Source of the DNA: Cyanidioschyzon merolae
Lineage: Eukaryota
NCBI GenBank assembly: GCA_000091205.1
Contig: AP006492.2
Reading direction: 5' to 3' (one strand)
Length of the DNA stretch: 64,000 nucleotides
A model generated the notes under the pieces. That model was given only the letters and a program-made list of their open reading frames with translations. It had not been told where the DNA came from and searched no databases. The position numbers and the translations under genes were made by a program. How positions within the stretch are numbered: position 1 is the first letter of the stretch; the number at the start of each line of letters is the position of its first letter. Shown here piece after piece: positions 1-64,000 of this stretch.

Positions 1-1115
1 ACAGCTTCGGTATGCTGCTTATGACGATGACACCTGCGCGCGGTCGGATGTGCCCGTATTCATATGTATATACATCAGAGATCCCCCGACTTCGACCGCC
101 AGCCTTTGGCGCGAAAACGCGTGCTGCATCGCTCCGCAAACGCCTGTGACGGGTACCGAAGGCTCCGGTTGATGCCTCCTCGTGCGTTCCTTGCGGCCGG
201 TGTCGCACGCCTCCATCAAGCGCTTGTCTGGGGCGATCCGCTCGGCGAGTACGCCGTCCGCTGGACGTGTACGCGTACGCCGTCGCATTCGAGAGCGCCT
301 CACAAAAGGCGATGTCGTGCCCGATGGACGGCGCGCACGAGTTGCACGGAAACAGCGATACGGAAAACAAGAAGCATGCGTGATTCGACCATGCCACACA
401 CGAGGCAGAGGAAAAGCCTCGAGACTCTTTTCTACGAACTGAATAATGATACCAGTTGTTTTTGGAACCATCGTTCGAGGGCGTCGCGAATCACCCTGAC
501 GCTGTTGACGGTACGAATTCCAGCGGCAAAGCGTCGATTGCGTCACTCCGAAACCACAATCCGGAATCCTGGAACTGCACATGGATCCGTGAGCCCTTAT
601 TGCATCCATTTGGACATCGATCTGTACATCTAAAGAGCGTTCGGGAAACTAATCGAAAAGCAAGATGCGAGTAAGCAATTCGGTGCTCCTTCTTCATATG
701 AAGCGAGTCGATTTTTTCGAATCATGCATACGAACCACGAGTTCCGCCATCAAGCGATAATTATTGAAACCAGGAGAGCTTGCATTATCATGCTGCACAA
801 GACCTTGATATTCCGCCAGCATCCACCTTTAAATCCCTCCGATAATCGTGGCTCGTTCGTATGCGTCTCCCAATGCCTGCCACTAGCAGTCGCCCGCGAA
901 TGGTGTCTACCCATCTACGAAACGTCGTTCGCGCAGGAGCTGACAATGCGGGTCTCGTGGACGCGCCGCCTCCCAGTGCGTGGAACAGGACCTCGTTATT
1001 CTTGCATTCGCGCTGCACAGCGAGGCACACATCCTCGCCAGTAAGGATCGCTTTTTATCTTTCTCGTATACCACGACTGCTGTTTGATTAGGTACGGGGG
1101 CCAAGTCTTCAAAAA

Positions 1116-3218
1116 ATGCGCTGCGGCCGTCGTTTGATTTTCGTGCTTCTCTCGGTACTGCTGAGTTTCTTGGGCGGCCTCCCAGTTCAAGTCCTGGTAA
1201 GCAGCACCGACCTGGACCCTTTCCAGTACGCAACGCGGGGTGAGGAGCCTGCTAACATTTTGAGTTTGATCTCAAGCCAAACGATTCCGCGGGAGGACGA
1301 GGATATTGCTGCGCAGGAGTTCCACTCGGGAGCTTTTCTTGAGAGCTTTGACAACGAAGGCGTCGACGCCGCCGTACTTTCCCACGAGCCCGCTCGTGGA
1401 ACAGCGACGAAAGCCTACGTCACTCGTATACTGAACTGGAGGCACGAGCTGCCCGCAGCGTGCGCGCTTGCATACTCCATTGCTTCGGTCGTGTACGGCA
1501 TTGAGGATATTTCCAGAATCAGTGCCGGTGACGTCGAGCTTGTTGCTCTTGTTGAAAGTCAGCGGCTGCCGCGATCTGCCAGGTTCTACCTGGAAAAATG
1601 CGGGTACCGCGTAGTGCCGGTCCAGCCGCAACTAGGCATCCCAGATTTCCTGCGCTTGCCGCTTGCGTCATGGTCTCTCACCGAGTACAAGGCAGTTATC
1701 TTTATTGAACCCATAAGCCTGGTTCTGAGCCCCTCCGTGCAGGAACTCTTTCACTGCGGCTGCTTCTGTGCGGCGGTTCAAACAGGAGAATATTTCTCTG
1801 CTGGGGTGTTTGGCTTACGTCCAAGCTTGAAAGTTCATTCGCGAATGCTGGAGTTCCTCCGCAGGGATGTCATCGGCCTGGACTGGCCCCCCGCGCATTA
1901 TGCGGAAAAGCACCGGCATCTTTTCACAGAAGCGAGCAGATCACTGGGTGCTTTCTTGAACACGTACTTTCGAGACTTTTTGCGTGCGCCGTATTTCCCT
2001 CAAAAGATTCCAGCTGAGCACATTGATGAGGATGATATGGAGTACGGCGAGCTCATGCGCAGCTGCTGTGACGATCCGATCCTGCTGGTGTCGAGCCTGC
2101 GACTAGCGTCGGACCCCAACTCGGTTTGTGTACGGCGACTGCCGATCGGGTACAATGGCGACCCCGTGTTTCATGGCGTATTCTCCAATACCCGTGTCAT
2201 TCGATTCACAGTGCCACTGACGCCGTACGCCTGGTGGAGCGCATGGGTAATCGGTAATAAAGCAGCATGGCGAGCATCGCGCCGTGCTTTAGGAAGTGTT
2301 CGCGCTCGCTTCTGGGCTGCTGGGCCGCCCTTTCTGGGGCCGCTCATGTTAGGCAGCGGATTGATGGGCCTCGCTGCCGCCATTGTGGTACTGCTTGTGA
2401 GCTGGCGAGAGGCGCGACACCCGTTTCTGGGCCACTGGCTCGCGACCGTTCTGGGTACGCTTGCCAACGTGCAGCGCAACGCTCTCATCGAGCGCGGAGG
2501 ACAAAAGCGCGATCGCCCATTCAGGTTTTGGAGTCGACTCAGAACCGCGAGACGCCCGTCTGCGAAAAGTACTGTAGACGCTGGCTCGTGCGACCCCGAA
2601 TCGAGCTGTCGTCTGGAGCGCGCTCCATCAAGTCGTCGGTCGATGTGGATTCGGTGTATGAACCTGCTCGTTGGAAACTTATGTGGTTTGGTCGGTGGAT
2701 TAGTCTTGCCAGCCACAGCCTGGCTCATGGTGCCGACGTATCTGCCAGCACCGGTAGGAGCAGCGCTGTTCGCTAGCTTGTGTGTGGCTTTGCAACACTG
2801 CACGTTGAGTGTTCTCCGCTTTTATTTCCAGCGTCGATGTTTTTCGCAAACCATACCACCACCACCACCACAGGGTGCAGCTTTCGAGGGCGCACGTCAT
2901 CACGCCAGCGAACGAGATAGTAGCGACACCATCAACGCCATAGAAGAGAAGCAGAGTCGGGGCTATCCGCGGCTGGGTGCTTCTAGCCGCCATAGCGCTG
3001 GACTTCAGCGCAATGCTGCACGCCCGCTTCTGCTCCCGCGGTACGTTCACATCGCTCATTTCATCTGGTGGATCGTCGCTCCGCAGATACCGATTCTCTT
3101 TACGAGAAACATTCCGCGCGTGATAACAATTTGGGTCTCGTCTTTATTTATTTATGACATGATCTGTTGTCTGGGTTTCGCCTTTGTACTCCAGAGCGAT
3201 GCACAAGAAAGCTGTTAA
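1116..3218 (+). CDS. Glycosyltransferase family 8 (glycogenin/PGSIP-like) domain protein with N-terminal signal anchor and C-terminal multi-pass membrane region
   Basis: 700-aa uninterrupted ORF. GT8/glycogenin-like motifs seen in translation: AYVTRIL, SWSLTEYKAVIFIEPISLVL (where glycogenin has CWSLTQYsK..FmDADtLVL), SAGVFGLRPS (where glycogenin has NSGVFVyQPS), and FLNTYF. Hydrophobic N-terminus MRCGRRLIFVLLSVLLSFLGG and several predicted TM helices after residue about 380. The DxD position reads E-P-I. Confidence 0.4.
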   Translation: MRCGRRLIFVLLSVLLSFLGGLPVQVLVSSTDLDPFQYATRGEEPANILSLISSQTIPREDEDIAAQEFHSGAFLESFDNEGVDAAVLSHEPARGTATKAYVTRILNWRHELPAACALAYSIASVVYGIEDISRISAGDVELVALVESQRLPRSARFYLEKCGYRVVPVQPQLGIPDFLRLPLASWSLTEYKAVIFIEPISLVLSPSVQELFHCGCFCAAVQTGEYFSAGVFGLRPSLKVHSRMLEFLRRDVIGLDWPPAHYAEKHRHLFTEASRSLGAFLNTYFRDFLRAPYFPQKIPAEHIDEDDMEYGELMRSCCDDPILLVSSLRLASDPNSVCVRRLPIGYNGDPVFHGVFSNTRVIRFTVPLTPYAWWSAWVIGNKAAWRASRRALGSVRARFWAAGPPFLGPLMLGSGLMGLAAAIVVLLVSWREARHPFLGHWLATVLGTLANVQRNALIERGGQKRDRPFRFWSRLRTARRPSAKSTVDAGSCDPESSCRLERAPSSRRSMWIRCMNLLVGNLCGLVGGLVLPATAWLMVPTYLPAPVGAALFASLCVALQHCTLSVLRFYFQRRCFSQTIPPPPPQGAAFEGARHHASERDSSDTINAIEEKQSRGYPRLGASSRHSAGLQRNAARPLLLPRYVHIAHFIWWIVAPQIPILFTRNIPRVITIWVSSLFIYDMICCLGFAFVLQSDAQESC

Positions 3219-3577
3219 TGGGCCCTGGAGCAGCGGCCGTAGCCCGTAAACATCACTCATCACAAGTTCGCTGGGCGGGACTCGACTCCGACCCAAGGCG
3301 CTCTCTATCGCGCCATGAAAAGATGCTTGTGTGCTGCGTATCGCCAAAGGCAAGCACTTGCGCTCTCCCATGCAAGATGAACTCCAGTCTGTCGACGCGG
3401 AACGCTTCTCACCGATGCACGGTACGCGTGCGGACGTCACGCATTCCAACGAAGATGCCGGGATGCTGTCCATGGACAACGACAGGAATGGATAGGAGCC
3501 TGCAGTGTTGGCGTCAAACGCACATCAACAACGAGCATGGACCCGAAGCATCGTTCAAAGTCCGGGAGCATTCCGCT

Positions 3578-5128
3578 TCAAGTGTCGCTCTCCAGCATGG
3601 CCAGGGCACGCGCCGATTCCTCCGCTTGCTCTGGTGTCGTCGGGTAAACGGATCTCAGAGTGTGCGAAATGCCGCTTGTCGAAACCATGCAGGGAACTTG
3701 AAACAGGAACGTCATCGTGTTTGTAATGAGGTTCGCATCTTCGATGAAAGCTATCCGAGCGGGACTCGCTCCAGCGCTCCACAAGCGCACCGAGAGACGG
3801 ACTGCGACGCGGTCACCACGGACGCCAGCAATACTCGAACGCATCTCCAGAATGCTGCCCACGGGAATCGGTCGATGGAAGTCGATATCGCCGATAGCGA
3901 CGAGGCGGGGTACAATACTAAGGCCGGCGTCCTGGCGAGCGCTCTCTTTCGAGACGGTCAGCGACATGGAAGCGTGCTGAAGCACGGTCAAATATGCGAG
4001 CTCGAAAGACCATAAAAGCACCGTGCCTCCAAACATGAAACCGAACAAGTTCCGAACATCGGGCTGTACGATATGCATCGTGCGCATCGTGGTCTCGTCG
4101 ATAGAGACGGAGTTCGCGCTCGATTTTGGTGCTACTGTCGATGAGTCCAAGCGCGCCTTCTCAGATTGACCAGATGCACTGGCATGTTCTGACAAGCTCT
4201 CCCTGCTCGACTGGTGTGATGTGGACGCAGCCAGGCCAGCGTGACGGTGCTGTTGGAGCCGGCTTTTGCGGCGTTCTGTGGCCAACTTTTCTCCACGGGC
4301 GAACGCCTCACGGTCAGCAGCTGTTGCCAGCAGCAGGCCGGGTACCGGGATGGACTTGTTTCCGGAAGCGTCTCGAGCGACGAATACGAACACGGCCTCG
4401 AGGAATGGCGTGCTGTCCCTATCCGCCCGAGCGACTTCACAGGAAATCGTCATAGAAGTGTTTCCAACATGGAACAGATGACCGTTGTACAGGAGGTCGA
4501 AATGGATAGCGGACCAAGGCGGAGCACTGCGGGCTGGTTTCACGGATTCTGTCGAGATTCCTGTCGGCTCTGACTGATGGTGCTGTAAAATGCGGATTTT
4601 GTCGACACAAGCGGTTACCGTGTTGATATCTGGCAGTGCCACATGCCGCAGGGCGATAGAGCCAGCCAGCGCATCGAGGTCTTCGAGCACTCGACCGATT
4701 CGAAGGCTACCCCACGCATTCGTATAAAACGAGCGCAGTGCTGGCGACGTGGACAGCTGCAGGCGCGTGTGCAGGCGCTGCGGGTGCCGCTGGGCCCGCC
4801 CCAGAGCACCAACTGGACTGCTCGGTTGTGTTGCGGTCTGCACCGGGTGCGCGTCGTCGCTCCCTAGCCCAAGAATGCGCTCATTATCCAGGAATTCTGA
4901 CACAGAGCCGGCGTTATAGAGCGGAAAGGCAACAGCTCGGGCCGTGATGGCGTCTTGCATTCTGGGGTGGTACGCGCAACGCTGCTGGTACAGTGTCGAG
5001 CGCGCACACGACCGCAGGACGTGCGCACCAGCTGACGTCAACACGGTGCGCGCTGCGTCAGAGCGGCAGTCCACACAAAGCACGCAAGATATTCGGGCAA
5101 CCGTCTGTAAGCGCTTCACTGAAAGCAT
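3578..5128 (-). CDS. Acyl-CoA thioesterase with tandem hotdog-fold domains
   Basis: 516-aa ORF. Second hotdog: MHIVQPDVRNLFGFMFGGTVLLWSFELAYLTV...VAIGDIDFHRPIPVGSILEMRSSIAGVRG. First hotdog tail: FLEAVFVFVARDASGNKSIPVPGLLLATAADREAFARGE. The basic N-terminus may be a targeting presequence. Confidence 0.6.
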   Translation of the reverse strand: MLSVKRLQTVARISCVLCVDCRSDAARTVLTSAGAHVLRSCARSTLYQQRCAYHPRMQDAITARAVAFPLYNAGSVSEFLDNERILGLGSDDAHPVQTATQPSSPVGALGRAQRHPQRLHTRLQLSTSPALRSFYTNAWGSLRIGRVLEDLDALAGSIALRHVALPDINTVTACVDKIRILQHHQSEPTGISTESVKPARSAPPWSAIHFDLLYNGHLFHVGNTSMTISCEVARADRDSTPFLEAVFVFVARDASGNKSIPVPGLLLATAADREAFARGEKLATERRKSRLQQHRHAGLAASTSHQSSRESLSEHASASGQSEKARLDSSTVAPKSSANSVSIDETTMRTMHIVQPDVRNLFGFMFGGTVLLWSFELAYLTVLQHASMSLTVSKESARQDAGLSIVPRLVAIGDIDFHRPIPVGSILEMRSSIAGVRGDRVAVRLSVRLWSAGASPARIAFIEDANLITNTMTFLFQVPCMVSTSGISHTLRSVYPTTPEQAEESARALAMLESDT

Positions 5129-5153
5129 TTTCTCAGCAAGACTGGCAAAAGAA

Positions 5154-5225
5154 AGGAGGCAGTCGGATTTGAACCAACGACCTATCGGACTGCAGCCGAT
5201 TGCTCTACCACTGAGCTATACCTCC
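5154..5225 (-). tRNA. tRNA-Cys (anticodon GCA)
   Basis: Reverse complement reads GGAGGTATAGCTCAGTGGTAGAGCAATCGGCTGCAGTCCGATAGGTCGTTGGTTCAAATCCGACTGCCTCC plus discriminator U. Cloverleaf with 7-bp acceptor stem, D-arm GCTC/GAGC, anticodon loop CU-GCA-GU, T-arm GTTGG/CCGAC with TTCAAAT loop. A T-rich run follows the 3' end on the coding strand. Confidence 0.85.
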
Positions 5226-5645
5226 TGAGCGGCTTGCGTGAAAATGAGCACAAATTTCTATATAAATACGTGTTCGACGTTGATCGCATCCGCGGCGCAG
5301 CCGCGAATCCCCGCTGGCGCACGCGATCCGCTGCAGGTGCTCGGCGCGTGGCGGCGCGCTGCGCCATCCCTTTGACAAAGCGAAGAAGCGACCTTGGACC
5401 CGAGCGTGCGATAATGATCAAGTTTCATGGGGGAACGCAAAGCGGTACGGTGCGCGCTTGCAACTGCCGTGGCGGTTTCGCTTGGAAAGTGAGCTCTGAG
5501 TCATAGGTGCTCCTCATGTTGTTTCCCTGCGCATGGCGTCGAGCATGAAGAAGCGTGGATAGATTTTTTAGTTTGATTTATGCGCGCAGCGAGACCTGGA
5601 CGCATAAAGATGCGCCCTCCTTCCTGAATGCAATGCAGGGCCGAA

Positions 5646-6320
5646 TCATACACCTCGTATCTGGAGTCGGGAGCCCCCTGCATCGAGACGATGGCGCATG
5701 GATCGGGTCGCTTCCAGCGTTGTGATGACCAAGACAAGCAATTTCAGCAGTGCAGCGTAGAGCAGATGACGCGCGGCCCTTCTCTGAATACTCAAATCCT
5801 GCTGACGCAACCACCACGAGAGGCTTTGTTTGCTGCGAATGTGCAGGACGGCTCGGTACAAGCTCTGAATTTCATTCATCATGTGTTCGAGGTGCTCTTG
5901 TTTCGCTGCAGCTTCCAGTTCTTTCAGAGATCTCTCGGAATTCGTGCGCTCCCCGAGACCGCTGAAGACGGACTGCCATTCAAATCGCAACAGAACCACA
6001 CTAGCTGAGCTTTCTTCGATCCTGCTCAGGCAGAATGCATACGTTCCCGCCTCCGCTACTCTGATATCGAATCTTCCTTCCGGCTCTGAGGTCTCGAAAA
6101 GCGGAACCCCTCTATGTGATATCACGCGAACAGAGACGGGTTTCTTATCGCTCGTAGTGACCAGAAAGCTACCCACAAGTGAGTCGCCTTCCAATACGTC
6201 CTCGTAAAAGCACTCGGGGGACGCCTCAGAAAGCTCTACAAGGTATGCACGGCAGCCAGCAGCGATAAGAAATAACAGCTGAAAAGCGCAACAGACGAGC
6301 ACGAGACGTGATCGGCGCAT
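5646..6320 (-). CDS. p24/emp24 (TMED) GOLD-domain cargo receptor
   Basis: Start taken at internal Met (MRRSRLVLVCCAFQLLFLIAAG, a signal peptide). GOLD-like block CFYEDVLEGDSLVGSFLV...GTYAFCLS, then a coiled-coil region and a C-terminal TM (LLYAALLKLLVLVITTL). The C-terminal tail is longer than canonical, so a short terminal intron is possible. Confidence 0.6.
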   Translation of the reverse strand: MRRSRLVLVCCAFQLLFLIAAGCRAYLVELSEASPECFYEDVLEGDSLVGSFLVTTSDKKPVSVRVISHRGVPLFETSEPEGRFDIRVAEAGTYAFCLSRIEESSASVVLLRFEWQSVFSGLGERTNSERSLKELEAAAKQEHLEHMMNEIQSLYRAVLHIRSKQSLSWWLRQQDLSIQRRAARHLLYAALLKLLVLVITTLEATRSMRHRLDAGGSRLQIRGV

Positions 6321-7688
6321 AGGCAGCACCACAGCTATCTAGACGCGCCGCTCAAGCGGTTTTGCTGATGCACGAACGACGCAGCCGATTGTTGTCCGCT
6401 ACCGGTCGGACGTTTTTTGTGAACAACGCCTGGTGGCAACCGAAGAACCCCGTACCTAGCACTCGTGAATGCGTCTGGCGTGCGTGCGCGCGCAGTGCAG
6501 GGCGTCGCGTTCGCCGTCCGGTGCGCGTGTCCGCAACGGCGACGGCGGGTACGACGGGATCACCCTAGTCACCGCACGTCGTTGTGGAACGCATACCGGC
6601 CATATCGTTTCTACGACAGCCCGAAGAACTTTTTTCCCTGTTTCAAGTAGAAAAATGGTCAGGTGTTTCCTTATCAGCAATGCAACGACCGGGTTATCGA
6701 CTAGGTCTCCGGGCTATGGACTGCGTCGTCCGTTTTCGATTAGGTAGGGCATCGCGCATGATTGCACGCAGAGCGCCGGGCTCGAAAAGCTCGATGCCCA
6801 GGATCCGAAACAAGTTCTTTTATTGCCGTGGATGCAACTGCTCCGTAACCTTCCCCGTGAGTGGGATACGGCAATGTGTCCGTGCAGGCCGTGGGTCGCC
6901 CGATGAAATGCCCATGATTTGTGGATCGCTCTCTACCCTGGCGTTTCATTGAAAGCGTCGAAGATCGTTGGCAACGACAAACCACGCACATCCACGACCG
7001 CACTTGACGGCAGCAAGCGAAGCGAGTCGACGGCTGCTCCACGTCATACTGGCGCCTTCTATCGAGATTCTCGCTCCTGCAATACTTGAACTCTTTCGCG
7101 CTCTGTTTCGTTGATGTTCTGGACGGATGCGGCGATGGGTGGACCACGCTGTCACCGTGCCCCCTGCTGCCTGCTCCATGAAACTGTGTTCGCGATGAAA
7201 TCCCCCTGCGAGCGGCGAGCCCGTGGTAGCATCTCGAGCGAGAGCTCGCCCCAGGCTTCCATATTCACGCACCGTATTCGGGACGTCCGTGGATCCACTG
7301 CCAGCAACAGCATGCAGATACGGGACATTCGGGGACGGTTGCCTCTCGATAGACCAGCTCTCGTCGACGTGTGCAGCGCAGCGGGTACGCGAACGGGTGC
7401 GATACCCGCGCCTAATCTCAGGTGCACTTGCGCGCGCGCTCTCTGCAGAGAATAGGCTGTTTCGCAGGGCGCCTTGTCAGAAGCGACCTCACTGTCTAGT
7501 TCAAAGGCTTGGATGCAGTTCTTTCTGTTTTGGTCACCTGGTCAAACGGTTTCCAATATCGGAGCTCTCTGAGGATAAACAGTCAGTAGTGATCCTTTTC
7601 GACGGAGCGCAGACGTGGCTGGAGGCGACGGGTTCCTTCGGGTGCAGCGCTCGGCGACGTTGCCTCGCGAAAAACTCTTTGAAACAGT

Positions 7689-7928
7689 ATGCCGCTTTCC
7701 ATCGGATCGCTGCTCCTTTCCTTCTTGCTTTGCACAAATGCGATCGTTGTGTTGAACGAGGAGAGGTTCCTCTCACGTGTGGGTTGGCAGCGGGCGCAAC
7801 CTAACGAGGCTCGGGAGACCCTCAAGGGGCGTCTCGTCGCACTGCTGTACGCAGTGCAGATGCTTCTCCCGATCCCACTCATCTTAGCGAATACCGTAGC
7901 AGTCACGTTGTTGCTATTGTTCGGATAA
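7689..7928 (+). CDS. Yos1 / IER3IP1-like small ER-Golgi membrane protein (79 aa)
   Basis: MPLSIGSLLLSFLLCTNAIVVLNEERFLSRVG...LLYAVQMLLPIPLILANTVAVTLLLLFG aligns along its length with yeast Yos1 (LLLINAVAVLSEERFLRRIG...AVQTLLRIPLIGINILVIVYELLLG). Two TM segments. Confidence 0.7.
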   Translation: MPLSIGSLLLSFLLCTNAIVVLNEERFLSRVGWQRAQPNEARETLKGRLVALLYAVQMLLPIPLILANTVAVTLLLLFG

Positions 7929-8356
7929 AGACTCCGGAGCATACCTGGCCTGCTACCGTTGACGACGAATCTGTCCGGAATAGAGGTGATTTACCAGTAC
8001 CCACAAACCCTGGTACTAGGTTTTGCGTGCTTTGCGACATGTTGCTGTCGTCTACCGTTTGATTCCAAGTTATCTGCTTTAGACGAAAAGCATGGTATGT
8101 CCTACGCTTGGTGACAGCCCTGTCCCGCTTGAGCCCCTTGAGCATCTGTGCCGGCCTTGGCCAGCATCTACGACCATGATTTCGCGGTCAGTGTTACAGG
8201 CTCGTTACGACTCAACTCCCCGGTGCAGAAAACTTCGCAGAGGTATGGACGCTCGCGGCGGACGTTAGCAAACTGAGCAAGGCGTCCGCCGTACAGATCC
8301 GGTGCCTGCACGACTCGTAACCTAAACATAGATCGATTCTTCACGTGATGCGCTGT

Positions 8357-9226
8357 CTATGCTTTTGCCTTCGGATAATACGCCAAGAGACGATCCATGT
8401 CCGTCGAAAACGTACGCAGCCATTTGCGAACCGCATCAGTTTTGCGTGGTGTTCGACGGCCTTGGTTGCCACGTATACGCGCCGCCGTCTCTAACTCGCT
8501 AAGGTCCTGAAGTATGTTCCGCACCAGACGATCCGTGCGTTTCTGTACCTCTTCATCGAAGTTCGTATCGGCAACAACGTTAAGCACGTTTCGCAAAGTG
8601 TCGTACCGAAATACCCGCTCAAGCTCTCCAAGCACGTCGTAGGTGTCAGGGGCTGCCTCGAACTTTGCACTTATGTCGCTGACAGCCTGCCGATACTCAC
8701 GCAACGCAGCCAGCTGCTTTTGGACACGAGCCACGTCCTGTTCGGAAAGAGGCGGCGCCTCAAACTGCTCCTCAACGTTGTAACCAGGCTTTGGGTACAG
8801 CTTCTTCGTCAGCGCTGTACCTGCAGCCGCGTTGCACGCGCGCGGGGCCAGGCTACCCGCAACTGCGACGGTGAGCCACGTGAGCAGCGCTCGTCGCGTG
8901 ACGTCACCACCCGGAACCGTCGCTTTGAGCGTGCTGAACGTGTTTCGGGCACAGCTGGTCCGAAATTGGGGTATGTTGCGAAGTCCTCGTTGAGTAAGGT
9001 TTAGACGTAGGCAATGTGTAAACATTTCACCCGAGACGCTTGTACCTGCGCGGGGAGCGCCAGCAGCAAAGCAGGGACGCGTACGACGCGCCGCATTGGC
9101 GACCCCAGCCGCTGGAGCCGTGCGCTCCGCGCGAGCAGCGCCACTCACGTGCGCTCCGCGCCTCCGTTCAGGGGCGTGCAGCGCTGCCAGCATCTCTGAC
9201 AATGCACACGGGGGAAGCGTTTGCAC
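8357..9226 (-). CDS. Putative Tat-targeted thylakoid-lumen protein, PsbQ-like (start uncertain; alternative Met at 9025)
   Basis: S/T/R-rich N-terminal region, then twin-arginine motif TRRALLTWLTVAVAGSLAPRA-CNA-A (RR, hydrophobic core, AxA-like site). The mature part is predicted helical, with VFRYDTLRNVL and ELETAARI segments loosely resembling PsbQ RYDLKTVI / NLDHAAKI. Confidence 0.3.
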   Translation of the reverse strand: MQTLPPCALSEMLAALHAPERRRGAHVSGAARAERTAPAAGVANAARRTRPCFAAGAPRAGTSVSGEMFTHCLRLNLTQRGLRNIPQFRTSCARNTFSTLKATVPGGDVTRRALLTWLTVAVAGSLAPRACNAAAGTALTKKLYPKPGYNVEEQFEAPPLSEQDVARVQKQLAALREYRQAVSDISAKFEAAPDTYDVLGELERVFRYDTLRNVLNVVADTNFDEEVQKRTDRLVRNILQDLSELETAARIRGNQGRRTPRKTDAVRKWLRTFSTDMDRLLAYYPKAKA

Positions 9227-9706
9227 GCAGAGACTCTACACGGCGTACGGTATGCTCAGGTTAGGAACAAAGCAAGCACCGCGGAGACGGAGGTATGCTT
9301 GTGTGACGTGATTCGTCAATGGGTGCGCTTAAGTGACGAGTATCGGGAAAGCGACAAGTTCTGCAAGGAAACGCAACCCTACAAAAGAACTGTACGCCCT
9401 GCCTGCAAGTTTCGTTCTTCTTTAGGGACTCCCTGACGTTTCTTCCACGAATTGCTGTGCTAGTTCGTCGAACTCTGTCTCCGGCAGCGCTCTTAGAGTG
9501 TTTGCGGGAACGCAGCTGTCTGCGATAGTGCTGGACAAACGCGCAGGTGCCAGTAGAGCCAGTGTCCACCGAAAGCTCCGTGTGTCCTCGTATAGGAATT
9601 CTAGGACTGGCCAATTGATTCTGATAGTGGTTGTCTGGTTCATGAAGAACGACCGAATAAAAGCAAGCGGATCAGTTGCTGACATTTCGTGAAAAATGTC
9701 CTCAGT

Positions 9707-11506
9707 TATATCGATTAATGAAACGAGATTATTGTTCAGCAACTGCGTGGGAATACCATGCCTCGCGTGTCTATCCACACCGCTTCGTCCGCTCTAGATT
9801 GCCGAACGTGCCATACCAGTGACCGGCCTCGGGCAGCAATCCAATGCCTTGTCTCTGGGTCACTGGTTCTGCTCATCGAGAGTGCTCAGCGCCTCAGGGC
9901 AGTGCTCAAACCCAGTCCCAGACGAACTGATCGAATGTTCGCTCGACCCACAGCCGCTGGACGCCCCGGGAGCACGGAACATTGCCGGATGCTGATCGAC
10001 AGGTTCATGTCTCGGTACAGAAAAGTGCTTGCGCGCCTGGTTGCTGGTGCAGTTCCAAGGTGGCAAGCCTCTCGCCTTCGATTGCCTCGCCATCTGGCGT
10101 TCGGCCAGCATACCGCACACGGTATCGTGCATCCGACGCTGGTCCCGGCTCGTGTGCTCTACCGGTTTCAGCATGCATATGTTCTAGTCAGGCGCGTACG
10201 TCGTCATGAGGGCGTCAGTGAACGACCTTCGAAATCGATGCCTGCACTCACTTGAAGCGCTCTTCGACGGGGCACTGGAGCAACCGATGTTTGCTGGAGG
10301 ATGTTCATCGCGGTGGGCTACCACTCAACGACGCGACTTGCCGGTCGTTCCCTTTCCACAACCGCTGGACTAGGTGCCGAGTGCAAGACTACCGGCCTCC
10401 GCACAGACGAAACTGCAGGCTATCCGAGCACAGCGCCAGACACATCTGCCGTCGATTGTCTGTACAGGTCAGTCGCACGCTCGTGTGCTCTCTGAATGAC
10501 GCGCATAAACGCATCACCGTCTGCACAGTACAATACGACGCTGAGAGCGTCGCGATGCGCCCTGATGCCGTCATTCCACTTTGTGGTATGTCGCCTGGCG
10601 TCCATGATGCCCGGGCCCCGATGATGCCGCGCTCTGGAAGAATCCTGTCGCGGTGCCGATGGTGTCCCGAGCAGCCGCTGTGCTGCCGCACGAAGGTTTG
10701 ATCGAGAACGTCGAGGCGGGTAAGGACAGCTGGCTGCCGTGCGTACGGAACGCGCTCGAACAGCCGCTCGACGAGATGCGCTCCAGCGAGAGAGACGAGG
10801 GAAGCGCGAGCAAGTCGGCACACACGAAGCTTGAGGCCATCAGCGAATCTTTTCGTTTGGCCGTTGGTAGGCGACTGAACGGCTGCGTCACCACAAGCAC
10901 CGGTACTGCCGCCATTCAAGCTTGTCTCTTGTGTATGAAGTGCAGCTCGCGTCTCTCTGAATGCCGATACAAAGCTGTACCGGTTATTCCGAGAACAGTC
11001 TCATCCAGTGAGACGAAACCCCGTCCCTGCTGGAACCAGTGTTTGTGTTTCATGGGGAAGCTTAGCGAGCGAAGCTTAACGGGCGAGAGCTGCATACGGA
11101 AACATACTTCTTAGTACGAGTTCGTGTCTCTTCATCAATGCTCGTCTCAATAGAGCGGAAACTTCATATCCTGTCGCTTCTTTGACAAAACTGGTCAGCA
11201 AAAGTATGCTATAGAATGCGTTGTCGAGTGAGTGCGCAGCCGTATAGACAGCGTTTGCGAGGATCAGGGTAGGGTGCACGGCATCCGTTGCACGGACGAC
11301 GAGGACAGAGGATTCATCCGCCTACTGAGCGTAGAGTGACCGACTTGGACCAGTAATGTCGTTATCTCGCCAGCTAGCAGCGACAGCACAGAGTCTTTCC
11401 AGGACCGCTTCTCAAACCGAATAACACGTCCCGTTTGCTGAGTACCTGAAAGTAAAATAGTCTCAGATAATGTACTTGAACGTGTGTTCCGGAATTCTCT
11501 GATCTG
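9707..11506. repeat. Inverted repeat, left arm (1800 bp)
   Basis: Reverse-complement match to 16137-17936 with exact mirror symmetry. ORF pairs 9758-10255 / 17388-17885 and 11076-11279 / 16364-16567 are near-identical; every coordinate pair sums to 27643. About 97-98% identity is implied by a few amino-acid differences per ORF. Confidence 0.9.
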
Positions 11507-11740
11507 GATACGGCGCTTCGAGGATGCAGTAGTTTCTTGGTCCATGCTTTGATCGTGCACCTGGAATCGAATCGCCCGGGTGAGCGACACGCCCCGCTCG
11601 ACCAGATTTCGTTTGCTTGGAGACGCTACAGGAGCCAGAGCCTCGTGCCCTGTGCGGTACAGGGCGGACTTGACGCTTGTTTCGCACGAGTTGAGCTTTA
11701 CGCTGACGAGCGAGCCACCGGCTTGCGTCGCTTAACAAGG

Positions 11741-12313
11741 ATGGGTGCGAACGCGTCCACTTTGCTGGACGACGATATAACAGAAATAGTGGCCTCGTCG
11801 TCTTTCTCGAAAGATGAAATCGAGCAACTGTATAGCCGCTTTCAAAAGCTAGACCGCAACGGATCCGGAACGATCGATGCTTCAGAGTTCCTGATGATTC
11901 CGGAGCTCGCCATGAACCCACTTGTGCCGCGTATTGTCCAGCTTTTTGACGGTGTTAACTTCAAAGAGTTTGTGCGGCTGCTCTCGGCGTTCGGAAAAAA
12001 CGCACCTCGGGAAGCACGGATTGACTTCTTGTTCCGCTTTTACGACGTTGATGGGGATGGGGTGGTCAGCGAAGCAGACGTCAACAGTATTTTTCGGTTG
12101 CTCGTTGGCGAAAACCTGGACGACGCCACCTTGCGACGAATCGTACGCCAGGCTATGCTGGACTTTGGCGCTGGCCTAGAAGCTCTGGATGGCGGAGACG
12201 AGAGCGAAGAGCTGAACGGCTGTAGCGTTCAGTGCCGACCGCTCACGAGAGAGGACTTCTGTCGAAAGCTTCAAAACGTCGAACTCGATCGCATTTTACA
12301 AATATCCGTTTAG
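11741..12313 (+). CDS. Calcineurin B-like EF-hand Ca2+-binding protein (N-myristoylation motif MGxxxS)
   Basis: MGANASTLL... start. EF-hand loops DRNGSGTIDASEF and DVDGDGVVSEADV. PELAMNPLVPRIVQLFD matches the calcineurin B PELQQNPLVQRVIDIFD block. ATG at 11741 confirmed in sequence. Confidence 0.75.
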   Translation: MGANASTLLDDDITEIVASSSFSKDEIEQLYSRFQKLDRNGSGTIDASEFLMIPELAMNPLVPRIVQLFDGVNFKEFVRLLSAFGKNAPREARIDFLFRFYDVDGDGVVSEADVNSIFRLLVGENLDDATLRRIVRQAMLDFGAGLEALDGGDESEELNGCSVQCRPLTREDFCRKLQNVELDRILQISV

Positions 12314-12668
12314 GACTTCATTCCGGTGACCGCATTCGCTATGCTTCGTCAATCGAGCAGGGCATGCACCCCCAGGAGCCGCCTACGTGGCTACGCCTCC
12401 CCGCTCATGCTCTCTTTTTCAAGGCGATATCATTGGTGACCAGGCGAGCTGGTGCGTGCCCAGTGGTGCGTATCCACGAATACAACGCGCGCTCTCTACA
12501 ACAGCGTCTAGCGGCAGCCTCGGTTGTGGTGCTTTCGGAGTCGGCGTGCGGCGTGCACGAGGCACTGTCACCCTTCAACAAGCTCAGTTTAGAGGAGCCT
12601 CACAGGTCTCTTGCGGGACCAAAGTTCAGAGCCGCAGTCTCGCGCACTGGAGGTCGCCTTCTCTCTCT

Positions 12669-12697
12669 GTGTGTGTATGTATGTGTGTGTGTGAGCG
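12669..12697. repeat. (GT)n/(GTAT)n microsatellite
   Basis: gtgtgtgtatgtatgtgtgtgtgtg. Shorter in paralogous copy at about 46269-46290. Confidence 0.8.
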
Positions 12698-13144
12698 ACG
12701 CACAGCGGCCTCGCGAAAGGACGCGAGACCCCGCTCTGCGTACATTTACCACAACGATGCGCCTTCCTCGACGAACGTACATAACATAGGGGCATGCTAG
12801 AGTCTCCAGCAGAGTCGTCCTCGCTTTACATTCCAAGGATGTGTACTGCCGTTACATCCATACGTGCGCAGCCGGTGATACCACAGCACGTCATCGTGCA
12901 CAGGCAGGCACACGAGCCGCTCTGTCTCGGGTCCGCAGCTGAGGCACTGTCGCCTCAGAGGTCCAACAGACGCGGATACCGTTCCGCAGCCGCAGAGCAG
13001 GTCGAGCGCCCCAGAGGCAGCGCAGCGGCAACTGCTCCGAGATGGAGCGCTCCTGATGATGCCCGCTACAGATCGACTGTTCAATAAATGAATGAATGGA
13101 ATGCCACCTGGTCGAAGATGTTGCCGAACGGTTCACTAATCCTG

Positions 13145-14821
13145 TCACGACGCTACGACAACTGGTACGGCCTCCGATGTGCAAGCGGTGTCAGTGCCTG
13201 CCCCAGTGCCTGCTCCAGTGCTTGCGTCCGCAACACGCCAACGCGCACGAATAACACTGTCCGCTGGGTATATCGTCGGCAAGTAGATGATCTCGTCGCT
13301 GTGCACGGTGCGCACCCGAGTCCAGTCCACAGTGGTCGCCAGCACCGCCAAATAGCACATCAAATGGTTGATCGCATAGTTCCGCCCGACACACATGTGC
13401 GGACCGCAGCCAAACGTCAGGAAATGCTTCCGGTACTTTTGCTCCTCCTGCCGCGGCGGCAGCATCCGCTCCGGATCGAAGCGTTCAGGTGACGGAAAGC
13501 CCTGCATGCACGCAGTCCAGAGACTCGGCACCACGAGCGCACCTCGCGGCACCTCGTAGCCGTTCGGCAGCTGCACCCGCTTGCTCGCAACCTGCGGAAC
13601 CATCACAGGCGGCGGCCGGAAGCGCAGCACCTCCAGAACGACCGCGCGCGTGTACACCATCTGCTCCAGCAGCTCGTAGGTGATCGGCTCGTCGTGCGGG
13701 CGCAGCCGCTGTTGCTCTTCGCGCACCCGCTGCAGCACGTCGGGTCGCTCGGCCACCAGCACAGTCGTCCATACCAGCGACGCTGTCGACGCATCCTGAG
13801 ACGCAAACAAAAAGTCCAGCATGGCGTCCGCCATCTCGTGGTCCGCGCTGTACTTGGGCGGCGCCCGGTTCTCGCGCTTCGCAGCTGCAACCTCCTCCAG
13901 CACGGACACCGTCCAAAAGTCCAGCAGGCACTGCGGCTCCGCCTCGGCGTCCTTCCGGAAACGCTCCTTCGACGCCCGTACACACGCAGTCAGGTCCCGT
14001 AGTACACGCTCCCGCGCCCGTATCGCACGCCACAGGCCCGTCCCAGGCAGCGCTAACGGGAACGAAAGAAAACCCTGCGTGATCAGCAGATAGTCCGCAC
14101 AGAAGCGCTCCCGATCGCGCAGGTACGGACCCACAAACACCGTCTGCGACGTCCGCAGATTCAGGTCGCGGATGCGCGGGCGCACCTCAAATGCTGCCGC
14201 GGTGCCGTCCGTGCCGCGCCCCGACAGCCACGCCGCCAGGTGCTCGCCAATCAGGCGCTCGTGGATGCTCACGTACATGCCTAGCGCCTTGGGCGTGAAC
14301 AGCCGCAGAAAAGACTGCCGCAGGAGCTTGTGCTCCTCGCCGCTCTTGAAGGCAATATTGTTCCGCCCGAGGATCCGCCAGCCGTTCGGGTGCAGTATCA
14401 TCTCAAACGCGTGCGGGCCGTTCTCGCTGAGCACGTACCGGCTGAGGTCCGTGTCCGTCACGAAAAGCACGAAGAAGCCCGCCAGCGCATTCCAGCTCAG
14501 GCCGCACGGGTTTAAGCGCCGCTGCCGCTCCCAGAACCCGTACGGCGACAGCACCATTTCCACGATGCTCCCGATGAGCGGAATCACAAACCGCGGGCCT
14601 GGGATTCGCCCGTAGCCCGCCCAGCGCCGCAGTCGCACCTGCTCTGCGATCGCGAGGCCGAGCACCAGCAGCGCAACGTACGCCAGCGCACGGCTGGCGG
14701 TACCCCAGCCGGCGATCCCCAGCGCAGCGTCCGCGCGGCGCAGGCAGTGCCGCGCCACCGATACCACCCACTCGGCTGCTGCCACAGGCGTCGAGCGCGT
14801 AAGCGAGGCCGTCTCAATCAT
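13145..14821 (-). CDS. Cytochrome P450 monooxygenase (membrane-anchored)
   Basis: 558-aa ORF. Heme-binding signature FGCGPHMCVGRNYA, PERF motif (PERFDPER), and an N-terminal hydrophobic anchor ALAYVALLVLGLAIA. ATG confirmed at 14819-14821 on the minus strand. Confidence 0.85.
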   Translation of the reverse strand: MIETASLTRSTPVAAAEWVVSVARHCLRRADAALGIAGWGTASRALAYVALLVLGLAIAEQVRLRRWAGYGRIPGPRFVIPLIGSIVEMVLSPYGFWERQRRLNPCGLSWNALAGFFVLFVTDTDLSRYVLSENGPHAFEMILHPNGWRILGRNNIAFKSGEEHKLLRQSFLRLFTPKALGMYVSIHERLIGEHLAAWLSGRGTDGTAAAFEVRPRIRDLNLRTSQTVFVGPYLRDRERFCADYLLITQGFLSFPLALPGTGLWRAIRARERVLRDLTACVRASKERFRKDAEAEPQCLLDFWTVSVLEEVAAAKRENRAPPKYSADHEMADAMLDFLFASQDASTASLVWTTVLVAERPDVLQRVREEQQRLRPHDEPITYELLEQMVYTRAVVLEVLRFRPPPVMVPQVASKRVQLPNGYEVPRGALVVPSLWTACMQGFPSPERFDPERMLPPRQEEQKYRKHFLTFGCGPHMCVGRNYAINHLMCYLAVLATTVDWTRVRTVHSDEIIYLPTIYPADSVIRARWRVADASTGAGTGAGTDTACTSEAVPVVVAS

Positions 14822-15546
14822 TGCTGTCGCAGCTGCGCTCGATGCTCAAGCACGCGCACGCGCCAGCGAGTACGGCCGCGATCGCGAACGCGAACGCGTG
14901 TGTCTACGACTAGGAGGCGCGCGCCCGTGTGCTTCAGCAGCGTACGCGCCTTTGGACAGCAGCAAACGCTGACCGGTCCCGCTCAAGCGCTGCGCGTTTC
15001 GCCAAAACGTATACACAAACGGCACGCACTTGGTTCACGAGCAAAGCGCTCTGCTCGGTGCCGCTCCAAAATAGTCTCCAGCAACCTCTCGGGGGCGTCT
15101 GCGCCCCAGCACGGCACGCGCAGCTCAGCAACGCCTCGCTCGACGGGGTCTCGCTCAGCCTACCGAGTTCAAGCACGGCTTAGACTAGCCTTGCCCTTGC
15201 TGTGATTCAGTCCTTGCTTTCCCTCGCCGCACTAGACTCAGACTCGTGCGGCACAGCTGCGCACCGTCACGCCGGGTCAAGCGCGCTCGATCGTGTCAGA
15301 GCCCGAGGCAAGCGTTCACACGTGTACACACACACAGACACAAACACACTGATGCAGACAATAAAAACAGTGATATCGACAGGACCAAACCAGAGATGCA
15401 CACACACACTTCGACCCTGTTTGGAATACACACAAGACGGGTGTTCCCCGAAATACTGCTACACTTGATTGTGTTGAAACGCGCCTTCACCGAATAATGA
15501 AATGCGCGGCATCGAGCAGCACGCATCGACGACGCGACAGCCGCAA

Positions 15547-15547
<1 letters not shown>

Positions 15548-15622
<75 letters not shown>
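15548..15622. repeat. (GCGT)n microsatellite, about 19 units, alternating purine-pyrimidine (Z-DNA prone)
   Basis: Tandem gcgt units seen directly. Paralogous tract at 49137-49181 has about 11 units. Confidence 0.9.
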
Positions 15623-15623
<1 letters not shown>

Positions 15624-15739
15624 ATCCATAGACCGCTCGCCTTCAGACGTAGGGCAGCGAGGCACCCGGTCGATGCGGATGCGTCACGCGGGGCAATGCG
15701 CGCCACCACGCATCGATTGCGCTGCCGCTGAGGCCTGTT

Positions 15740-15892
15740 GATGATGATGATGATGGTGATGATGGTGATGCTTGGGAGCGAGGCGGGGAGTCGCTGTGCT
15801 GCGTCGCCGACGCTGCTGGCTACACGATCGCGGGAGGGGGGGGGGTTTGTGTTGATGCTTCTCTCTCTCTCTCTGTGTGTGTGTATGCATCT
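15740..15892. repeat. Compound simple-repeat cluster: (TGATGR)n, G10 run, (CT)n(GT)n
   Basis: tgatgatgatgatgatggtgatgatggtgatg; gggaggggggggggtttg; ctctctctctctctgtgtgtgtgt. Lies upstream of the minus-strand P450. Confidence 0.85.
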
Positions 15893-16136
15893 AACATCGT
15901 GCAGCGTCCCGTAATGGCACCAGATGGTGCAGTCGACGGGGTACGCTGATTTCCCGCAGGCGATGCCCGACATTACGTAGTAGGAAGAATGCCCCACAGG
16001 ATATGCAACGCTTTGTTATTTTCGAACTCGACTGTGTATGACCTCGAGCGAATTGCAAGTACCCTCAATTGATGGAGATGTGGAAGGGAAAAATCATGCG
16101 GAAGGCTCGATTTGCGCATGATGCTCACGTTTTACT

Positions 16137-17936
16137 CAGATCAGAGAATTCCGGAACACACGTTCAAGTACATTATCTGAGACTATTTTACTTTCAGGTA
16201 CTCAGCAAACGGGACGTGTTATTCGGTTTGAGAAGCGGTCCTGGAAAGACTCTGTGCTGTCGCTGCTAGCTGGCGAGATAACGACATTACTGGTCCAAGT
16301 CGGTCACTCTACGCTCAGTAGGCGGATGAATCCTCTGTCCTCGTCGTCCGTGCAACGGATGCCGTGCACCCTACCCTGATCCTCGCAAACGCTGTCTATA
16401 CGGCTGCGCACTCACTCGACAACGCATTCTATAGCATACTTTTGCTGACCAGTTTTGTCAAAGAAGCGACAGGATATGAAGTTTCCGCTCTATTGAGACG
16501 AGCATTGATGAAGAGACACGAACTCGTACTAAGAAGTATGTTTCCGTATGCAGCTCTCGCCCGTTAAGCTTCGCTCGCTAAGCTTCCCCATGAAACACAA
16601 ACACCGGTTCCAGCAGGGACGGGGTTTCGTCTCACTGGATGAGACTGTTCTCGGAATAACCGGTACAGCTTTGTATCGGCATTCAGAGAGACGCGAGCTG
16701 CACTTCATACACAAGAGACAAGCTTGAATGGCGGCAGTACCGGTGCTTGTGGTGACGCAGCCGTTCAGTCGCCTACCAACGGCCAAACGAAAAGATTCGC
16801 TGATGGCCTCAAGCTTCGTGTGTGCCGACTTGCTCGCGCTTCCCTCGTCTCCCTCGCTGGGGCGCATCTCGTCGAGCGGCTGTTCGAGCGCGTTCCGTAC
16901 GCACGGCGGCCAGCTGTCCTTACCCGCCTCGACGTTCTCGATCAAACCTTCGTGCGGCAGCACAACGGCTGCTCGGGACACCATCGGCACCGCGACAGGA
17001 TTCTTCCAGAGCGCGGCATCATCGGGGCCCGGGCATCATGGACGCCAGGCGACATACCACAAAGTGGAATGACGGCATCAGGGCGCATCGCGACGCTCTC
17101 AGCGTCGTATTGTACTGTGCAGACGGTGATGCGTTTATGCGCGTTATTCAGAGAGCACACGAGCGTGCGACTGGCCTGTACAGACGATCGACGGCAGATG
17201 TGTCTGGCGCTGTGCTCGGATAGCCTGCAGTTTCGTCTGTGCGGAGGCCGGTAGTCTTGCACTCGGCACCTAGTCAAGCGGTTGTGGAAAGGGAATGACC
17301 GGCAAGTCGCGTCGTTGAGTGGTAGCCCACCGCGATGAACATCCTCCAGCAAACATCGGTTGCTCCAGTGCCCCGTCGAAGCGCGCCTCAAGTGAGTGCA
17401 GGCATCGATTTCGAAGGTCGTTCACTGACGCCCTCATGACGACGTACGCGCCTGACTAGAACATATGCATGCTGAAACCGGTAGAGCACACGAGCCGGGA
17501 CCAGCGTCGGATGCACGATACCGTGTGCGGTATGCTGGCCGAACGCCAGATGGCGAGGCAATCGAAGGCGAGAGGCTTGCCACCTTGGAACTGCACCAGC
17601 AACCAGGCGCGCAAGCACTTTTCTGTACCGAGACATGAACCTGTCGATCAGCATCCGGCAATGTTCCGTGCTCCCGGGGCGTCCAGCGGCTGTGGGTCGA
17701 GCGAACGTTCGATCAGTTCGTCTGGGACTGGGTTTGAGCACTGCCCTGAGGCGCTGAGCACTCTCGATGAGCAGAACCAGTGACCCAGAGACAAGGCATT
17801 GGATTGCTGCCCGAGGCCGGTCACTGGTATGGCACGTTCGGCAATCTAGAGCGGACGAAGCGGCGTGGATAGATACGCGCGGCATGGTATTCCCACGCAG
17901 TTGCTGAACAATAATCTCGTTTCATTAATCGATATA
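16137..17936. repeat. Inverted repeat, right arm (1800 bp)
   Basis: Mirror of 9707-11506. See left arm. Confidence 0.9.
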
Positions 17937-19586
17937 TCTACGGATATCGCGTAAAGTGTACAGCAAGTATTCTTGTTAATACCCGTGTCAGACTAACACC
18001 GAACGGGTCTACCTAATGAAACGCGCCTGCAAAGTTTCGAGACGCTTTCAACATCCATCAGCACCAGCTTCCGCGGGCTTTGTCTGCGACTGCTTCCTTT
18101 TCCTCTGTATTATTTCCAGCTTTTAGTATGTCAGACTCTCGCGTACCTGCAGCATTGCTGTCAGAAGTCGATGGATGATGATGATCGCGTACAAGTCCCG
18201 AGTTCCTAGTTTCCGTTAGTTGCCAACGGATTCGAGACTCATACGGAAGTTGCGATCTACGCTTCGCTTGCCATTTTCACCTTCTTTTCATAGAGTCATA
18301 CTGCTCCCTGCATAGTGATGAGACTTGCCTTGGACAGGTGTTCCCCCAAGTCCATCAGATCTCCTTGACTGAGGGCTATACTCTAGCGCACGAAAGCTTG
18401 CTTCGCCATTCGATACACGCCCTCTGGCGCGGCAGCGCGAACCCTCGATGCCACCCTCCGTCTGTGCACCCCGTCGTCGTAACCTAGAATCACAGGGGTT
18501 TCCTGGGTGATCCCATTAGCGAGTATGCTCTCTGCCACCCGTGCACGAGCACGCTCCCTCATTCGATGAAGGATTCGGGAAATGCGGTATTGTCCATGAT
18601 GAAACAAGAAGTACCGTTTGGAAAAATCTGGTCTCTACAAGGAGCAACGGAACTTCGATCCGTCTATGCTGCCATCTCGCAAAACAGTGACCCTCTCTCT
18701 AGTGAGTGTGTTTGTTGGAATGACTGAAGCTGGAGTTCAAGGCCCTTTTACGTGCAAGCAGATGAAAAGGGAGCCTCTTGGAGCAGATCCCGTGAGATCT
18801 ATAATGCTGCTCTCGGATGCTGCTGCGTCGATGAGCGCAACGAAAGGAGTGTATGTCCTGCGAACAGAGCCAATTATTCGATGTGAAATGTTCAGTAAAT
18901 TTTTGGTATGGGCTTGTGAAAAGGTCGTCAATAAACGAAGCGCAGCGGTTTTTGTGGTCACTTGGGCGGCATGAATCGCCGTGCCAACCGTTTGCCTTGA
19001 AACCAAAACGTTGAAAACTTGACGCATGCGTGATTCGAGCGCGCCGCACGTAGAGTAAAGAGAAGCATGGGGGCTTGTGCATGTGACTCAGATAATGAAA
19101 TCGATTATTTTAAGAACACTTGTTCCGGAGCATGGCAAATCATGGTCATTCCGGTGACGTAACAACTTCCAGCGGCGAGGCGTTGAGGAAGTCACCCCGA
19201 AAAGACGACCATTCATCGATGAATTAGGCGTAAAACGTATGCAGGTATTGCTGCACTCGGAATCTCGCGGCTTTATATCCTAAAAAATCTCGGGGAAATT
19301 TGAATATCGGGAACAGAGATACCAGGTGAGAGCTCCATGTAGGTCTCGTTAAGCTTTTGGGCAAGAATAACCAGGGTCCCGAGCGGCGCCTCCTTATCTG
19401 TCCGCGGGATCCTGCATATCAGCGATACCGCAAGTTCGAGCATTTAACTGCTCCACATTGTTTCTGGACGCAAGATCCCGTTGCGAGCCCACGACATGCG
19501 ACAACGACGGCAACAACGGCAATCAGCATTACCGCGACGAAGATCGGCACTGCCCTCGTCAGGAGTGATGGCACCTAGCTGCAAGT

Positions 19587-21761
19587 TCAAGCACGGAGGT
19601 CTGGTCGCTCTCGGCCAAGCTCCGAGACGATTCCACAATAGAGAAGAGCTGCGCGCCCAATATCTGCCACAAAACTCGAGGCAAGTTCCCCAACAGCTTG
19701 AACGTCTCCGTCATTGGGGGCAACGTACTTTTCTAGGTAAACGCGCAGGGTCGCATCCGCTGAACTTGTCCCGCTGAGCCGCAGAACGGCTCGCATCCTC
19801 CGATCAGATGAGAAAAACAACCGTACGCCCTGGTTTCGCGCCCAGGAGCCATCCACTGGATCCTGGTAATGAAATACATCCGCGGCATAGAGCTGTGGTC
19901 CATCGATACGCAAGCTGAGGATTTCGCCGCCTTCGACCGAGCGTTCTAGGTTGCGCATCCAGCGCTCGGCTGTGGTCCGTTCGATTCCGTGAAAATCCCA
20001 GCGCTCGTAATAGTTGCGTCCGTAGTGAGCCCAGTGTGCTCGAACAATATCCTCAACACTTGTGCTTTTCGATCCCGGAGCGACTTGGAGATTATGGTAC
20101 GCCAAAATTGACAGCCAAAAAAGAATAGCCCACAAACCATCTTTCTCTCTGATATGAGCCCCGCCCGCCCCGCAACTCTCCTCTCCGCATAGAGAGACCA
20201 GGCCCGCGTCGAGCAGATTGCAGAAATATTTCCACCCCGTGGGCGTTTCGTAGCACCTAATATTATGGCGTGAAGCAACGACGTCAACAGCAGAGCTCGT
20301 CGGCATCGAGCGAGCGACGCCTCGAATAAGGCCACCATCAAATCTGCAGTATGCGGCAAAATCCGGTCGAAGTGCGTAATCCAACATAATCGCCAGCGAG
20401 TCTGATGGTTGCACGACGAACTTACGCCCGAGAATAAGATATCGGTCACCATCGGCATCGGAAGCAGCGCCAAAGTCGGGTGAATCCTCATCGGAAAAGA
20501 ATTCGGCAACCAAGTCTGCCAAGTTCTCCAGATTAGGTTCCGGATGAACGCCACCAAAGTCGGGGAGATACTGACCCCGCCGGAACCAGGGATACTCCCA
20601 GTACCCGAGTTTTTCGCCAAAAATCATGAACGCAAACGGACCAGTCGATCCATACATCGCATCGTAAACCATGTTAAAGTTTGGGAGACGCAAGAGCGCT
20701 CTTAATCGTTCAAAATGAAATATACCTTCCATCAGCTCCACGTACGTTGCAGTGGCATCAACGAGGTGGATTTCAAAAGTCCTCCCGCCATCCGAGTGTG
20801 GGAGTCTGTCCGGATTCGGGGACTGGAGCGCATCGCGAGCGCCCTCCGGCAAGATCCGAAAACGGTGTACCGTTTGGATCCGTTTGAAATTGACACCGTC
20901 GAACCCGTCCCGGCCACAGAGCGCCTCCGGATCCGACGCCTCCACCTCTAAATATCTAGATATTGTCAAGGTTCTCTCGTAAATTAGGGACGTAAATGAG
21001 TCCGGCGCTGGACCACCGTTTTCCATATTGTACTTGACACCCCAGTCGCCATCAACACCGCCAGGGTTGTGGCTCGCCGTCAGGGCGATCCCGCCCAGGG
21101 CACCAGCAGCTCGAATCGCCGCACTGATAGCGGGCGTCGTAGCGATAGCGTCCGGTCCGAGCACGATCAGCCGCTGCAGGCTGTTGGCGGCAGCGATGCG
21201 GAGCAGTGTTCGAAGGGCAGCCTGGTTGCCCTCGCGGCCGTCGCCACCGACAACGAGTGTTGCCCGGTTGAGGCACGTGCGCCCGTATCGCTCGACCAGC
21301 ACATCGAAAAGGGATTGAAACCAGTTCTCGAAAAAGTTTGGTGTCTGTGTTACCTCACGTGTGCGCTTTCGTATGCCAGAGGTGCCCGTCTTCTGACCAG
21401 GTATCGGTGACGTTGGAACCTGGACAACGCACAGCGGTGTGCTTTCCTCGTACACGACGGTTTCTTGGTGGAACAGATCACTCCAGTCGATTGCAGAGCA
21501 TCGGATTTTGCTGCGTTCGAGTCTAGAGGTTTGATTCGGTTCCCGTTTGCCTGCAAACTTGCGGCGACGCCACGCGCTCTGGCACAAGTAAGAACTTGCC
21601 CTGGTTGGGTTCCAGTAGGTCCCGCGCGCCAGCGTTGCTCGTTTCGGCGTGTAGTTCACGGTAAACGCCAGGCACGGAAACCAGCCGCACTCACAACGAG
21701 GCGCCAATCTGCCGTAAGTTACGCAGTCCATCCCAGTGGATGCATCCTCGATTGAAACCAT
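19587..21761 (-). CDS. Phosphoglucomutase (alpha-D-phosphohexomutase superfamily) with N-terminal extension
   Basis: 724-aa ORF. Active-site loop TASHNPGG, GQKTGTSGIRK phosphoserine region, and characteristic PGM blocks (FGAASDADGDR, GEESCG). About 125 extra N-terminal residues rich in R/S/T/C. Confidence 0.85.
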   Translation of the reverse strand: MVSIEDASTGMDCVTYGRLAPRCECGWFPCLAFTVNYTPKRATLARGTYWNPTRASSYLCQSAWRRRKFAGKREPNQTSRLERSKIRCSAIDWSDLFHQETVVYEESTPLCVVQVPTSPIPGQKTGTSGIRKRTREVTQTPNFFENWFQSLFDVLVERYGRTCLNRATLVVGGDGREGNQAALRTLLRIAAANSLQRLIVLGPDAIATTPAISAAIRAAGALGGIALTASHNPGGVDGDWGVKYNMENGGPAPDSFTSLIYERTLTISRYLEVEASDPEALCGRDGFDGVNFKRIQTVHRFRILPEGARDALQSPNPDRLPHSDGGRTFEIHLVDATATYVELMEGIFHFERLRALLRLPNFNMVYDAMYGSTGPFAFMIFGEKLGYWEYPWFRRGQYLPDFGGVHPEPNLENLADLVAEFFSDEDSPDFGAASDADGDRYLILGRKFVVQPSDSLAIMLDYALRPDFAAYCRFDGGLIRGVARSMPTSSAVDVVASRHNIRCYETPTGWKYFCNLLDAGLVSLCGEESCGAGGAHIREKDGLWAILFWLSILAYHNLQVAPGSKSTSVEDIVRAHWAHYGRNYYERWDFHGIERTTAERWMRNLERSVEGGEILSLRIDGPQLYAADVFHYQDPVDGSWARNQGVRLFFSSDRRMRAVLRLSGTSSADATLRVYLEKYVAPNDGDVQAVGELASSFVADIGRAALLYCGIVSELGRERPDLRA

Positions 21762-21855
21762 GCACTCCCTGGGACGTGCACCCGTGCGGCTCGCCCGCAG
21801 CTGCTGCTACAGAGTGCAGCGAATGAACGCGTAGTCTACAAATCCCAGTACGCGT

Positions 21856-22908
21856 TTACGACTTGTCGATCCGAACGCCGTTCGAAATTCGAACGACGCC
21901 AGCAGTACAGTAGTGGCGAGAAGCCCGACCTAGACTAGTCGTCATTAACCAATGTGCAGACGTCCTCGTCTTTTTCGACCGGCCCCCGCTACTGCTCCCT
22001 TTTTTCTCATATAGTTCCACTTTGAGAGATTGTCCAGCAAAGTTCGCGCTTGTCCAATCTGGTGGTCTCTCCTCCAGCACCGCACATCTCCTTATATTGA
22101 TGGCGGCGTTAGAGTCACGATTCACAAACTCCATCCGTTTCTTGCCATCACTGGTTGCACTTACTAATGCAAAGAGTCCACGAACTTTCGCCCTCCTTTC
22201 CATTTGCTCTTCTGTTAGCAGTCCGTACTTTGCTATATCCTCAGGGCTCCTCTGGCACTTTTCCATCTCGACTCTCTGAAGTGTACAACCCAGCTCGTGG
22301 TGTGTGTAGGACGTTCGGAACTCATCTACAGGTATCGTGACGAAACGCCTTGTGCACTCCTTGTACAACCTTGTCGTTGGAGCTGGTGTACACCCTTTTT
22401 GAATCTTCCATCGCCCTGCTGCGTACGCTACTACGAGCCTTTGAGTCTTGTCCTCTTTGAGGGCACTCAACTGATTGAAAAAGTTGGCGAACGCCTGCTG
22501 CTTACCACAATACAGATTCATTCGCAAACGAGCCCATCGGGGCTTTGTATACTCCTCCCAGAGTGCATCCCAATGGGCAACGCGAACTTCCATAAATTTC
22601 CGAAAAGCTTCAAAGTCCGCACCTCGGCTCGTCATCTCGCCCAAAGCTTCCAGGTGATCCTTCATTCCTGAATTCCAAGTCTCGATTTTCTTCCTCGCAT
22701 TCATTATACCGGATTCTCGATAGTATCTTGCTCTCGAGAACCTCATCAGACGCATGTCTTTCTGACGTAAGTTACCATCAGCGCCATCTTCTGCACGCTT
22801 CGGTGCTGCGATGGTTGTGATATTCGTATTCCCAGGGTCCGCGCCACCGACAAAGTCGTTATCTTGCACTTTCTCGGTCACAGGACCCGCCCTCCTTCTT
22901 TTCTTCAT
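21856..22908 (-). CDS. Fanzor/TnpB-like RuvC endonuclease, C-terminal catalytic half (RuvC-I, RuvC-II, Zn-ribbon remnant, RuvC-III)
   Basis: RuvC-I: [27 protein letters not shown] (GxDxG...DG). Bridge block: [29 protein letters not shown], where TnpB has LeYKa..G..v..Vdp.yTSq.C. RuvC-III: [14 protein letters not shown], where TnpB has DaDvNAAiNI. Zn-ribbon reduced to H/C remnants. Canonical RuvC-II Glu position reads VVAYAAG. Confidence 0.55.
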
Positions 22909-23075
22909 GCTTCACCGCGTCAATGGCAAGGTAGTCATCCTGCACCACCGGCGTCGCAGGATCCGCCTCCTTCTCATCTTCATCCTTCGCCGCGCCGACG
23001 ATAAGGTCGTTATCCTCCACCTCCTGCATCACAGAATCCTCCTCTTTGTTTTCTGCATCCCTCGTGACGGGCGCG
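22850..23075. repeat. In-frame 66-bp (22-codon) tandem repeat inside Fanzor-like ORF, about 3 units
   Basis: Units encode ..[24 protein letters not shown] / [25 protein letters not shown] / [21 protein letters not shown]. The last unit runs into the RuvC-I motif. Copy 2 has 4-5 units (33545-33835). Confidence 0.75.
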
Positions 23076-24584
23076 GCCGAGGGCGGATCTGGACGATCTT
23101 TCTTCAACCGCCGATAGAGTACACACGTGGCTACTCCATCGGTTTCGATCAACCCAGCAAATACCTTTTGTTTGCTGACTTTGAGACGTTTGAAGTCGAA
23201 GATACTCTTCCAGTACGTCTCCCGGTTTTCACCGATGAAGTCCTCCCTGCTCACATCGAACTCCGGACAGATCTCCCTCATGATGCCGTAAAGGACGCCT
23301 GAATCGATAGTCACGAAATGTGACTTGATATTGCACATTGGAACGCCGTTGAAGCGCTTACCCATTAGGAAAGCCTTCCGTCTCTCCCACTCTTGATTTG
23401 TCTCTTCACTCAGCTTCATCTCCGCTTCGCGTTCGAGCTCTCGGTCCAGAAACACGAAATATCACAGGATGAGGCGGTAGTATCTTTCCTTATCTTTTTT
23501 CAACTCTGATCAATTTTCTGCCAAATTCGCCAGCCCCAGGACTGCACGATACTCTTGGATAGCCGCACGGATTACAGAAGCTTCATTTGCGCTCCTGCGT
23601 GACGCCTTCTTATCGACAAACTCGATCTCAACTTCATACTTGCGATCTTTCATGATGCCATTGATAATCGCCCATTTTCCGTTGCGAGCGATGCCCGGGT
23701 AGAGTGTACCCACCGCGCGTATCATAAAACGTTCGAGGTTCACTGTCAAATGGTTCTTCAGACTCGTGGTGTACTTTTTCGCTCCGTATGCCTAAATATC
23801 CGAGGCACCCCTGTATCGATTACCTTCGAAGCGGAATTCCACCAAGTTTTCGTGGAGGGCGTGCACTAGCACATTTTCCTTCAGCGCTTCCGCTGTGCCA
23901 AGCATCAGGTGACGAATAAACGTCTTGTCGAAAAACTCGTCAGGAATCTCGACTGTTTCCGTGTGCGTCACGTCGCGATACATCTCCCTCACCAAATGCA
24001 TCAGTACTGACGACGCCTTGACAATACTCTTGGAGTACGAGTCGACATGGTTTCTGATAGCGTCTCGCAACTTTTCGTTGCACGGATCCTTGATATGTTT
24101 AAGAAGGAAGGTTTTCACCACCATCTCGTCGTAAAGTCGTCTTTGTTGCAGCCTTCAACGTAGGGCCTCCCCTTTCGGTTCTTCTTCTCTCCCTTTTCTT
24201 CTGGACTCGGCACTGTTTTTTGTTTTTTTTTCTGGCAGCCGGCGACCCTGGGCCTCCAGGATCGTGGACTTGCTTTTTCATAGCTTTCCTTTTTTAGTTT
24301 TTTTTTGAAAAACAACGCTCTGTGAACGCTTCTGTTATATACTGCGAAAAAAAACTTGAACACACTTGTTTGAGGTTTGAAAGAAAAATGAACTAAAAAA
24401 CTGTACTCTGCTAAGACCTTAACGGAAATCCAATTTTTCCAGTAGAACAACACGCTACTGATCAGGATCGCGTTTCCCTTCAACGGCGGCATTCGCATCG
24501 TGTCAGTAGACTGGCCGATCTCCGAGGTATCTCGGCGTCGATCTGGTCGTGGTGAGCAAAACGCCGGGTACAAAAACACCGATA

Positions 24585-27500
24585 ACAAAACAAACTAGTC
24601 GCAAACTATTTATTAAAGAACAACTATCTTAAAGACCCACACACCACGCCCGCCTTAGAGGTCTAGTTTTTCCGGAGAAGCTCTGAAAGTGGGTTAACGC
24701 GGGGTGCTTGGGCGACGGCGAAGGAAGCCCACGCCAGGGACCTTGACCGCAACGAACGGAGGGGCGGCGGCAGTAGCACCAGAAAATGTTGACGAAAATC
24801 CTGATTAGTCATCCGCCCCTCCCGAATCAACGCTGCAGGTTCGGGCGCAAATCTTGGATCGATCCTCGGACTCGGGCTCCGTTTTACCTCCTACCTTGGC
24901 TACCTACCTCAACTTTGGGAACAATTTCGGCGGATACTTTGGAAGACGGCTGGCAGTATGTTCACTGTCGAAGCTGGAATAAGCGGCTTGCCCGCCTATG
25001 TGTTTGGGGAGCGGATACGTAGCCGCTGAAAGGGTGGTTTGCAGACTGTTCCCAATTGTTGAGGGGAGGTTAAAGCGTCGGGCAAGATAAAGGTCGCATT
25101 CGAATCGACCTTGACTAGCGTACATCTGATTCTACGCTAGCGCTGCGGCAGACGCTCAATGAACGACTGGAATGCAGGAGGCGCTGGTGGCATGTGCGAT
25201 CACACACGCCATGGAGGGTGCATCTCAATCGACAACGTATCTCTCGAGTACCGCAGCGTTAATCCTATTCCCTTATGCGCTACGACTCGATAGGTTTCGC
25301 ATCATGGAATATTTGTGGGATCGCCTCGGTATTGAACTACGAGATATCGAATTACCAGTACAGTAATGAAGAACTGATACAAGTCGAGGACTGTACAAAA
25401 GGCAAAAGAGACCCAACCAGACACGGAGAAGGAGACACAGAAACCTCATGATCCACCTAGATGCAAAATAACCAGAGAATGTAGCTCAGGAAAGAACCCG
25501 ATGAAGAAGAAAACCAACAAGAGAAAAACAGAAGAATAGGAAGAAGAACTCCCGAACGAGTCCACAGGCGGGGGCTCCAGCGAACCCATCACAAGTCGTC
25601 CCCGAAAGAGCACCCCAGCAGGAACTCAAGAAAGCCGTCGCCAAACCGAGTCACCTACTCACAGCGCTGAAGATCCGAAAAGCCGTGCATACAAATCTTT
25701 AGACCAATTGGCACGCGAGTTTGTAGATGGGAATCAGAAGTTGCCGGAGAGCTGGGACTGCTTGCACCAGAACGCAACAGTTGCAAACCTCAGTGCCTGA
25801 AACGACGTACCAATACCCGGATTGACGAGCGCCACCGACTCTATCAGATCGTCAACCACACCGCCATACGCGCCAACGCTGGAGACAAGGAAGCGAAGGC
25901 AGTCCTAACGGCGCTACAGGCACAACATGAAGAAGCTATCAAAAGAAAGAAGAAACTTTCCAGAGAAGACAAACGAGAGGATCGAAACCGCAAAATCGCC
26001 TCCCTAGCGAAATCTATGCTAGAGAGCACCAACGAAGATGAGACCTGGCGCTACATTCGATCGAGACTGGACCCACCAAAAAAGTGCTTGGGGCTCACAC
26101 CAATCGTTTATGAGGAAGTGCTGAGGACGGAGCGTGCCTCAGTGAATGAGGCCTGGACGGACCACGGCACAGAGCTGCATGAAGACGCAACTGGGAACTG
26201 CCAAGACAGAATCTATTGGCACCAGTATGCCGCAGAACTACCGCGCCTCGAACCGGTACCGGAATGGAACGACCCAATCTTCTGGCCTGAATCTGTTCGG
26301 ACCGTGCTATGCTCAAGCAACCGCAAAACACCTGGCATCGACGGTATCGCGGCGGAGTGGATGAAACTGGTGATCCCAAAAGACGGGACAAGAGGGACAC
26401 TATCGATACCAGATGAACCTGACACAAGCTTAGGCAAACGCCTTGTGGAGCTCATCCAACGCATGTTCGAAGAGGCGTACATCCCGGATTTATGGAGGAC
26501 TGCCGAGGTCGTACCGATCCTCAAAAAGGACTCCGACGTACACAAACACAGACATGAACAACTACCGGACTATTCGCCTCATCCCGTCAATCATGAAGCT
26601 ACTTTGCGCCATTCCCACGAACCGGACTCAGAGAGGCCTCGTGGAACGCAAGTTCTTCGCCCCAGAACAGGCTGGATTCCGGAGCCACGAGGAGTGCATG
26701 AGCCATGCCCTGACCCTAACTGAAGTGGTGCAACGTCGCTCCATTAGCGGCCAACAACCAGCTTACGTATGCTTCACCGACTTTCAAAAGGCCTTTGACA
26801 CGGTCCCGCACGAGGCTCCATTTCTCAAGATGGAACGAGCCCAAGTCTCCGGAAAGTGCTTAGCGTTCTTCCGTGCGCTCTATGCAGACTCATGGATGCG
26901 CATCCGACTGGGCGACCGCTCAAGAACCCCTTCCAGAAGAATCCGCCGTGGACTGCGGCAGGGCGAGCGCGCATCCCCGCTCCTTTTCAACATCTTCATC
27001 AACGATCTGCTGAACAACTGCAGACAATACGGGCTTGAGGTGCCGTGGATAGACTGTGGAGATACCCGATGAGGAGCTCTCACATAGGAACCGCCTCGCA
27101 GGCCGTCTAGTTGCGGACGATGTCGTGCTGTTGGCACCCGCCCCGGAAACGCTTGCGGGTAGCATGGAACAAGTCAGCGCCCGGGCCGATCGCTGGGAGA
27201 TGAGCATAGGAGCATCGAAGTGCGGCGTCATGGTCATCCATGGAGACTCGCAGAGCATTCGCAATCGCTCGTGGCGGTTGCAGAATCAGGAAATTCCGAT
27301 CGTGGAAAAATATCGCTACCCGGGGGTCTGTCTAACGCCGACGCTCGACGAAGAGGCACACGTCGACGAGATGATCGCCAAGATGCATAGACGTACAGCG
27401 ATCGCACGTCCATTCCCATCCGACCCCTCTATCTGCATAGCAATTCGTACCAGGGCACGAAGGATGTGTATCATCCAGCCTGCGACCTGGGGTGCTGAGT

Positions 27501-28878
27501 GGTGCGGCATGAACCACACAAATGCCTCACGTCTGCAGATAGCCGCCAACATGGCAATGCGACTCGTTGTTGCTGTTGGATGCTCAATGTAGAGCAGAGC
27601 AACCACCGCGCTGGCACTCGGACTTGAACTCCAAATAGCCTCGACAGAGGCGACAGCAGCAGGTTGCCGGGCACGCATATGGGGCAAAGGGCCAACTATG
27701 AACACCTGGTTCGATCGGATATCCATGCAGACCCCAACGCACCGCAAGAACACTTGGATGAAATCGACGCAGATTTGGCTGAAGCGCCTCTTAGGGGACA
27801 ACACGCTCCCCAATCGTTCCCCAGGAATGTAGAAGACTTCAGACGCCTCAAGCGAACGGTCCAAACAACAATTTGGGAACGTAGACACGGAACCAGTCGC
27901 GCCAGTAACGCCGGCTTAACTCTATACCGGAACTACAACCTAGCATACACATGCAAGTACTGGTGGGAGGCGCTGGAATTCCCGGGACTTGCTCGAGGTA
28001 CCCAGTGGCTCGCCAAAATCCGCGTTGATGGCTTCTGGCTAGCGGCACCGGCTCTAAACCATATAGGGACACTGGAATCGCACTGGGAGTCACACTGTCC
28101 CTGCTATCGAGACGAAATCCCCGAGACGCTGACATATTTAGGCTTACAGTGCCCGCGCTGGAAGCAGGAGCGCAGCGAGCTCCTTGAAGGACAGCAGCAG
28201 CTGGGCATCACCATGATAGCCGAGGGCCGGACATTCACTTTGAGTGCAGCACTGGCAACTGATGGTCCGCTAACAGATCCTCAGTGCTCATTAGTGGCCA
28301 ACAAACTCACATGCTACGTTCTAGGCATGAGGTCCAGCGTATCGGATGCGCACACGGGCCCAGTGCGCTTTCTGCGCCCACCTTTTGTGGTGGGTGTCAA
28401 GCACAAATCCGCATTTCCAACCGACGACAACGCATTCCATGCATGATCACGAAGGAGAGAGGCGGCTCCCACGATATATCCTAACAGTCAAGTTTCTCCA
28501 GCGTGTCGTGCAGCGAAGGCAAGCCTGCATCCGCAGACTGTCCGAGCACAAACTGACGACGAGACTCGATTCTACGTCGGGTGAAGCACACCTCGAGCCG
28601 ACGCCCTTTGTGGTATAGAAAAGCCGTTCTGTCTCCATGATGCATCTGTACCAAAGGTAAAGACGCTATTGCGGATAATTAGGACAGGTTCTGGGCACAC
28701 GATAGGACGTATGAGATGACCAGAATATCTGAGACGAAGTATAGGTAATGGAACTTGGGAGTAGCCTGTTTGATGGATACTTCACGGCGCACTGAAAAAA
28801 AGAGAAAAAAGTAAGAAAAGAAAAATGCGCGTGATCGGAGAACGCTGGCCTAAGTAAACGTTTTGTCAACGAAAAAAC
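24585..28878 (+). mobile_element. Non-LTR (LINE-like) retrotransposon, copy A, degenerate (frameshifted)
   Basis: RT motifs across three frame segments (26016-26723, 26443-27072, 27056-27592): NYRTIRLIPSIMKLL, FRSHEECMSHAL, QGERASPLLFNIFINDL, LVADDVVLLA (FADD-box variant), CGVMVIHG. C-terminal Cys/His domain HCPCYRDEIPETLTYLGLQCPRW at 27664-28446. A-rich 3' tail region. No apurinic-endonuclease domain recognisable. Confidence 0.8.
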
Positions 28879-28926
28879 AAATACCGCCCCAGCAGCGCCT
28901 GGGCGGACAAGCGGCCGCGATCCGGC

Positions 28927-29144
28927 GCAATCGCCGGAAAGCTCTGCGCCGCTGCAATCGCCGGAAAGCTCTGCGCCGCTGCAATCGCCGGAAAGCTCTG
29001 CGCCGCTGCAATCGCCGGAACGCTCTGCGCCGCTGCAATCGCCGGAACGCTCTGCGCCGCTGCAATCGCCGGAAAGCTCTGCGCCGCTGCAATCGCCGGA
29101 AAGCTCTGCGCCGCTGCAATCGCCGGAAAGCTCTGCGCCGCTGC
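28927..29144. repeat. 27-bp minisatellite, about 8 units (gcaatcgccggaaagctctgcgccgct)
   Basis: Seen directly. Immediately 3' of LINE copy A. Absent at the equivalent junction of copy C. One frame reads RRAFRRLQR repeatedly. Confidence 0.9.
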
Positions 29145-29221
29145 AGGCGCGCCGGCCAGAGCGCTCTCCATAGATCCGTAACTCTTATTTTGCGTGTGCA
29201 GAGGCTAGAGCGGTACGCTGG

Positions 29222-29818
29222 ATGGAACTGTTTCGAAAAATGAAAGCTTGCAACGGCCTACTCGGTTTTTGTTCTTGGTATACGGATATCGGCAAACTGG
29301 ACTCGACTTTGCGGCAACGACGAGAACGTTTGCGTTGTCGAGTGCGGCGTGCGGTGGTAGCTGGAGCAGCGGCTTCTTCGCTCGACGGGTCGCGCACGCA
29401 TGCACGCGGGACACCAGGACACCGACTGGTGCGAGGGCAGATGCCCGCGCCTAAAATTGGGCGGCCGAAAACCGAAGTGAAGCGAGAGACCTTCCGTATG
29501 CCAGAACCGGTAAAGGAGGTCGAGGCAGAAGCGGGCGCTGTTCGAGGGCGCCCGAAAACGAAGCGTGTGACGGACACGGAGTTCGTGCCGATGTGGAAAG
29601 TGATTCTACTAGGCGACAAAGAATATGAGGAAAAGCACGTCATAGAATCGCTAGTGAAGACCATCCCAAAAATGGACAAGGAGGAGGCGCGACGAATTTT
29701 CAAAGAGGCCCAAGCTGTTGGGGAATCTGTGGTTACCGTTGTCGCTCAGGAGCACGCCGAGTTCTACGCGACGATGCTGCGGCGATGCTCGCTTTACGTG
29801 CGAATCGAACCGGAGTGA
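29222..29818 (+). CDS. ClpS-like Clp protease adaptor domain protein with N-terminal basic/AT-hook-like region (start uncertain)
   Basis: C-terminal WKVILLGDKEYEEKHVIESLVKTIPKMDKEEARRIFKEAQAVGESVVTVVAQEHAEFYATMLRR fits the ClpS fold consensus (yKVvLlNDD...A..im.evH..G.avv....E.AE). Upstream GRPK motifs: KIGRPKTE, RGRPKTKR. Confidence 0.55.
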   Translation: MELFRKMKACNGLLGFCSWYTDIGKLDSTLRQRRERLRCRVRRAVVAGAAASSLDGSRTHARGTPGHRLVRGQMPAPKIGRPKTEVKRETFRMPEPVKEVEAEAGAVRGRPKTKRVTDTEFVPMWKVILLGDKEYEEKHVIESLVKTIPKMDKEEARRIFKEAQAVGESVVTVVAQEHAEFYATMLRRCSLYVRIEPE

Positions 29819-31394
29819 ACGCGCATTCTGCAGCACGGGTCCTCTTGAGGGTGTCTTTCGTCGGTGATATGAGGCGGGGTCATACGAGCCGCTCTATGGC
29901 CGGCACGATCGCACCGCTTTTGCTGGAGTGGTGGCAGCTCTGCTGAAAAGGAGCACTGACGCCCCAATGATCAGTGAAGATCTAAAGCGCTTCAGAGTTC
30001 TAGCCTGGTGGTGCACAAGTTAGCATCGCCACGGAAAATCAAGGTGCATTTGGCCGTGAAATCCCCTGTGCATATCAGAGATACCCGTCGGATGCGCGAA
30101 TGCCAGGGGTTTCTCGCCGAACGCCCCGGGGGATCGTTTCGCAAGACCTGAGGCATCCTTGAACGCGCAACGTTTGATCTTTATAAGCAGCGAGAACCCG
30201 GCTATTGGACCGGTGAACAAATACATATGTTGCCGCTGGGCAACAGCATCGAATATGCCACCCCTGGTGCCCAGCTCGTGCATGGTGCTTCACCAATGCT
30301 GTCAGTTGCGCGTATGACATCAACATGCAATCGTGGATCATTTTGTAACCCAAGTGCCTTAATCTGTCCGCCCGTACGCGAGTATCATCACACAGCATCG
30401 GCCAACAAGCGCCCAGCAACGAGCGCAGAGCAAGGCCCGGACAAGTCAGCGTCGGTCTGCGCTTATGGGGGTGCCAGGGCACGAATACGGAACTTGCCGC
30501 GTCCGCAATTTGGAAACTCGTCGCGCACTTTGCGAGAAACATGGCGCGGCCGTCGGTTTCGAAAACGTACGAGACTTGGTACGTTCATGCTTGAAAGTCG
30601 TCAGGCAGTTATTGAGCGTGCAACCAAAGAGAACCGCTGACTGTCATACCTATTACCTTTCTTGTCTGTGTTCTTGACCACCCCGGAGGCTTGCATTGCG
30701 CAAAGCGGTGCTGTTCCTTGGTGAAATTCCATCCAGCGCGCGAAACTTAACATTCACTGGGTCCGTCTACTCGTAGCACAGATAAGGTGTCTGAATGAAC
30801 GACGCGACAGTAGTATCTGAAAGCTCTTTCCAGAGATTTTTGCACCACTAACCAGAGGTGTGACAAGTCGACTGGGCAGGAGACCTCTATCTTGTAGCAT
30901 GCATGGCTCAAGAGGATTGCGCAGGATATGAGTTGCAACGTAGGATCGAACGGGAACGAGCGGGACCGAGTGAGAACGAGCGGTTTCGTAAACTTACGCC
31001 AGCGCGTCGCAGAGATCATGCGCCCCCTGCGGCGTATGTGTTCTTGTTGCGCAGACGGAAAGCACGAGCGACGAACCGCTTCAAACCAAAATGCAACGCA
31101 TCACGCGGTCCAGCATCCACAGTCCCAAGGACGCCATGCTTTCATCGTACTCCAGCGTTCTGAAGTTCACCGCTGTCGATATGAATGAAAATTCGCTGCC
31201 GGGCGACTCGCGTTTCGATGCATAGCGCGAAACGTCTGCGTCTCTTACATTCAGCGTTGGGCTCCAGCTGCCGTCCTTTCGCATCACGCATGTACGAAGC
31301 ACGTCACGAGTCGCAAACTCCCCGACGCACTCGAGATGCCTGCTCCCCGCATGCATATCACTTCGCTCAGCGTAGTGTGCGCTCCAGAGATGCC

Positions 31395-32504
31395 TCATTT
31401 CGGAATTGGGCGCAAAAAATATTCGCAGACGTCATGGCTCATCGGTAGCAACTCCGCCACGAAAAGGCGCTGTATCCAGTACAGGCACAATGCGCCTCGA
31501 TGATCTTCTACCATTTCATTCGGGAAGAGCGGCGAGCGCTGGTCGGTCTCATGCTCCGCACGCTGACCCCTGAGTCCGCATGCCTCAAAGAACATTGCGT
31601 ACGAATCGGTTGGGAAAAGGAGATCATCGTCGTGAGCGGGAATTTTCAAAAAATAGAGCATCGTCGACTCACCAGTGTCTTTGCCGCCCTGCATCCATAA
31701 ATATTCCACTTCCGTTGATGTCAACGAGGTAGTGCACCAGCACGCGTACGTCGGTCGCCAGTCGACCTTCCGACGAACAAGACCGAGAAACACTGGATCA
31801 GATACTCTGCAAGTCGGCAGATTCAACTCGTCGCATAGTTCGCTCTTCACCGCGTCTAGAAATTCCTGCCAGACCCCCTGAGTCACGTCGATGGAGGTTG
31901 CAACATTCGATGGCTCTGGATGCCCGCCCGGAAGGACCCAGCGTCCGCTGGCTTCCCCCAAGCGACTGCTACGGCGCTGGCACACAATCTTGCCATCTGC
32001 TGTCTCCAGGATGGCCGCGTTGCCAATAGCGTTAGCGAGATGACACCATGGAGCGCCTCGCTCTGCTGAGCGGAAGGCTTTCAGTGCATTCGGTGCAAGC
32101 GTCGTTCCCTGGTGCGCACGATAATCAGTCGCTCCGACCTCAAGGTGAAATTTTCGATGGACAACGCCCTGCTCGTGGCGACACGAAACCCTAATTGCGT
32201 TGAGACGAAATTTGCTTGCGTTCCAGAGATTGTCGCCCAGGACTTTTTGCTGTTCAACCCAACGGGCTTCGATCGAGGCCTCCACGTGCTCCGAAGGATG
32301 CGGGCGGCGCGCAAAATGATCGCCTTCCATATCAACCTCAAGCACCAGATCGACGCTAGCCCCGGCAACAGCACGAGAAAGACACGACCTTTGCAGTCCG
32401 GGGGTACAGAACACGAGCAGCTCATACCGACCCTCTTTCTCCGCTCTGCGAACCAAGTCAACTACCCCCGGCTCCATACAGGCAAGGCTCTGAGCGCTCC
32501 ACAA
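31395..32504 (-). CDS. Hypothetical protein with possible divergent Nudix-like motif
   Basis: 369-aa ORF. WVLPGGHPEP...KSELCDELNL loosely resembles a Nudix box with an insertion. Weak. Confidence 0.25.
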   Translation of the reverse strand: MWSAQSLACMEPGVVDLVRRAEKEGRYELLVFCTPGLQRSCLSRAVAGASVDLVLEVDMEGDHFARRPHPSEHVEASIEARWVEQQKVLGDNLWNASKFRLNAIRVSCRHEQGVVHRKFHLEVGATDYRAHQGTTLAPNALKAFRSAERGAPWCHLANAIGNAAILETADGKIVCQRRSSRLGEASGRWVLPGGHPEPSNVATSIDVTQGVWQEFLDAVKSELCDELNLPTCRVSDPVFLGLVRRKVDWRPTYACWCTTSLTSTEVEYLWMQGGKDTGESTMLYFLKIPAHDDDLLFPTDSYAMFFEACGLRGQRAEHETDQRSPLFPNEMVEDHRGALCLYWIQRLFVAELLPMSHDVCEYFLRPIPK

Positions 32505-32575
32505 AGCGTCCCATACCTCCGATGCTCGGGTGCTTCAAGTGCACGCACACCGCCACCGCCACCGCCTTTTACACT

Positions 32576-33896
32576 CGAACGACGCCAGCGGTGTACAGTA
32601 TTGGCGAGAAGCCCGCCTTGGACAAGAAGTTTTCAACTGCGGTGTAGACGCCTCCCAGCCCTTTTGCATCGGCCACCTACTACTGCTTCCAATCTTTTCT
32701 CATATAATTCCACTTTGAGAGGTTGTCCAACAAAGTTCTCCCGTGTCTACTCTGGAGGTCTTTTCTCCAGCACCGCACATCTCCTTATATTGATTGCGGC
32801 ATTAAAGTCTCGGTTCACAAACTCCATACGTTTCTTGCAATTGATTGTACTTCCTAATGCTAGTAGCCCTCGCACTTTCGCCCTCCTTTCCATTTGCTCG
32901 TCTGTCAGCGGTCCGTACTTTGCGATTTCCTCAGGGCTCCTCTGGCACTTTTCCATCTCGACCCTCTGGAGTGTACAGCCCAGTTCATGGTGTGTATAGG
33001 ACGTTCGGAACTCGTCTACATGTATCGTGACGAAACGCCTTGCACACTCCTTATATGTTTTTGCCGTTGGAGCTGGCGTGGTCCCTTTTTGGGTCTTCCA
33101 GTGTCCCGCTCCGTACGCTACTACTAGCCTCTGATTTCCATCCTCCTTCAGGTCACTCAACTGATTGAAGAAAATCGCGAACGCCCGCTGCTTACCAAAA
33201 TACAAATTCATTCGCAAACGAGCCCACCGGGGCTTTGTATACCGCCCCCCACAGCGCATCCTAATGTGCCATGCGAAATTCCATGAATTTCCGAAAAGCT
33301 TCAAAGTCGGCTCCTCGGCTCGTCAGCTCGCTCAAAGCTTCAAGGTGATCTTTCATTCCTGAATTCCATTTCTCGGTTTTCTTCCTCGCATTCATGATTC
33401 CCGATTCCCGATTGTATCTCGCTGTCGAGAACCTCAAAAGACGCATGTCTTTCTGACGCAAGTTGCCGTCGGTACCATCCTCCGCGAGCTTGGGCACAAC
33501 GATGGTTACGATATATGTGTTTCCGGAGTCCGCGCCAACGACAAAGTCGTTCACATGCACTTTCTGTAGGGCAGGATCCGCCTTCTTCTCATCTTCATGC
33601 TTCGCCGCGTCAACGACAAACTCGTTATCCTGCACCTTCTGTGTCGCCGGATCCGCCTCCTTCTCATCTTTATGCATCGCCGCGCCAACGATAAAGCCGT
33701 TATCCTCCACCTTCTGCGTCACAGGACCCGCCTCCTTCTCATCTTTATGCATCGCCGCGCCAACGAATAGGTCGTTATCCTCTGCTTCCTGCGTCGCAGG
33801 ATCCGCCTCCTTCTCATATTCATGCTTCGTCGAGGGCGCAGCAGAGGGCGGGACTGGACGATCTTTCTTCAACCGCCGATAGTGTACACACAAGGC
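32576..33896 (-). mobile_element. TnpB/Fanzor-like element, copy 2: 5'-truncated, frameshifted, premature stop (pseudogene)
   Basis: ORFs 33261-33893 and 32747-33304 share about 88% amino-acid identity with copy 1 (VGADSGNTYIVTIV, RLYKEC-like block, [14 protein letters not shown]). Trp->stop after RPPE. Abuts the LINE copy at 33897. Confidence 0.55.
33545..33835. repeat. 66-bp in-frame tandem repeat inside Fanzor-like copy 2, 4-5 units
   Basis: Repeated [29 protein letters not shown] units in the translation. Confidence 0.75.
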
Positions 33897-36800
33897 TACT
33901 CCATCGGTTTCCTGGTTCCGTGTCTACGTTTCCGTATTGCTGTTTGGACCGTTCGCTTGAGGCGGCGGGAGCCTTGTACATTCCTGGGGAACGATTGGGG
34001 AGCGTGTTGTCCCCTAAGAGGCGCTTCAGCCAAATCTGCGTCGATTTCATCCAAGTGTTCTTGCGGTGCGTTGGGGTCTGCATGGATATCCGATCGAACC
34101 AGGTGTTCATAGTTGGCCCTTTGCCCCATATGCGTGCCCGGCAACCTGCTGCTGTCGCTTCTGTCGAGGCTATTTGGAGTTCAAGTCCGAGTGCCAGCGC
34201 GGTGGTTGCTCTGCTCTACATTGAGCATCCAACAGCAACAACGAGTCACATTGCCATGTTGGCGGCTGTCTGCAGACGTGAGGCATTTGTGTGGTTCATG
34301 CCGCACCACTCAGCACCACAGGTCGCAGGCTGGATGATACACATCCTTAGTGCCCTGGTACGAATTGCTATGCAGATAGAGGGGTCGGATGGGAATGGAC
34401 GTGCGATCGCTGTACGTCTATGCATCTTGGCGATCATCTCGTCGACGTGTGCCTCTTCGTCGATCGTCGGCGTTAGACAGACCCCCGGGTAGCGATATTT
34501 TTCCACGATCGGAATTTCCTGGTTCTGCAACCGCCACGAGCGATTGCGAATGCTCTGCGAGTCTCCATGGATGACCATGGCGCCGCACTTCGATGCTCCT
34601 ATGCTCATCTCCCAGCGATCGGCCCAGTCGCTGACTTGTTCCATGCTACCCGCAAGCGTTTCCGGGGCGGGTGCCAACAGCACGACATCGTCCGCAACGA
34701 GACAGCCTGCGAGGCGGTTCCTACGTGAGGGCTCCTCATCGGGCATCTCCACAGTCTATCCACGGCACCTCAAGCCCGTATTGTCTGCAGTTGTTCAGCA
34801 GATCGTTGATGAAGATGTTGAAAAGGAGCGGGGATGCGCGCTCGCCCTGCCGCAGTCCACGGCGGATTCTTCTGGAAGGGGTTCTTGAGCGGTCGCCCAG
34901 TCGGATGCGCATCCATGAGTCTGCATAGAGCGCACGGAAGAATGCTAAGCACTTTCCGGAGACTTGGGCTCGTTCCATCTTCAGAAATGGAGCCTCGTGC
35001 GGGACCGTGTCAAAGGCCTCTTGGAAGTCGATGAAGCATACGTAAGCTGGTTGTTGGCCGCTAATGGAGCGACGTTGCACCCATCAATGAGGGTCAGGGC
35101 ATGGCTCATGCACTCCTCGTGGCTCCGGAATCCAGCCTGTTCTGGGGCGAAGAACTTGCGTTCCACGAGGCCTCTCTGAGTCCGGTTCGTGGGAATGGCG
35201 CAAAGTAGCTTCATGATTGACGGGATGAGGCGAATAGTCCGGTAGTTGTTCATGTCTGTGTTTGTGTACGTCGGAGTCCTTTTTGAGGATCGGTACGACC
35301 TCGGCAGTCCTCCATACATCCGGGATGTACGCCTCTTCGAACATGCGTTGGATGAGCTCCACAAGGCGTTTGCCTAAGCTTGTGTCAGGTTCATCTGGTA
35401 TCGATAGTGTCCCTCTTGTCCCGTCTTTTGGGATCACCAGTTTCATCCACTCCGCCGCGATACCGTCGATGCCAGGTGTTTTGCGGTTGCTTGAGCATAG
35501 CACGGTCCGAACAGATTCAGGCCAGAAGATTGGGTCGTTCCATTCCGGTACCGGTTCGAGGCGCGGTAGTTCTGCGGCATATTGGTGCCAATAGATTCTG
35601 TCTTGGCAGTGCCCAGTTGCGTCTTCATGCAGCTCTGTGCCGTGGTCCGTCCAGGCCTCATTCACTGAGGCACGCTCCGTCCTCAGCGCTTCCTCATAAA
35701 CGATTGGTGTGAGCCCCAGGCACTTTTTTGGTGGGTCCAGTCTCGATCGAATGTAGCGCCAGGTCTCATCTTCGTTGGTGCTCTCTAGCATAGATTTCGC
35801 TAGGGAGGCGATTTTGCGGTTTCGATCCTCTCGTTTGTCTTCTCTGGAAAGTTTCTTCTTTCTTTTGATAGCTTCTTCATGTTGCGCCTGTAGCGCCGTT
35901 AGGACTGCCTTCGCTTCCTTGTCTCCTGCGTTGGCGCGTATGGCGGTGTGGTTGACGATCTGATAGAGTCGGTGATGCTCGTCAATCCGGGTATTGGTAC
36001 GTCGTTTCAGGCACTGAGGTTTGCAACTGTTGCGTTCTGGTGCAAGCAGTCCCAGCTCTCCGGCAATCTTCTGATTCCCATCTACAAACTCTCGTGCCAA
36101 TTGGTCTAAAGATTTGTATGCACAACTTTTCGGATCTTCAGCGCTGTGAGTAGGTGACTCGGTTTGGCGACGGCTTTCTTGAGTTCCTGCTGGGGTGCTC
36201 TTTCGGGGACGACTTGTGATGGGCTCGCTGGAGCCCCCGCCTGTGGGCTCGTTCGGGAGTTCTTCTTCCTATTCTTCTGTTTTTCTCTTGTTGGTTTTCT
36301 TCTTCATCGGGTTCTTTCCTGAGCTACATTCTCTGGTTACTTTGCATCTAGGCGGATCATGAGGTTTCTGTGTCTCCTTCTCCGTGTCTGGTTGGGTCTC
36401 TTTTGCCTTTTGTACAGTCCTCGACTTGTATCAGTTCTTCATTACTGTACTGGTAATTCGATATCTCGTAGTTCAATACCGAGGCGATCCCACAAATATT
36501 CCATGATGCGAAACCTATCGAGTCGTAGCGCATAAGGGAATAGGAGTAACGCTGCGGTACTCGAGAGATACGTTGTCGATTGAGATGCACCCTCCACGGG
36601 GTGTTTGAGAGCACATGCCACCAGCGCCTCCTGCATTCCAGTCGTTCACTGAGTGTCTGCCGCAGCGCTAGCGTAGAATCAGATGTACATTAGTCAAGGT
36701 CGATTCGAATGCGACCTTTATCTTGCCCGACGCTTTAACCTCCCCTCAACAATTGGGAACAGTCTGCAAACCACCCTTTCAGCGGCTACGTATCCGCTCC

Positions 36801-37226
36801 CCAAACACATAGGCGGGCAAGCCGCTTATTCCAGCTTCGACCGCAAACATACTGCCAGCCGTCTTCAAAAGTCTCCGCCGAGACTATTTCCAAAGTTGAG
36901 GTAGGTAGCCAAGGTAGGAGGTAAAACGGAGCCCGAGTTCAAGGATGGATCCAAGATTTGCGCCCGAACCTGCAGCGTTGATTCGGGAGGGGCGGATGAC
37001 TAATCAGGATTTTCGTCAACATTTTCTGGTGCTGCTGCCGCCGCCCCTCCGTTCGTTGCGGTCAAGGTCCCTGGCGTGGGCTTCCTTCGCCGTCGCCCAA
37101 GCACCCCGCGTTAACCCACTTTCAGAGCTTCTCCGGAAAAACTAGACCTCTAAGGCGGGCGTGGTGTGTGGGTCTTTAAGATAGTTGTTCTTTAATAAAT
37201 AGTTTGCGACTAGTTTGTTTTGTCTT
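33897..37226 (-). mobile_element. Non-LTR retrotransposon, copy B (3'-truncated), same family and same frameshifts as copy A
   Basis: ORFs 35084-36100, 34981-35364, 34736-35080 and 34246-34752 mirror the copy A segments at about 95% identity. The 5' end matches copy A at 24585. Lacks the last about 1 kb of the element. Confidence 0.8.
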
Positions 37227-37496
37227 TTTTTATTCTCCTCGCGCCCGTTGCATCACTAGCCACATTATTCGCGGCGTTTCTCCGTCCTATTCGAGTAGTT
37301 ATTGTTACTTTGTGCACATTGTTTAAAGCGCGTTCGTTTATTGAAAAACTCAAAACAGTATTCAATCGTGTGTACCTCGACTTGAAAATGACCTGCCGTG
37401 CCAGCCGCTGCATGCACGCGCTGTTAATCGTTCAATTCTTGCACATAAAAGCGAATTTGTTGACGGGGTGTAGGTTCATTGTGCTTGGGGTGAACG

Positions 37497-38786
37497 ATGC
37501 GTTCCTTGCCTCCCAGTGGCTCTAGGTGCTCAGAGGACGCAATGACATGGGTGCAAATAGTAGGAACACGAGCGGACCAAGTGCACTTCGCGCCAAGACC
37601 CGAACGGTGTGGTCGGGGGGCTCCCGTCTCCTTCACGAGACCCCTGCTTTCGAGGCGTCGCCAACAGGCGTTGATGGTGCGCTGGTGTCCAGCACGCCTG
37701 TGCGCCGGAAATAGCAACGGTAATCAGCCGAAAAAGACGCGAGCAAAGCAAACATTCTCGCCACCACCGAGTACCTTTTACCAGGCCCTAAACCAAGCAG
37801 TGGAAGCAGTTTTAGCAGCAGTGGAGGCTGGAGAGCGTCTACTGGAGATTGACTTCCCTCCATTGCCCGCAAGTGTGCTGAATTCGACCAGATCTTCATC
37901 GGACGACGTTATTGACGCCAATACGCGACTGGCGTTTGACTTTGCGAAAATGCTTCAGGAAACAACGCGAGAGAGACGCAATGGCCGCTCGACTTATCAG
38001 CGAGTCGCGCTCATCTATCCCGACATGATCGAGCGTAACCGAGCCTTTGCGGGGGATGCTGCCCCCAAGAAACCAGGCTCGGGGTATGCAAATCGCTTCG
38101 GTGATACAGTCGGCACTGCGGACAGCCGCATCCGGCTTGCTGCTCTGCGCGCGGGCTATGAGGCTGGTAACTTTATCCAGCGAATCCTGCAAGCCAATAT
38201 TCGCGACGGTGATGCTGGCGATCGTATCGAACCCATTTTGGATGATGACGATATTTTTATCGTTCTTGGCGCCTCGGCGCAGGAGCTCGTGGACGTGGAA
38301 AAGTTCGTGCAACGTCTCGAAGAAACGGACAAAACGAGAGGCGACCAGCGACCCGTCATTCTATTCAATATGCAGCTGGATACATCACGTGGTGATCTGG
38401 GCTTGCCTGCGTTTCCGTCTCGGATGCTCCATCACCGCTTTCTATGTCGATTCTTGCCCGTCTACTACTTGCGAACGCGCTCGTACTCGAGGTCGATTTC
38501 GCGACCTCCATTTGTTGTCAACTATCAAGGCGCAATATTTAGGGTATATCCAGAGCCATACCAGGTGCTTCTCGAGACCCAAGAGAATCGTTATCGGCAG
38601 GTTGCACAGTATGCCACACGGCCGAGACTCACAGAGGCCAAGGATGCCCTAACGAAGGCCGTATTTCCACAACAGAACGAGAAAGATGGTGGGTCATTTG
38701 GTTTCTTGCGGCGAGGGATGCAGACAGCGACCTGGTGGGAGCGTGCCTCCGACGACAGCTCTGTGTCGAACAAGTGGCGTCAGTAG
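37497..38786 (+). CDS. Conserved hypothetical protein (possibly plastid-type DUF1995-like)
   Basis: 429-aa ORF with non-repetitive composition and a basic S/R-rich N-terminus. Family assignment is from memory only and weak. Confidence 0.25.
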   Translation: MRSLPPSGSRCSEDAMTWVQIVGTRADQVHFAPRPERCGRGAPVSFTRPLLSRRRQQALMVRWCPARLCAGNSNGNQPKKTRAKQTFSPPPSTFYQALNQAVEAVLAAVEAGERLLEIDFPPLPASVLNSTRSSSDDVIDANTRLAFDFAKMLQETTRERRNGRSTYQRVALIYPDMIERNRAFAGDAAPKKPGSGYANRFGDTVGTADSRIRLAALRAGYEAGNFIQRILQANIRDGDAGDRIEPILDDDDIFIVLGASAQELVDVEKFVQRLEETDKTRGDQRPVILFNMQLDTSRGDLGLPAFPSRMLHHRFLCRFLPVYYLRTRSYSRSISRPPFVVNYQGAIFRVYPEPYQVLLETQENRYRQVAQYATRPRLTEAKDALTKAVFPQQNEKDGGSFGFLRRGMQTATWWERASDDSSVSNKWRQ

Positions 38787-41402
38787 CGTCTCCGTGGCAC
38801 TGGCCAGAAGCGCCGTTCGGCCCAACACTCATTTCAGCTTCGTCCAAGGTAAAGCTGGGGTTAGGGGTACCGGTTCGAATGAGTGTAACTTGTTCCAGCT
38901 CACAGACTCCGTGGAGTTGTCTTTAGCTATCGTTTGCGACCGTCCGCTTCGCCGGAGTGTGCCTTTGACGGACCTGGAGCTCTTCTGGTATCTCTTCTTG
39001 AACCAGCGGTCGAAGTCGTTTCGGGAGACGGTCTGCTACGTCAGCAAAGAAAGGGCCGCGACTTTTAGCTCGAAGAAAGCGAATCCTCCGCGCCTCCGCT
39101 GCGCGTCGCCAACGTGGCGTACGGTTATTCAGTATCGGAAACGGCGGTCGGTGGATCCGCATTCCGATGACCCCGAGCACCCCTAAGAGCATGGTGCGTA
39201 TAACGTAAAGTTGCAAGTCCGCGTGATGATGTAATTGTCCCTGTGAAAATGCGTCCACCATGGGACCGTCGAGCAGCGCGGAAAAACGCTGCCCAGGGAC
39301 TCGGCGCCTTCTGTGCACCAGCTGCTGACCCCTCGCCACACGCGCAGACAAGCCCTCGGCCGCAGCGTCGCGGCGACAAAACCTTCCACAAGTGCCAGCA
39401 GCTTTGTAAGCAGTTGAAAAGAGACCCGCGAACGCCAGTGTTTGGCTGGTTTTTCCGAAAAGCATCCGTGCGTCAACTCCTCTAGTCCAAAGTTTGCAAG
39501 CTGTACGCACACAGTATAAAGTTCCTTAGAACGCAGCACCAGCATGAGCGCTTGCCGTAGGCGCCGCCAGTTTGAGATCCGATCACCACCGTCGCGCAAC
39601 GCCGTGGCACAGGCACTCGCGGAGGCGTCTTGTTCTTATGCAGAGGCAGTGCTGCGGCAACGGTGCATCCTGGGTACCGGTACGTACCTGCGGTAGGCTT
39701 GGCATCTGGTGGTTCGCTCGACTGTGCAATCCGTTATGCCAACGCGAATACTAGTCCGATGTGACTGGAACCCGAACGTGCTTAGATCGGAGCGGGAGTG
39801 TCTCCACGGCGTCCAGGTCAACTGCGCATCCCGGGGATTCTTGTAAGCGTTGTCGATTGTGCATCATAGGGAAAGCCGGCGCTGGCATAGACGCAAGTCG
39901 TCTCGCAGCTCGCTGGATCCAAAGTAGAATCCGCACAGACGGACAAGACCAGGGCTGATAGAAAATTGTCAAATACGGTGAAGCGCTGCAGCGATCTCGT
40001 TTTTGCTGATCGATATACTCAGCAGTATCAGCTCATAGAACACGCTTATCGCGCATGAATCTCCAGGGGGAATGATTCCAGGTACAAGTTTCAACCGTGC
40101 TCTAGATTTGCTGCATTGTGTTTGCCGTACAACCTTTGTGCTTTGCTCCAGCGAGTAACCGATCCCCTCTGTCCTGACCGCTGATTGTTTACTTCGATAG
40201 CATTCAGCGTTTCAGCACAACGCTCACAATGACTGTTAAACGATTCCCTCGAACGTCCGCTTAACGTAAAGCCACCGAACGCTCTGGAGGCACGAGACAT
40301 TCCCGGATGTCGACTGCAGATGCTGCCGTCGACACAAACATATCAGACAGGACTTTTCCTCAGGAACGGAAACTCGATTGGCCCGGTGAATCTCCAGATG
40401 CCCAGCGCACCGCGTACGTTGCACGGTCTCAGCGTGGCGTTGCAGTGCCTCCAGCCATGGGGGCGGCTTCCTACAACGCTCGCACCCTTGGGGTTTCCCG
40501 GTCAGTCTTGACGATCTTGCACCGTAAAAAAATCCAAGGTCACATTCGATGATCGTCAGGTCTGCCTGCACACAATTTGTTTTGATCGACATAACATTTC
40601 AGTGAACCAGGGATCCTCGATTTCTTAATCGAAAGAAAGTACACACGAGCTCGGGATCCTCGAGTGCGCGAAGGATCTCGGCATCCAGTAGAGCGTGGCA
40701 TAGTGTTCGCGCTGAAAACGGGAAAGGTTTTCGGCATTTTCGAAAGGTTACCTTCTAGGCGGACGCTCCCGCGAACCGCTCGAGTCTACCAGGCTAGTGA
40801 ATCATCTACCTCTCCAATGGCAGGTGCTTTAGTGATATCTGAGCAGCAACTCGTCCGCTACGCAGTTCACTCTGGGACAAAGAGCGGGTAGATTGCGCCT
40901 GGACGTCGCTCTGGCCGCTGTAGACTCCCTGCATATTGCTTCGCGATGCGGCACGCAGTACGTCTCTCCGTACAGTTAGCAGGCTCCCAGAATGATTTTG
41001 TACTCCGACCCCATGTCGGGTGATCCACGCGTCGAGCCGGCTACCCCAGTGGTATGGCAGAGCCGTACTGTTTCCGTGAGGCATCGGCTCCAGCAGTATA
41101 AGCGCCAAGGCGGGCGCTCAAAGCAAGCAATCGCCGCGCGATTGAAGGTACAAAACGGCCAGCACCTCCGAGAGAAAATATGGGATATAGAGCTGGAAGT
41201 TAGGGCACAACATAAAGAGCGATTTCTCGTCTGCCAATAGCTATCCCGCAATCTGGAGTCCATAATCAATGAAAATGCTTTGTCACTGCGGCCCGCGGCG
41301 GCCGTGCGTTACGCCGCGCAGTACCTCGGGAATTCAATTTCCGACCGACAAACGAACTGGCTGCTGCTTCTCAGTATTTTCTGTCGCCGCTGAGACGCTT
41401 CC

Positions 41403-42476
41403 ATGCAGACACCTTCGCACGGGGCGCGTCCTTTCGGGACGCTCTCATACAGTCAGCAGCGTATCCATGCGCTCAAGGCAGAGTTGCTCCGCTATCGGAC
41501 AGCGTACAGGAGGCTTCGGAGCTATGTTTCTCGAATCAACGATTTGCTGGAACAACGCGAGAGAGCGCTAGCGTGTTCTTCACGTACAAGGCTCTTCCAA
41601 GCTATCGAAGAAAAGGTCGTTTATGGCCAGTATCCTGACAAGGAAAATCGGGACTTTTCGTATCTGAATACTTTGGAACCTGTCGCCCCGGTTCAGGTGG
41701 AAAAGGAGAGCCTGTTGCTCGAGGGTACGCCAGCCACTGCGTTCAGTGTGAGTCCCGTGTGCGCCCGAGCCCCCAGAGACGGCAGAGCAATTATGGGTGG
41801 AACGCTGGGCGGCGATGTGCTCGATTCCTGCAACCGAGCATATTCCGAACACGCAAGCTGCACCACAGTGGCTAAACCCGAGAGTGTCGACGAAAATTCC
41901 GGTCAGACTGCAGGCTCTGTCCGAGCTGACGATCTGGTGAGCCCGCCTCGTACAGGTGCTTCGCCACACACCGTGCATAACCCTATCACTGTTGCAGCGT
42001 CGATTGAAAATCCTGGATTGCAGGAGGAGGTGCATGATTGCGCGCAAGCGAATGCGGTAGCAAAAGCGCCTGATTCGACGCAAGCACCCTCCGAACCGCC
42101 ATCGAAAAGCGGGAAACCCCCAACAGAACGGGCTCCGGCGAGGACACAACGACGACGACAACAACAACAAGAACGACGACGACGACGGCTGCCAGCTATC
42201 TGTGTTGAAGAGGTTCCCAATATCTGGGCAGTGAATCCGGAACACCCGCCAGGTGATCGTCGAAGCCAATCGAATGCTCTGATAAGCTGCCTGAAGCGTG
42301 TATCTCGGATGCTGGCCGGGGCGCTGGGCCCCTCGAGGCGCATCTGCCATCCATCGTATTCGAAAATCTTCGCATTATGCGGCGTTTCCTTTGGTGCGGG
42401 CTTCCTCTCTGCGGTGTTGACCATACAGCACGTAGAGTGCAGCTCTGGAAGCGCGCGGCGAAGCCCGCGTGCCTAA
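41403..42476 (+). CDS. Hypothetical tail-anchored protein: N-terminal coiled coil, low-complexity middle, C-terminal TM
   Basis: 357-aa ORF. Heptad-like LKAELLRYRTAYRRLRSYVSRINDLLEQRERAL. C-terminal IFALCGVSFGAGFLSAVLTI. Poly-basic/Q stretch RRRQQQQERRRRR. Confidence 0.25.
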   Translation: MQTPSHGARPFGTLSYSQQRIHALKAELLRYRTAYRRLRSYVSRINDLLEQRERALACSSRTRLFQAIEEKVVYGQYPDKENRDFSYLNTLEPVAPVQVEKESLLLEGTPATAFSVSPVCARAPRDGRAIMGGTLGGDVLDSCNRAYSEHASCTTVAKPESVDENSGQTAGSVRADDLVSPPRTGASPHTVHNPITVAASIENPGLQEEVHDCAQANAVAKAPDSTQAPSEPPSKSGKPPTERAPARTQRRRQQQQERRRRRLPAICVEEVPNIWAVNPEHPPGDRRSQSNALISCLKRVSRMLAGALGPSRRICHPSYSKIFALCGVSFGAGFLSAVLTIQHVECSSGSARRSPRA

Positions 42477-43119
42477 GCGTCCAGCACCGGCGACATGCGG
42501 CCTTGTGCGACGCACGCTGAGCATACACCAGCGGAGCGTGCCGCATCTAGTCCACCACGAACAGTGTACTTGGGCACCTACCCGAAATGCGTGGATATGC
42601 GTTGCTCCCTCGACACCGGATGTCAGGTCTGTGGACAGAGGACGACGCTGGCGCCGAACCAGAGCCGCAGGCCAGCTGTGCTGTGGCGGAAACGATCGAT
42701 ATCCTCGCAACGCAATCGAATCTCTCGAGGTAACCTGTTCTCTTTTATACGAACACGAGGGACCAGCATGTTGCGCGCCACATGCTCGAATGAGAACACC
42801 TGAACCGCGGAGCGCATAATCGTGGTGCTCGCGCAACGCAGCCGCCATTCTGGGGCGTTGGCGCTACGCGATCACGACATCCAGCGCTGTCTATCGCTGC
42901 GGCCTTGGGCTTTTCTCCTTCGGGGCGCTAGCATCGGTCGCACTCGCTATCCGTTGACTGGGTAAAACTGATTCTATGAAATTTTTGAGCCATATCGTGT
43001 CCACCACTCTCCTCCTCAGCGAAAGCCGGTTACATTGAGATTTCATGCTGCTGTTCTTGTCGTCTGATGTTGGACACTGAGCCCTTTGTATGATGGAATC
43101 GCGCGGTATTGGCGCGAAC

Positions 43120-44730
43120 TTAGACGCCACTCAGGAGCCAGCCATCCAGATCTAGAATTTCCTTATCTTTGGGAATATCGCCTTTCTCGGCCGCGGGAGA
43201 TAGGTTCCAATCGAATGTTCCGAGGGCACTTGCGACATCGGCAATCTCGGTATGGTTCGCTAGTTCAAGGCCCTCGTTTGGGGCGAACTCCAACGGAGAT
43301 ACAAGTTCAGAGGCATCTGCCGAACATGTGGTGAGTTTCAGAAAGACCTCATCGCAGCAAGGCGTTTCCTGAGCGGCAAAGTTGTGCGCTCTGCCCATGT
43401 CCGTGCATATTTCCTTCGCGATATCTTCCTCGGACATTCTCATAAACGGACACGTCTTTGTCTTCTCTGCTGGGCGCTGTCTGTAGCGGTCCGAGCCAGA
43501 CGCGCTAAGCGTGCGACGACGAGAGGACGCACACCGAGCTCGCAGCTGCTCGCGAACTCGAAGCTTGCCTACGCCATCCTTCAGACTCGTCAGTGATCCG
43601 GAACTCGAGCAGCGGCTCAACGGGGAGTGCGCCACGGTCAGCATGCACCTGTTCACAGGTGAATACGAGCTCGGAAGCATTTCGCCAATTTTTGTCTCCA
43701 GCGATGAGGAAACCTGAACGCTAGAGTACGTCTCCGGGAACTGGGGCGCCTCACTACACGATAGCTGACGACTCGGGTCTAAACAGAGGCTATGGATGGT
43801 CTGGGAGGAGCTCTGCGTGGTGTTCGCGTACTCCTCATTCGTCTTGCAGAAGCATGTCTTACCGTTGCCGACTGGAATAGGTTCACTGTTCCGCTGGATA
43901 CGTTTTCTCGGTCCGGACACAATTTCATGCAGCTCTGTCGCAGTCGAAGCAGAGAGACGCTCAAGCGAGAGTGAACGTGGAACCTGTGATGCATGGTCTC
44001 CGCTGGTGCGGGGAAGATTCAAGCGCGCTGCAGTCTCCGCATTCCACGGGCGTCCAGCGGCCAAGGTCGCAGACCGTTCGGCTCGCCAGCGGCGATGCAT
44101 AGAACTGTTCCACCTATTCTTGATCGCATTATCCGTGCGACCGGGAAGATATTTGCTCATTTTCGCCCAGCAATTCCCAAAACGCGCATGCAGCAGCACA
44201 AGAGCCTCGTCCTCCTCGAACGTCCATGCACCTCGACGCACGGACGGATCCAACTGGTTGAGCCAACGCTCCCTGCACTGCTTGCCGCTACGCCCAGGCA
44301 TACACGCGGCAACAGCAGTCCAAGCCTGAATGCCGAACTGTGCAACCAAACTCAGAAGAAGTGCATCCTCAGCCGGTGTCCAAGGCCCTTTCACGTGCGC
44401 GACACTCGGAGACTGACTCTTTCCCGCTACAAGGTCCAGGTTGTCGGACAGCAACCAGCTGCCCCCTTTCAACGAACTATATGAGACGCTTGAGGAGGAA
44501 GCTTCAGGAGCTGGCGTAAGACAAACCTCTGGCGACGGTGCTAGTGGAGACTCCGACAGCTTCGCCGACTCGTTACTCGGTGTGCTCGGCGTCGCAAGAC
44601 CCGCCGATTCAAACGCTTTTGACGGCAACTCCAGAAGCAAATAGCGAAAAGTTGTCTCCTCGTCAAGTGTGAAAGGCTCCACGTCGTCCATTATGGTTCG
44701 TCGGCAAGAGTACGCACCACACACCGGCAC
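43120..44730 (-). CDS. R2R3-type MYB transcription factor
   Basis: Two Myb/SANT repeats: KGPWTPAEDALLLSLV..W..VAACMPGRSGKQCRERWLNQLDP and RGAWTFEEDEALVLLHARFGNCWAKMSKYLPGRTDNAIKNRWNSSM. The start may be the internal Met (MDDVEPF, about 44691). Confidence 0.75.
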   Translation of the reverse strand: MPVCGAYSCRRTIMDDVEPFTLDEETTFRYLLLELPSKAFESAGLATPSTPSNESAKLSESPLAPSPEVCLTPAPEASSSSVSYSSLKGGSWLLSDNLDLVAGKSQSPSVAHVKGPWTPAEDALLLSLVAQFGIQAWTAVAACMPGRSGKQCRERWLNQLDPSVRRGAWTFEEDEALVLLHARFGNCWAKMSKYLPGRTDNAIKNRWNSSMHRRWRAERSATLAAGRPWNAETAARLNLPRTSGDHASQVPRSLSLERLSASTATELHEIVSGPRKRIQRNSEPIPVGNGKTCFCKTNEEYANTTQSSSQTIHSLCLDPSRQLSCSEAPQFPETYSSVQVSSSLETKIGEMLPSSYSPVNRCMLTVAHSPLSRCSSSGSLTSLKDGVGKLRVREQLRARCASSRRRTLSASGSDRYRQRPAEKTKTCPFMRMSEEDIAKEICTDMGRAHNFAAQETPCCDEVFLKLTTCSADASELVSPLEFAPNEGLELANHTEIADVASALGTFDWNLSPAAEKGDIPKDKEILDLDGWLLSGV

Positions 44731-46742
44731 AGAAAACTTGCTCCTTCGTTAACCAGAGTACTGGCAGCGCGTTACAAGCCGTCGACCAGCAACAGCGCGC
44801 TGCATATGTGTTTGCGCCGTCGCGCCGGCGGCGGGTTCATTCGCGCATCGTCCAATATTGAAATCTGGACATTATTGTCCCAAAAGGCTCTCTTGACATC
44901 GCACGAAGTTGTCACGTGACATGTTTTGGCGATGCACGAAGGCATCGCGCGGCGATGAGATTCTTGAAACGCTGATCCGCTGCTTTTTGCAGTGCCGGCG
45001 CTGGAAACAAGCGCGCAGCTGCCTAGAATGCGAAAAGTAACGGGCCTCTCCGAAGGAACTTATTGTTGAGGAATTTGCGAGTTGGCGGAACAATGGATGC
45101 TTCACCAGGCGCTGAGAACCAGTGCGAAATTGGGGATCGCGGGTCAGTGCAGACGTTCTGCTCTCCCAAAAAATAGAGCGGCGATGCGTCCGCACCGACG
45201 CTCATTCGCGCCACCTTCCGCTGCAGAGCACACAGGAAACGCAGAAACACCGAGCTCGACCAGTCCCAGAGGCTGCCATAAACATCGGAAACACAGGTAA
45301 TATTCTGGCGATTGCAGTTTTACTTCATGGGATGCTGGGCTCGGGGAAGGATCTCGGAATGGCTACTTTCGAGGCTACAGCAGCAGGTTCCGCGCTCCGT
45401 ATTGGTGTTGCGGCATAGCGTTCCACGATATCGGTACCCGGAAAACGTCAAAACTCAGCACTGCGCAAGAAGATTACATGAAGAACCAAGTCGGCTTCGT
45501 TTGCTTCCAGAAAATCAACTGCAGCCTGAGGACATTCTGCTCCCATTCGTTCCTCAAGTGATAGGCTCGTTCCGGAATAAATCGATGGGCATGGCACACG
45601 CTACACTGTGGTGCTGCATGGCACTGCTTCCATGTAGATGGCATCTGCGATCAAGGCGATGCCGGAAGCCGCAGGCAGCAGCACTGGTCAATCGTCGGCA
45701 ACATCGAGATAACCATGGATTCAAACGCATGCTCCTGCTCTGGTGACAAAACAAGGATTTAATACGGCGGTTCCGGCTACGAAGAGGTAGACATTCTGTG
45801 GGACAAGCCCGCGACTTTCATGTCTTGAGTCGATTTCGCGAAAAATTGCGGTTTTCCAACATGCTGCATTATTCAACGGAAGAAAGGCATAGCCGTTCCC
45901 GTCTAGTGAAGAACCAGGACTTCATTCCGGTGACCGCATTCGCTATGCTTCGTCAATCGAGCAGGGCATGCACCCCCAGGAGCCGCCTACGTGGCTACGC
46001 CTCCCCGCTCATGCTCTCTTTTTCAAGGCGATATCATTGGTGACCAGGCGAGCTGGTGCGTCCCCAGTGGCGCGTATCCACGAATACAACGCGCGCTCTC
46101 TACAACAGCGTCTAGCGGCAGCCTCGGTTGTGGTGCTTTCGGAGTCGGCGTGCGGCGTGCACGAGGCACTGTCACCCTTCAACAAGCTCAGTTTAGAGGA
46201 GCCTCACAGGTCTCTTGCGGGACCAAAGTTCAGAGCCGCAGTCTCGCGCACTGGAGGTCGCCTTCTCTCTCTGTGTGTGTATGTGTGTGTGAGCGACGCA
46301 GAGCGGCCTCGCGAAAGGACGCGAGACCCCGCTCTGCGTACATTTACCACAACGATGCGCCTTCCTCGACGAACGTACATAACATAGGGGCATGCTAGAG
46401 TCTCCAGCAGAGTCGTCCTCGCTTTACATTCCAAGGATGTGTACTGCCGTTACATCCATACGTGCGCAGCCGGTGATACCACAGCACGTCATCGTGCACA
46501 GGCAGGCACACGAGCCGCTCTGTCTCGGGTCCGCAGCTGAGGCACTGTCGCCTCAGAGGTCCAACAGACGCGGATACCGTTCCGCGGCCGCAGAGCAGGT
46601 CGAGCGCCCCAGAGGCAGCGCAGCGGCAACTGCTCCGAGACGGAGCGCTCCTGATGATGCCCGCTACAGATCGACTGTTCAATAAATGAATGAATGGAAT
46701 GCCACCTGGTCGAAGATGTTGCCGAACGGTTCACTAATCCTG

Positions 46743-48413
46743 TCACGACGCTACGACAACTGGTACGGCCTCCGATGTGCAAGCGGTGTCAGTGCCTGCC
46801 CCAGTGCCTGCTCCAGTGCTTGCGTCCGCAACACGCCAACGCGCACGAATAACACTGTCCGCTGGGTATATCGTCGGCAAGTAGATGATCTCGTCGCTGT
46901 GCACGGTGCGCACCCGAGTCCAGTCCACAGTGGTCGCCAGCACCGCCAGATAGCACATCAAATGGTTGATCGCATAGTTCCGCCCGACACACATGTGCGG
47001 ACCGCAGCCAAACGTCAGGAAATGCTTCCGGTACTTTTGCTCCTCCTGCCGCGGCGGCAGCATCCGCTCCGGATCGAAGCGTTCAGGTGACGGAAAGCCC
47101 TGCATGCACGCAGTCCAGAGACTCGGCACCACGAGCGCACCTCGCGGCACCTCGTAGCCGTTCGGCAGCTGCACCCGCTTGCTCGCAACCTGCGGAACCA
47201 TCACAGGCGGCGGCCGGAAGCGCAGCACCTCCAGAACGACCGCGCGCGTGTACACCATCTGCTCCAGCAGCTCGTAGGTGATCGGCTCGTCGTGCGGGCG
47301 CAGCCGCTGTTGCTCTTCGCGCACCCGCTGCAGCACGTCGGGTCGCTCGGCCACCAGCACAGTCGTCCATACCAGCGACGCTGTCGACGCATCCTGAGAC
47401 GCAAACAAAAAGTCCAGCATGGCGTCCGCCATCTCGTGGTCCGCGCTGTACTTGGGCGGCGCCCGGTTCTCGCGCTTCGCAGCTGCAACCTCCTCCAGCA
47501 CGGACACCGTCCAAAAGTCCAGCAGGCACTGCGGCTCCGCCTCGGCGTCCTTCCGGAAACGCTCCTTCGACGCCCGTACACACGCAGTCAGGTCCCGTAG
47601 TACACGCTCCCGCGCCCGTATCGCACGCCACAGGCCCGTCCCAGGCAGCGCTAACGGGAACGAAAGAAAACCCTGCGTGATCAGCAGATAGTCCGCACAG
47701 AAGCGCTCCCGATCGCGCAGGTAAGGACCCACAAACACCGTCTGCGACGTCCGCAGATTCAGGTCGCGGATGCGCGGGCGCACCTCAAATGCGGCCGTGG
47801 TGCCGTCCGTGCCGCGCCCCGACAGCCACGCCGCCAGGTGCTCGCGAATCAGGCGCTCCTGGATGCTCACGTACACGCCTAGCGCCTTGGGCGTGAACAG
47901 CCGCAGAAAAGACTGCCGCAGGAGCTTGTGCTCCTCGCCGCTCTTGAAGGCAATATTGTTCCGCCCGAGGATCCGCCAGCCGTTCGGGTGCAGTATCATC
48001 TCAAACGCGTGCGGGCCGTTCTCGCTGAGCACGTACCGGCTGAGGTCCGTGTCCGTCACGAAAAGCACGAAGAAGCCCGCCAGCGCATTCCAGCTCAGGC
48101 CGCACGGGTTTAAGCGCCGCTGCCGCTCCCAGAACCCGTACGGCGACAGCACCATTTCCACGATGCTCCCGATGAGCGGAATCACAAACCGCGGGCCTGG
48201 GATTCGCCCGTAGCCCGCCCAGCGCCGCAGTCGCACCTGTCTGCGATCGCGAGGCCGAGCACCAGCAGCGCAACGTACGCCAGCGCACGGCTGGCGGTAC
48301 CCCAGCCGGCGATCCCAGCGCAGCGTCGCGCGGCGCAGGCAGTGCCGCGCCACCGATCCACCCACTCGGCTGCTGCCAGAGGCGTCGAGCGCGTAGCGAG
48401 GCCGTCTAATCAT
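46743..48413 (-). CDS. Cytochrome P450 paralog; N-terminal anchor region disrupted by clustered 1-bp deletions (possible pseudogene or anchor-less variant)
   Basis: 556-aa ORF, identical to the 13145-14821 product over the catalytic domain (FGCGPHMCVG). Residues about 10-60 read in an alternative frame, WDRRLGYRQPCAGVRCAAGARPRDRR instead of the hydrophobic anchor. At least six single-base deletions occur within about 200 bp at 48230-48420. Confidence 0.6.
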   Translation of the reverse strand: MIRRPRYALDASGSSRVGGSVARHCLRRATLRWDRRLGYRQPCAGVRCAAGARPRDRRQVRLRRWAGYGRIPGPRFVIPLIGSIVEMVLSPYGFWERQRRLNPCGLSWNALAGFFVLFVTDTDLSRYVLSENGPHAFEMILHPNGWRILGRNNIAFKSGEEHKLLRQSFLRLFTPKALGVYVSIQERLIREHLAAWLSGRGTDGTTAAFEVRPRIRDLNLRTSQTVFVGPYLRDRERFCADYLLITQGFLSFPLALPGTGLWRAIRARERVLRDLTACVRASKERFRKDAEAEPQCLLDFWTVSVLEEVAAAKRENRAPPKYSADHEMADAMLDFLFASQDASTASLVWTTVLVAERPDVLQRVREEQQRLRPHDEPITYELLEQMVYTRAVVLEVLRFRPPPVMVPQVASKRVQLPNGYEVPRGALVVPSLWTACMQGFPSPERFDPERMLPPRQEEQKYRKHFLTFGCGPHMCVGRNYAINHLMCYLAVLATTVDWTRVRTVHSDEIIYLPTIYPADSVIRARWRVADASTGAGTGAGTDTACTSEAVPVVVAS

Positions 48414-49136
48414 TGCTGTCGCAGCTGCGCTCGATGCTCAAGCACGCGCACGCGCCAGCGAGTACGGCCGCGATCGCGAACGCGAACGCGTGTCTCTACG
48501 ACTAGGAGGCGCGCGCCCGTGTGCTTCAGCAGCGTACGCGCCTTTGGACAGCAGCAAACGCTGACCGGTCCGCTCAAGCGCTGCGCGTTTCGCCAAAACG
48601 TATACACAAACGGCACGCACTTGGTTCACGAGCAAAGCGCTCTGCTCGGTGCCGCTCCAAAATAGTCTCCAGCAACCTCTCGGGGGCGTCTGCGCCCCAG
48701 CACGGCACGCGCAGCTCAGCAACGCCTCGCTCGACGGGGTCTCGCTCAGCCTACCGAGTTCAAGCACGGCTTAGACTAGCCTTGCCCTTGCTGTGATTCA
48801 GTCCTTGCTTTCCCTCGCCGCACTAGACTCAGACTCGTGCGGCACAGCTGCGCACCGACACGCCGGGTCAAGCGCGCTCGATCGTGTCAGAGCCCGAGGC
48901 AAGCGTTCACACGTGTACACACACACAGACACAAACACACTGATGCAGACAATAAAAACAGTGATATCGACAGGACCAAACCAGAGATGCACACACACAC
49001 TTCGACCCTGTTTGGAATACACACAAGACGGGTGTTCCCCGAAATACTGCTACACTTGATTGTGTTGAAACGCGCCTTCACCGAATAATGAAATGCGCGG
49101 CATCGAGCAGCACGCATCGACGACGCGACAGCCGCA

Positions 49137-49137
49137 A

Positions 49138-49181
<44 letters not shown>
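49137..49181. repeat. (GCGT)n microsatellite, about 11 units
   Basis: Paralog of the 15548-15622 tract, shorter. Confidence 0.9.
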
Positions 49182-49182
<1 letters not shown>

Positions 49183-51122
49183 ATCCATAGACCGCTCGCC
49201 TTCAGACGTAGGGCAGCGAGGCACCCGGTCGATGCGGATGCGTCACGCGGGGCAATGCGCGCCACCACGCATCGATTGCGCTGCCGCTGAGGCCTGTTGA
49301 TGATGGTGATGATGGTGATGATGGTGATGCTTGGGAGCGAGGCGGGGAGTCGCTGTGCTGCGTCGCCGACGCTGCTGGCTACACGATCGCGGGAGGGGAG
49401 GGTTTTGTGTTGATGCTTCTCTCTCTCTGTGTGTGTGTGTATGCATCTAACATCGTGCAGCGTCCCGTAATGGCACCAGATGGTGCAGTCGACGGGGTAC
49501 GCTGATTTCCCGCAGGCGATGCCCGACATTACGTAGTAGGTATTGGACCAATGTGCACGCGCACCGCTGCAGCGGGTGCTGTATCCTACTGCAGTATAGC
49601 TCATCCTTGAATTGCCACATTGGTTGATCATCGCTGAAGAACACTTTTAGCGACCAATAGTGTCTATCCAGCGCTGCTTCAGTGCCGTAACTGGTCATTC
49701 CGCACACGCGTCCAGTGCTTTTGCGGCCGACAGTCACTGTAGGCGCCGTATCTGCATACGCTTGCTCTCATGTTTTAAAGCCGCATGCCGCCCAGAATTA
49801 GATGCCCTTTCGTGCTGTTGCCGAGTTGTGCGGGCGTCTTGCGTGTAGACCAGCCCACCGAATCATCATGCCACTGTCGTCCTAGTGAATGCACCATCAT
49901 CGAAACCCGAATGGATCACGCATTGGACACTGCGAGCGTTTCCGAAGTATCTCGTGAAGATCAACAACGCAGGCGAACGCGAAGGTTGCGCTTTCCCGGT
50001 GGCGGGGCAACCTCCAGGGTGACGAAGCACTTTACCCCGTGACAAATTGAAAAGCTTGTGCATACGATGGTACCTTCTGTCCAGCTGATGCCTGCAGAGC
50101 AACTGCTGTAATGTTATAGTTCGCGCTCATGGTCCTGATGGCGGAATAAGAGACCATAGGTATCCTTTTTACCCGTGATCTAGGGGTACACTCACAAGCA
50201 ACGCATGATATCACGACGGGAGCGTGCTTGACACACACCATACTCATCGGTGATTCTTCTGCGCTAACGGTCGCTCTCATCGAGCCGGGCCTGCGTTGGC
50301 ATGCATTCGCCATCTTCATCGACCGAAATCGCATTCACGCGTATTGCAGGATTCTCCTCTTTGTCCCGCAACAATAGGATGTAAGTTTCTTTGCATTCAG
50401 GTCCGTCCAGTGTATCCGACAACCATACCCGGTCGTGAACAACACAACGCCTGTCTGATTTCTTTGGAAACAGTTTTCAGGCAGGATTTGTACCATGCTG
50501 CGAAAGCAAATCAGACCGAGGGAGCGCATGCGAAAGCGTCCCAGCCAGCGTGCATTCCAAATGAGGTATCTTCATGAGATCGGCGTCCGAGTCCCGTCGA
50601 CATGGAAATGCACAGATTTGTCTAGTGGTGTGCCAGGATGATTTTACGGTTTCCGGCGGCACGCTGCCTTCCGGAGCGGCAGCTCTGCAGCGTATAGCGC
50701 AGAGATTTCTGCAAACCACTCAAGTCCTTGCATGGAGCGCAGGCTTACGCCCAATAAATGTTCCTTGACATTGGGAGGCACTTTCATCGTCTGGTTCCAC
50801 AACTGCGGTCGCTAGGTAACCTCGATTGAATGCATCTATCCGACTGGGGTGCTCTACAGGCCCCACGCTTGCTGCTCGAGAACACGAGCTTTCCGAGACA
50901 TCGATCATGAATACGAGTAACGTTAGAAAGGCTGCCAAGACCTTCTTTTCGCGCGCTCGAGTGTCGAAAAGAAACCAAGTCGTTCAGTCGTGTGACTGCC
51001 ACCAGGCACTACACGCGGGACCCCCTCGGACCTGGCTTCGGCACTGTGCTCTGCTGCGCGTGAACGTACGAGCTTATGTTTCTAGACGAACGACGACCTG
51101 TAGCCGATTACCAACGCAGTAC

Positions 51123-51665
51123 TCAGGGAGCTTCCATACCTCTAACCGGAGGTTCCGCGCGCGGGGGGCGATACACGTCCCTGCCGCCCGCTCCCGGCGC
51201 GTTACCGCCGCCCCTGCCGAAGCTCCGAAAACCACCAGGCCCGCCACGACTCCGGTACTCTGACTGGAAGGTACCAGGGCCCCGGCGTTCACCAAAACCA
51301 CGTTCTCCGGGGGCCCCAGGACGGCGGTACCCGCCAGCGCGGTCACCGCGGAAACCTCCGATCACGCGCGGCGGTTCGGCTTTGGCTTGCAGAGTTTTCG
51401 GCACAACGTCTGACGGTACGTTCAGCCATTTTCGTAGGTATTCAATACCCTCGTCCGTTAGGAAGAAATAGTAGTGCTGCCAGCTGAACTGCTCCCGAAC
51501 GAAGCCGCGAGAACGCAGGGACTGGCACGTTTTGATCACCTCGATGTTCTTGATGTGCTTTAGCTCCATATGCTCTGGAGAAGCAAAGTCCTTCCTCGCG
51601 ACTAGAACGCCATCACTGAACAAGCGAGCGTAAATGTCGCGTCGATTGGGAGTCGAAACCAACAT
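51123..51665 (-). CDS. RPS10: 40S ribosomal protein eS10 (RPS10)
   Basis: RRDIYARLFSDGVLVARKDF...HIKNIEVIKTCQSLRSRGFVREQFSWQHYYFFLTDEGIEYLRKWLNVPSDVVPKTL matches the eS10 consensus closely. C-terminal RGG/GFG-rich tail. Confidence 0.85.
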   Translation of the reverse strand: MLVSTPNRRDIYARLFSDGVLVARKDFASPEHMELKHIKNIEVIKTCQSLRSRGFVREQFSWQHYYFFLTDEGIEYLRKWLNVPSDVVPKTLQAKAEPPRVIGGFRGDRAGGYRRPGAPGERGFGERRGPGTFQSEYRSRGGPGGFRSFGRGGGNAPGAGGRDVYRPPRAEPPVRGMEAP

Positions 51666-52336
51666 GAGCCTACGCGTTACAAGAATACGTGCGTGCAGCT
51701 GCAGCTGGTCGGGTTGTTGGATAGGTGTGCGGCGACAGCGCGGGGCACCTTGGAAACCAAACTAGACATCTTTGTTCTAATGGGACACGACCATCCCTGG
51801 CCTGGAAACGAGTGCGCTTGCGTGACGTGCTGGCAACAATGCACCGGCGGGTCCGTTCTGCGCGATAGAGGCGGACAGAGCCATGTACCGTCGATGTTTC
51901 ATCTGCGAACGCTGGGCCCTGAAGCCGCACAGCATGTCTCGACCGCTGTACCTTCAGGGACCACTGATTACCACTCAAACTTCATCTCGATTTTGCGTGC
52001 GCTGCCGCCTCGGCGCTATGCCAGCACCGCATCGAAACGAAACTGGGCAAAATCGATTATTTGTCCAAGCAGAAAGCCAGTATGACCGGCGGCTTGGTGA
52101 ATACCACGCACACAGCCGCTGTTCAGCGAGCACCTCGGCGCACCACCACCCACGAAGAGCGGCTCTATCCAACGCCCATGTCAGCGGCATTTGAGAATTC
52201 TCTATCGCGTTGCATACGTCGCATCTGGGAAATTTCATCAACCATGCACGGTCAACATCGTCTAGGAAATATAGGCTCGCGAGATAGAGAGACGCTCTGC
52301 ATGTGCGATAATCCCCTGTAAACCTCGATCTGTGCA

Positions 52337-52580
52337 CGCACGGACGCACGCACGGACGCACGCACGGACGCACGCATCATGCACCGCGGTGATCGCCACG
52401 TAGCGTCATTGCAGCCGTCGCCGCCGCCGCCGCCTGCCGGCAATCAGTTGGTCGACGGCGCCCACATCGCGAGCGGCGCCGCCGCGTGCGGTGTCCGCCT
52501 GCTGCGACGCATCACGCGACGCGCCAAGGCTCCCCGCTCCATCGTCATCATCATCATCATCATCGCCGCCGTCGTCATAA
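52337..52580. repeat. Low-complexity cluster upstream of PABP: 12-bp (gcacgcacggac)n, (CCG)n, (ATC)n
   Basis: Seen directly. Followed by an A-rich tract at 52641-52670, just before the PABP ATG. Confidence 0.7.
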
Positions 52581-52676
52581 CTAGGCACACCCGCCGGCTT
52601 CTGTTGTCGATTATTACAGAGCGCAGTACAGGGCTGTAGTAAAAAAAAGAGAAAAAAATAAAATAACGTTAAAGAA

Positions 52677-55676
52677 ATGGAGGACAGCAGAGGATCTAGC
52701 GCAGACGCGACTGGACTTTCTACTATGATCAGGGACTTGTCGCTGAACAGTGGTAGCGGGTCGAAACAGAACTCGACTAGCACTGGCGTTGGTGTTGCTG
52801 GTGCCACGGGTGCACCAGCTTCTGGAGAAACCTCAAGTCGCAAGACTTCCCCGATGAGCTACGCCAGCGCAGCCCAACAGTCGGGAGCGGAGAGCGGGGT
52901 ACTTGGTGGCACAGCGGGCGGGCCGTACGCAGCTTCGGCTGCTGCGCAAACCGCACGTGCGCCCTCCGCGAGCAGTACCAGCAGCATCAGCAGCGGCGGC
53001 GGCAGCAAAGGCCCCGGCGGAGCGCTACAGGCCGCTGGGGAGAGCATCCCTCCTGCGCAGAGCGTATCGGGCGCTGGTGCCGCTGGTTTCGGAGACGGAT
53101 CTGTGGCGGGCTTCGCCCTAAACGGTATGAGCTCGTTGCCAGCGAGCGGAGCTACTGCTGTGCCAGCCGCATCAGCGAGCGGAACGGGCGAACTGCCAAA
53201 CGTGTCTCTCTATGTTGGCGATTTGCAGCCAGATGTCGTTGAACAGAACCTTTTCGAGCTGTTTTCCTCCGTCGGACCGGTCGTCTCGGTAAGAGTCTGC
53301 CGCGACGTTGTAACCCGTCGCTCGCTTGGTTACGCGTACGTCAACTTTCAGAACCCAGAAGACGCCGAGAGAGCGATCGATGTCCTGCAGTTCTACGAGG
53401 GGCCGCTCACGAAAAATAAGCCCATTCGGATCATGTGGAAGCGCAGTGATCCTTCGCAACGCCGAAATCCCGAGGGAAATATCTTCATCAAAAATCTCGA
53501 CAAGAGCATTGACAACAAAGCGTTGTACGACACATTCAGCACATTTGGCAAGGTTCTTTCGTGCAAACTTGCGACCGACGACAAAGGCAATTCCTTGGGA
53601 TATGCGTTCGTGCACTACCAGGACGCGAATGTGGCGAAATACGTCATCTCGAAGATGAACGGCATGTTGCTCAACGGACAGAAGGTTTACGTTGGAGAAT
53701 TTCGCCCAAGACGCGAGCGCGAAGCCACTGGGGAATTATCCACCAAGTTCACGAACGTGTACGTCAAAAACTTGGATGAGTCGTTGTGCACGACCGAAGA
53801 GGTGACAAAGCTATTCGCACCATATGGAAACATCACGTCGATTTTCATCCCAACGGAAACCGTTCAGGAGCAGCAACCACACCACGAAGACGAGCACCGT
53901 GCACCTAGTGAAGAAGCGAGCAGCGAAGCGGGTCGCCAGGGTGGCAGCAGCCAAGAGGTCAAGTCGGCGGGCGCCGACCAATCGAATGCGGCACCAGACC
54001 TGGAAACGTCGGAACGGAACGATGGAGCCAAGGCTCCAGAGAATCGTGCGCATGCTCAAAGCGTTGTGCGCGTGCGACCTCGAGGATTTGCCTTTGTCAA
54101 TTTTGAGACGCCCGAGCAGGCAGCTGCAGCTGTAGAGGCTCTGAATGGAATGGAGCTTAACGGAAAGACGCTCTATGTCGGGCGAGCACAGAAGAAAGCC
54201 GAACGCGAGGCGATGCTACGAGCGCAAATGGAGCAGCTGCGCAACGACAGGATGCAGAAACTCCAGGATGTGAACCTTTTCGTGAAAAATCTCTCCGATG
54301 ATGTGGATGAGAATCGCCTCCGAGAAGAGTTCTCCCGCTTTGGCACAATCACCTCGCTGCGTATCATGCGCGATGAAAAGGGCGTGTCGAAAGGGTTCGG
54401 GTTTGTTGCGTTTTCGCACCCTGATGAAGCGATCAAGGCCGTCACTGAAATGAACCAGCGAATTGTCGGTCAGAAGCCGATATACGTGGCCCTCGCGCAA
54501 CGCAAAGACCAAAGAAGAGCACAGATCGAGGCACAGCGAGCGGCGATGATGCGAGCCCAGATGAGCTTCCTTCCGCCTGGCTTGGCTGCATCCATGTACG
54601 TTCCTGGAACTGGCATGCCGACACCTTCGGGTTATCCATATCCGTACGCAGTGCATCCGATGCAGATGCAGATGTCCATGGGCATGAGCCGCGCTATGTC
54701 CGCGATGCCCGGTGGTGCTGCCTCGGGTGCCATGACGTACGGCGGATTCGCAATGCAGCCAAATATGGCGGTTGGAGCATCAGGTATCCCGCGGATGAAT
54801 ATGACCTCGCCGAATATGACGAACGCTGCGCCCGCATCCGCCGGCAGTATTCCAATGGGCGGCCCAAATGCCGCCATGCTGATGCAGGGCCGCATACCCT
54901 ACGCTACCGTGGGATCGCAGCAGCCAATGACGAGCACGCTTGGCTCTGGTCAGGTTCTGCAGAACAGCGGGGCGCCGGGCGCTGTAGTCGGCGTACCCGG
55001 ATCGGCAAACGCCGAAGCAGGTGCCACAGCGGCCGCTTCTGGTCATCCCAACCCGAACTTTGCTGCAAGCGGCGTTGCAGGTCGTGCGGGGCCTCGCCAA
55101 GCGCGAATGGCTGCCCGTATGGGTCCAGCATCTGGCCCGATGCCGGGAGTATCCATGCCAGCCATGGCGTCAGGGTTACCGACCGGCCTGGGTGCACCCG
55201 GCATGGGCTACAAAATGGGTGGCGCGATGCGGGCGCCTCCTGGCGGTACCATGGCGGGTATGGTTGCCATGTCACCAATGACAGCTGGGGCGGGCAACAC
55301 GGTACCGTCCGGTGCCATGGGTAACATGATGATTGGCTCTGCGGCATCGCAGCCGCTCACCGTCCAAATGCTTGCGAATGCGGACCCCAAACAGCAGAAA
55401 CAAATCCTTGGAGAGCGGCTCTATCCACTCGTTTACCAGCAACTTGTGCGTGAGGGTAAGCGAGAGCTCGCTCCGAAAATAACCGGTATGCTTCTGGAGA
55501 TGGACAACTCCGAAGTGCTCCACCTTGTTGAGTCCCCAGAGGCCCTGCAGGAGAAAGTCGAAGAGGCGCTCGAAGTCTTGCAGCAACACCTGGCTAGTTT
55601 ACAGGCCAAGGCCGCTCAGCATACCTCCGCACAACAGGGCTTGTCATCAACAGCGCCGTCAAACTCTAGCGCGTAA
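52677..55676 (+). CDS. PABP: Poly(A)-binding protein (4 RRMs plus C-terminal MLLE/PABC domain)
   Basis: RRM1 LYVGDL...GYAYVNF. RRM2 IFIKNL...GYAFVHY. RRM3 NVYVKNL...GFAFVNF, with an acidic insertion of about 90 aa. RRM4 NLFVKNL...GFGFVAF. MLLE: KQILGERLYPLVYQQ...ITGMLLEMDNSEVLHLVESPEALQEKVEEALEVL. M/G/A/P-rich linker. Confidence 0.85.
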   Translation: MEDSRGSSADATGLSTMIRDLSLNSGSGSKQNSTSTGVGVAGATGAPASGETSSRKTSPMSYASAAQQSGAESGVLGGTAGGPYAASAAAQTARAPSASSTSSISSGGGSKGPGGALQAAGESIPPAQSVSGAGAAGFGDGSVAGFALNGMSSLPASGATAVPAASASGTGELPNVSLYVGDLQPDVVEQNLFELFSSVGPVVSVRVCRDVVTRRSLGYAYVNFQNPEDAERAIDVLQFYEGPLTKNKPIRIMWKRSDPSQRRNPEGNIFIKNLDKSIDNKALYDTFSTFGKVLSCKLATDDKGNSLGYAFVHYQDANVAKYVISKMNGMLLNGQKVYVGEFRPRREREATGELSTKFTNVYVKNLDESLCTTEEVTKLFAPYGNITSIFIPTETVQEQQPHHEDEHRAPSEEASSEAGRQGGSSQEVKSAGADQSNAAPDLETSERNDGAKAPENRAHAQSVVRVRPRGFAFVNFETPEQAAAAVEALNGMELNGKTLYVGRAQKKAEREAMLRAQMEQLRNDRMQKLQDVNLFVKNLSDDVDENRLREEFSRFGTITSLRIMRDEKGVSKGFGFVAFSHPDEAIKAVTEMNQRIVGQKPIYVALAQRKDQRRAQIEAQRAAMMRAQMSFLPPGLAASMYVPGTGMPTPSGYPYPYAVHPMQMQMSMGMSRAMSAMPGGAASGAMTYGGFAMQPNMAVGASGIPRMNMTSPNMTNAAPASAGSIPMGGPNAAMLMQGRIPYATVGSQQPMTSTLGSGQVLQNSGAPGAVVGVPGSANAEAGATAAASGHPNPNFAASGVAGRAGPRQARMAARMGPASGPMPGVSMPAMASGLPTGLGAPGMGYKMGGAMRAPPGGTMAGMVAMSPMTAGAGNTVPSGAMGNMMIGSAASQPLTVQMLANADPKQQKQILGERLYPLVYQQLVREGKRELAPKITGMLLEMDNSEVLHLVESPEALQEKVEEALEVLQQHLASLQAKAAQHTSAQQGLSSTAPSNSSA

Positions 55677-57029
55677 ATCCATCTGTTTCCGTCTCGCGTA
55701 TTCGTTTGTGCACGACCGGTCGAGGTTTCGGGGACAAGCGCGCACGTTTCGATGTGTGCGTACGCGTCCAGTCGTCCGCGGCCTCAGCGGAGCATCGCGT
55801 GAGCCGCCCGATGTCGCAGCGTCGTCACGAGACGCGGTCTTGCGTCGCAGCATCGATCTTCATAGCGCGCACACACACACATATAGACGTAAAACCTCCA
55901 CCCAGTCGGGCTCGTGTGCATTTCGCGCGAAAGGTTCTGGATCCGTGTCGCGCGTGCACCCAAAGTCACTGCTGTATCGGGCGATTGGGCTCGTTTCGCG
56001 GCTTTCTGCAACGCGTAGTCATCCGAATTACAGCAGGAAATTTCGCTGAATATAACACAAGTTCTCAGTCAAAGTCCTTGATCATATGAGGCGTACCAAT
56101 GCTGCACAGCATGCTGGTGCCTCGTCCAGCGCATTCACTGATCCATGGTGTCCAGATTCCGCGCTTTGAATGCCCACGAACGTTGCATACCACGCATGGA
56201 GTCGCTGTCTAGCGATTGCGCACAGAACGTACACGCGCTTGGAGAGCGAGTGCACCCCAAACCCGGCAACACCTTCGACTTTGCGTGCTTCGACCAAGCA
56301 TGACCAGAAGGAAAATCCTGCAGCCGCTGACTCTGGAGGCGCTTGCGTTCCATATTCATGCACGTTCAGGCCGCCAAATCAAGAATCCCATGCTCATCAG
56401 AGACTCCTTTCTCACGAGCAGTGACCCAGACGGGCATTGATGTTCGTCAGGTGCTCGTATCGCGCGGGCACCGGACGCGTGCGTGGAGCCGCTTTACCGT
56501 CGCGATGCTTAAACTTGATGAAAACAGTACCAGCATCGCCCTACGATACCCTGTTCGCCACGTATTGGAACGGGCCATCAGCGCGTCCAGTACGCAGCAT
56601 CACCTTGTTTCACTTGTCCAGAATCTTCAAGTTCCAATGAGATGCACGCACGCACGCATCGATACGTGTAATGTGAGTGCGTATCCATGCACTCTACACT
56701 ACTTACGATCGACGTTAAAAGAAGGGAAAACGTTTCCATATTGTCGAAAGTTTACGTTCTTGGTGGGATGTCCCGCGAGCCGGACGAGTCAGCCCGGCTA
56801 GTGCTTGATGCTTCCACCAGTGGCAGGTGCTGTGGCAAGACCTGCGCAGCTCGACCGCAACGCATTTCATTCTGAGACCTTGAGCAGGTTGCTACGTCTG
56901 GGCGTCGCCCTGGTCACAGCAGACTTGTCGTACATCGCTTCGCGCTGCCGCAGGCAGTACGTCTGTGTGCGCAACTTGCAGGCTCCCGGAATGATAATTA
57001 GCCGTGATTCCGTGTCAGGTGTAGGATTC

Positions 57030-57215
57030 CACGAGCCGACGCCCTCTGTGGTACGGCAAAGCCGTTCTATCCCTGTGCAGCTTCTGCTTCAGCGGTATAC
57101 GCGCTACGACGGGTGCAACAAGGCAGGCACTCGGCACACGATAGGACGTATGAAACGACCAGCATATCCGAGAGGAAGTATGGGTAATGGAACTTGAAGG
57201 TAGGTGGTTCATCAT
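57030..57215 (+). mobile_element. Fragment of the LINE 3' untranslated tail (two conserved blocks)
   Basis: Blocks gagccgacgccct.tgtggta..g.aaagccgttct and ggcacacgataggacgtatga.a.gaccag.atatc.gag..gaagtat.ggtaatggaactt are shared with copy A (about 28590-28775) and copy C. Confidence 0.5.
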
Positions 57216-57606
57216 GGACGCTTTCCCGAAAGCCATTATCCATTCCGAATTCTGGTATCCATGGTCAATCTAAATGTTTTGTCTTCTGAGACAAAATCGA
57301 TACGTGTACGCATGCGTCTGTGCACCAAGTGTCGCTGTTGACGACATCACTAAGCGCCTGGGGGCGGGCACAGCGCGCACGCCGCCGCTCCGTGAGCGCG
57401 TGCGTGCTTCGACGCGCGTGCGTGTGTCCATCGACGCTTCACGCATTATCTCCGGCGGATCGAGTGTTTCCACTGCGAGCGCTCGCTTGCTAGCGCTAGT
57501 TTACGCAGTATACGGCGGCTTGTTGAAGAAGCTTTTTTTGTACTGGAACGTGAAGCGTTTATTATCGAGTTGGGGAAATAGTTTTTTTTTTTTTGTTTTC
57601 TAGGAC

Positions 57607-59709
57607 TTGTCGAAGTGTAACTTGACCGAGCGCAGCATGGCATTGAAACACGAGGTCTTCCAGCGGGCTGTGCTCGAGTCGCACGTGGAACCGGAGCGCG
57701 TTCGTTTGCTGAACCAGTGCACTCCGAATACTGCGACTGGGACGTACGTGTTGTACTGGTGTACGCGGTCGCCGAGGGCGGTTCACAATGAGGCTCTTGA
57801 GGTTGCCAAGTCGCTTGCGCGCCTCGTGCGTCTGCCGCTGGTTTGTTTGAACGTCATCGATCTGGAAGAGGCACTGGAAGGGTCTCTTCGACACGTGCTT
57901 TTTCAATTAGAAGGGCTTGTGGACTTTAAGAGGGGGCTCGTGAAGCGCCATGGTCTCTCCCCAGACGCTATACATACGAGGCTGGATCCCGCTTTGAGCG
58001 TGGTTACCCGGCTGGACCCGACGGGAGCCTCTTCCGCAACGAGCAGAACTGGCGAGGAGAGCGTCCCGTACACACCTGAGAGTCCGCCGGCATCCACAAC
58101 GATTGTCGGTGGTCTGAGCGTTCTCGGTGGTGCAGCTCCAGCGCTAGTGGGCGGGCGAGAAGCCCCTGTCACACCACAAATATGCAGCTTCGAGGGCTTT
58201 GCTTCTCGCGCGTATGCTATCGTCACGGATCGCGGGCACTTGCGCTACCAGCGGGCTCGAGCGGCGCGCGTTGCAGCGCTCGCAGGGCGTCCTCTGTTAG
58301 AAGTCGAGACGTCGTTGATTGTTCCAGTTGAGACTGCTAGTGTTCGCGAGGAAGTGGTCGCGTCAACTTTTCTGGACCGCATGGGCAGCGGTCTCGGAGA
58401 GCGATACTTGCATGAGCTGCGCCCGAGCCCGCCCCTGGAACCCGCACCTGCAAACGTCTTAGCAGACCTGCATACGCTCGGGTACTGGCCGTTCCCTCAG
58501 GTTGATCAGGGCTGGTCTGCGGAGACGTGGCTCTCGTCTGTGAATCGCACCCACTTGCTGGAGGTACTGCGGTACCACGGCGTCGACTGTGATGCGCCGA
58601 TTATCAGCGCCTCGGCGTATCGAGGCGGTGAGACAGCTGCTCGCCGCTTGCTCTCAGTGTTTGTCGCACGCAAACTTTATGGCTACGCGGTCAAAGCAGA
58701 GCACCAAAATGAGGCGCTTCGGGCGGAGTATGGCTCCCTGCTTTCTCCTTACCTGACTTTTGGGCACATTTCTCCTGTCTACGTGGCGATCAAAGTTCAC
58801 CGCGCAGCCGCGGAGCGCGAACTCGACGAGCACGGTGGGCGTATGCGAGCCTGCGACAGCGCCGAACGGGTCGTGGCCTCTCTGGAAAAACACCATGGCG
58901 AGGATACGGGTGACTCGGGGGAATCTTTTCCCTCGCAGGCGGGGACGGCATCGCCTGGGTGCACGAGCGAGGAGGCTTTTCTTTTAGGCAGTGCATCCTC
59001 GATGTTGAGCATCGGCTCGTCAGCCAAACGGACCCTGACAACTGCTGATACCCTGACGCTTCGTGCGGCAGTTGAGATAGCCTCGCAGCAGCCTGATGTT
59101 CGCAAGTTTATGGAAAACATGTATCGGCGAGAGCTCGCGTACAATTTCGTGATGTACAACAAGCGTTACGATTCGTTCGATGGCGCGGTGCCGGTCTGGG
59201 CACGCCGCTCGCTCTACGACCGAGCGTCGCGGCGCACCAGCCACTACCAGTACTCCGAGACGGACTGGTACAATGCCCGGACACATAATATGCGCTGGAA
59301 CGCTGTGCAGCGTGAGTTGTTAACACGAGGTCGCAATATCTGCCGTGATCGCAATTACTGGTGCCAAAAAATCCTTGAATACGAAAATGATCCTGCACAT
59401 GCGTTTGAGCTGGCGATTCGCATTAACAACCACTTGATGCTGGACGCCAACGATCCCGTTGGATACGCGACCTGTGCGCAATGTTTCGGGCGCTGGCAAC
59501 AGCCGGTGACCCGCGCATCTACGTTTCCAGGCAGGGATCGAGATCCAGCGCCGGAAGCAGCGTTTGGCGAACAACTTGGCCTCGTACCGGAATTATACAC
59601 ATTGCGAACGGATGAGCAATGGAGAGCTGCAGAGACGCTCGCTGAAATGATCGACCAGCGGCTTGAAATCGTTCCCATACCCGAAAACGACACCGTAGAC
59701 GCGTATTAA
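57607..59709 (+). CDS. Class II CPD photolyase-related protein, divergent, with large low-complexity insertion
   Basis: N-terminus RVRLLNQ...GTYVLYWCTRSPRAVHNEALEVAKSLA, where class II has RIRaL...GpVvYWMsRDQRaeDNWALlfa. LLSPYLTFGHISPVYVAI, where class II has LSPYLHFGQIS. C-terminal YNFVMYN...WNAVQRELLTRG...YWCQKILEY...DPVGYA parallels the class II FAD-domain order. Ser/Pro/Ala-rich insert at about residues 130-190. Confidence 0.5.
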   Translation: MSKCNLTERSMALKHEVFQRAVLESHVEPERVRLLNQCTPNTATGTYVLYWCTRSPRAVHNEALEVAKSLARLVRLPLVCLNVIDLEEALEGSLRHVLFQLEGLVDFKRGLVKRHGLSPDAIHTRLDPALSVVTRLDPTGASSATSRTGEESVPYTPESPPASTTIVGGLSVLGGAAPALVGGREAPVTPQICSFEGFASRAYAIVTDRGHLRYQRARAARVAALAGRPLLEVETSLIVPVETASVREEVVASTFLDRMGSGLGERYLHELRPSPPLEPAPANVLADLHTLGYWPFPQVDQGWSAETWLSSVNRTHLLEVLRYHGVDCDAPIISASAYRGGETAARRLLSVFVARKLYGYAVKAEHQNEALRAEYGSLLSPYLTFGHISPVYVAIKVHRAAAERELDEHGGRMRACDSAERVVASLEKHHGEDTGDSGESFPSQAGTASPGCTSEEAFLLGSASSMLSIGSSAKRTLTTADTLTLRAAVEIASQQPDVRKFMENMYRRELAYNFVMYNKRYDSFDGAVPVWARRSLYDRASRRTSHYQYSETDWYNARTHNMRWNAVQRELLTRGRNICRDRNYWCQKILEYENDPAHAFELAIRINNHLMLDANDPVGYATCAQCFGRWQQPVTRASTFPGRDRDPAPEAAFGEQLGLVPELYTLRTDEQWRAAETLAEMIDQRLEIVPIPENDTVDAY

Positions 59710-60403
59710 CTTTTCTCGTGGTGCCACTACGCAGATCCTTCAAGAAAGCGCGCACCACTCTAGAGCCCTGTGCACGAAAGAGTGTTTGGCGACCACGCCG
59801 TAGGAAGCACTGGAGCACGGGCGCTCGCAACCCACACAGCAGCTTTATCGCGGGCCCCCTTTCTTTGCGTGCATTCGACCTTTTGATGCCCTTTAGAATG
59901 ACCGAACGGAATGGGGATGTCGAATGTGACGAGGTCACTGTTTGAAACGCATTCCATGTCTGCGGAGTTGGCGTTCGACGAAGAGAACTCACACAACATC
60001 TGACCGTTCAGGGGCCCGCCGTGCGCCTCTCAAATCGAATAGCTGCTTTTGATGATGGACATTATGGTTTAAAACCTCGAGCACTAACTAAATGAACTGC
60101 GATCAGAGCCTATCGAGCATAGGCGGCAGGCGCGATGCCCAGCACATGTCCGGGACCAAAGTTTTCGATTCGTCCCTACGCGACCTTGCATGGGTACAAG
60201 CGCATTCGCGAAGCCCGCACGGTCTCTTTGGACCCGCGTTCGTGTCAGGACGCTGGCATCCACCAACGCTTATAAGCGTCGAGTGGCAACTCCGTGGGGA
60301 GACACGCGCAAGCAACCGACGAAGGCTCGAGTGCAACATCAATATGCCGACGTGCCTCTAAAGTGCGAGCTTCCGTGCCCGGCGGCGCCCCGAGCGCACA
60401 AAT

Positions 60404-60802
60404 CTACGACTCTACGGGCTCGAGCCGACCAAGCGCGTTGGCGACACGAATGTCAAGTGCTGCAGCGCGTTTGACAATCGCTGCTCTCTTACGAGCAGAC
60501 ACGCTGTGTGCAATCACCGCGCAGTACCTTCTATTGTGCATCAAGAGGCACTCCAGATCCTTCGAGTTGTGAACTAGGAACGGAAAGAATCCACTTGGCA
60601 GCATATGACGCGTTTTCCTCGCTGATCCGTACCCGATGTTCGGCATCAGCGTTTTGCCGTTAAACCTGCGTCGAACCGCGGAGTCGATGCCTTTCGGTCG
60701 GCGCCAGGACTCTTTCACTCGTTTAAAACGGTCCGATTGATGACGCCGAAAGCGCTTTGTCCTTTTTTTCACAACGCGGACGTGCTCAAGTGGTTCCGGC
60801 AT
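60404..60802 (-). CDS. RPL32: 60S ribosomal protein eL32 (RPL32)
   Basis: Start taken at the internal Met. [117 protein letters not shown] matches eL32 nearly position by position. Confidence 0.85.
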
Positions 60803-61961
60803 CCTACAAAACTTCTGGTCCTTCGGCTTTGTCGAGACGCGCTCGCTGCGTAAACAAGGCACGGGCAACGAGCCTAGCGTCGACGCCTGACCGCTCAGCG
60901 CAATGGCGCTGCGTGCGACGCGCGTGCTTGGTGTCGACGAGGCGGCGCTCCGGATTCTGTATCAATAGGTACAAATTGTGCCTTTCCCTGACGAATACCG
61001 GTCGATCGACGACGCGCACGTGTATCCGATCAGCGTGGCGTACTGACCCGCTCGCACGGTGGCTACCCTGAAGGGTTTTTACAATTTTCTCCATGTCGAT
61101 ATCCTGGACATTCCAAGTACAAAAAAGCTCTTATGAATTCATAGGTAGTTCCAGGATGCTCGTTGGTTTTTTTGGAGTGGCTCCTTCGATACGTTCCCAG
61201 TGGAATTCGTCATGGCATTCGAATCAAGGGCCTTCGCGAATGCATCGATCAGGGATTCGTGAAGTACCCGATTTCATGATCCAATGCATATGCACAGGCT
61301 CCCATGCGTTCCATTTTACGCCGTACGACATGTTCAAATGACGGATGCTTCAAATTTTCGATCTTTGGTTTTCAAGGCAACTCGTGGGTGCAGCAAATCG
61401 CGCAGCGCGATGAACGATCCAACATTCTCGATGACGTTCCGCGACGGCGCATTCACACGCTCATACCGAAAGGTCACAGAACTCGTCATGTCAAATTATG
61501 GATTCTGTTCGAAAGATGAATCCTCACCTCTTTGATGGCATTGACGAAACGGAATACCCCAGCAGTAGCTCGGTGCGACTCACGGGCTAAGCTCCGAGAG
61601 GCTCCCGCCTGTGCTCTTTCCACACGCAGAAAGAATCTTGGAGTCAGACTTGCGCACGTGATCGTAGCGACAGCATCGAGTGGCGCATGCGTCACTGCAT
61701 TCCAAGAAGGGTGCGTAGACGGATAGGATTTTGTCGATTTGTTTTTTGGCCGGGATTTTCCTTTCGAAACTTGTATCATCAGAGACAAAACCGCATGCCA
61801 CATATCGTCTGCGGATTCGAAGCGTGAACGCTTGCGCATGCAGGGCGCAGCGTGCACCCGCGCCGAGGACATTGCTCAGAGGAAGCCCGTGGTCGAAGTA
61901 TATGGCACCGGTCGCGGAAACGGAGGGCGGCATTGAGACGAGCTTCCTCTACCCGTCATGG

Positions 61962-64000
61962 GCGGGTTTTTTCCATTGACAAAACGTTTACTTAGGCCAG
62001 CGTTCTCCGATTACGCGCATTTTTCTTTTCTTACTCTTTTTTTGTGTTTTTTTCAGAGCGAGTTGGGGTATCCATCAACCCCCTACCTCCATGTTACATT
62101 ACCTATACTTCGTCTCGGATATTCTGGTCGTTTCATACATCCTATCGTGTGTGCCTAGTACCTGCCGTTCCGTATCCTCCTTTGTGCCTGAACCGCTGGA
62201 GCAGATAGGTCATAGAGCTAGAACAGCTTTTCTATACCACAAAGGGCGTCGGCTCGAGGTGTGCTTCACCCGACGTAGAATCGGGTCTCGTCGTCAGTTT
62301 GTGCTCGGACAGTCTGCGGATGCAGGCTTGTCTTCGCTGCACGACACGCTGGAGAAACTTGGCTGTTAGGATATATCGTGGGAGCCGCCTCTCTCCTTCG
62401 TGATCATGCATGGAATGCGTTGTCGCCGGTTGGAAATGCGGATTTGTGCTTGACGCTCACCACAGTGGATAGGCGCAGAAAGCATACTAAACCCGTGTGC
62501 GCGTCCGATTCGCTAGACCTTCCGCTTGGAAGGTAGCACGTGAGTCTGTTGGCCACTCATGAGCGCTGAGGCTCGGTTAGCGGACCATCAGTTGCCAGTG
62601 CTGCAGTCAAAGTGAGTGTCCGGCCTTCGGCTATCATGGTGATGCCCAGCTGCTGCTGTCCTTCAAGGAGCTCGCTGCGCTCCTGCTTCCAGCGCGGGCA
62701 CTGTAAGCCTAAATATGTCAGCGTCTCGGGGGTCTCGTTTCCGCAGCAGGAACAGTGTGACTCCCAGTGCGATTCCAGTGTCCCTATATGGTTTAGAGCC
62801 GGTGCCGCTAGCCAGAAGCCACCAACGCGGATTTTGGCGAGCCACTGGGTACCTCGAGCAAGTCCTGGGAATTCCAGCGCCTCCCACCAGTACTTGCATG
62901 TGTATGCTAGGTTGTAGTTCCGGTATAGAGTCAAGCCGGCGTTACGGGCCCGACTGGTTCCGTGTCTACGTTCCCATATTGTTGTTTGGACCGTTCGCTT
63001 GAGGCAGCGGGAGCCTTGTACATTCCTGGGGAACGATTGGGGAGCGTGTTGTCTCCTAAGAGGCGCTTCAGCCAAATCTGCGTCGATTTCATCCAAGTGT
63101 TCTTGCGGTGCGTTGGGGTCTGCATGGATATCCGATCGAACCAGGTGTTCATAGTTGGCCCTTTGCCCCATATGCGTGCCCGGCAACCTGCTGCTGTCGC
63201 TTCTGTCGAGGCTATTTGGAGTTCAAGTCCGAGTGCCAGCGCGGTGGTTGCTCTGCTCTACATTGAGCATCCAACAGCAACAACGAGTCGCATTGCCATG
63301 TTGGCGGCTATCTGCAGACGTGAGGCATTTGTGTGGTTCATGCCGCACCACTCAACACCCCAGGTCGCAGGCTGGGTGATACACATCCTTAGTGCCCTCG
63401 TACGAATTGCTATGCGGATAGAGGGGTCGGATGGGAATGGACGTGCGATCGCTGTACGTCTATGCATCTTGGCGATTATCTCGTCGACGTGTGCCTTTTC
63501 GTCGAGCGTCGGCGTGAGACAGACCCTCCAGGTAGCGATATTTTTCCACGATCGGAATTTCCTGATTCTGCAACCGCCACGAGCGATTGCGAATGCGCTG
63601 CGAGTCTCCATGGATGAGCATGACGCCGCACTTCGATACTCCTATGCTCATCTCCGAGCGATCGGCCCGGGCGCTGACTTGTTCCATGCTACCCGCAAGC
63701 GTTTCCGGGGCGGGTGCCAACAGCACGGCTTCGTCCGCAACTAGACGGCCTGCGAGGCGGTTCCTATGTGAGGGCTCCTCACCGGGCATCTCCACAGTCT
63801 ATCCACGGCACCTCAAGCCCGTATTGTCTGCAGTTGTTAAGCAGATCGTTGATGAAGATGTTGAAAAGGAGCGGGGATGCGGGGTCGCCCTGCCGCAGTC
63901 CACGGCGGATTCTTCTGGAAGGGGTTCTTGAGCGGTCGCCCAGTCGGATGCGCATCCACGAGTCTGCATAGAGCGCACGGAAGAACGCCAAGCACTTTCC
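61962..64000 (-). mobile_element. Non-LTR retrotransposon, copy C (3' part; continues beyond window end)
   Basis: ORFs 62557-63186 (C-terminal Cys/His domain), 63258-63611 and 63460-63795 (RT, LVADEAVLLA box) match copies A and B. The A-rich 3' tail is at 61990-62060. Confidence 0.75.

Follow-up and report, generated by a model that had tools for sequence, protein, structure and literature searches.

Inverted neighbouring copies of a dispersed non-coding repeat, probably kept alike by gene conversion, bracket an ancestral gene pair in Cyanidioschyzon merolae

Here, we report the analysis of a long inverted repeat in a 64,000-nt stretch of the Cyanidioschyzon merolae genome (GenBank assembly GCA_000091205.1, contig AP006492.2), hereafter the window. 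The arms are two complete copies of a dispersed non-coding repeat, which we denote family X, and together enclose a calcineurin-B-like EF-hand gene and a CYP710 cytochrome P450 gene, which form an ancestral tail-to-tail pair rather than acquired cargo. We put at roughly 70% the probability that the arms are neighbouring family X copies kept 99.1% identical by repeated arm-to-arm gene conversion. The structure is unexceptional, a low-copy inverted repeat in a region rich in repeats and prone to rearrangement.

BLAST alignment of the left arm with the reverse complement of the right (9707-11506 versus 17936-16137) spans 1,800 nt with 16 mismatches and no gaps. A preliminary, sequence-only reading had placed the inverted repeat correctly and had underestimated its identity, at 97-98% compared with the measured 99.11%. 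The mismatches are confined to 9763-11038, and the inner 468 nt are identical between the arms. The high-identity tract stops abruptly at both ends: beyond these boundaries, flank alignments score no better than shuffles, and residual similarity is limited to an 11-nt edge, on which ground we reject an eroded remnant of a larger, older duplication. The outer terminus of the arms is TATATCGATTAATG, as already described from the letters, and the earlier remark that the flanks lack a target-site duplication (TSD) is confirmed by inspection: between the left flank, ending ...CCTCAGT, and the right flank, beginning TCTACGG..., there is no direct repeat of any length, and neither the left nor the right arm is individually surrounded by a TSD. 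Internal subrepeats or periodicity in the arms do not rise above shuffles; an internal spacing of ~400 nt, hinted at by two short repeats, finds no support in alignments compared with shuffles, and a foldback-type element is rejected because the arms lack internal subrepeats. The window contains no AATGGGGGG repeats that would indicate telomere proximity, and a literature search found no paper describing an inverted repeat at 9707-17936.

The inverted repeat is real and not an assembly artefact. The window belongs to strain 10D, three of its encoded proteins being 100% identical to BAM80372.1, BAM80373.1 and BAM80381.1, and the 10D genome is finished (PMC1955436). Independent support comes from metagenome and SRA assemblies, in which at least eight independently assembled environmental contigs from at least seven samples cross the junctions between left flank and left arm (J1), left arm and loop (J2), loop and right arm (J3) and right arm and right flank (J4), always in the same orientation. 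Five contigs (L007, L009, L012, L020 and L021) contain whole arms with both junctions; among these, L009 and L012 carry the right arm plus both its junctions, and L020 extends from the left flank across the complete left arm and the loop to a point inside the right arm. Three others (L015, L022 and L023) traverse the inner junctions. A flipped form of the spacer was not seen, all five informative contigs showing the same orientation.

The spacer, or loop (11507..16136; 4,630 nt), is covered in its entirety, together with the left arm, by contig L020 and contains two convergent genes, each with one arm on its 5′ side. The first (11741..12313, plus strand) encodes the EF-hand protein BAM80372.1, for which calcineurin B gives the best matches in a comparison with solved structures (E 1e-27 to 1e-35). 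The second, which we denote P450-A (13145..14821, minus strand; BAM80373.1), belongs to the CYP710, or sterol C-22 desaturase, family, and upstream of it lies a (TGCG)19 microsatellite (15547..15622); a (TGA)n tract occupies 15739-15770. The calcineurin B-like gene, P450 and microsatellites recognized by the sequence-only reading are thus borne out by matches and coordinates. They fully explain the loop, and no transposase is found in either loop or arms. The same reading had missed a direct duplication of one loop segment: 12312..15984, which starts inside the EF-hand stop codon, recurs at 45916..49540 with 98.2% identity. This second duplicon has no flanking X arms and carries P450-B (46743-48413, minus strand; BAM80381.1).

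Comparison with relatives shows that the gene pair is ancestral. In Cyanidium caldarium, the EF-hand and CYP710 genes lie tail-to-tail and adjoin the same left-flank genes as in 10D, and in Cyanidiococcus the pair occupies the same locus; arms are absent from both. Searches with blastn, tblastx and an nhmmer profile found no arm homology to syntenic Cyanidiococcus or Cyanidium DNA. The earlier idea that these host genes are transposon cargo is contradicted by these orthologous loci, which hold the pair without arms.

The arms themselves have relatives elsewhere. Collinear copies of the whole arm occur at three unrelated loci (contigs L027, L028/L029 and L030/L031; nhmmer E about 1e-60). Family homology starts at ~9695/9696 of the window and ends at ~11503-11510, so that at its outer end it runs 11 nt past the near-identical tract, as far as 9696 and 17947. 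On the basis of this homology, the inverted-repeat alignment and, for the left arm, the lack of a coding signal, we define the left arm as a complete family X copy at 9696..11506 (plus strand), consisting of the 99.1%-identity tract (9707-11506) and an outer edge that is not homogenized (9696-9706). The right arm is a second complete copy, inverted, at 16137..17947 (minus strand), with its 99.1% tract at 16137-17936 and its diverged edge at 17937-17947. Pairwise identity among family X copies is 55-59% and star-like, and the other whole-length copies measure 2.2-3.1 kb, compared with 1.8 kb for the arms. Full HMMER searches match the arm to 12 further diverged ORF clusters, of which one is situated on a different chromosome (1.25 Mb), upstream of a 10D gene; we reject the 12 as genuine proteins, as they are junk-like ORFs called by gene callers on other repeat copies. 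Profile and sequence comparison also identified in the window an old, truncated third copy, X3 (40013..40314, plus strand), which retains only the outer ~300 nt. X3 shares its outer end with the arms, is inverted relative to the right arm and is 62% identical to the arms in a 151-nt ungapped core. Family X copies elsewhere stand singly, and some lie between the 3′ ends of convergent genes. Across the JGI metagenomes, the arm terminus occurs in only two outer-flank contexts, which argues against a pool of young X copies. The alternative, raised beforehand, that the arms are found only here thus holds for copies of at least 99% identity and fails for the ~57% copies at other loci. Neither the dispersed relatives of the arms nor the 11-nt outward extension of homology had been noticed from the letters.

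The arms are non-coding. That their ORFs carry no recognizable domains is confirmed by the absence of Pfam matches; in addition, a search with all arm ORFs joined into one 1,102-aa sequence yielded no protein homologue, and a codon-position pattern is absent, GC by position and cross-copy conservation both being flat. Together, these observations rule out coding arms. Rfam gives no match, whether the cut-off is the gathering threshold or E<=1, and we therefore reject a structured RNA; RNAalifold on the 151-nt core, for which only two distinct sequences are available, gives 11 compensated pairs versus 13 broken. A relic of a lost gene is likewise rejected, tblastn with the neighbouring Cyanidium genes (EMP24b, the 302-aa protein, DDHD and LOG) having detected no trace of them in the arms.

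The arms evolve in concert. Seven complete arms contain 42 variable sites, none of which consistently separates left from right arms. Both 10D arms stand apart at 10737, 11232 and 11245 from every one of the five complete environmental arms, left and right alike; at 11449, 11464 and 11471, both arms of sample 3300009503 carry C, A and C, and both 10D arms carry A, C and T. As the environmental arms were assembled from short metagenome reads, a procedure that may mix the two arms, the sites robust to mixing are those at which both arms agree within a strain, and these are few (3-6). The element edges point in the same direction, over a span of 11 nt only: the outermost 11 nt, which in both arms match the family consensus, differ at 4/11, so that identity rises from 7/11 to 99% inside the element, and the arms are 99.1% identical to each other versus about 57% to other members. 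Conversion also acts nearby, on the CYP710 duplicates, which lie at orthologous positions in 10D and Cyanidiococcus and are 98-99.9% identical within each species, as against about 78% between species. C. merolae carries out homologous recombination efficiently, and routine gene targeting in it relies on this (PMC3764038). Of the earlier proposal of an inverted duplication maintained by gene conversion, the maintenance therefore stands, and the duplication of an arbitrary segment does not, as each arm is a whole repeat member.

In the mechanism we propose, two complete, oppositely oriented X members, one in the upstream intergenic region of each convergent gene, would copy sequence from each other across 4.6 kb by intrachromosomal gene conversion, as other family members drifted to about 57% identity. 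The converted tract would take in nearly all of the shared homology, ending 11 nt before the outer end of the element. As a by-product, homologous recombination between the arms could invert the 4.6 kb spacer. Conversion between copies of ~57% identity should be strongly suppressed, suggesting that the pair was similar from the start, through either same-time insertion or local copying.

It is possible, though we consider it unlikely, that one X copy was copied once nearby in inverted orientation, by transposition, retroposition or template-switch repair, and that the 0.9% divergence measures the time elapsed since. The high-identity tract starts and stops no more than about 12 nt from where the element does, a match to be expected had the element been mobilized as a unit. 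X3 and the copy upstream of a YchJ-like gene share an outer end and vary in length, like 5′-truncated retroposons. Moreover, the 0.9% arm-to-arm divergence is about equal to within-species diversity, the same arm differing between strains by 0.7-1.3%; one copying event dating back roughly to the coalescence of the strains, followed by a few conversions, would look similar. Against copying that recent, however, neither arm is flanked by a TSD, the arms differ at 4 of their 11 outermost positions, no JGI metagenome contains a third near-identical (master) copy, and the rest of the family is old, its members being about 57% identical, and devoid of coding capacity. In addition, every strain sampled has both arms, and the concerted substitutions indicate exchange after the pair was established. 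We infer that the 99% identity reflects conversion and not copying in the very recent past. The divergent strain L006 (97.4% identical) was considered for dating and rejected, its differences being concentrated in the retroelement repeat and not in unique DNA.

More doubtful is a broader role, in which X copies would be the recombination substrates reshuffling the locus, the arm pair a long-maintained and still active flip-flop inverting the calcineurin-B/CYP710 block, and repeat-mediated inversion a main driver of change in gene order in these otherwise minimal genomes. Two adjacent gene blocks are oriented differently in C. merolae and Cyanidiococcus, and each of their three boundaries is occupied by a family X copy; the three copies alternate in orientation (left arm, plus; right arm, minus; X3, plus). 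The right arm and X3 are mutually inverted around the block that is derived-inverted in 10D, X3 lying at the far end of this block, which is inverted relative to the related species. This positioning would be consistent with a causal role of X in the inversions. The 4.6 kb spacer has the orientation of the outgroup Cyanidium caldarium; for this reason, and because the arms are a dispersed repeat and not unique breakpoint sequence, we reject an origin of the arms by staggered-break inversion.

It is improbable that the structure is a functional module, with the arms serving as common upstream regulatory DNA for co-regulation or as an invertible switch. Each arm does lie 5′ of one gene, 235 nt from the start of the EF-hand gene and 1.3 kb from that of P450-A, and the arrangement is kept in all sampled strains. 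However, X copies between convergent 3′ ends show no consistent promoter relation, flipping would leave the proximal 1.8 kb of upstream DNA of each gene unchanged, the informative contigs (5/5) are in one orientation, and P450-B functions without an arm. We infer that the structure has no regulatory role.

A very large terminal-inverted-repeat (TIR) DNA transposon, whose 1.8 kb termini would mobilize the calcineurin-B-like and P450 genes as cargo, had been suggested from the geometry, which alone fits, with long inverted termini around genes; this origin is highly improbable, given that there is no TSD and no transposase, that the arms are non-coding, that the gene pair is ancestral and armless in both Cyanidium caldarium and Cyanidiococcus, that single X copies elsewhere are not paired around cargo and that the metagenomes contain only one such structure. 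Least credible is an assembly fold-back or chimera absent from the organism, which has nothing in its favour except a general suspicion of perfect palindromes and is refuted by the finished 10D sequence and the independent contigs that cross J1-J4 (at least eight, from at least seven samples), L020 among them.

C. merolae serves as the "simplest" photosynthetic eukaryote, almost without redundancy, and a locus with several kb-scale near-identical repeats is therefore of practical interest as a site that can mislead gene targeting or short-read mapping. [quoted passage not shown] It reveals no new kind of mobile element or mechanism.

The closest parallels differ from the arm pair in instructive ways. 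Human Y-chromosome palindromes have arms of 9 kb to 1.5 Mb that undergo arm-to-arm gene conversion. They share with the X arms near-identical inverted arms, a unique spacer, sharp boundaries and concerted arm evolution; Y palindromes, however, carry genes in their arms, whereas the X arms are 1.8 kb non-coding repeats with genes in the spacer, and the X pair implies no gene-preserving role. Like the inverted low-copy repeats that mediate inversions through non-allelic homologous recombination, X copies sit at synteny breakpoints; in contrast to such repeats, the X arms showed no inversion polymorphism of their 4.6 kb spacer. The same window contains an inverted pair of non-LTR retroelements (24585-27896 and 33912-37223; 3.3 kb, 97.8% identity) that encloses ClpS and a 357-aa protein and, like the X arms, consists of kb-scale inverted copies of a dispersed element bracketing host genes. 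The retroelement copies, in contrast to the X arms, have reverse-transcriptase homology and young copies (93-96% identical) in the window, and recent retrotransposition thus explains their pairing. The interspersed repetitive element of C. merolae 10D has 253 copies with a mean of 3.2 kb, making up about 5% of the genome (Nozaki et al. 2007, PMC1955436); transcription is among its characteristics, and its defining feature is a truncated ORF with weak similarity to WSSV WSV486 (PMC1955436). That paper describes no inverted near-identical pair, such as the X arms form, and the arms are shorter than its mean, the copies seen here ranging from 1.8 to 3.1 kb. Both repeats, however, are specific to the lineage, lie dispersed in intergenic DNA, measure a few kb, lack an intact gene and occur as many diverged copies on different chromosomes. 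By this description, and not via the WSV486-like ORF, family X is probably the 10D interspersed repetitive element of 253 copies.

The only inverted pair that a repeat search returned between 8 and 20 kb comprises a left arm (plus orientation) at 9696-11506 and a right arm (minus) at 16137-17947, separated by a spacer of 4,630 nt (11507-16136). Its high-identity tract, 9707-11506 against 17936-16137, spans 1,800 nt at 99.11% identity in BLAST, with 16 mismatches and no gaps. Repeat search, BLAST and base-by-base comparison all bear out the arm coordinates and description of the sequence-only reading; the inverted repeat stands, at an identity higher than the 97-98% given there. In the base-by-base comparison the tract ends sharply on both sides, and beyond its boundaries the aligned flanks score no higher than shuffles. 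All 16 mismatches fall within 9763-11038, and the inner 468 nt of the arms are identical. The outer terminus of the arm is TATATCGATTAATG, and the flanks, …CCTCAGT and TCTACGG…, form no target-site duplication on base comparison, as had been noted.

Each arm is a complete copy of a non-coding repeat, old and dispersed, whose family we denote family X, because whole-arm collinear copies occur elsewhere and the family profile begins at the outer arm edges. As the initial inspection noted, ORFs in the arms overlap one another, here in several frames, and Pfam recognises no domain in them; their GC content by codon position does not follow the pattern of real 10D genes, the concatenate of all of them has no protein homologue, and Rfam has no match in the arms (the sole Rfam/ARAGORN match in the window is a tRNA-Cys (GCA) at 5153-5226, minus strand). 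Sensitive self-comparison of the window revealed a diverged, partial arm copy (X3) at about 40.0-40.3 kb, with a core of 151 ungapped nt at 62% identity (Smith-Waterman score 37 versus 14.7±1.2 for dinucleotide shuffles; nhmmer E 6.5e-12). This gap-free stretch is the best-conserved part of the X3 match (9841-9991, 17652-17802 and 40159-40309); its consensus fold has 11 compensated versus 13 broken pairs, from two distinct sequences only. A full HMMER search of 1.84 billion representatives with a 165-aa ORF of the arm as query yielded 12 more clusters of junk-like ORFs (32-50% identity), all from metagenome/SRA assemblies, one of which is a read-through into the YchJ-like gene of 10D (BAM82522.1) on another chromosome. 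A search for other arm copies had been proposed as a check; three loci fetched from these sets each contain a whole-length relative collinear with the entire arm (nhmmer E ~1e-60), with homology starting at window position ~9695 and ending at ~11503-11510; extra internal DNA brings these copies to 2.2-3.1 kb. Pairwise identity among X copies is 55-59% and star-like, and their conservation lacks codon periodicity. Matches to the family profile begin at 9696 in the left arm and at 17947 in the right arm, and the profile also picks out X3, which has the same outer end as the arms, at 40013-40314; it has no match in syntenic Cyanidiococcus or Cyanidium DNA.

The near-identity of the two arms most probably (roughly 0.7) reflects gene conversion acting on two oppositely oriented dispersed-repeat copies, one of the options raised from the sequence: conversion between the arms, bounded by shared homology, would keep two X copies near-identical. 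At either end, the high-identity tract stops no more than ~12 nt from where the element itself ends, making an arbitrary segmental duplication unlikely; either the copied unit was the element itself, or copying was bounded by pre-existing homology. A weakness of the conversion reading is that conversion cannot start at only 57% identity, so the two copies had to resemble each other already at the beginning. One rather recent copying event at this locus, followed by little conversion, is an unlikely account of the pair. Both arms retain the element's outermost 11 nt (9696-9706; 17947-17937), with 10/11 and 8/11 matches to the consensus, but they differ from each other at 4 of these 11 positions before identity reaches 99.1%, which argues against fresh transposition, as a new copy would be identical there too. 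Seven complete arms (both from 10D, three environmental left and two environmental right) have 42 variable sites and no fixed left-versus-right difference. The two 10D arms share one base, and the five complete environmental arms all share a different one, at each of 10737, 11232 and 11245. Sample 3300009503 has C, A and C at 11449, 11464 and 11471 in its left and right arm alike, where the two arms of 10D have A, C and T. Such sites are robust, because mis-assembly between arms cannot yield within-strain agreement of both arms. A scan with the 24-nt terminus found no third near-identical copy in any JGI metagenome, and the remaining family members are old. Gene conversion is thus favoured by the edge divergence, the concerted sites, the lack of fixed arm differences and the lack of a third near-identical copy, with the further weaknesses that the edge argument draws on 11 nt only and that only a few concerted sites are informative. 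Homologous recombination works efficiently in C. merolae (PMC3764038).

The spacer, or loop, carries two convergent genes with one arm 5′ of each. The calcineurin-B-like EF-hand gene (11741-12313, plus strand) has calcineurin B as its best solved-structure matches, and its protein is a 100% match to BAM80372.1 of 10D, annotated 'similar to calcineurin B subunit'. P450-A (13145-14821, minus strand; microsatellites upstream) is a CYP710 gene, a sterol C-22 desaturase homologue, with its closest named relatives in Cyanidiococcus and Cyanidium. It and the second CYP710 copy, P450-B (46743-48413, minus strand), are 100% matches to BAM80373.1 and BAM80381.1 of 10D, respectively; cluster look-up and pairwise comparison place all three proteins on one 839,707-bp 10D chromosome. 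BLAST shows that 12312-15984 of the loop is directly repeated at 45916-49540 (98.2% identity), 33.6 kb apart in 10D, the loop duplicon starting inside the EF-hand stop codon. CYP710 is duplicated at orthologous positions in C. merolae and Cyanidiococcus: one copy neighbours the EF-hand gene, and Myb and S10 enclose the second; Cyanidium caldarium has one P450 copy. Because both genera have the second copy at this Myb/S10 site, the duplication predates the Cyanidioschyzon/Cyanidiococcus split. Despite this age, the paralogues are 98-99.9% identical within species and ~78% between the two, and the Cyanidiococcus copies form a 5,286-nt inverted repeat at 99.92% identity (JANCYV010000002.1, 770981-776266 and 790793-796077). 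Such a pattern amounts to long-term concerted evolution of a sterol-desaturase gene pair, so conversion between gene copies demonstrably operates in the region. At 48230-48420 (minus strand), P450-B of 10D has six separate 1-nt deletions in the first ~190 nt of its CDS, absent from P450-A and from two environmental copy-B contigs (L001, L017); they shift and then restore the frame, leaving BAM80381.1 with a scrambled N-terminus without a hydrophobic membrane anchor, and look like either reference sequencing errors or incipient pseudogenisation.

Orthologous loci bear on the suggestion of a giant terminal-inverted-repeat (TIR) transposon with host-gene cargo. The window order is 228aa(-) / left arm, EF(+), P450-A(-), right arm / PGM(-) … ClpS(+), 357aa(-) … DUF1995(+), 233aa-like(-) / 351aa(+), Myb(-), P450-B(-), S10(-), PABP(+), and that of Cyanidiococcus yangmingshanensis is 228aa(-) / P450-1(+), EF(-) / 233aa-like(+), DUF1995(-), 357aa(+), ClpS(-), PGM(+) / 351aa(+), Myb(-), P450-2(-), S10(-), PABP(+). 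From the same left-flank genes, Cyanidium caldarium continues with EF(+), P450(-), then 233aa(+), DUF1995(-). The EF/CYP710 pair, present in both relatives at loci where the family X profile finds nothing, is thus ancestral at this site rather than imported cargo, which, with the missing target-site duplication, speaks against the transposon. Its orientation in 10D is that of the outgroup, with the block inverted in Cyanidiococcus, and the neighbouring PGM-to-DUF1995 block is inverted in 10D.

The 24-nt outer-terminus scan of JGI metagenome contigs returned seven contigs, with outer flanks of two kinds only, the window's left and the window's right. We labelled the junctions J1 (left flank/left arm), J2 (left arm/loop), J3 (loop/right arm) and J4 (right arm/right flank). 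Contig L007 (11.9 kb, 99.6% identical) extends from the left flank across the complete left arm to include the EF-hand gene; L009 and L012 both span the complete right arm, with the P450 upstream region on one side and the right flank on the other; L020 starts 230 nt inside the right arm, crosses the loop and all of the left arm and reaches the left flank; L021 has loop, left arm and left flank; L022 and L023 have symmetric ends inside both arms; and L015 crosses J2. With independent contigs crossing junctions, every informative one in the reference orientation, an assembly fold-back is excluded and the structure is real and well supported; the 10D genome is finished telomere to telomere (PMC1955436).

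Other repeats abound in the window. A non-LTR retroelement occurs in three copies at 93-98% identity (24585-28878; 33912-37223, inverted; 61966-64000, inverted and cut off by the window edge); its ORFs match 'retroelement, alive' proteins of 10D and include reverse-transcriptase domains, and two copies, 97.8% identical over 3.3 kb, lie as another large inverted repeat around ClpS and the 357-aa gene. Further old dispersed families (59-64% identity; 17933-19537, 231-694 and 61080-61937, and 1390-2006 and 11083-11753 of two other X loci, L027 and L030) occupy the intergenic DNA that adjoins the right arm on its right-hand side, with further occurrences in the window and at unrelated loci. A ~570-nt segment at 69% identity is common to the DNA upstream of the 351-aa and photolyase-like genes (40715-41284, 56719-57283), with shorter related pieces at retroelement copy ends (28567-28764, 62074-62284). 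A 1.2-kb direct duplication (21889-23064 and 32575-33754; 82% identity) contains 75-nt tandem repeats, overlaps a 350-aa ORF without a Pfam domain and gives weak, high-bias matches to the X-family profile. Just upstream of ClpS lies an array of ~12 27-nt tandem units (28868-29191). The large intergenic regions of the locus are largely decayed repeats.

With inverted copies of 1.8 kb separated by 4.6 kb, the pair offers a substrate on which the spacer could be inverted. Such a flip would leave the proximal 1.8 kb of upstream DNA of both genes as before; none of five informative contigs has a flipped spacer. Two blocks are oriented differently in 10D and Cyanidiococcus, and the three X copies (+, -, +) lie at their three boundaries; the right arm and X3 face in opposite directions on either side of the block derived-inverted in 10D, an arrangement that fits repeat-mediated inversion via X copies on positional evidence only. 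The 10D genome is reported to contain 253 copies of a ~3.2-kb interspersed element, 5% of the genome, defined by a WSV486-like ORF (PMC1955436); family X is probably this element, a putative assignment. The structure, neither a giant TIR transposon nor an artefact, chiefly documents gene conversion and a locus rich in repeats and prone to rearrangement, within a genome known for simplicity. In kind it is nothing unusual: two members of a known dispersed-repeat type form an inverted low-copy repeat and evolve in concert.

Follow-up and report, generated by a model that had tools for sequence, protein, structure and literature searches.

The window analysed here, 64,000 nucleotides of chromosome 10 of Cyanidioschyzon merolae 10D, contains two near-identical units that lie about 33 kb apart. 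C. merolae is a minimal model eukaryote whose genome has been described as almost without redundancy. The comparisons described below indicate that they are very probably an old dispersed duplication that has been homogenized by interlocus gene conversion, a case of concerted evolution.

Extent and Edges of the Duplicated Unit

Comparison of the window with itself by blastn and by repeat search shows that residues 12312–15984 (copy A) correspond to residues 45916–49540 (copy B) in direct orientation, which bears out the direct duplication of a P450 locus proposed in an earlier sequence-only reading. The same limits are seen in the list of pairwise differences and at the contig junctions. Copy A adjoins a calcineurin B gene and is very probably the parental locus; copy B, very probably the derived locus, sits in the spacer between a Myb-domain gene (43120–44730, minus strand) to its left and the gene for ribosomal protein S10, RPS10 (51123–51665, minus strand), to its right. 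The units differ by 17 substitutions, eight 1-nt indels, in all of which the base is absent from copy B, and one indel each of 2, 6, and 32 nt. Identity is thus about 99.5% by substitutions alone and about 98.2% when every gap column is counted (0.5% and 1.8% difference, respectively), and the previous estimate of about 97% was too low. Two simple repeats differ in length as had been described, the tetranucleotide microsatellite upstream of the gene ((TGCG)19 at 15547–15622 in copy A and (TGCG)11 at 49138–49181 in copy B) and a TG repeat ((TG)13 versus (TG)10), but the TGATGR run, also listed as variable, is 32 nt in both copies, which are one substitution apart. Rfam and tRNA scans gave no match within the duplicated unit.

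The left edge of copy A coincides with the end of a calcineurin-B-like EF-hand gene (11741–12313, plus strand; 190 aa, beginning MGANAS) that is convergent with the copy A gene. The stop codon of this gene, TAG, occupies 12311–12313, and homology with copy B begins at 12312, at AG, where copy B has CAG; the breakpoint had been placed correctly at this codon. That the edge falls exactly on a stop codon is a coincidence that the conversion model leaves unexplained. Past both edges, the similarity between the flanks of A and B is no higher than in shuffled controls, in agreement with the earlier view that copy B lacks calcineurin B and has unrelated sequence upstream. The calcineurin-B-like protein has EF-hand Pfam matches and an N-terminal MGxxxS motif, and among solved structures it matches calcineurin B (E = 1e-27 to 1e-35) better than CHP/p22 (1e-22) or calmodulin (1e-10); from sequence, the neighbor of copy A is predicted to be calcineurin B rather than calmodulin or CHP.

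Calcineurin B and copy A are together flanked by a 1.8-kb inverted repeat, E (left arm, 9696–11506, plus strand; right arm E′, 16137–17947, minus strand), the arms of which differ at 20 positions. No further copy of E is present within the window, no conserved ORF was found for it in sister genomes, and a metagenome scan with E returned the same locus only. Transfer of the P450 gene on a transposon or composite transposon was rejected, as E and E′ lie outside the unit and around copy A only and the flanks of copy B are unrelated. A retroposed, mRNA-derived copy was likewise rejected: the unit comprises the entire P450 gene with 1,163 nt 5′ of the ATG and 833 nt 3′ of the stop codon, and neither edge has an A-run.

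The Duplicated Gene Belongs to the CYP710 Family

Both P450 genes of the window are already annotated, and both proteins bear the NCBI name “cytochrome P450, family 710”. The copy A coding sequence (13145–14821, minus strand) encodes a protein of 558 aa (BAM80373.1) with an intact N-terminal anchor; that of copy B (46743–48413, minus strand) encodes a protein of 556 aa (BAM80381.1), in which the catalytic part is intact and the first ~60 codons are frame-scrambled. The motifs FGCGPHMCVG (the heme-binding FxxGxxxCxG), EVLR (ExxR), PERF, and FASQDAS are found in both copies, and PF00067 is on record for homologues of the two proteins. Amino acid identity to plant, green-algal, and trypanosomatid proteins named CYP710A or sterol 22-desaturase is 41–50%, and in P450 nomenclature an identity above 40% denotes membership in a family. 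By motifs and identity, the window proteins are assigned to the CYP710 family, with a putative sterol C-22 desaturase activity. NCBIfam profiles were uninformative for these proteins, as they offered bacterial P450 models only.

The N terminus of the copy A protein, inspected for a membrane anchor and PGP hinge, contains the hydrophobic segment LAYVALLVLGLAIAEQV, whose mean hydropathy is 2.04. In the deposited copy B, the frameshifts leave no hydrophobic segment of this kind at the N terminus. Copy A has private changes of its own, the substitutions Q187H, R192G, and T208A, of which Q187H alters a near-invariant site; Q187H and R192G may be errors in BAM80373.1. It is plausible, as put forward previously, that the P450 copies are expressed independently. 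Expression of both would not mean that two normal enzymes are encoded, unless the copy B deletions are errors.

A Cluster of Single-Nucleotide Deletions in Copy B

The private indels of copy B are all 1-nt deletions (seven of seven), fall within 337 nt (48239–48570; after positions 48239, 48313, 48326, 48357, 48394, 48407, and 48569), and coincide with the part of the unit that is richest in GC (70–74%). Six of them are inside the coding sequence, where they scramble the first ~60 codons and destroy the membrane anchor. None is present in the 12 environmental contigs covering the unit, among which both loci are represented, and the N terminus is intact in all 13 other listed proteins of the same cluster. 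More generally, the private changes of copy B are confined to 14278–15267 in copy A coordinates. Given their position in the most GC-rich stretch and their absence from the environmental contigs, the six coding-sequence deletions of the reference copy B are probably sequencing errors in a GC-rich, difficult-to-sequence repeat.

The competing reading is that 10D copy B truly carries six frameshifts and encodes an anchor-less, probably non-functional or mislocalized paralogue, an incipient pseudogene or new isoform. The deletions are indeed present in the deposited finished sequence and in the annotated BAM80381.1, the six in sum restore the reading frame, and copy A too has private non-conservative changes, Q187H among them, as redundancy might allow. 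We nevertheless consider this reading unlikely in view of the uniform direction of the indels and their tight clustering in the GC-richest part of the unit, the lack of any private copy B change outside the interval given above, and the intact sequences at both loci in the environmental contigs and in the other proteins; moreover, such lesions should be erased by frequent conversion, and chromosome 10 had a gap that required special sequencing chemistry (Nozaki 2007). True frameshifts would compete only with the error reading and would be compatible with concerted evolution, and our estimate for them is separate from those for the alternatives weighed below.

Both Loci Predate the Split Between Cyanidioschyzon and Cyanidiococcus

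Two independent Cyanidiococcus assemblies encode one CYP710 protein twice, beside calcineurin B and between the same Myb-domain and RPS10 genes. The two loci are eight genes apart there, as they are in C. merolae, and the Cyanidiococcus pair is internal, 45–85 kb from the contig end. The outgroup Cyanidium has a single CYP710 copy, at the calcineurin-B locus. Within genomes, dS is 0.008 between the C. merolae copies and 0 between the Cyanidiococcus copies; between the genera it is ~1.0. The two loci are therefore older than the split between the genera, and their near-identity reflects homogenization and not youth. The synteny comparison that had been suggested as a way to date the duplication takes age to be readable from near-identity, which it is not.

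The pattern of substitutions in Cyanidiococcus also points to homogenization. Across two strains and two loci, 41 substitutions within the 5.3-kb repeat separate the strains and none separates the loci, and the only amino acid difference between the strains is found in both copies of each strain. The repeat unit is 3.6 kb in C. merolae, where its edge is at the calcineurin-B stop codon, versus 5.3 kb in Cyanidiococcus, where the edge is ~410 nt from that codon. The C. merolae copies share one orientation and the Cyanidiococcus copies are in opposite orientations, a difference that is accounted for if the calcineurin-B/P450 pair inverted once in Cyanidiococcus, with the outgroup as reference. 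Between the genera, coding sequence alone aligns and the spacers and unit edges do not, so that a common insertion point or common unit edges cannot be demonstrated. A protein from a third lineage, P0137, is 85% identical to the Cyanidiococcus and 80% identical to the C. merolae protein, on contigs too short to include flanks.

The duplicated gene is also set apart by composition. Its GC3 is 0.79–0.80 in C. merolae versus 0.54–0.63 in 14 neighboring genes, and 0.72 in Cyanidiococcus versus 0.48–0.63 in its neighbors; the single-copy Cyanidium gene, at 0.86, is inside the range of its neighbors (0.74–0.88).

Alleles Are Shared Between the Two Loci

The structure of the locus was independently verified in metagenome contigs, of which 14, from several samples and assemblers, match at least one of the four unit junctions. 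The copy A junctions are reproduced in L008–L011, L013, L014, L022, and L023 and the left junction of copy B in L001, L005–L007, L012, and L015; the right junction of copy B is spanned by L005 only, and L006 stops exactly at 49540. The unit edges are sharp and identical in every C. merolae-type contig. Among these contigs there are no fixed differences between A and B, and 15 polymorphisms are found at both loci, evidence that is weaker away from the junctions, as metagenome contigs may be chimeric across the 3.6-kb repeat (L015 is a possible chimera). One of the shared polymorphisms, at 12385, is just 73 nt from unique flank. At 13454 and 14660 the two 10D copies have alleles in common against most or all other contigs, and one protein, P0124, is found in identical form at both loci in the metagenome contigs.

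Discussion

The near-identity of the two units could alternatively result from two independent recent duplications, in which each genus copied CYP710 into the Myb–RPS10 spacer and the copies are alike since they are young. The unlike unit lengths and edges in the two genera and the opposite relative orientations of the copies would fit such a history, and with unalignable spacers a common insertion site is unprovable. The orientation is explained by the single inversion described above, however, and two events would have had to share their donor, their target spacer, and their orientation relative to Myb, RPS10, and PABP. Independent duplication also leaves unexplained the partition of Cyanidiococcus substitutions by strain, the polymorphisms common to both loci, and the GC3 excess in both genera, and we regard it as highly improbable. 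The reference could also contain one true locus entered twice, the scenario that was to refute the sequence-only reading. There is precedent in this genome, in which 13 former gaps proved 99.4–100% identical to sequence elsewhere and the earlier assembly was wrong over more than 20 kb (Nozaki 2007). Such an artefact is essentially excluded by the independent metagenome contigs that span all four junctions with unique flanks and by the presence of both loci in both Cyanidiococcus assemblies.

Concerted evolution of an old pair can be rationalized as follows. Synteny suggests a single copying of a 3.6-kb segment, the whole gene with flanking spacers, from the ancestral locus, with CYP710 tail-to-tail with calcineurin B, into the Myb–RPS10 spacer before Cyanidioschyzon and Cyanidiococcus diverged. 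Afterwards, the site patterns suggest, the copies would have repeatedly overwritten each other by non-crossover homologous recombination, that is, by interlocus gene conversion, with the outcome of ~99–100% identity within a genome and orthologues saturated at silent sites. Conversion would stop at the ends of the shared segment, and its inability to pass them would account for the sharp, constant edges in C. merolae-type contigs. It also appears to be GC-biased, as suggested by the GC3 of CYP710, raised far above that of its neighbors, although the high GC3 could have another cause. We infer conversion from site patterns rather than from direct observation of an event. Homologous recombination is known to be very efficient in C. 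merolae, and routine gene targeting relies on it.

On balance, we favor the further notion that the two CYP710 copies form a long-lived “conversion island”, homogenized continuously since before the genus split in direct as well as inverted orientation and with a GC bias that would place its GC3 ~0.2 above local background. If so, the pair would be a natural, genetically tractable reporter in Cyanidiophyceae of how often ectopic recombination occurs, how long its tracts are, and how GC-biased it is, and selection for two doses of sterol desaturase would be implied.

An internal concerted gene pair would mean that ectopic recombination shapes even the C. merolae genome and that the age of duplicates in it is not readable from sequence identity. 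On the practical side, two reference gene models are probably erroneous, BAM80381.1 in its N-terminal frameshifts and BAM80373.1 possibly at the two residues noted above, and CYP710 knock-outs or SNP-based expression assays face two nearly indistinguishable loci able to repair each other.

In the literature, no prior account of the CYP710 pair was found, nor any of gene conversion in these algae, and the pair is apparently an unreported, clean example of a known process. Concerted evolution of dispersed duplicates is familiar from primate globin pairs, yeast duplicated ribosomal-protein genes, and the arms of sex-chromosome palindromes. As in textbook interlocus (ectopic) conversion, the CYP710 paralogues are much closer within a genome than the orthologues despite an older duplication, strain-specific alleles occur in both copies, the limits of identity are sharp, and the tract is GC-enriched. 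Unlike the textbook cases, the pair consists of two copies only, separated by 18–34 kb, in an algal genome that is extremely compact and mostly haploid; its homogenization goes on in direct (C. merolae) and inverted (Cyanidiococcus) orientation; and the tract includes the whole gene and ~2 kb of spacer.

The encoded proteins resemble the CYP710A and CYP61 (ERG5) sterol C-22 desaturases in their predicted P450 fold, their motifs, and their similarity to the named plant and green-algal CYP710A proteins, but the reference copy B as deposited lacks the N-terminal anchor. In a comparative study of these genomes, duplications outside the subtelomeres were reported from Galdieriales only. Like the subtelomeric elements of Cyanidiophyceae (Nozaki 2007; Cho 2023), the CYP710 units are near-identical multi-kb segments with functional genes in the same genomes; unlike those elements, the pair is internal, limited to two copies on one chromosome, and outside the listed subtelomeric gene types.

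Structure and content of the repeated unit

Self-comparison of the window upholds, with small corrections, the direct duplication of a P450 locus proposed in the sequence-only reading: copy A (12312–15984) corresponds to copy B (45916–49540). Base by base, the copies differ by 17 substitutions and eight 1-nt indels, along with larger indels of 2 nt, 6 nt (in a (TG)n run), and 32 nt (in a (TGCG)n run). Their identity is thus ~99.5% by substitutions and ~98.2% with gap columns counted, not the ~97% first estimated. In terms of microsatellites, the reported length differences are seen for (TGCG)19 versus 11 and for (TG)13 versus 10, whereas the TGATGR run is equally long in both copies. Overall, the earlier interpretation is partly supported. 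The left edge does lie at the calcineurin-B stop codon, with the TAG of this EF-hand gene at 12311–12313 and homology from 12312. This coincidence, which may be due to chance, is not conserved: in Cyanidiococcus, ~410 nt separate the edge from that stop codon. Past both unit edges, local alignment scores between A and B equal those of shuffled sequence, with no homology left.

Each unit contains one long ORF on the minus strand (copy A, 13145–14821, 558 aa; copy B, 46743–48413, 556 aa), with 1,163 nt of unit sequence 5′ of the ATG and 833 nt 3′ of the stop; neither an ncRNA nor a further conserved ORF was found within the unit. Its sequence marks the protein as a P450 of the CYP710 type, a predicted sterol C-22 desaturase. 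Among named relatives, those of Cyanidiococcus (80%) and Cyanidium (70%) are nearest, its identity to named CYP710A proteins of plants and green algae is 41–50%, and both copies have the heme-binding, ExxR, PERF, and FASQDAS motifs. Exact look-up matched the two proteins to BAM80373.1 and BAM80381.1 of Cyanidioschyzon merolae 10D, which map to chromosome 10 and are both labelled "cytochrome P450, family 710". The gene adjoining copy A is calcineurin-B-like.

Both loci in environmental contigs

Contigs that match the window at 99% identity, drawn from several metagenomes of JGI and ENA, run across the junctions between unit and unique flank. Six (L008–L011, L013, L014) join calcineurin B to copy A, two (L022, L023) carry the upstream part of copy A with the right arm of an inverted repeat and the phosphoglucomutase (PGM) gene, and five (L001, L005–L007, L012) join the Myb gene to copy B, L005 continuing through RPS10, the poly(A)-binding protein gene (PABP), and a photolyase-like gene. 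The unit edges fall at identical bases in every junction contig. An assembly artefact is ruled out by these contigs, which join both units to unique sequence. In one further contig, L015 (ENA ERZ27249350 k141_157132; positions 1–736 versus the rest), the unit of locus B with its Myb-side flank runs into the sequence that borders locus A on the right (15985–16320). This junction is the one expected from unequal exchange (crossover) or a 33-kb tandem duplication, and may equally be a metagenome assembly chimera.

Age of the duplication

Cyanidiococcus yangmingshanensis encodes one 524-aa protein twice, at sites about 18 kb apart, an arrangement also found in a second, independent Cyanidiococcus assembly. 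Gene order is as in the window, with one copy beside calcineurin B and the other between Myb and RPS10; the latter shares the strand of Myb and RPS10, with PABP and the photolyase-like gene next in line, an arrangement identical to that of the window. The Cyanidiococcus repeat spans 5,286 nt, is 99.92% identical, and is inverted. The outgroup Cyanidium caldarium has a single copy only, tail-to-tail with calcineurin B, and locus A is therefore taken as the parent and locus B as the daughter. Comparison with the outgroup further indicates that the ancestral copies were direct, that Cyanidiococcus later inverted the calcineurin-B/P450 pair, and that an inversion in C. merolae took in PGM, a small conserved ORF (38923–39510), and everything between them. 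This block (19587–39510; PGM, ClpS, a 369-aa ORF, a DUF1995 gene, and a 195-aa ORF) is flipped relative to both Cyanidiococcus and Cyanidium (contigs L002/L003 and L004), with no inverted repeat at its breakpoints.

JGI and Logan contigs (L016–L019) encode a third-lineage CYP710 protein (P0137), 85% identical to that of Cyanidiococcus and 80% to that of C. merolae. The start points of three independent short contigs of this lineage fall within about 100 nt, and their end points within about 70 nt, a pattern expected if contigs broke off at repeat edges.

Probable concerted evolution of the two copies

Measured on 471 shared codons, dS amounts to 0.008 for the C. merolae pair, 0 for the Cyanidiococcus pair, and ~1.0 between the genera; had the copies diverged freely since before the genus split, their dS should have reached the between-genus level or more. 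Inside the repeat of two Cyanidiococcus strains, 41 substitutions split the strains, both copies agreeing, and none splits the loci; the sole amino-acid difference likewise sorts by strain in both copies. In the C. merolae-type set (two reference copies and 12 contigs), there are no fixed A/B differences, and 15 polymorphisms are present at both loci. One of these, at 12385, is unlikely to reflect assembly chimerism because the unique flank is just 73 nt away. Alleles at 13454 and 14660 are common to both 10D copies, as against most or all other contigs, and across different samples the two loci yield one identical protein. With high confidence, the pair is best explained by an ancient duplication whose copies have evolved in concert.

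The duplicated gene also stands out in composition, its GC3 being 0.79–0.80 in C. merolae against 0.54–0.63 for 14 neighbouring genes, and 0.72 in Cyanidiococcus against 0.48–0.63. The unit's non-coding parts are likewise above their immediate flanks in GC, and the single-copy Cyanidium gene is no GC3 outlier among its own neighbours. This pattern fits GC-biased gene conversion limited to the tract.

Most likely, a single dispersed segmental duplication took place, and homologous recombination without crossover has since recurred between the two copies. Were direct copies to cross over, about 30 kb with seven genes would be lost; a mostly haploid cell would probably not survive this, so that conversion products alone would persist.

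Anomalies in the reference copies

Within 337 nt, copy B carries seven private 1-nt deletions, of which six fall in the first 60 codons; three private substitutions lie near the cluster. The combined effect of the deletions is that an unrelated basic peptide stands in place of the membrane anchor before the frame is restored. They occur in none of the 12 environmental contigs covering the unit, which represent both loci, and the anchor is intact in each of the 13 further proteins listed for the 90% cluster, every one of them 558 aa long. The deletions sit in the unit's most GC-rich 200–300 nt (70–74% GC), and the genome paper (Nozaki 2007) describes GC-rich gaps, gaps with 99.4–100% identity to other regions, and a gap on chromosome 10 for which a special sequencing chemistry was required. 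Sequencing error is the probable source of these deletions, and a real lesion is unlikely. Copy A is suspect in like manner: four private substitutions in 67 nt (14195–14261) give Q187H, R192G, and T208A, the glutamine at 187 being near-invariant across 25 CYP710 proteins and the consensus residues at all three positions being present in copy B and in all environmental copies of both loci.

Other features in the window

A 1.8-kb inverted repeat (9696–11506/16137–17947; 20 differences between arms, 98.9% identical) encloses exactly the calcineurin-B gene and copy A, the pair whose orientation is reversed between C. merolae and Cyanidiococcus. The repeat lacks a conserved ORF, is not found elsewhere in the window, and has no equivalent in either Cyanidiococcus or Cyanidium; in metagenome contigs it occurs at the calcineurin-B/copy A locus only. 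A ~3.3-kb repeat with strong AT skew is present in three copies (24585–27896 versus 33912–37223, inverted, 97.8%; 26851–28878 versus 61966–64000, inverted, 93%; 33912–34957 versus 62954–64000, direct, 96%). Its ORFs (235–338 aa) have no Pfam match, and it is possibly the 3.2-kb interspersed element with 253 copies per genome (Nozaki 2007). An older direct repeat (21889–23146 versus 32575–33911; about 82% identity) overlaps a 350-aa ORF (21856–22908) without a Cyanidiococcus match, and a 75-nt tandem structure lies at 33530–33911. Just 5′ of a ClpS-domain ORF (29222–29818) is a tandem array of about 12 copies of a 27-nt unit (28868–29191; 62–100% identity). A tRNA-Cys (GCA) gene (5153–5226, minus strand) lies between the thioesterase-like and emp24 genes.

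Relation to known systems

Both CYP710 genes were annotated already, and one comparative study observed non-subtelomeric duplications only in Galdieriales. In our literature search, no paper was found that treats the relationship of the two genes, or that reports gene conversion for these algae. As a process, concerted evolution through GC-biased interlocus conversion is well known, and the CYP710 pair is a new, clean instance of it rather than a new kind.

Follow-up and report, generated by a model that had tools for sequence, protein, structure and literature searches.

A conserved structured module, a candidate omega-RNA scaffold, at the right end of a decayed CMe-1A-family Fanzor1 element in a red alga

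A minus-strand ORF of 350 aa (21856-22908) in the window, which is the whole 64-kb stretch of Cyanidioschyzon merolae DNA analysed here, had been read as Fanzor-like with a candidate guide (omega) RNA at its 3' end. The question raised by this locus is whether the 3' end of the element specifies such an RNA, and where the element ends. tblastn with the CMe-1 protein matched copy 1 of the element in two frames, with 75% identity over residues 19-430 and 84% over residues 409-727, and BLAST located copy 2 at 32575-33911, with 82% identity to copy 1. Protein identity of the window element to CMe-1, which Bao and Jurka (2013; PMC3627910) class as Fanzor1, was 75-88%. At the DNA level, copy 1 lacked the first 5' 686 bp of the CMe-1A consensus and was 85.2% identical to it over positions 687-2196 and 87.4% over 2117-3145, against a family threshold of at least 80%. 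CMe-1A shares with the window element its 3' end sequence and, within it, the P1-P5 blocks described below, and its copies diverge at a level similar to that in the family of the window element. RuvC D-E-D motif segments, judged against the pattern D...[TS][TS]xx-ZnF...RD, were readable in the ORF together with a zinc-finger-like insert, which has two Cys paired with two His where four Cys are usual. With hhalign, the family profile aligned at 85% probability (E 6e-6) to the RuvC-II segment of the Fanzor1 protein PUl-1. Pfam searches of the window ORFs and four long homologues detected no TnpB or Fanzor domain, a PDB sequence-profile search with the protein gave no Fanzor, TnpB or Cas12 match, and an AlphaFold2 model from a 46-sequence alignment was too poor to use (pLDDT 42). 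The window element is a decayed member of the known CMe-1A Fanzor1 family.

The reading frame of copy 1 contains four in-frame stops and at least two frameshifts and is truncated at its 5' end, and copy 2 is a 3' fragment that covers CMe-1 residues 379-729 only. Copy 1 is a pseudogene, and the window contains no intact nuclease ORF. The earlier suggestion of a complete RNA-guided system therefore does not apply to this window; with one nuclease gene dead and the other copy a fragment, the module survives here as a relic.

The end of the ORF at 21856 had served as the landmark for the 3' region. A stop codon is present at that position, but it is a frameshift artefact: most copies stop at TAG or TAA within GTC-TAG-GGCG, which aligns to the family stop position in Table 1, and copy 1 reads past it solely through three small deletions, of 2, 1 and 2 nt, near 21960-21995. 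Similarity to copy 2, which had been reported to end at about 21890, does stop at 21889 in BLAST, but this is not the element boundary; across 80 related loci, similarity mostly continues to window positions 21876-21863. Similarity between copies stops at the base of a terminal hairpin, with variable flank beyond, and the right end of the element lies near 21865-21871, about 20-25 nt beyond the boundary given in the sequence-only reading. The published CMe-1A consensus ends within the 3' arm of this hairpin, about 10-15 nt short of the end found here. For the segment 21760-21864, the only matches were to the corresponding locus in other samples (L001, L002, and L081); the segment is host DNA upstream of the phosphoglucomutase ORF. 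An empty-site allele was sought at the phosphoglucomutase locus to fix the insertion ends, and the sole other contig was likewise filled. The left end and the TAM were sought from the 5' ends of the copies and neither could be defined; for the TAM this is because the 5' ends are heterogeneous and consist of several unrelated modules.

Table 1. Positions of the features discussed, in window coordinates
Feature	Position	Strand	Basis or remark
Fanzor1 (CMe-1-like) pseudogene, copy 1	21930-24232	-	tblastn of CMe-1 protein
Candidate omega-RNA scaffold / right-end module, copy 1 (137 nt)	21865-22001	-	Covariance model R1
Same module, copy 2	32555-32692	-	R1, 100.1 bits
P1, 5' strand GCAGUAG	21989-21995	-	In coding region, codons for A-V-V; MFE and centroid folds
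P1, 3' strand CUACUGU	21907-21913	-	Within CGCCACTACTGTACAC, the best-conserved non-coding block
Internal hairpins P3 and P4, region	21915-21971	-	Folds, covariance model
Terminal hairpin P5	21871-21902	-	Fold; encloses palindrome 21872-21895
P5 parts	5' arm 21889-21902; loop 21886-21888; 3' arm 21871-21885	-	
Family stop codon position (TAG)	21930-21932	-	Alignment of copies; out of frame in copy 1
Actual stop of window ORF	21856-21858	-	Frameshifted read-through into host flank
Flank directly 3' of hairpin base	21845-21864	-	Host DNA upstream of phosphoglucomutase; similarity to other copies ends
Host phosphoglucomutase gene	19587-21761	-	Pfam PGM domains; downstream of element, same strand as element

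The 24-nt palindromic string cgaacgccgttcgaaattcgaacg at 21872-21895 contains TTCGAA twice (21881-21886 and 21888-21893), as had been noticed from the sequence, and cgaacgacgccagc was indeed shared by both copies. The string folds into an 8-bp stem without mismatches, closed by a loop of 1 nt. The palindrome had been considered extra to copy 1; instead, it belongs to a family-wide terminal hairpin, of which copy 2 has a mutated form, TCGTTCGAGTGTAAAAGGCGGTGG. Such a hairpin occurred at the 3' end of nearly all of the approximately 50 non-redundant copies from hot-spring metagenomes, and the published C. merolae CMe-1A consensus also carries it. A single palindrome of this type is not remarkable, as an estimated three or so 8+8 palindromes are expected by chance in 64 kb, and its weight rests on family-wide conservation rather than on the single occurrence. 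The sequence and register of the hairpin (P5) differ among copies; variants at the same place include CGTTCT..AGAACG, ACGTTTTTC-TTTT-GAAAGACGT, and unrelated hairpins in L012, L055, and L076, and the terminal stem of the family is unusually long (up to 19 bp). The palindrome is the core of a terminal stem-loop at the right end of a CMe-1A-family Fanzor1 element of a cyanidiophycean red alga.

This hairpin is part of a larger structured module. Covariance model R1 matched copy 1 over the whole model length (97.3 bits, E 4.7e-23), and in all loci extending that far it had a match at the ORF's 3' end, with the family stop codon inside the module. The module takes in the final ~70 nt of the family's reading frame and a ~65-nt 3' non-coding end, in which a long-range helix (P1) surrounds three small hairpins (P2-P4) and is followed by P5. 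The two strands of P1 pair in copy 1, and the helix is retained in 87% of cells across copies. In the family, P3 is a 7-bp hairpin (GGCGUCU...AGACGUC) and P4 is GGCG-loop-CGCC; in copy 1, mutations have weakened both, and their region is paired differently in the MFE fold. Single copies fold individually into the same P1/P3/P4/P5 architecture. The guide-RNA region proposed earlier, 21760-21960, was correct in that a structured module overlaps the 3' end of the ORF at the family level, but only about half of it falls in the module, because the latter spans 21865-22001. Folding of the region, which had been suggested as a check, gave -50.7 kcal/mol for the copy 1 module with a modest z of -2.15, whereas z was -0.37 for copy 2, in which the inner terminal hairpin is destroyed and the outer stem retained.

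Covariance analysis across copies, also suggested earlier, gave a result that depended on the alignment. On an alignment fitted to the covariance model, and hence leaning towards structure, 21 pairs had double changes compared with 10.9±2.3 in shuffles (0/500), and 85.8% of cells were paired compared with 33-49% when the partners were slid; on a plain MAFFT alignment with the same structure, co-variation was not above shuffles. RNAalifold on MAFFT alignments predicted almost no structure because hairpin registers vary between subfamilies. In an arm-swap test, native 5' and 3' arms of the hairpin paired at -18.2 kcal/mol and swapped arms at -14.8 (0/500 permutations); the signal was weak within the main hairpin subtype (18/500) and absent in the second subtype, and therefore much of it lies between subfamilies. 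The sense hairpin was stabler than the antisense in 41 of 49 copies (-20.9 vs. -15.4 kcal/mol), and G·U/U·G combinations filled 357 cells in paired positions compared with 85 for A·C/C·A, approximately 4 to 1. Conservation across copies was 0.94 at codon positions 1 and 2 and 0.83 at position 3, whereas the major-allele frequency in the non-coding block that contains the 3' strand of P1 was at least 0.9. Third-position conservation was not significantly raised where P1-P3 overlap the coding sequence (p 0.25). An Rfam scan of 21500-22500 (E up to 10) gave no RNA family match, a result that weighs little because, to our knowledge, there is no Rfam model for Fanzor omega-RNAs.

The position and architecture of the module match those of Fanzor1 omega-RNAs, which makes the scaffold of a CMe-1A-family omega-RNA the best reading, with a probability of roughly 0.55. 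The SpuFz1 omega-RNA has a 75-nt scaffold that runs downstream of the stop codon and across the right inverted repeat, followed by a 14-15-nt variable guide (PMC10432273), and omega-RNAs of this group measure ~90 nt in SpuFz1, ~75 nt in PpFz1, and more in GtFz1, with a 7-bp SL1 and one to three more stem-loops ahead of the guide (PMC11423790). In SpuFz1, GtFz1, and PpFz1 (Saito 2023; Xu 2024), the scaffold is located at the stop codon or beyond it and reaches to the right end, as it does here. Their stem-loop series ends next to the variable guide, as the series here ends at variable flank; the module is of the same order of size (~137 nt), and its 7-bp P3 resembles SL1. In contrast, the candidate scaffold has no sequence similarity to the Fz1 omega-RNAs and an unusually long terminal stem, and the element has no inverted repeats, whereas the Spu element has 30-nt ones.

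At the family level, the last ~140 nt of the element, comprising the C-terminal tail codons and ~65 nt of non-coding sequence, probably form a sense-strand RNA structure. In it, P1 closes a junction with P2-P4, and the long G·U-rich P5 comes next, its base coinciding with the element boundary. If the module is an omega-RNA scaffold, it would be transcribed as part of the Fanzor transcript and cut out of its 3' end, and transcription would continue for ~15-20 nt into the flanking DNA, which would serve as guide; the segment directly 3' of the hairpin base would then be the candidate position of a 15-20-nt guide. Bound to this RNA, the nuclease would cut sites where the flank is present but the element is not, in the manner of TnpB and Fanzor homing.

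The main rival to the omega-RNA scaffold is that the terminal hairpins, perhaps also those at the left end, are single-stranded-DNA transposon-end signals for a transposase acting in trans, similar to the hairpins of IS200/IS605 or Helitron elements. CMe-1A has neither terminal inverted repeats nor target-site duplications (PMC3627910), its precise 3' end terminates in a hairpin, and copies also carry small hairpins close to their 5' ends (e.g., GCGCTC-AGT-GAGCGC and GGACACGTGTCC); end hairpins are general among Rep/HUH transposons (PMC10288648), and the strand bias is compatible with a single-strand mechanism. ISDra2 and other IS200/IS605 elements likewise lack TIRs and TSDs and have subterminal hairpins, and Helitron and Helitron2 elements end at a precise 3' position with a hairpin a few nt away, lack a TSD, and have 5' parts that are variable or chimeric, as here. 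Some Fanzor1 genes are carried in Helitrons (PMC3627910). However, the element has no RepHel gene and no 5' TC or 3' CTRR termini, and the base of its hairpin is itself the element end, unlike in Helitrons. ISDra2 and its relatives are bacterial and have a Y1 TnpA transposase, whereas the element yielded no TnpA, and neither the element nor the rest of the window yielded a transposase, of the HUH (Y1/Y2) type or any other. The non-autonomous TE-N2_CMe shares only its 5' 635 bp with the family and lacks this 3' end; therefore, the hairpin is not a cis signal common to TE-N2_CMe and CMe-1A. G·T pairs destabilise DNA hairpins more than RNA hairpins, and they are frequent here (~14% of paired cells). 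Furthermore, a DNA end signal would not usually include, as the conserved structure here does, a multi-helix junction reaching ~100 nt upstream of the hairpin. A DNA end signal is considered less likely than the omega-RNA scaffold. It is compatible with an omega-RNA because the IS200/IS605 right end serves both roles: the TnpB omega-RNA (reRNA) is made from this end, in overlap with the last part of tnpB, and takes the flanking DNA as its guide.

It is improbable that the palindrome and helices have no function and were inherited from a founder copy, appearing conserved through kinship of the copies. Most copies are indeed decayed (an ORF of >700 aa in only 2 of the 80 loci), and both the plain-alignment result and the chance expectation for one 8+8 palindrome agree with this; however, the arms co-vary between subfamilies, one and the same position is taken by hairpins that differ in sequence and register, conservation in parts of the UTR exceeds that at synonymous sites, and G·U is in excess over A·C. 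Slightly less probable still is that the module acts in the 3' UTR of the Fanzor mRNA like many such elements, in 3'-end formation, stability, or translation control, and has no guide function: a structured, sense-strand module in the 3' UTR would fit, but the structure ends exactly at the element boundary and not at a poly(A) or termination signal, the module overlaps the coding tail, and all characterised relatives have a guide RNA at this position. A double-stranded-DNA palindrome or protein-dimer site was rejected because pairing is strongly asymmetric between strands, and a bacterial-type terminator was rejected because the host is eukaryotic.

A broader and rather unlikely proposal builds on the omega-RNA scaffold, namely that the CMe-1A Fanzor module spreads without a transposase of its own, its copying driven by RNA-guided cutting and right-end-anchored repair. 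The precise hairpin-ended 3' module is the only constant cis feature among copies, and the 5' parts are swapped between them: some copies have a 635-bp module like that of TE-N2, others have one of at least two further modules, and others have none. Bao and Jurka noted the puzzle of an old "non-autonomous" family that retains coding capacity (PMC3627910), and the omega-RNA reading, if true, would make this puzzle testable. The main-text passages searched in that paper describe no 3' structure or RNA for the CMe-1A family, nor was a described RNA for this Fanzor1 family found in the papers searched. If the module is an omega-RNA, it would give this Fanzor1 family a defined ~137-nt scaffold with boundaries and variant hairpins, possibly of interest for heat-tolerant compact genome editors, since the hosts are algae living in hot, acidic habitats. 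As this locus is a dead copy beside a housekeeping gene, the gain for the window is mainly one of clarification.

A viral-contig scan for relatives of the element found none, and an Rfam scan of the whole 64-kb window detected a single tRNA. Searches with the neighbouring ORFs yielded RVT_1, P450, ClpS, and PGM only; a neighbouring repeat codes for a reverse transcriptase, and the phosphoglucomutase protein is 69% identical to that of Cyanidiococcus yangmingshanensis.

The element examined here belongs to CMe-1A, a Fanzor1 transposable-element family that is already published, and right-end guide RNAs of Fanzor elements are likewise established. Bao and Jurka (2013; PMC3627910) described CMe-1A from Cyanidioschyzon merolae: it comprises ~150 copies with roughly 80% identity to a 3169-bp consensus, encodes a 734-aa Fanzor1 protein (CMe-1), has neither TIRs nor TSDs, and is of unknown class. 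Rhodophyte Fanzors are also listed in surveys (PMC10530073). Compared with the consensus in the supplement of Bao and Jurka (2013; PMC3627910), copy 1 (the minus-strand Fanzor-like sequence with its 3' end) showed 85.2% identity over positions 687-2196 and 87.4% over 2117-3145, and the CMe-1 protein matched it in two different frames at 75% (residues 19-430) and 84% (409-727). In hhalign (probability 85%, E 6e-6), a family profile matched PUl-1, a further Fanzor1, over its RuvC-II segment. Pfam and PDB sequence searches with the Fanzor-like proteins returned no match, and the AlphaFold model of the family protein (pLDDT 42) was too poor for use; therefore, membership in Fanzor1 is based on motifs, hhalign, and near-identity to a published Fanzor1. 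The ORF, the second copy (copy 2), and the palindrome with two TTCGAA motifs that had been picked out in the sequence-only reading were correct by coordinates and sequence.

Coordinates of the features in and around the Fanzor-like copies
Feature	Position	Strand	Details
Fanzor-like ORF, 350 aa	21856-22908	minus	RuvC-like motifs, one followed by a His/Cys cluster
Phosphoglucomutase (PGM) ORF	19587-21761	minus	Pfam PGM domains; same strand as and downstream of the Fanzor ORF
Copy 2, partial Fanzor-like sequence	32575-33911		82% identity to copy 1
Palindromic string cgaacgccgttcgaaattcgaacg	21872-21895		TTCGAA twice, at 21881-21886 and 21888-21893
Module, copy 1	21865-22001	minus	Covariance model, 97 bits
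Module, copy 2	32555-32692	minus	Covariance model, 100 bits
TE-N2_CMe-like 5' module without Fanzor gene	40720-41285, 56704-57286	minus	First ~580-635 bp of the CMe-1A consensus
TE-N2_CMe-like 5' module fragments without Fanzor gene	28576-28764, 62082-62285
Inverted arms, 99%	9696-11506, 16137-17947		Remnants of a second, distant Fanzor-like gene

Over 513 related loci turned up in a metagenome scan, and 80 were retained; L001, L002, and L081 are the window's own locus from other samples. Copy 1 is a pseudogene, with four in-frame stops in its N-terminal half, a frame change near 22900, a C-terminal frame shifted by small deletions of 2, 1, and 2 nt around 21960-21995, and no counterpart to the initial 686 bp of the consensus. 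The protein of most related copies terminates in ...GRRLHVSWRRFV, with the stop codon (TAG or TAA) coming next, within GTC-TAG-GGCG. The stop at 21856, previously taken as a landmark, is not that of the family: the family stop codon aligns to 21930-21932, and thus 21856 represents read-through into host DNA. Copy 1, which adjoins a reverse-transcriptase-bearing repeat at 24585, is a relic and hence of lower interest; copy 2 spans residues 379-729 only and breaks off at 33911, where the same repeat, in opposite orientation, interrupts it. Just 2 of the 80 related loci kept an ORF of >700 aa. The repeat, probably a decayed non-LTR retroelement of ~4.3 kb (24585-28877, inverted at 33912-37223, and a third copy at 61968-64000), encodes reverse-transcriptase fragments (RVT_1 at 26443-27592). 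It adjoins copy 1 and, with its orientation reversed, truncates copy 2. Within the Fanzor ORF, 75-bp tandem repeats (22839-23064 and 33530-33829) encode a 25-aa acidic repeat directly before the RuvC-I motif, and their number differs among copies and homologues.

The right end of the element had been placed at ~21890. BLAST similarity to copy 2 does end at 21889, because the 3' arm of copy 2 is mutated (…TCGTTCGAGTGTAAAAGGCGGTGG), but similarity between copy 1 and the other copies mostly extends further, as far as 21876-21863. The palindrome, which had been regarded as extra to copy 1, is the inner portion of a terminal hairpin seen in almost every copy (typically CACCGTTGGCGTCGTTCGA-CTT-TCGAACGGCGTTGATGGTG), and copy 2 carries a mutated form of it. 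Copies diverge immediately beyond the hairpin base, and the published consensus terminates within the 3' arm (…TTTTGAAAGGCG). The interval 21760-21864 was conserved in same-locus contigs only and therefore belongs to the host DNA that precedes the PGM gene.

Single copies shared a common predicted fold with five helices (P1-P5). P1 is a long-range helix in which GCAGUAGU (codons for A-V-V) pairs with ACUACUGU in the UTR, closing a junction that contains a weak P2, a 7-bp P3 (GGCGUCU…AGACGUC), and P4 (GGCG-loop-CGCC); P5 is the long terminal hairpin (up to 19 bp), located 1-2 nt past the junction. A covariance model of P1-P5, built from 21 copies, matched at the ORF 3' end in related loci. The module folded at -50.7 kcal/mol in copy 1 (z -2.15), and its z was -0.37 in copy 2.

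Evidence that this structure is under selection is mixed and leans towards yes. In P5, pairing is kept in a variant (CGTTCG/CGAACG to CGTTCT/AGAACG), the outer stems vary (CACGGTC…GGCTGTG vs. CACCGTT…TGGTG), a second subtype (ACGTTTTTC-TTTT-GAAAGACGT) is shifted in register, and unrelated hairpins occupy the position in a few copies. An alignment-free arm swap gave -18.2 kcal/mol for native 5' and 3' arms vs. -14.8 kcal/mol for arms swapped between copies (0/500 permutations); the effect was weak within the main subtype (18/500) and absent in the second. Pairing was strand-specific, with 357 G·U/U·G cells vs. 85 A·C/C·A cells, and in 41 of the 49 copies the sense hairpin was stronger than its antisense counterpart. 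Covariance among copies was above shuffles in the model-fitted alignment, which is biased in favour of the model: 85.8% of cells were paired (84.1% in shuffles), 21 pairs were changed on both sides (10.9±2.3), and 49 cells showed both-side changes (18.9), each with 0/500, and slid partners paired in just 33-49%. In a plain MAFFT alignment, by contrast, the same structure was no better than shuffles, and RNAalifold predicted almost no structure, partly because the subtypes differ in register. On the supporting side, coding constraint was evident among copies (conservation 0.94 at codon positions 1/2 and 0.83 at position 3), and the non-coding block CGCCACTACTGTACAC was conserved at ≥0.9. Against selection, third-position conservation across the scaffold was not significantly higher (p 0.25), although positions 1/2 were relaxed over the final 51 codons (p 2e-8).

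In Spizellomyces, beyond the stop codon there is a conserved 75-nt scaffold extending across the right inverted repeat, and then a variable guide of 14-15 nt (PMC10432273). The omega-RNAs of SpuFz1 (~90 nt), PpFz1 (~75 nt), and GtFz1 (longer) have a first stem-loop of 7 bp and one to three others before the guide (PMC11423790). The CMe-1A-family module resembles these Fanzor1 guide RNAs in position, size, and layout, which favours an omega-RNA scaffold at 22001-21865 with a would-be guide at ~21864-21845, a reading to which we assign a probability of about 0.55. The module would then be transcribed, processed, and bound as an omega-RNA. A literature search found no description of an RNA or a 3' structure for the CMe-1A family. 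The main rival, which we consider unlikely and which is compatible with a dual role, is that the hairpin serves as an end signal in single-stranded DNA, recognised by a transposase supplied in trans; the absence of TIRs and TSDs, the precise hairpin-terminated 3' end, and small hairpins close to the 5' ends of copies fit it, whereas no such transposase was seen in the element or the window, TE-N2_CMe, a non-autonomous relative, does not have this 3' end, and G·T-rich stems with an upstream multi-helix junction suit RNA better. It is less likely that the module is an ordinary UTR element or that the structure reflects mere shared ancestry of the copies.

The 5' parts of the copies comprise several modules, which leaves room for a right-end-anchored spread without a transposase, although we regard this as unlikely. 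The 5' ends of Fanzor modules were heterogeneous (24504-24530 in the window; L012, L028, L005, L029, L046, L038, L064, and other metagenome loci). Many copies begin near consensus 638-703, beside a small hairpin (GCGCTC-AGT-GAGCGC), with differing modules upstream, one of which (>500 nt) is common to four loci. The upstream flanks of TE-N2_CMe-like copies share a motif of GAT plus a T-rich stretch, with a small palindrome just before it. Among named species, the PGM is closest to that of Cyanidiococcus yangmingshanensis (69% identity), followed by that of Cyanidium caldarium at 51%, which places the host among the cyanidiophycean red algae. Element DNA (21897-24504) is 85-87% identical to the C. 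merolae consensus vs. 68-69% for the adjacent PGM protein and its closest relatives; this far greater similarity of the element across species could reflect horizontal transfer or a consensus effect.

The second Fanzor-like remnants showed 33-38% identity to CMe-1 residues 453-664. Their inverted arms terminate ~100 nt past the expected stop, and the terminal stretch 17765-17936 folds well (z -2.3, two long stem-loops). A cytochrome P450 gene (13145-14821) lies between the arms and is included in a direct duplication of several kb (12312-15984/45916-49540; 99-100% identity, ~33.6 kb spacing). The sole Rfam gathering-score match in the window was a tRNA gene (5154-5225, minus strand). A tandem array of 27-bp units at 28868-29191, in which a 108-nt reference recurs nine times with overlap, is located near a ClpS-domain ORF (29222-29818).

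Follow-up and report, generated by a model that had tools for sequence, protein, structure and literature searches.

Two decayed copies of the catalogued Fanzor1 element CMe-1A on chromosome 10 of Cyanidioschyzon merolae

Two copies of the Fanzor1 element CMe-1A lie in the 64,000-nucleotide stretch of DNA analysed here (the window), which is part of chromosome 10 of Cyanidioschyzon merolae 10D (seven window ORFs are identical to proteins BAM80368-BAM80383). Almost certainly, copy 1 (21876 to ~24540, minus strand) is an old CMe-1A that has become a pseudogene, and copy 2 (~32575-33911) is a truncated second one. The family has been known since 2013, when a description and a sequence deposit of it appeared: Bao & Jurka (2013, Mob DNA 4:12) published CMe-1A of C. 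merolae as a 3169-bp element with ~150 copies that match its consensus at ~80% identity; it encodes a 734-aa single-exon Fanzor1 protein, CMe-1 (Additional files 1-3 of the same paper). The element has no terminal inverted repeats (TIRs), its target-site duplications (TSDs) were not determinable, and it was left unclassified (Bao & Jurka 2013). The deposited CMe-1 protein and CMe-1A DNA hold motifs identical to those of the window. An earlier note on this DNA had called the locus a TnpB/Fanzor-family RuvC element; the call is correct, and profile, fold and catalytic columns all identify the element as a Fanzor1. The window rediscovers a catalogued family as two dead copies, and offers no usable gene and no new RNA-guided-nuclease biology.

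The two copies and their limits

Copy 1 carries four minus-strand ORFs, at 21856-22908, 22859-23455, 23510-23749 and 23792-24124. Reading of the 350-aa ORF bears out the RuvC-I motif, LYKE block and RuvC-III motif, in the TnpB order that the earlier note had claimed. Judged by 267 close homologues and by 85-87% DNA identity to the published consensus over 2.5 kb, this pattern of ORFs and motifs is far above chance. The two copies are:

21876 to 24540 (24540 approximate), minus strand: copy 1, body of the Fanzor1 element (blastn and global alignment to the CMe-1A consensus; copy comparisons)
about 32575 to 33911, minus strand: copy 2, 3' fragment of the Fanzor1 element, consensus 2040-3169 (BLAST, alignment, TRF)

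Copy 1 spans the CMe-1A consensus from ~655/687 to 3169 and is missing the published 5' 686 bp. Identity to the consensus is 85-87% by blastn over consensus 687-3145, and 86.8% by global alignment over 2.47 kb. The 3' terminus was set by comparing 36 copies and the 5' homology limit by comparing 43. An ORF does run to 21856, previously taken as the 3' boundary, but the element itself ends at 21876 and the frameshifted ORF continues for 20 nt into flanking DNA. On the other side, similarity to other element copies ends at ~24540, and a different repeat, an RVT_1 retroelement, starts at 24585. The 5' 635-bp TE-N2_CMe-like module of full-length CMe-1A is absent from both window copies, copy 1 beginning at consensus ~655-687 and copy 2 at 2040; both are members of the CMe-1A family, as variant or truncated forms. 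Copy 1 shares with the consensus its organism, motif strings, single-exon layout and 3' end. It differs in that the 5' part of the RVT_1 retroelement, in opposite orientation, replaces consensus 1-686, and in its extra 75-bp repeat unit, stop codons and frameshifts. In a Yellowstone metagenome contig the element and its 3' flank are the same as in copy 1, which bears on the age of the insertion. A phosphoglucomutase ORF neighbours the element.

The second, diverged copy that had been placed at 32576-33896 is indeed present, with ORFs at 32747-33304 and 33261-33893 and a BLAST match to the published consensus at 32583-33911. Its 3' end is degenerate and that coordinate approximate. What is left is the C-terminal 40% of the gene, in which the 75-bp repeat occurs four times and which contains one frameshift and two to three stop codons. 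Copy 2 terminates exactly at the start of a retroelement copy at 33912 (copy B, below), by which it is cut off.

Element ends and the RVT_1 retroelement

The features that bear on how the element ends, and on what it is joined to, are:

24585 to 28877, plus strand: retroelement copy A, RVT_1 domain (Pfam RVT_1, E=7.8e-17)
33912 to 37223, minus strand: retroelement copy B, inverted duplicate of 24585-27896 (self-BLAST, 97.8%, 3313 bp)
21876 to 21930, minus strand: 3' untranslated end of copy 1, two adjacent hairpins (per-copy folds, 36 copies)

Retroelement copy A stands head-to-head with Fanzor copy 1 and is separate from the Fanzor gene. It terminates in ...GTAAACGTTTTGTCAACG, then AAAAAA, and its homologues in C. 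merolae are annotated 'retroelement, alive'. Like a non-LTR retrotransposon, the retroelement has an RVT_1 domain and an A-rich 3' tail, two copies ending in AAAAAA with flanks that differ beyond. No endonuclease domain was found in its ORFs or in their homologues, all of which are at most 362 aa and carry RVT_1 alone. The flanks of CMe-1A copies and of the 7-kb unit formed by copy 1 and copy A were searched for TSDs, with only T/A runs as the result. Reverse-complemented, the A-tailed 3' end of the retroelement gives the 'left end' published for CMe-1A. Upstream of the Fanzor body at least four 5' modules occur as alternatives, with a common 3' end.

The Fanzor body is fused to the tail or the 5' end of the retroelement in three configurations, at independent loci. 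CMe-1A looks like a composite, in that the ends of a reverse-transcriptase element are repeatedly found linked to its Fanzor body; this structure bears on how transposase-less Fanzor1 elements move and may interest transposon specialists. Two readings of it were weighed. Firstly, the body might travel with, or be copied by, the RVT_1 retroelement, 21876-28877 being a 7-kb composite and CMe-1A an internal-deletion derivative of it. We consider this unlikely, although several features speak for it: read as the reverse complement, consensus 1-30 and 84-282 correspond to the 3'-terminal sequence of retroelement copies A and C, which both finish in AAAAAA(C) before their flanks diverge; T-runs of variable length precede CMe-1A copies; the point at which the retroelement 5' part meets the Fanzor body is the same in loci with different flanks (L016, L064 and L001 versus the window); internal-deletion variants retain both ends (L016, L003/L004); a sense retroelement tail, A6-8 and GAATC abut the body at five loci (L017, L039, L046, L056, L075); and the published CMe-1A has neither TIRs nor determinable TSDs (Bao & Jurka 2013). 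Against it, copy B stops at the equivalent of 24585, where a host gene and not the Fanzor body adjoins it, and the retroelement therefore has a 5' end of its own. The body is joined in both orientations, which repeated insertion into an A/T-rich hotspot explains more easily. Around the 7-kb unit no TSD was found, and in the retroelement neither an endonuclease domain nor a long intact reverse-transcriptase ORF. The 3' end is sharp, at consensus 3169 in nearly all copies, unlike the random 5' truncation of an antisense retro-transcript. We are also doubtful of the broader proposal that the C. merolae Fanzor1 gene forms a ~2.5-kb module which is bounded by hairpins and depends for its propagation on a link with the RVT_1 retroelement family. 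If it were true, a Fanzor would be carried or copied by a retrotransposon and not by a DNA transposon, which to our knowledge could be the first such case, and it would be so in a Fanzor1 subclade (>1,000 metagenomic relatives) that has also dispensed with its zinc finger.

Secondly, the ~2.5-kb body might be a non-autonomous single-strand element, IS200/605-like or Helitron2-like, with a 5' palindrome and 3' hairpins as its ends; this too has a low probability in our estimate. Such an element would insert at T-rich sites and gain its 5' modules by end-bypass or chimera formation, a proposal that we hold at the same tentative level. Homology between copies starts at the palindrome GCGCTC(A/G)GTGAGCGC and stops after two hairpins, in at least 90% of copies T occupies the two flanking positions next to the 3' end, and the combination of at least four alternative 5' modules with one 3' end is the pattern also seen in other Fanzor1 carriers (Bao & Jurka). 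Helitron2, as defined by those authors, has a 5' hairpin, a 3' hairpin and asymmetric terminal inverted repeats. Inspection of the 5' and 3' ends by eye showed no asymmetric terminal inverted repeat here, no RepHel or TnpA-like gene was noticed within the window, and covariation in the 3' hairpins is weak. Moreover, Bao & Jurka defined Helitron2 in the very paper in which they kept CMe-1A unclassified.

The last of the two 3' hairpins in copy 1 is CGTTCGA-ATT-TCGAACG, and both form in most of the 36 copies (mean z -1.8). Covariation for a hand-drawn two-hairpin model is marginal, with 80% of cells paired and a score reached by 17 of 500 shuffles, and RNAalifold of the last 270 nt of the 36 copies gave a weak structure of -4 kcal/mol and 13 pairs, mostly long-range. 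The Rfam scan of 21500-25000 returned no family, only a sub-threshold chance snoRNA match. Together, RNAalifold, covariation and Rfam demonstrated no omega-RNA structure at the 3' end of the element. By analogy, the hairpins lie where the omega-RNA scaffolds of Fanzor and TnpB end; they could instead be a transposition signal.

Decay of copy 1

Copy 1 is a pseudogene. Its reading frame is broken by three nonsense mutations and by at least four frameshifting indels, Gly570 is mutated, and the 5' module of the published element is missing. The features concerned are:

21930 to 24281, minus strand: decayed Fanzor1 CDS, with its ancestral ATG at 24281 and its ancestral TAG at 21932-21930 (alignment to the consensus CDS)
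23792 to 23794, minus strand: nonsense TAG where the consensus has TAC (Tyr163), in the first 'gap' of the earlier note (alignment to consensus)
23462 to 23512, minus strand: two in-frame TGA codons that bound the second 'gap' of the earlier note (alignment to consensus)
22878 to 23064, minus strand: 75-bp (25-aa) coding tandem repeat, 2.5 copies (TRF and consensus alignment)

The N-terminal frames reported at 23510-24124 are present as ORFs, but the ancestral start lies at 24281, upstream of the Met at 24124 with which they were taken to begin. Relative to the consensus, the 5' part of the CDS has indels of +2 at consensus position 956 and -1 at 1014. A 76-bp insertion amounts to one 75-bp repeat plus 1 bp, and deletions of -2, -1 and -2 lie near the 3' end. 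Alignment to the consensus places frameshifts near 24230, 24170, 22890 and 21990-21950. The 75-bp repeat sits in the disordered linker that precedes RuvC-I, and the equivalent linker has pLDDT <50 in the AlphaFold model. The overlap of two ORFs at 22859-22908 had been suspected to be a true frameshift, which it is: a 1-bp insertion (an extra G near 22891) splits the ORFs 22859-23455 and 21856-22908. By tblastn, copy 1 has 74-84% amino-acid identity, split between two frames.

The earlier note had also suggested that copy 1 may be an intact, possibly active Fanzor gene, its frames being joined by the splicing out of mini-introns of 42-54 bp. The segments are collinear and every motif is present; according to part of the published literature, some Fanzor genes elsewhere have gained introns. 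The alignment to the consensus CDS refutes this reading, which we regard as very improbable. Both in the single-exon consensus and in intact homologues the supposed introns correspond to collinear coding sequence, and they align with the consensus CDS base for base, with no difference in length. They share the reading frame of their neighbours, and each is altered merely by point changes to stop. The frame segments taken to be separated by 'gaps' are thus one reading frame with single stop codons between them. C. merolae has very few introns. At the first 'gap', homologue P0039 reads DIYDYGAM across the TAG site. At the second, TGA at 23512-23510 replaces GTA (Val257) and TGA at 23464-23462 replaces CGC (Arg273), and homologues run EKVSELKKDKERY..LILRYFVF unbroken through the region; the published gene is, besides, single-exon. 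The additional frameshifts (24230, 24170, 22890, 21990-21950) would in any case leave the ORF broken.

Compared with the consensus, third codon positions have changed twice as often as the other two, in copy 1 (9.7/9.4/18.7% at the three positions) as in copy 2 (8.2/9.1/21.2%). This substitution pattern suggests past selection on the protein. Given their disabling mutations and truncation, copies 1 and 2 are incapable of RNA-guided cleavage.

Fanzor1 fold and catalytic residues

Within the TnpB/Cas12 superfamily, CMe-1 falls in the Fanzor1 branch, a homology that is visible solely at the level of profile and fold. Single-sequence searches gave little: a Pfam scan of four window ORFs found no significant family (Cas12f1-like_TNB at E=0.78, sub-threshold), a Pfam scan of six long homologues found no match, and phmmer of the consensus protein against the PDB found nothing. 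Some homologues had been tagged beforehand with PF26935 (DUF8286), marked weak, and this family had no score in the Pfam scan. Pfam OrfB_Zn_ribbon or Cas12f1-like_TNB matched 13 of 34 relatives weakly (best E=5.6e-5), scores that would fit a degenerate zinc-finger/TNB domain. A profile (A2) was made from these 34 diverse relatives, which are 26-40% identical to the query. With hmmsearch it matches three solved Fanzor1 proteins in the PDB significantly, PpFz1 (9cf0, 6.9e-21), SpuFz1 (8gkh, 1.1e-13) and GtFz1 (9cer, 6.7e-5), and the DPG, DEF/DEY and NRD motifs align with those structures.

The predicted structure agrees. The AlphaFold2 model (pLDDT 79.5, pTM 0.73) has as its top seven Foldseek matches only Fanzor1 structures, Cas12 and TnpB coming after; the best is SpuFz (E=5.6e-15, TM 0.64, ~600 columns). 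The model holds an RNase-H-like RuvC core within a Fanzor1-type fold (Foldseek TM up to 0.64). Profile match and fold had both been proposed as checks in the earlier note, and both came out in favour of its call, as did its suggestion of WED/REC-type helices at the N-terminus, a part that models as Fanzor1 REC/WED-like helices. CMe-1 is laid out as a helical REC/WED-like half, a disordered linker with a variable 25-aa repeat, and a RuvC domain (Asp431, Glu603, Asp672); an N-terminal basic stretch resembles a nuclear localisation signal. That the motifs are a chance likeness within an unrelated repetitive protein, for which the non-significant single-sequence Pfam and PDB searches might speak, is vanishingly improbable and is refuted by profile, fold and conservation together (E=7e-21, with three solved Fanzor1 proteins matched; TM 0.64 over ~600 residues; invariant catalytic columns).

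The catalytic codons of copy 1 are:

22837 to 22839, minus strand: RuvC-I Asp, GADPGNTN, D431 of the CMe-1 consensus (sequence; alignment)
22420 to 22422, minus strand: canonical RuvC-II position, Ala in copy 1 (VVAYAAG), Gly570 in the consensus
22321 to 22323, minus strand: relocated catalytic Glu, VDEFRTS, E603 of the consensus (alignment)
22114 to 22116, minus strand: RuvC-III Asp, D672 of the consensus (alignment)

All three catalytic columns align with solved Fanzor1 proteins, and the motifs pointed out earlier do sit at catalytic positions. The RuvC-I column is Asp in 34/34 diverse relatives and aligns with IDPNKRD of SpuFz1; the RuvC-III column is Asp in 33/34 and aligns with NRD of SpuFz1 and PpFz1. 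The non-canonical VVAYAAG at the expected Glu position had been held not to signify inactivity by itself. This proved sound: the canonical RuvC-II column is Gly in the consensus and in 34/34 relatives, with a compensating Glu in VDEFRTS. That relocated column, 33 residues downstream of Gly570, is Glu in 34/34 relatives and aligns with LLDEYKTS of SpuFz1 and LIDEFRTS of PpFz1. Where part of the published Fanzor literature treats the canonical Glu position, it gives Gly or Pro there. As read from the alignments, RuvC-II in the CMe-1 family is rearranged in the way published for Fanzors.

The zinc ribbon is degenerate, as had been noticed: the segment from Glu to RD holds 0-3 Cys, and CxxC occurs in one of the 34 relatives. 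CMe-1 itself has HHxxxC...C between Glu and RD instead of a Cys4 zinc finger, and the Cys4 motif that Bao & Jurka (2013) set between [TS][TS]-x-x and RD is absent from the 34 relatives checked. Bao & Jurka (2013) set this motif, yet classed CMe-1 as Fanzor1; because its own authors did so, we read the loss of Cys4 as specific to the subclade. By sequence comparison, the whole CMe-1 subclade has lost the Cys4 zinc finger with its D/E/D triad invariant (D 34/34, E 34/34, D 33/34).

SpuFz1 (PDB 8GKH/9CEU-9CEZ), PpFz and GtFz are like CMe-1 in overall fold, in the relocated catalytic Glu and in their aligned DPG, [DE]E[FY][KR]T[ST] and NRD motifs (profile E=1e-13 to 7e-21), but these Fanzor1 proteins of Spizellomyces punctatus, Parasitella and Guillardia share just 13-17% sequence identity with it. 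The zinc finger, structural in TnpB, Cas12f and SpuFz1, is retained in SpuFz1 as CxxC...Cx4C and lost in the CMe-1 subclade, and in the model CMe-1 carries a helical insert between Glu and the RD motif that SpuFz1, PpFz and GtFz do not have. Bacterial TnpB (ISDra2, PDB 8H1J) and Cas12f share the RuvC core with weaker fold matches (E=0.07-0.9). Unlike them, CMe-1 is much larger, with a rearranged Glu, no zinc finger, a eukaryotic host and no TnpA partner.

By homology to SpuFz1, PpFz1 and GtFz1, the omega-RNA bound by an intact member of the family would be transcribed from the 3' end of the element that encodes it, and the RNA-bound protein would then cleave matching DNA beside a short motif; both the cleavage and the location of the omega-RNA are assumed on this basis. 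Few intact copies exist, among them ORFs of 747 aa (locus L005) and 722 aa (L003) from thermoacidophilic Cyanidioschyzon populations, and the subclade has >1,000 relatives in metagenomes. These intact copies would represent a natural zinc-finger-less Fanzor that is possibly heat- and acid-tolerant. The RuvC-II signature of the subclade, VIVAYSAVKF...VPTSRASKEC..VTFPVDEFR, is shared by VCa-2, a Fanzor1 of Volvox carteri (Bao & Jurka 2013; BLASTP E=2e-16); this protein, which is partial and green-algal, is 26% identical to CMe-1.

Fanzor1 membership and the rearranged RuvC triad

The window copies belong to a Fanzor1 element family of C. merolae that is already known: Bao & Jurka (2013, Mob DNA 4:12, PMC3627910) described one such family, CMe-1A, with ~150 copies that are ~80% identical to a ~3 kb consensus, no TIRs, and TSDs that were not determinable. 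The published form is 3169 bp long and encodes, in one exon, a protein of 734 aa, here CMe-1 (PMC3627910, Additional file 1); it shares 95% identity with the non-autonomous TE-N2_CMe over its 5’ 635 bp, and some intact copies remain (PMC3627910). Consensus DNA and protein are deposited as Additional files 2 and 3 of PMC3627910 and contain the same motif strings as the window ORFs. BLAST of the consensus against the window placed copy 1 at 21897-24504 (consensus 687-3145, 85-87% identity) and copy 2 at 32583-33911 (consensus 2040-3145). By protein search, 267 close homologues (66-98% identity) were retrieved; they form a multicopy family, and most come from hot-spring metagenomes. The minus-strand ORFs listed in the earlier note are all present (21856-22908, 350 aa; 22859-23455; 23510-23749; 23792-24124), the motif order it described is found in the 350-aa ORF, and the second copy it proposed lies in ORFs 32747-33304 and 33261-33893.

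Single-sequence searches gave nothing significant: in Pfam, the window ORF reached Cas12f1-like_TNB at E=0.78 only and long homologues had no match, and phmmer found nothing in the PDB. An exhaustive HMMER search with the homologous protein P0039 retrieved 1138 relatives at E<=1e-3, many of them 600-700 aa long and 30-45% identical. A profile was built from 34 of these, taken from metagenomes and genomes (alignment A2), among which 13 show weak matches to Cas12f1-like_TNB. Against the PDB, this profile matched the Fanzor1 chains of Parasitella PpFz (9cf0, E=6.9e-21), Spizellomyces SpuFz (8gkh, E=1.1e-13) and Guillardia GtFz (9cer, E=6.7e-5), pairing DPG with IDPNKRD, VDEFRTT with LLDEYKTS/LIDEFRTS, and NRD with NRD. 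An AlphaFold2 model computed on A2 (pLDDT 79.5, pTM 0.73) was compared with the PDB using Foldseek: the best seven matches are all Fanzor1 structures, led by SpuFz (E=5.6e-15, TM 0.64, ~600 columns), with Cas12 variants and ISDra2 TnpB ranking below. Thus, the Fanzor/TnpB assignment of the earlier note holds at the level of both profile and fold, and none of the three refuting conditions that the note had set came true.

The catalytic positions also align with those of the Fanzor1 structures. The RuvC-I Asp (D431 in the consensus) and the Glu of DEF (E603) are found in 34 of the 34 A2 sequences and the RuvC-III Asp (D672) in 33, while the canonical RuvC-II position (G570) is Gly in all 34. In published Fanzors, Gly or Pro replaces the canonical RuvC-II Glu, and a compensating Glu ~45-50 residues downstream is essential for cleavage. 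As aligned, the D431/G570/E603/D672 layout is this published rearrangement, and the earlier note was therefore right in how it read the non-canonical VVAYAAG; the relocated Glu is E603. Together, these results establish family membership, fold and the invariant rearranged triad directly rather than by inference. By analogy with SpuFz1, ApmFz2 and other characterised Fanzors, an intact CMe-1 would act as an omega-RNA-guided dsDNA endonuclease, the guide would come from sequence just past the 3’ end of the element, and the basic N-terminus would serve nuclear import.

A defining feature, the Cys4 zinc finger, is missing: from the Glu to the RD motif, the 34 A2 relatives have 0-3 Cys, and a CxxC occurs in one of them. 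SpuFz1, in contrast, retains a CxxC...Cx4C zinc finger. As read from A2, across the CMe-1 subclade (1138 hits at E<=1e-3), D/E/D are kept together with a conserved RGLLWC motif, and three of the four zinc-finger cysteines of SpuFz1 and TnpB are gone. Zinc-finger loss in this Fanzor1 subclade is a modest side lead.

Both window copies are inactivated

Aligned to the consensus, copy 1 is 86.8% identical and lacks positions 1-686. Its coding sequence carries indels of +2 at consensus 956 and -1 at 1014, an extra in-frame 75-bp repeat, a 76-bp insertion consisting of one repeat plus 1 bp, and deletions of -2, -1 and -2 near the 3’ end. The corrected coordinates, with three in-frame stops, are:

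24281, minus strand: ancestral ATG, inside ORF 24099-24281 and out of frame today
23794-23792, minus strand: in-frame stop at codon 163, TAC>TAG relative to the consensus
23512-23510, minus strand: in-frame stop at codon 257, GTA>TGA relative to the consensus
23464-23462, minus strand: in-frame stop at codon 273, CGC>TGA relative to the consensus
21932-21930, minus strand: ancestral stop

The element ends at 21876; because of the late frameshifts, the listed ORF overruns this end by 20 nt, to 21856.

The earlier note had considered copy 1 possibly intact, were the 42-54 bp gaps between its frame segments mini-introns. These gaps are stop codons and intervening coding sequence, in frame and of consensus length, and homologues such as P0039 read continuously across them (DIYDYGAMKC and EKVSELKKDKERYCLLILRYFVF). 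Mini-introns were thus rejected, and with them the intact gene. The frameshift proposed at 22859-22908 is real and is caused by the 76-bp insertion. The earlier interpretation is partly supported: right in family, motifs and frameshift, wrong in its mini-introns and intact gene. Copy 2 spans consensus 2040-3169 only, has four repeat units, and carries a +1 frameshift and stops at codons 520, 692 and 730. Both copies are therefore inactivated at present.

The 75-bp coding tandem repeat (25 aa, KHEDEKEA..QDNDFVVGA-like) lies just upstream of RuvC-I (window 22878-23064 and 33530-33829) and maps to a low-confidence linker of the AlphaFold2 model. Its copy number varies: the published consensus has ~1 unit, copy 1 has 2.5, copy 2 has 4, and some metagenome proteins (P0014, P0020) have more.

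At codon positions 1/2/3, substitutions relative to the consensus amount to 9.7/9.4/18.7% for copy 1; for copy 2 the values are 8.2/9.1/21.2%. Since third positions are substituted twice as often, most of the divergence arose under purifying selection on the CMe-1 protein, which preceded decay of the window copies. This agrees with the unusually long-lived coding capacity noted by Bao & Jurka (2013, PMC3627910). An ORF of >700 aa with all three motifs is found in 2 of 80 metagenome loci (L005, 747 aa; L003, 722 aa). Another locus, L010 (Yellowstone hot-spring metagenome contig Ga0078972_1021873), aligns with window 21826-25884 at ~90% identity and shares both the insertion and its 3’ flank, which places the insertion before the split of the 10D lineage from a Yellowstone lineage. 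The copy 1 pseudogene is therefore an old insertion common to geographically distant Cyanidioschyzon lineages.

The neighbouring retroelement and the element ends

Self-comparison of the window showed that 24585-27896 is an inverted copy of 37223-33912 (97.8% identical) and that 26851-28877 also matches 64000-61968. These are copies of an RVT_1 retroelement (E=7.8e-17):

24585-28877, plus strand: retroelement copy
33912-37223, minus strand: retroelement copy
61968-64000, minus strand: retroelement copy

The three are 93-98% identical to one another, all their ORFs are fragmented, and no endonuclease domain was detected in them; in C. merolae, their homologues bear the annotation ‘retroelement, alive’. 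Directly downstream of the first copy lies a 27-bp tandem repeat (28927-29145, 8 copies, 98% identity).

The retroelement borders both Fanzor copies on their 5’ side; it stands head-to-head with copy 1 and cuts copy 2 off at consensus position 2040. At the 3’ end of the retroelement, ...GTAAACGTTTTGTCAACG is followed in two copies by AAAAAA, beyond which the flanks diverge. Reverse-complemented, this end gives the 5’ end published for CMe-1A (CGATGACAAAACGTTTAC...), so that the T-runs before CMe-1A copies correspond to the retroelement A-tail on the other strand; consensus 84-282 is also a reverse match to it. TE-N2_CMe-like sequences are:

56704-57286, minus strand: solo module copy, consensus 2-581
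40720-41285, minus strand: solo module copy, consensus 4-562 (both solo copies 78-84% identical)
28576-28764, minus strand: fragment inside the 3’ region of a retroelement copy
62082-62285, plus strand: fragment inside the 3’ region of a retroelement copy

The fragments inside the retroelement suggest that TE-N2_CMe is a non-autonomous partner sharing its tail.

In 80 metagenome loci, the elements fall into two groups of about equal size, one starting at consensus ~1 and the other at ~646-689. All copies share homology from the palindrome GCGCTC(A/G)GTGAGCGC onward (loci L002-L081; ~24540 in the window), and upstream of it at least four different modules occur:

Module 1: antisense TE-N2 (published form)
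Module 2: 5’ portion of the retroelement in antisense orientation (window copy 1, L001, L015, L016, L064)
Module 3: sense retroelement tail, then A6-8 and GAATC (L017, L039, L046, L056, L075)
Module 4: a further shared module

The A6-8-GAATC junction is conserved in five distinct loci. CMe-1A and the retroelement are probably separate elements that came to lie nested, independently, in an A/T-rich hotspot; that the retroelement is linked to CMe-1A movement seems unlikely.

The 3’ end is constant (...CGTTTTTCTTTTGAAAGGCG). In 36 copies, the 3’ flank (window 21875-21872 and equivalents) reads TT(T/C)G in most, the first two positions being T in at least 90%; either the consensus falls ~4 nt short of the full element, or the element prefers T-rich targets. 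The last ~55 nt form two hairpins in most copies (mean z -1.8). Covariation support is weak and RNAalifold over 270 nt unconvincing; the hairpins may close an omega-RNA scaffold, act as a transposition signal, or do both. Movement by a hairpin or ssDNA route seems as unlikely as the retroelement-linked one. The composite structure of CMe-1A is a modest side lead.

Other features of the window

Seven long ORFs are identical to C. merolae 10D proteins BAM80368.1 to BAM80383.1, including CYME_CMJ281C, and the CMJ locus tag suggests that the window lies on chromosome 10. The gene adjoining copy 1 is:

19587-21761, minus strand: phosphoglucomutase gene

A pair of 1.8-kb inverted duplicates (9696-11506 and 16137-17947, 98.9% identical) carries divergent Fanzor1-like RuvC remnants:

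9928-10698, minus strand: remnant in the first arm
16945-17715, plus strand: remnant in the second arm

These are heavily decayed and much more divergent, and match CMe-1 relatives such as P0212 piecewise at 32-47% aa identity. Bao & Jurka (PMC3627910) give one C. merolae Fanzor1 family only. Finally, a 3.7-kb direct segmental duplication (12312-15984 and 45916-49540, 98.2% identical) contains a pair of cytochrome P450 family 710 paralogues, BAM80373.1 (558 aa) and BAM80381.1 (556 aa).

Follow-up and report, generated by a model that had tools for sequence, protein, structure and literature searches.

Cyanidioschyzon merolae is a minimal eukaryotic genome model, and its 26 retroelements are usually given just as a count. 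The 26 class I elements of strain 10D were all described as non-LTR-like, and no long intact ORF was found (Nozaki et al. 2007; PMC1955436). A 64-kb stretch of C. merolae contig AP006492.2 (the window) contains three copies, A, B, and C, of a family that the first-pass annotation, made from sequence alone, had described as LINE-like, with shared inactivating frameshifts and no recognizable APE-type endonuclease (APE). The locus raises the question of whether these are ordinary dead copies of an autonomous element or remnants of a family that has lost its endonuclease as a whole. The answer that we consider probable is that A, B, and C are themselves dead, that the family is APE-less yet has been kept under selection while spreading, and that the sub-lineage in the window descends from a defective template. 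If it is no more than a dead family, the locus is an ordinary decayed transposon and the annotation is corrected.

Copies in the window and their frame lesions

Self-BLAST and the sharing of ends with other copies delimited copy A as a full-length element of 4293 bp (24585-28877, + strand). Copy B (37223-33912, − strand) corresponds to A 24585-27896, with a complete 5′ end and ~980 bp absent at the 3′ end, and copy C (64000-61968, − strand) corresponds to A 26851-28877, with a complete 3′ end, and runs off the window. By self-BLAST and alignment, A is 97.8% identical to B and 93.4% identical to C, and B and C are 96.4% identical, making the annotated figure of about 95% a fair one. In total, 16 DNA copies were examined, nine of which span the APE region; coverage of strain 10D amounts to 3 of the 26 copies plus two annotated ORFs. 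The window is ordinary gene-bearing DNA, and no telomere repeat was detected in its 64 kb.

Homology among A, B, and C begins and ends precisely at the element termini, and their flanks are unrelated. The same termini recur in other genomic contexts (L006, L086, L088, and L004): the 5′ end of copy A is common to L006, L086, and L088, and its 3′ end to C, L004, L008, and L088, although the true 5′ end of A may lie ~30 nt farther upstream. A 3′ UTR or tail (28447..28877, + strand) follows the stop codon at 28444-28446 and ends in copy A with TTTTGTCAACGAAAAAA; the end common to A, C, L008, and L088 is TTTGTCAAYGR(A)5-10, with a terminal A-run of 5-10 nt in the other copies, and L004/L018 carry the variant TTTCGTCAGTGATTAAAGAAAAA. 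A consensus fold of the common 3′ tail showed essentially no covariation. Some copies are 5′ truncated, L002 beginning at the equivalent of A 24724 and L083/L084 missing the first 6 nt, and this truncation, together with the defined A-rich 3′ tail, is as expected of an APE-type LINE. The 3′ truncation of copy B is atypical for such elements; its broken end adjoins an internally truncated CMe-1A-like repeat.

The annotated breaks in the reverse transcriptase (RT) frame were confirmed at both places, in A and B at the first and in all three copies at the second. Site 1 is a 10-bp frame-shifting insertion (26534-26543, + strand) between VVPILKK (26508) and NYRTIR (26560), and copy C ends short of it. 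At site 2 (27063..27072, + strand), one T inserted at 27063, in the context GGAGA(T)NCCCG, is followed by TGA at 27070-27072, which cuts the RT before its catalytic box (LVADD, 27107); the base after the T is A in copy A and G in B and C. At least seven lesions are common to A and B, three of which, within the extent of C, are also found in C. Those missing from the first-pass list comprise four + strand indels common to A and B in the linker upstream of the RT (+1 at 25403, +1 at 25522, +24 at 25555-25578, and −1 at 25599), a TAG at 27590-27592 (+ strand) in A, B, and C, and a 2-bp insertion at 27808..27809 (+ strand) that shifts the frame again in A, B, C, and L002. Copy A has in addition a private −1 at 25740 and a private TAG at 27830-27832 (+ strand).

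The site 1 insertion is common to A and B, but across the family site 1 is an indel hotspot with four states among the copies (10-bp insertion, +4, −1, and in-frame) rather than a single inherited lesion; P0001, P0003, P0004, and P0005 are open across it. At site 2, the frame is shifted in the DNA copies A, B, C, L002, L005, L006, L084, and L088, as well as in three annotated proteins (P0001, P0003, and P0004), and is kept in L003, L004, L083, L085, L086, and L087. The caveat that the frameshifts might be sequencing errors at homopolymers did not survive: none of the common lesions, the 10-bp insertion and the T included, lies in a homopolymer run, and both RT lesions occur not just in two to three copies within one finished genome but again in metagenome contigs and proteins from independent assemblies, which excludes sequencing error. 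Nothing was found in favor of sequencing or assembly error, and that explanation can for practical purposes be dismissed.

A split RT would still be made if ribosomes underwent programmed +1 frameshifting at site 2 (CGR-UGA-G), as in antizyme or prfB, and the 0-frame stop does lie exactly where the +1 frame goes on, with the T-bearing form present in at least 8 of the 14 copies that extend over it and in the 10D ORFs annotated as "alive." However, the codon before UGA varies (CGG or CGA), as do the three codons from the T to the stop, the in-frame form is ancestral, being seen in the 52%-identical P0008 and in all distant relatives, and the window copies have more stops and shifts downstream. 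As the shift site is not conserved and the RT half that follows it shows no significant purifying selection, programmed frameshifting is very improbable.

Over the 1046 bp common to A, B, and C, seven derived states are shared by A and B, two by A and C, and none by B and C, and each copy has 10-15 private changes. This agrees with the earlier proposal that the lesions were inherited from an already defective template. The other mode of spread proposed, segmental duplication, belongs to a wider explanation by which the copies would have spread or been homogenized as DNA, either through duplication of a composite with a CMe-1A-like repeat or through ectopic gene conversion, with no retrotransposition of a defective template needed. 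Such a composite, with the CMe-1A-like repeat head-to-head with the LINE, is found at copy A and, with almost the same junctions, in L083, L084/L087, and L002, the sequence on its far side differing among these; moreover, the A-B differences are clustered (p=0.003), site 1 and site 2 states occur among the copies in every combination, and A, B, and C lie within 40 kb and are mutually closest relatives. Against this, the exact termini and unrelated flanks of A, B, and C argue for transposition rather than duplication, B, L006, L086, and L088 have a complete 5′ end with no CMe-1A-like repeat, and new insertion sites cannot be created by gene conversion. Such combinations may have arisen during assembly, as the environmental copies are short metagenome contigs, possibly chimeric, and L084 and L087, 95% identical, are nevertheless unlike at both RT sites, which weakens the assignment of lesion combinations to individual copies. 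Copies of the A type could have spread as DNA within the composite; as an account of A, B, and C, DNA-level spread is distinctly unlikely.

Remnants of an APE-type LINE

The first half of the RT (NYRTIRLIPS to FINDLL; 26551..27069, + strand) matched Pfam RVT_1 at E=1e-16 on the raw sequence, with a weak match in the next frame too, and a frame-repaired consensus of 1044 aa matched at E=3.6e-29, which upholds the LINE-like assignment. The second half (27075..27800, + strand) contains the catalytic box VADD (27107-27121; FADD in the consensus), and a pre-RT N-terminal extension (LAREFV..VVPILKK; 25708..26530, + strand) was recognized by tblastn to relatives. The RT is of LINE type and its close relatives are all LINE ORFs; among solved structures, one of these, L007p, is closest to L1 ORF2p (E=5e-25), followed by R2 (1e-16). 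The Cys/His cluster noted in the first pass is present (HCPCY at 28093, QCPRW at 28147), and comparison with P0019, P0026, P0031, L007p, and L009p identified it as a degenerate CCHC zinc knuckle (CPCY..ETLTY....CPRW; 28093..28161, + strand). The relatives have CPxC..ETxxH....C, and P0019 a weak Pfam zf-RVT match, whereas two of the four ligands here are Tyr, a loss in the consensus that counts against a fully competent protein. After the motif, where LINEs of the R2/CRE/NeSL type have a restriction-like PD-(D/E)XK endonuclease domain, there are only ~95 aa, without a Pfam match; the relatives have APE instead.

These relatives combine an N-terminal domain, APE, RT, and CCHC knuckle in a single ORF. 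L007, L009, and L011 have intact ORFs of 1325-1389 aa with both PF03372 (APE) and RVT_1, APE was above the Pfam cut-off in all seven of the further nearest full-length relatives, and P0019, P0026, and P0031 begin at the APE C-terminal motif LSDHWP. The RTs of L007, L009, L011, and P0140-P0150, APE-type LINEs of uncultured eukaryotes, are 35-42% identical to that of the window family, and the two are colinear through the N-terminal domain, SWNI, the ARELGL region, the RT motifs, CPxC..H....C, and the ARFL tail. Those LINEs keep an open ORF of 1260-1390 aa and a Pfam-detectable APE, whereas in the C. merolae family the APE core and two zinc ligands are gone and the N-terminal domain is no longer continuous.

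The 5′ kilobase had been reported to lack a long ORF, and none longer than 78 aa was found there. It nevertheless contains the decayed N-terminal domain of the ancestral ORF (24786..25274, + strand), with a candidate old ATG at 24786 and in-frame stops at 25020-25022 and 25116-25118, which aligned with the N-termini of APE-bearing relatives (hhalign E=2e-4; tblastn with L009p, E=0.003); the stop after IDLD is present in every copy. The present ORF starts at an ATG (MRYDS) with a vestige of the APE N terminus (25275..25391, + strand; SWNICG at 25302, ELIQVED ending at 25391). The hhalign alignment extends through SWNI, the vestige resembles by eye the VVSWNINS..ILCLQETR of L007p and P0041, and from the last part of the N-terminal domain into the first part of APE the remnant runs colinear with the relatives. 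A Lys/Arg/Ser/Thr-rich linker (25392..25707, + strand) occupies the expected place of the APE core.

From APE start to RT start there are ~399 aa here versus 519-550 aa in seven relatives, so that ~120-150 aa of APE core are absent, in nine of nine copies spanning the region, and an N-terminal vestige of ~40 aa is left. No copy has extra DNA at the APE position, neither PF03372 nor PF14529 matched the repaired 1044-aa consensus at E<=1, and the present domain content includes no APE domain. The earlier report of no recognizable APE thus stands and can be extended to a deletion of the core. The 5′ region is a decayed N-terminal domain, an APE vestige, and a linker rather than an anonymous UTR, and descent of the family from an APE-type LINE is supported. 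A PF03372 match near the LINE in L087 is a host gene, sphingomyelinase-like by eye, and not part of the element, and L001, a 52%-identical relative in a 23.5-kb contig, is 5′ truncated and carries no information on APE.

Selection on the truncated ORF and the question of a master copy

The best protein matches to the window family are two 10D proteins annotated "retroelement, alive," BAM80398.1/XP_005535005.1 (chromosome 10) and BAM80536.1/XP_005536572.1 (chromosome 11), which belong to the same family and, across the first RT half and the region before it, have 88-92% protein identity to the copies in the window. Their ORFs are open across site 1, unlike the window copies with the site 1 insertion, but are 348 aa long, ending at the same site 2 stop (WIDCGDAR*) without the catalytic FADD box, so the label "alive" overstates their condition. 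If the favored reading is true, a whole family is without endonuclease and even its "alive" copies stop before the RT catalytic box, and the genome may then hold no autonomous retrotransposon, which bears on its poverty in transposons and introns.

Selection was assessed on variants common to at least two copies. Upstream of site 2, omega was 0.44-0.54 (p=0.027, 7e-5, and 0.0065); it was 0.45-0.54 for the APE-vestige segment (25275..25391), in the true frame only, 0.38-0.44 for the pre-RT extension (p<=7e-5), and 0.60 for the C terminus. By comparison, omega was about 1.0-1.14 for the N-terminal domain remnant, 0.75-1.3 in the two wrong frames, and 0.62-0.98 for private variants. The second half of the RT gave 0.79-0.97, which is not significant, and its difference from the upstream part is likewise not significant (Fisher p=0.14); counts for a split between T-bearing and in-frame copies are too small for interpretation. 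Purifying selection in the common substitutions suggests that the APE-less lineage probably kept replicating.

The same selection could reflect the cis or partial-protein needs of an internally deleted derivative mobilized in trans by an autonomous APE-bearing master of the same family, past or still existing, in which case A, B, and C are ordinary dead copies. LINE derivatives with internal deletions that amplify in trans and endure as families are well known, HAL1 being one (PMC3627910), a SINE-like short repeat with the LINE tail has a 13-bp target-site duplication, and the sample includes just part of the 26 10D copies. An intact master with APE, which the first-pass annotation had named as grounds for taking these as ordinary dead copies, was sought in protein collections and in the 16 DNA copies and not found: APE is present in none of the nine copies that span its region, no intact or APE-bearing family member occurs in two large protein collections, none of the 16 clusters matched by the 5′ region has APE, and among the matches listed, none of high identity has APE and no relative more than 80% identical exceeds 501 aa. 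Furthermore, the closest APE-bearing relatives are only 38-42% identical, and the survey of Nozaki et al. (PMC1955436) revealed no ORF that was both long and intact; those labeled "alive" have 348 aa. We regard a hidden master as an unlikely explanation, though one to be taken seriously.

Under the probable alternative of an APE-less family under selection, the ancestor would have been an APE-type LINE with N-terminal domain, APE, RT, and CCHC knuckle in a single ORF. The common ancestor of the sampled copies would already have had a stop codon ending the N-terminal domain, a deletion of ~120-150 aa in the APE core with a vestige of ~40 aa left, and Tyr in place of two CCHC zinc ligands. Purifying selection would have continued to act on the remaining ORF from the ATG at 25275, comprising the basic linker, pre-RT region, RT, and C terminus, as the family diversified and spread to new sites, propagating, we infer, by reverse transcription after the loss of APE. 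The window sub-lineage would later have gained the 10-bp site 1 insertion, the T splitting the RT, the premature TAG, and further indels, and A, B, and C would all derive from this already defective template, through trans mobilization by RT-competent relatives or homogenization by gene conversion, each having since drifted by ~1-1.5%.

The "dead" GilD family of Giardia, reportedly described by Arkhipova and Morrison in 2001, is like the window family a LINE family of a compact genome. In GilD and HAL1, as here, every copy that survives has defects or an internal deletion, but HAL1 keeps ORF1 and loses the RT, whereas the window family keeps the RT region and loses the endonuclease, and purifying selection on its truncated ORF sets it apart from both.

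Priming, target sites, and adjoining repeats

With its APE lost, the family would need a 3′-OH primer from a source other than its own APE, and candidates are pre-existing nicks or breaks, used in endonuclease-independent target-primed reverse transcription, or a nuclease acting in trans. Endonuclease-independent L1 retrotransposition was reportedly described by Morrish et al. in 2002 and 2007, and endonuclease-deficient, telomere-associated Penelope-like elements reportedly by Gladyshev and Arkhipova in 2007; both are likewise RT elements without a nuclease of their own that need pre-existing 3′-OH ends. The L1 events, however, involve engineered or mutant copies in repair-deficient cells rather than a whole natural family, and the Penelope-like elements lie at telomeres, whereas the window family lies in ordinary gene-bearing DNA, where this mechanism is only a candidate. 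To our knowledge, propagation without a nuclease is known so far mainly from engineered L1 and telomeric Penelope-like elements; if the APE-less ORF truly stayed selected, the family would be a natural LINE propagating in this way. That such a lineage was long replication-competent by priming at foreign DNA ends, for example at breaks at CMe-1A termini, is a proposal to which we give little credence.

CMe-1A elements are abundant and carry Fanzor1, and LINE ends are found repeatedly beside them, several adjoining the end of a CMe-1A-like repeat. A LINE-like tail as an integral 3′ end of CMe-1A was rejected, since five other CMe-1A ends have no such tail, and in L002 a 5′-truncated short repeat merely adjoins the defined CMe-1A end. 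A GC-rich motif, CACCGGGCG, near several junctions was considered as a target preference but is inconsistent across copies, and it could belong to a 5′ leader that varies. A neighboring ORF of 350 aa was unrecognized by Pfam, NCBIfam, and PDB sequence searches; motifs seen by eye and the literature description of CMe-1A suggest that it is Fanzor/TnpB-like.

At copy A and L088, two complete copies whose 5′ ends are placed to within about 30 nt, no direct repeat of at least 8 nt was found besides A-runs and the element's own terminal AAAACAAA. Rfam and tRNA scans detected no tRNA-derived head in the short repeats. The SINE-like short repeat (625 bp), which has the 3′ tail of the LINE, is flanked by its 13-bp target-site duplication, indicating a staggered cut by endonuclease-competent machinery at some time, and its tail, if the favored reading is true, offers repeats hitherto listed as unclassified a testable assignment as LINE-dependent retroposons.

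Common lesions of a known retrotransposon family

Self-BLAST and a three-way alignment bore out the three-copy repeat of the first-pass annotation, with its reverse transcriptase (RT) frame broken at the two places named there. Copy A, the full-length LINE on which element coordinates are given, lies at 24585-28877 (plus strand); copy B (37223-33912, minus strand) corresponds to A 24585-27896 and is 97.8% identical to it, copy C (64000-61968, minus strand) corresponds to A 26851-28877 at 93.4% identity, and B and C are 96.4% identical. Identity had been estimated at about 95%, and the measured range is 93.4-97.8%. Pfam RVT_1 matched 26551-27069 (E=1e-16), with the next frame matched weakly. 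Site 1, between VVPILKK and NYRTIR, is a 10-bp insertion (26534-26543) common to A and B, and site 2 is a single T (27063), common to all three copies, that yields a TGA at 27070-27072 upstream of LVADD. These two breaks are part of a longer list than first recorded: A and B have in common +1 at 25403, +1 at 25522, +24 at 25555, and -1 at 25599, and A, B, and C have in common a TAG (27590-27592) and +2 at 27808-27809. Because none of these lesions has a homopolymer context and the two RT lesions are found again in metagenomes assembled independently, the frameshifts are not sequencing errors, an explanation that the annotation had entertained.

The RT pieces are 88-92% identical to two NCBI proteins annotated "retroelement, alive [Cyanidioschyzon merolae strain 10D]" and also match many unnamed JGI metagenome proteins; the element is a member of a known, annotated C. 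merolae non-LTR family. The 16.5-Mb genome has just 26 class I elements, 26/26 of them non-LTR-like, and three of the 26 are credited with an "intact RT ORF" (Nozaki et al. 2007, PMC1955436). The "alive" proteins BAM80398.1 (P0001) and BAM80536.1 (P0004) are 348 aa long and terminate at the site 2 stop (WIDCGDAR*), without the RT catalytic FADD box and all sequence beyond it. What is new here is the anatomy of the element and not the family: the consensus is a derivative of an APE-type (apurinic/apyrimidinic-like endonuclease) single-ORF LINE from which the APE has been deleted, the "alive" annotations end upstream of the catalytic box, and the truncated ORF shows signs of purifying selection. 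We found no description of these three points in the searchable literature.

A metagenome scan with contig look-ups yielded 13 more contigs 87-91% identical to A (L002-L006, L008, L018, and L083-L088), among which L003/L008 and L004/L018 are overlapping pairs (99.9-100% identity), each of them taken as one; L088 holds a second full-length copy with flanks on both sides. The annotation had called for a multiple alignment of all genomic copies; in one of 16 copies, all are interrupted by multiple frameshifts, so that no intact copy is among them. The majority consensus is nearly open: one ORF begins with an ATG at A 25275 and reaches site 2, and a second, in the +1 frame, continues to about 28291 or 28446. 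The site 2 T is carried by A, B, C, L002, L005, L006, L084, L088, and the annotated proteins P0001, P0003, and P0004, and is missing from L003, L004, L083, L085, L086, L087, and P0008, a 52%-identical relative whose state makes the in-frame form ancestral. At site 1, an indel hotspot, the states are +10, +4, -1, and in-frame. L084 and L087 represent the same locus type and are 95% identical, yet are unlike at both RT sites (+4 with the T and +10 without it, respectively), reflecting either chimeric assembly of the repeat or gene conversion between copies.

Within the 1046 bp common to A, B, and C, derived states are held by A+B in seven cases, A+C in two, and B+C in none, with 10-15 private changes in each copy. 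These counts support the earlier proposal of a common, already defective template and give a simple tree that descends from a single defective ancestor, each copy having since drifted by ~1-1.5%. Because the A-B differences are clustered (p=0.003), gene conversion is a live alternative source of the common lesions. Homology starts and stops at identical element nucleotides among copies and the flanks are unrelated, which favors transposition and argues against spread of A, B, and C by segmental duplication, the other route first proposed. If they were transposed, the defective template must have been reverse-transcribed in trans. Copy B is without its last ~980 bp, apparently through a later deletion or by inserting at a break; its broken end adjoins a different repeat, itself internally truncated (32571-33911).

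A deleted endonuclease in the 5′ kilobase

Relatives at 35-42% RT identity have intact single ORFs of 1260-1390 aa. In these, an N-terminal domain of ~100-250 aa is followed by an APE that passes the Pfam cut-off, then by a linker, the RT, a knuckle of the form CPxC..H....C, and a tail at the C terminus. P0019, P0026, and P0031 were rejected as APE-less relatives, being short sequences whose first residues are LSDHWP, the C-terminal motif of the APE. Between the start of the APE and that of the RT lie 519-550 aa in seven relatives and ~399 aa in the C. merolae consensus; the repaired 1044-aa consensus matched RVT_1 (E=3.6e-29) and gave no APE match at E<=1. Translated in the consensus frame, the 5′ kilobase reads ..RLCVWGADT*..RVRQDKGRIRIDLD*..WWHVRSH..MRYDSIGFASWNICGIAS..ELIQVED and is colinear with the relatives across the close of their N-terminal domain and the opening residues of their APE (..VVSWNINS..ILCLQETR). 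Profile-profile comparison with the relatives gave E=2e-4, and tblastn with the protein of L009, a contig with an intact APE-bearing relative, gave E=0.003; the correspondence of ELIQVED to LCLQETR was judged by eye. Beyond ELIQVED follow ~100 Lys/Arg/Ser/Thr-rich residues and a conserved LAREFV..ARELGL region.

The conserved 5′ kilobase, which had looked devoid of a long ORF, therefore holds a decayed N-terminal domain, an APE vestige, and a linker. Every copy has an in-frame stop in the N-terminal remnant, and most have another. No APE was detected 5′ of the RT, as first noted, but it is not merely undetectable: a core of ~120-150 aa is deleted in 9/9 sampled copies spanning the region, leaving a vestige of ~40 aa. 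The CCHC knuckle is also degraded, with family consensus CPCY..ETLTY....C against CPxC..ETxxH....C in relatives.

An intact, APE-bearing master copy, which would have made these ordinary dead copies, was not found in protein collections, the full 10D genome being outside the scope of the search. In a collection of 5.8 billion clusters, no relative >80% identical among the matches listed exceeds 501 aa, and a query with the 5′ region returned only 16 clusters, all of the C. merolae LINE family and none with an APE. An exhaustive HMMER search gave 511 strong relatives, of which the nearest full-length ones are just 38-42% identical.

Signs of selection on the truncated ORF

Substitutions relative to the consensus were split into private (one copy), assumed to be mostly post-insertion decay, and shared (at least two copies), which arose in copy-producing lineages; synonymous and non-synonymous changes were counted per region, and the two wrong reading frames served for comparison as controls. 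Shared-variant omega was 0.54 in the APE vestige (synonymous excess, p=0.027), 0.44 in the pre-RT region (p=7e-5), 0.51 in the first half of the RT (p=0.0065), 0.79 in its second half (p=0.19), and 0.60 in the C-terminal region (p=0.053); the N-terminal remnant, at 1.14, had no significant excess. Wrong-frame values were 0.75-1.3 in the five present-ORF regions and 0.73-0.76 in the N-terminal remnant, and private-variant values were 0.62-0.98 and 1.28, respectively. The contrast between the second RT half and the part upstream was not significant (Fisher p=0.14). Since all sampled copies spanning the region have the APE deletion, shared variation postdates it, and selection on that variation suggests that, upstream of site 2 at least, the truncated ORF had a role in propagation. 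The contigs behind this reading are few and partly chimera-prone, as exemplified by L084/L087, and the mechanism of endonuclease-less spread is one that we infer.

Termini and neighboring repeats

The LINE ends in ..TTTGTCAAYGR followed by 5-10 A. A check for target-site duplications, as the annotation had advised, found none at the complete copies A and L088, whose 5′ end is uncertain and may lie slightly upstream. A, B, L006, and L088 are each preceded by a loose ~30-nt AGTGAGC (or TGATGC)..A-rich pattern (window 24549-24584 and 37224-37260; L006 3148-3178; L088 1950-1980). This likeness in four copies suggests that the true 5′ end may sit slightly upstream of 24585, with a fast-evolving leader. 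A 27-bp tandem repeat (28927-29145; 8.1 units, 98% matches) begins 50 bp past the 3′ end of A.

Copy A stands head-to-head with a 2.7-kb repeat (21878-24553, minus strand). The ORFs of this repeat run on the minus strand, and a second copy of it (32571-33911, minus strand) is ~82% identical. A 75-bp tandem array is present in both copies, at 22878-23064 and 33530-33829. The 350-aa ORF of the repeat (21859-22908, minus strand) has TnpB/Fanzor-like RuvC motifs by eye, and searches of Pfam, NCBIfam, and PDB returned no match. By description, the repeat agrees with CMe-1A, a published Fanzor1 element of ~3 kb, unclassified, with ~150 copies ~80% identical to consensus (PMC3627910). The head-to-head composite (window junction 24553/24585) recurs with slightly different junctions in L083 (about 1112), L084 (about 4291)/L087 (about 7917), and L002 (2968), and in L008 (210-257) an inverted LINE 3′ fragment adjoins the same CMe-1A-like end. 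Target preference, a break hotspot, or duplication of the composite as DNA could each produce such junctions.

A 625-bp repeat at 56671-57295 is bracketed by a 13-bp direct repeat, ATCGATACGTGTA (whole 56658-57308), and has a second copy at 40720-41284. Over their last ~380 nt both copies align with the 3′ tail of the LINE, and the alignment extends all the way to the LINE terminus, with 65-77% identity and BLAST E values as low as 1e-39. The short repeat resembles a SINE-like retroposon that relies on a LINE and enters at a staggered cut, a pattern suggesting that an endonuclease-competent partner once existed. By length alone (625 vs 635 bp), it may be TE-N2_CMe, an unclassified 635-bp element of Bao and Jurka.

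Elsewhere in the window are genes for phosphoglucomutase, P450, poly(A)-binding protein, a Myb protein, and a photolyase-like protein; a tRNA-Cys (GCA) gene (5153-5226, minus strand) is the sole Rfam or ARAGORN match, and the window has no telomere repeat. A recent direct duplication (12312-15984 vs 45916-49540; 3.7 kb, 98.2% identical) takes in a cytochrome P450 gene, and a recent inverted one pairs 9696-11506 with 17947-16137 (1.8 kb, 98.9% identical). These two large duplications and five transposon copies make the window very repeat-rich, in a genome reported as 0.7% transposons.
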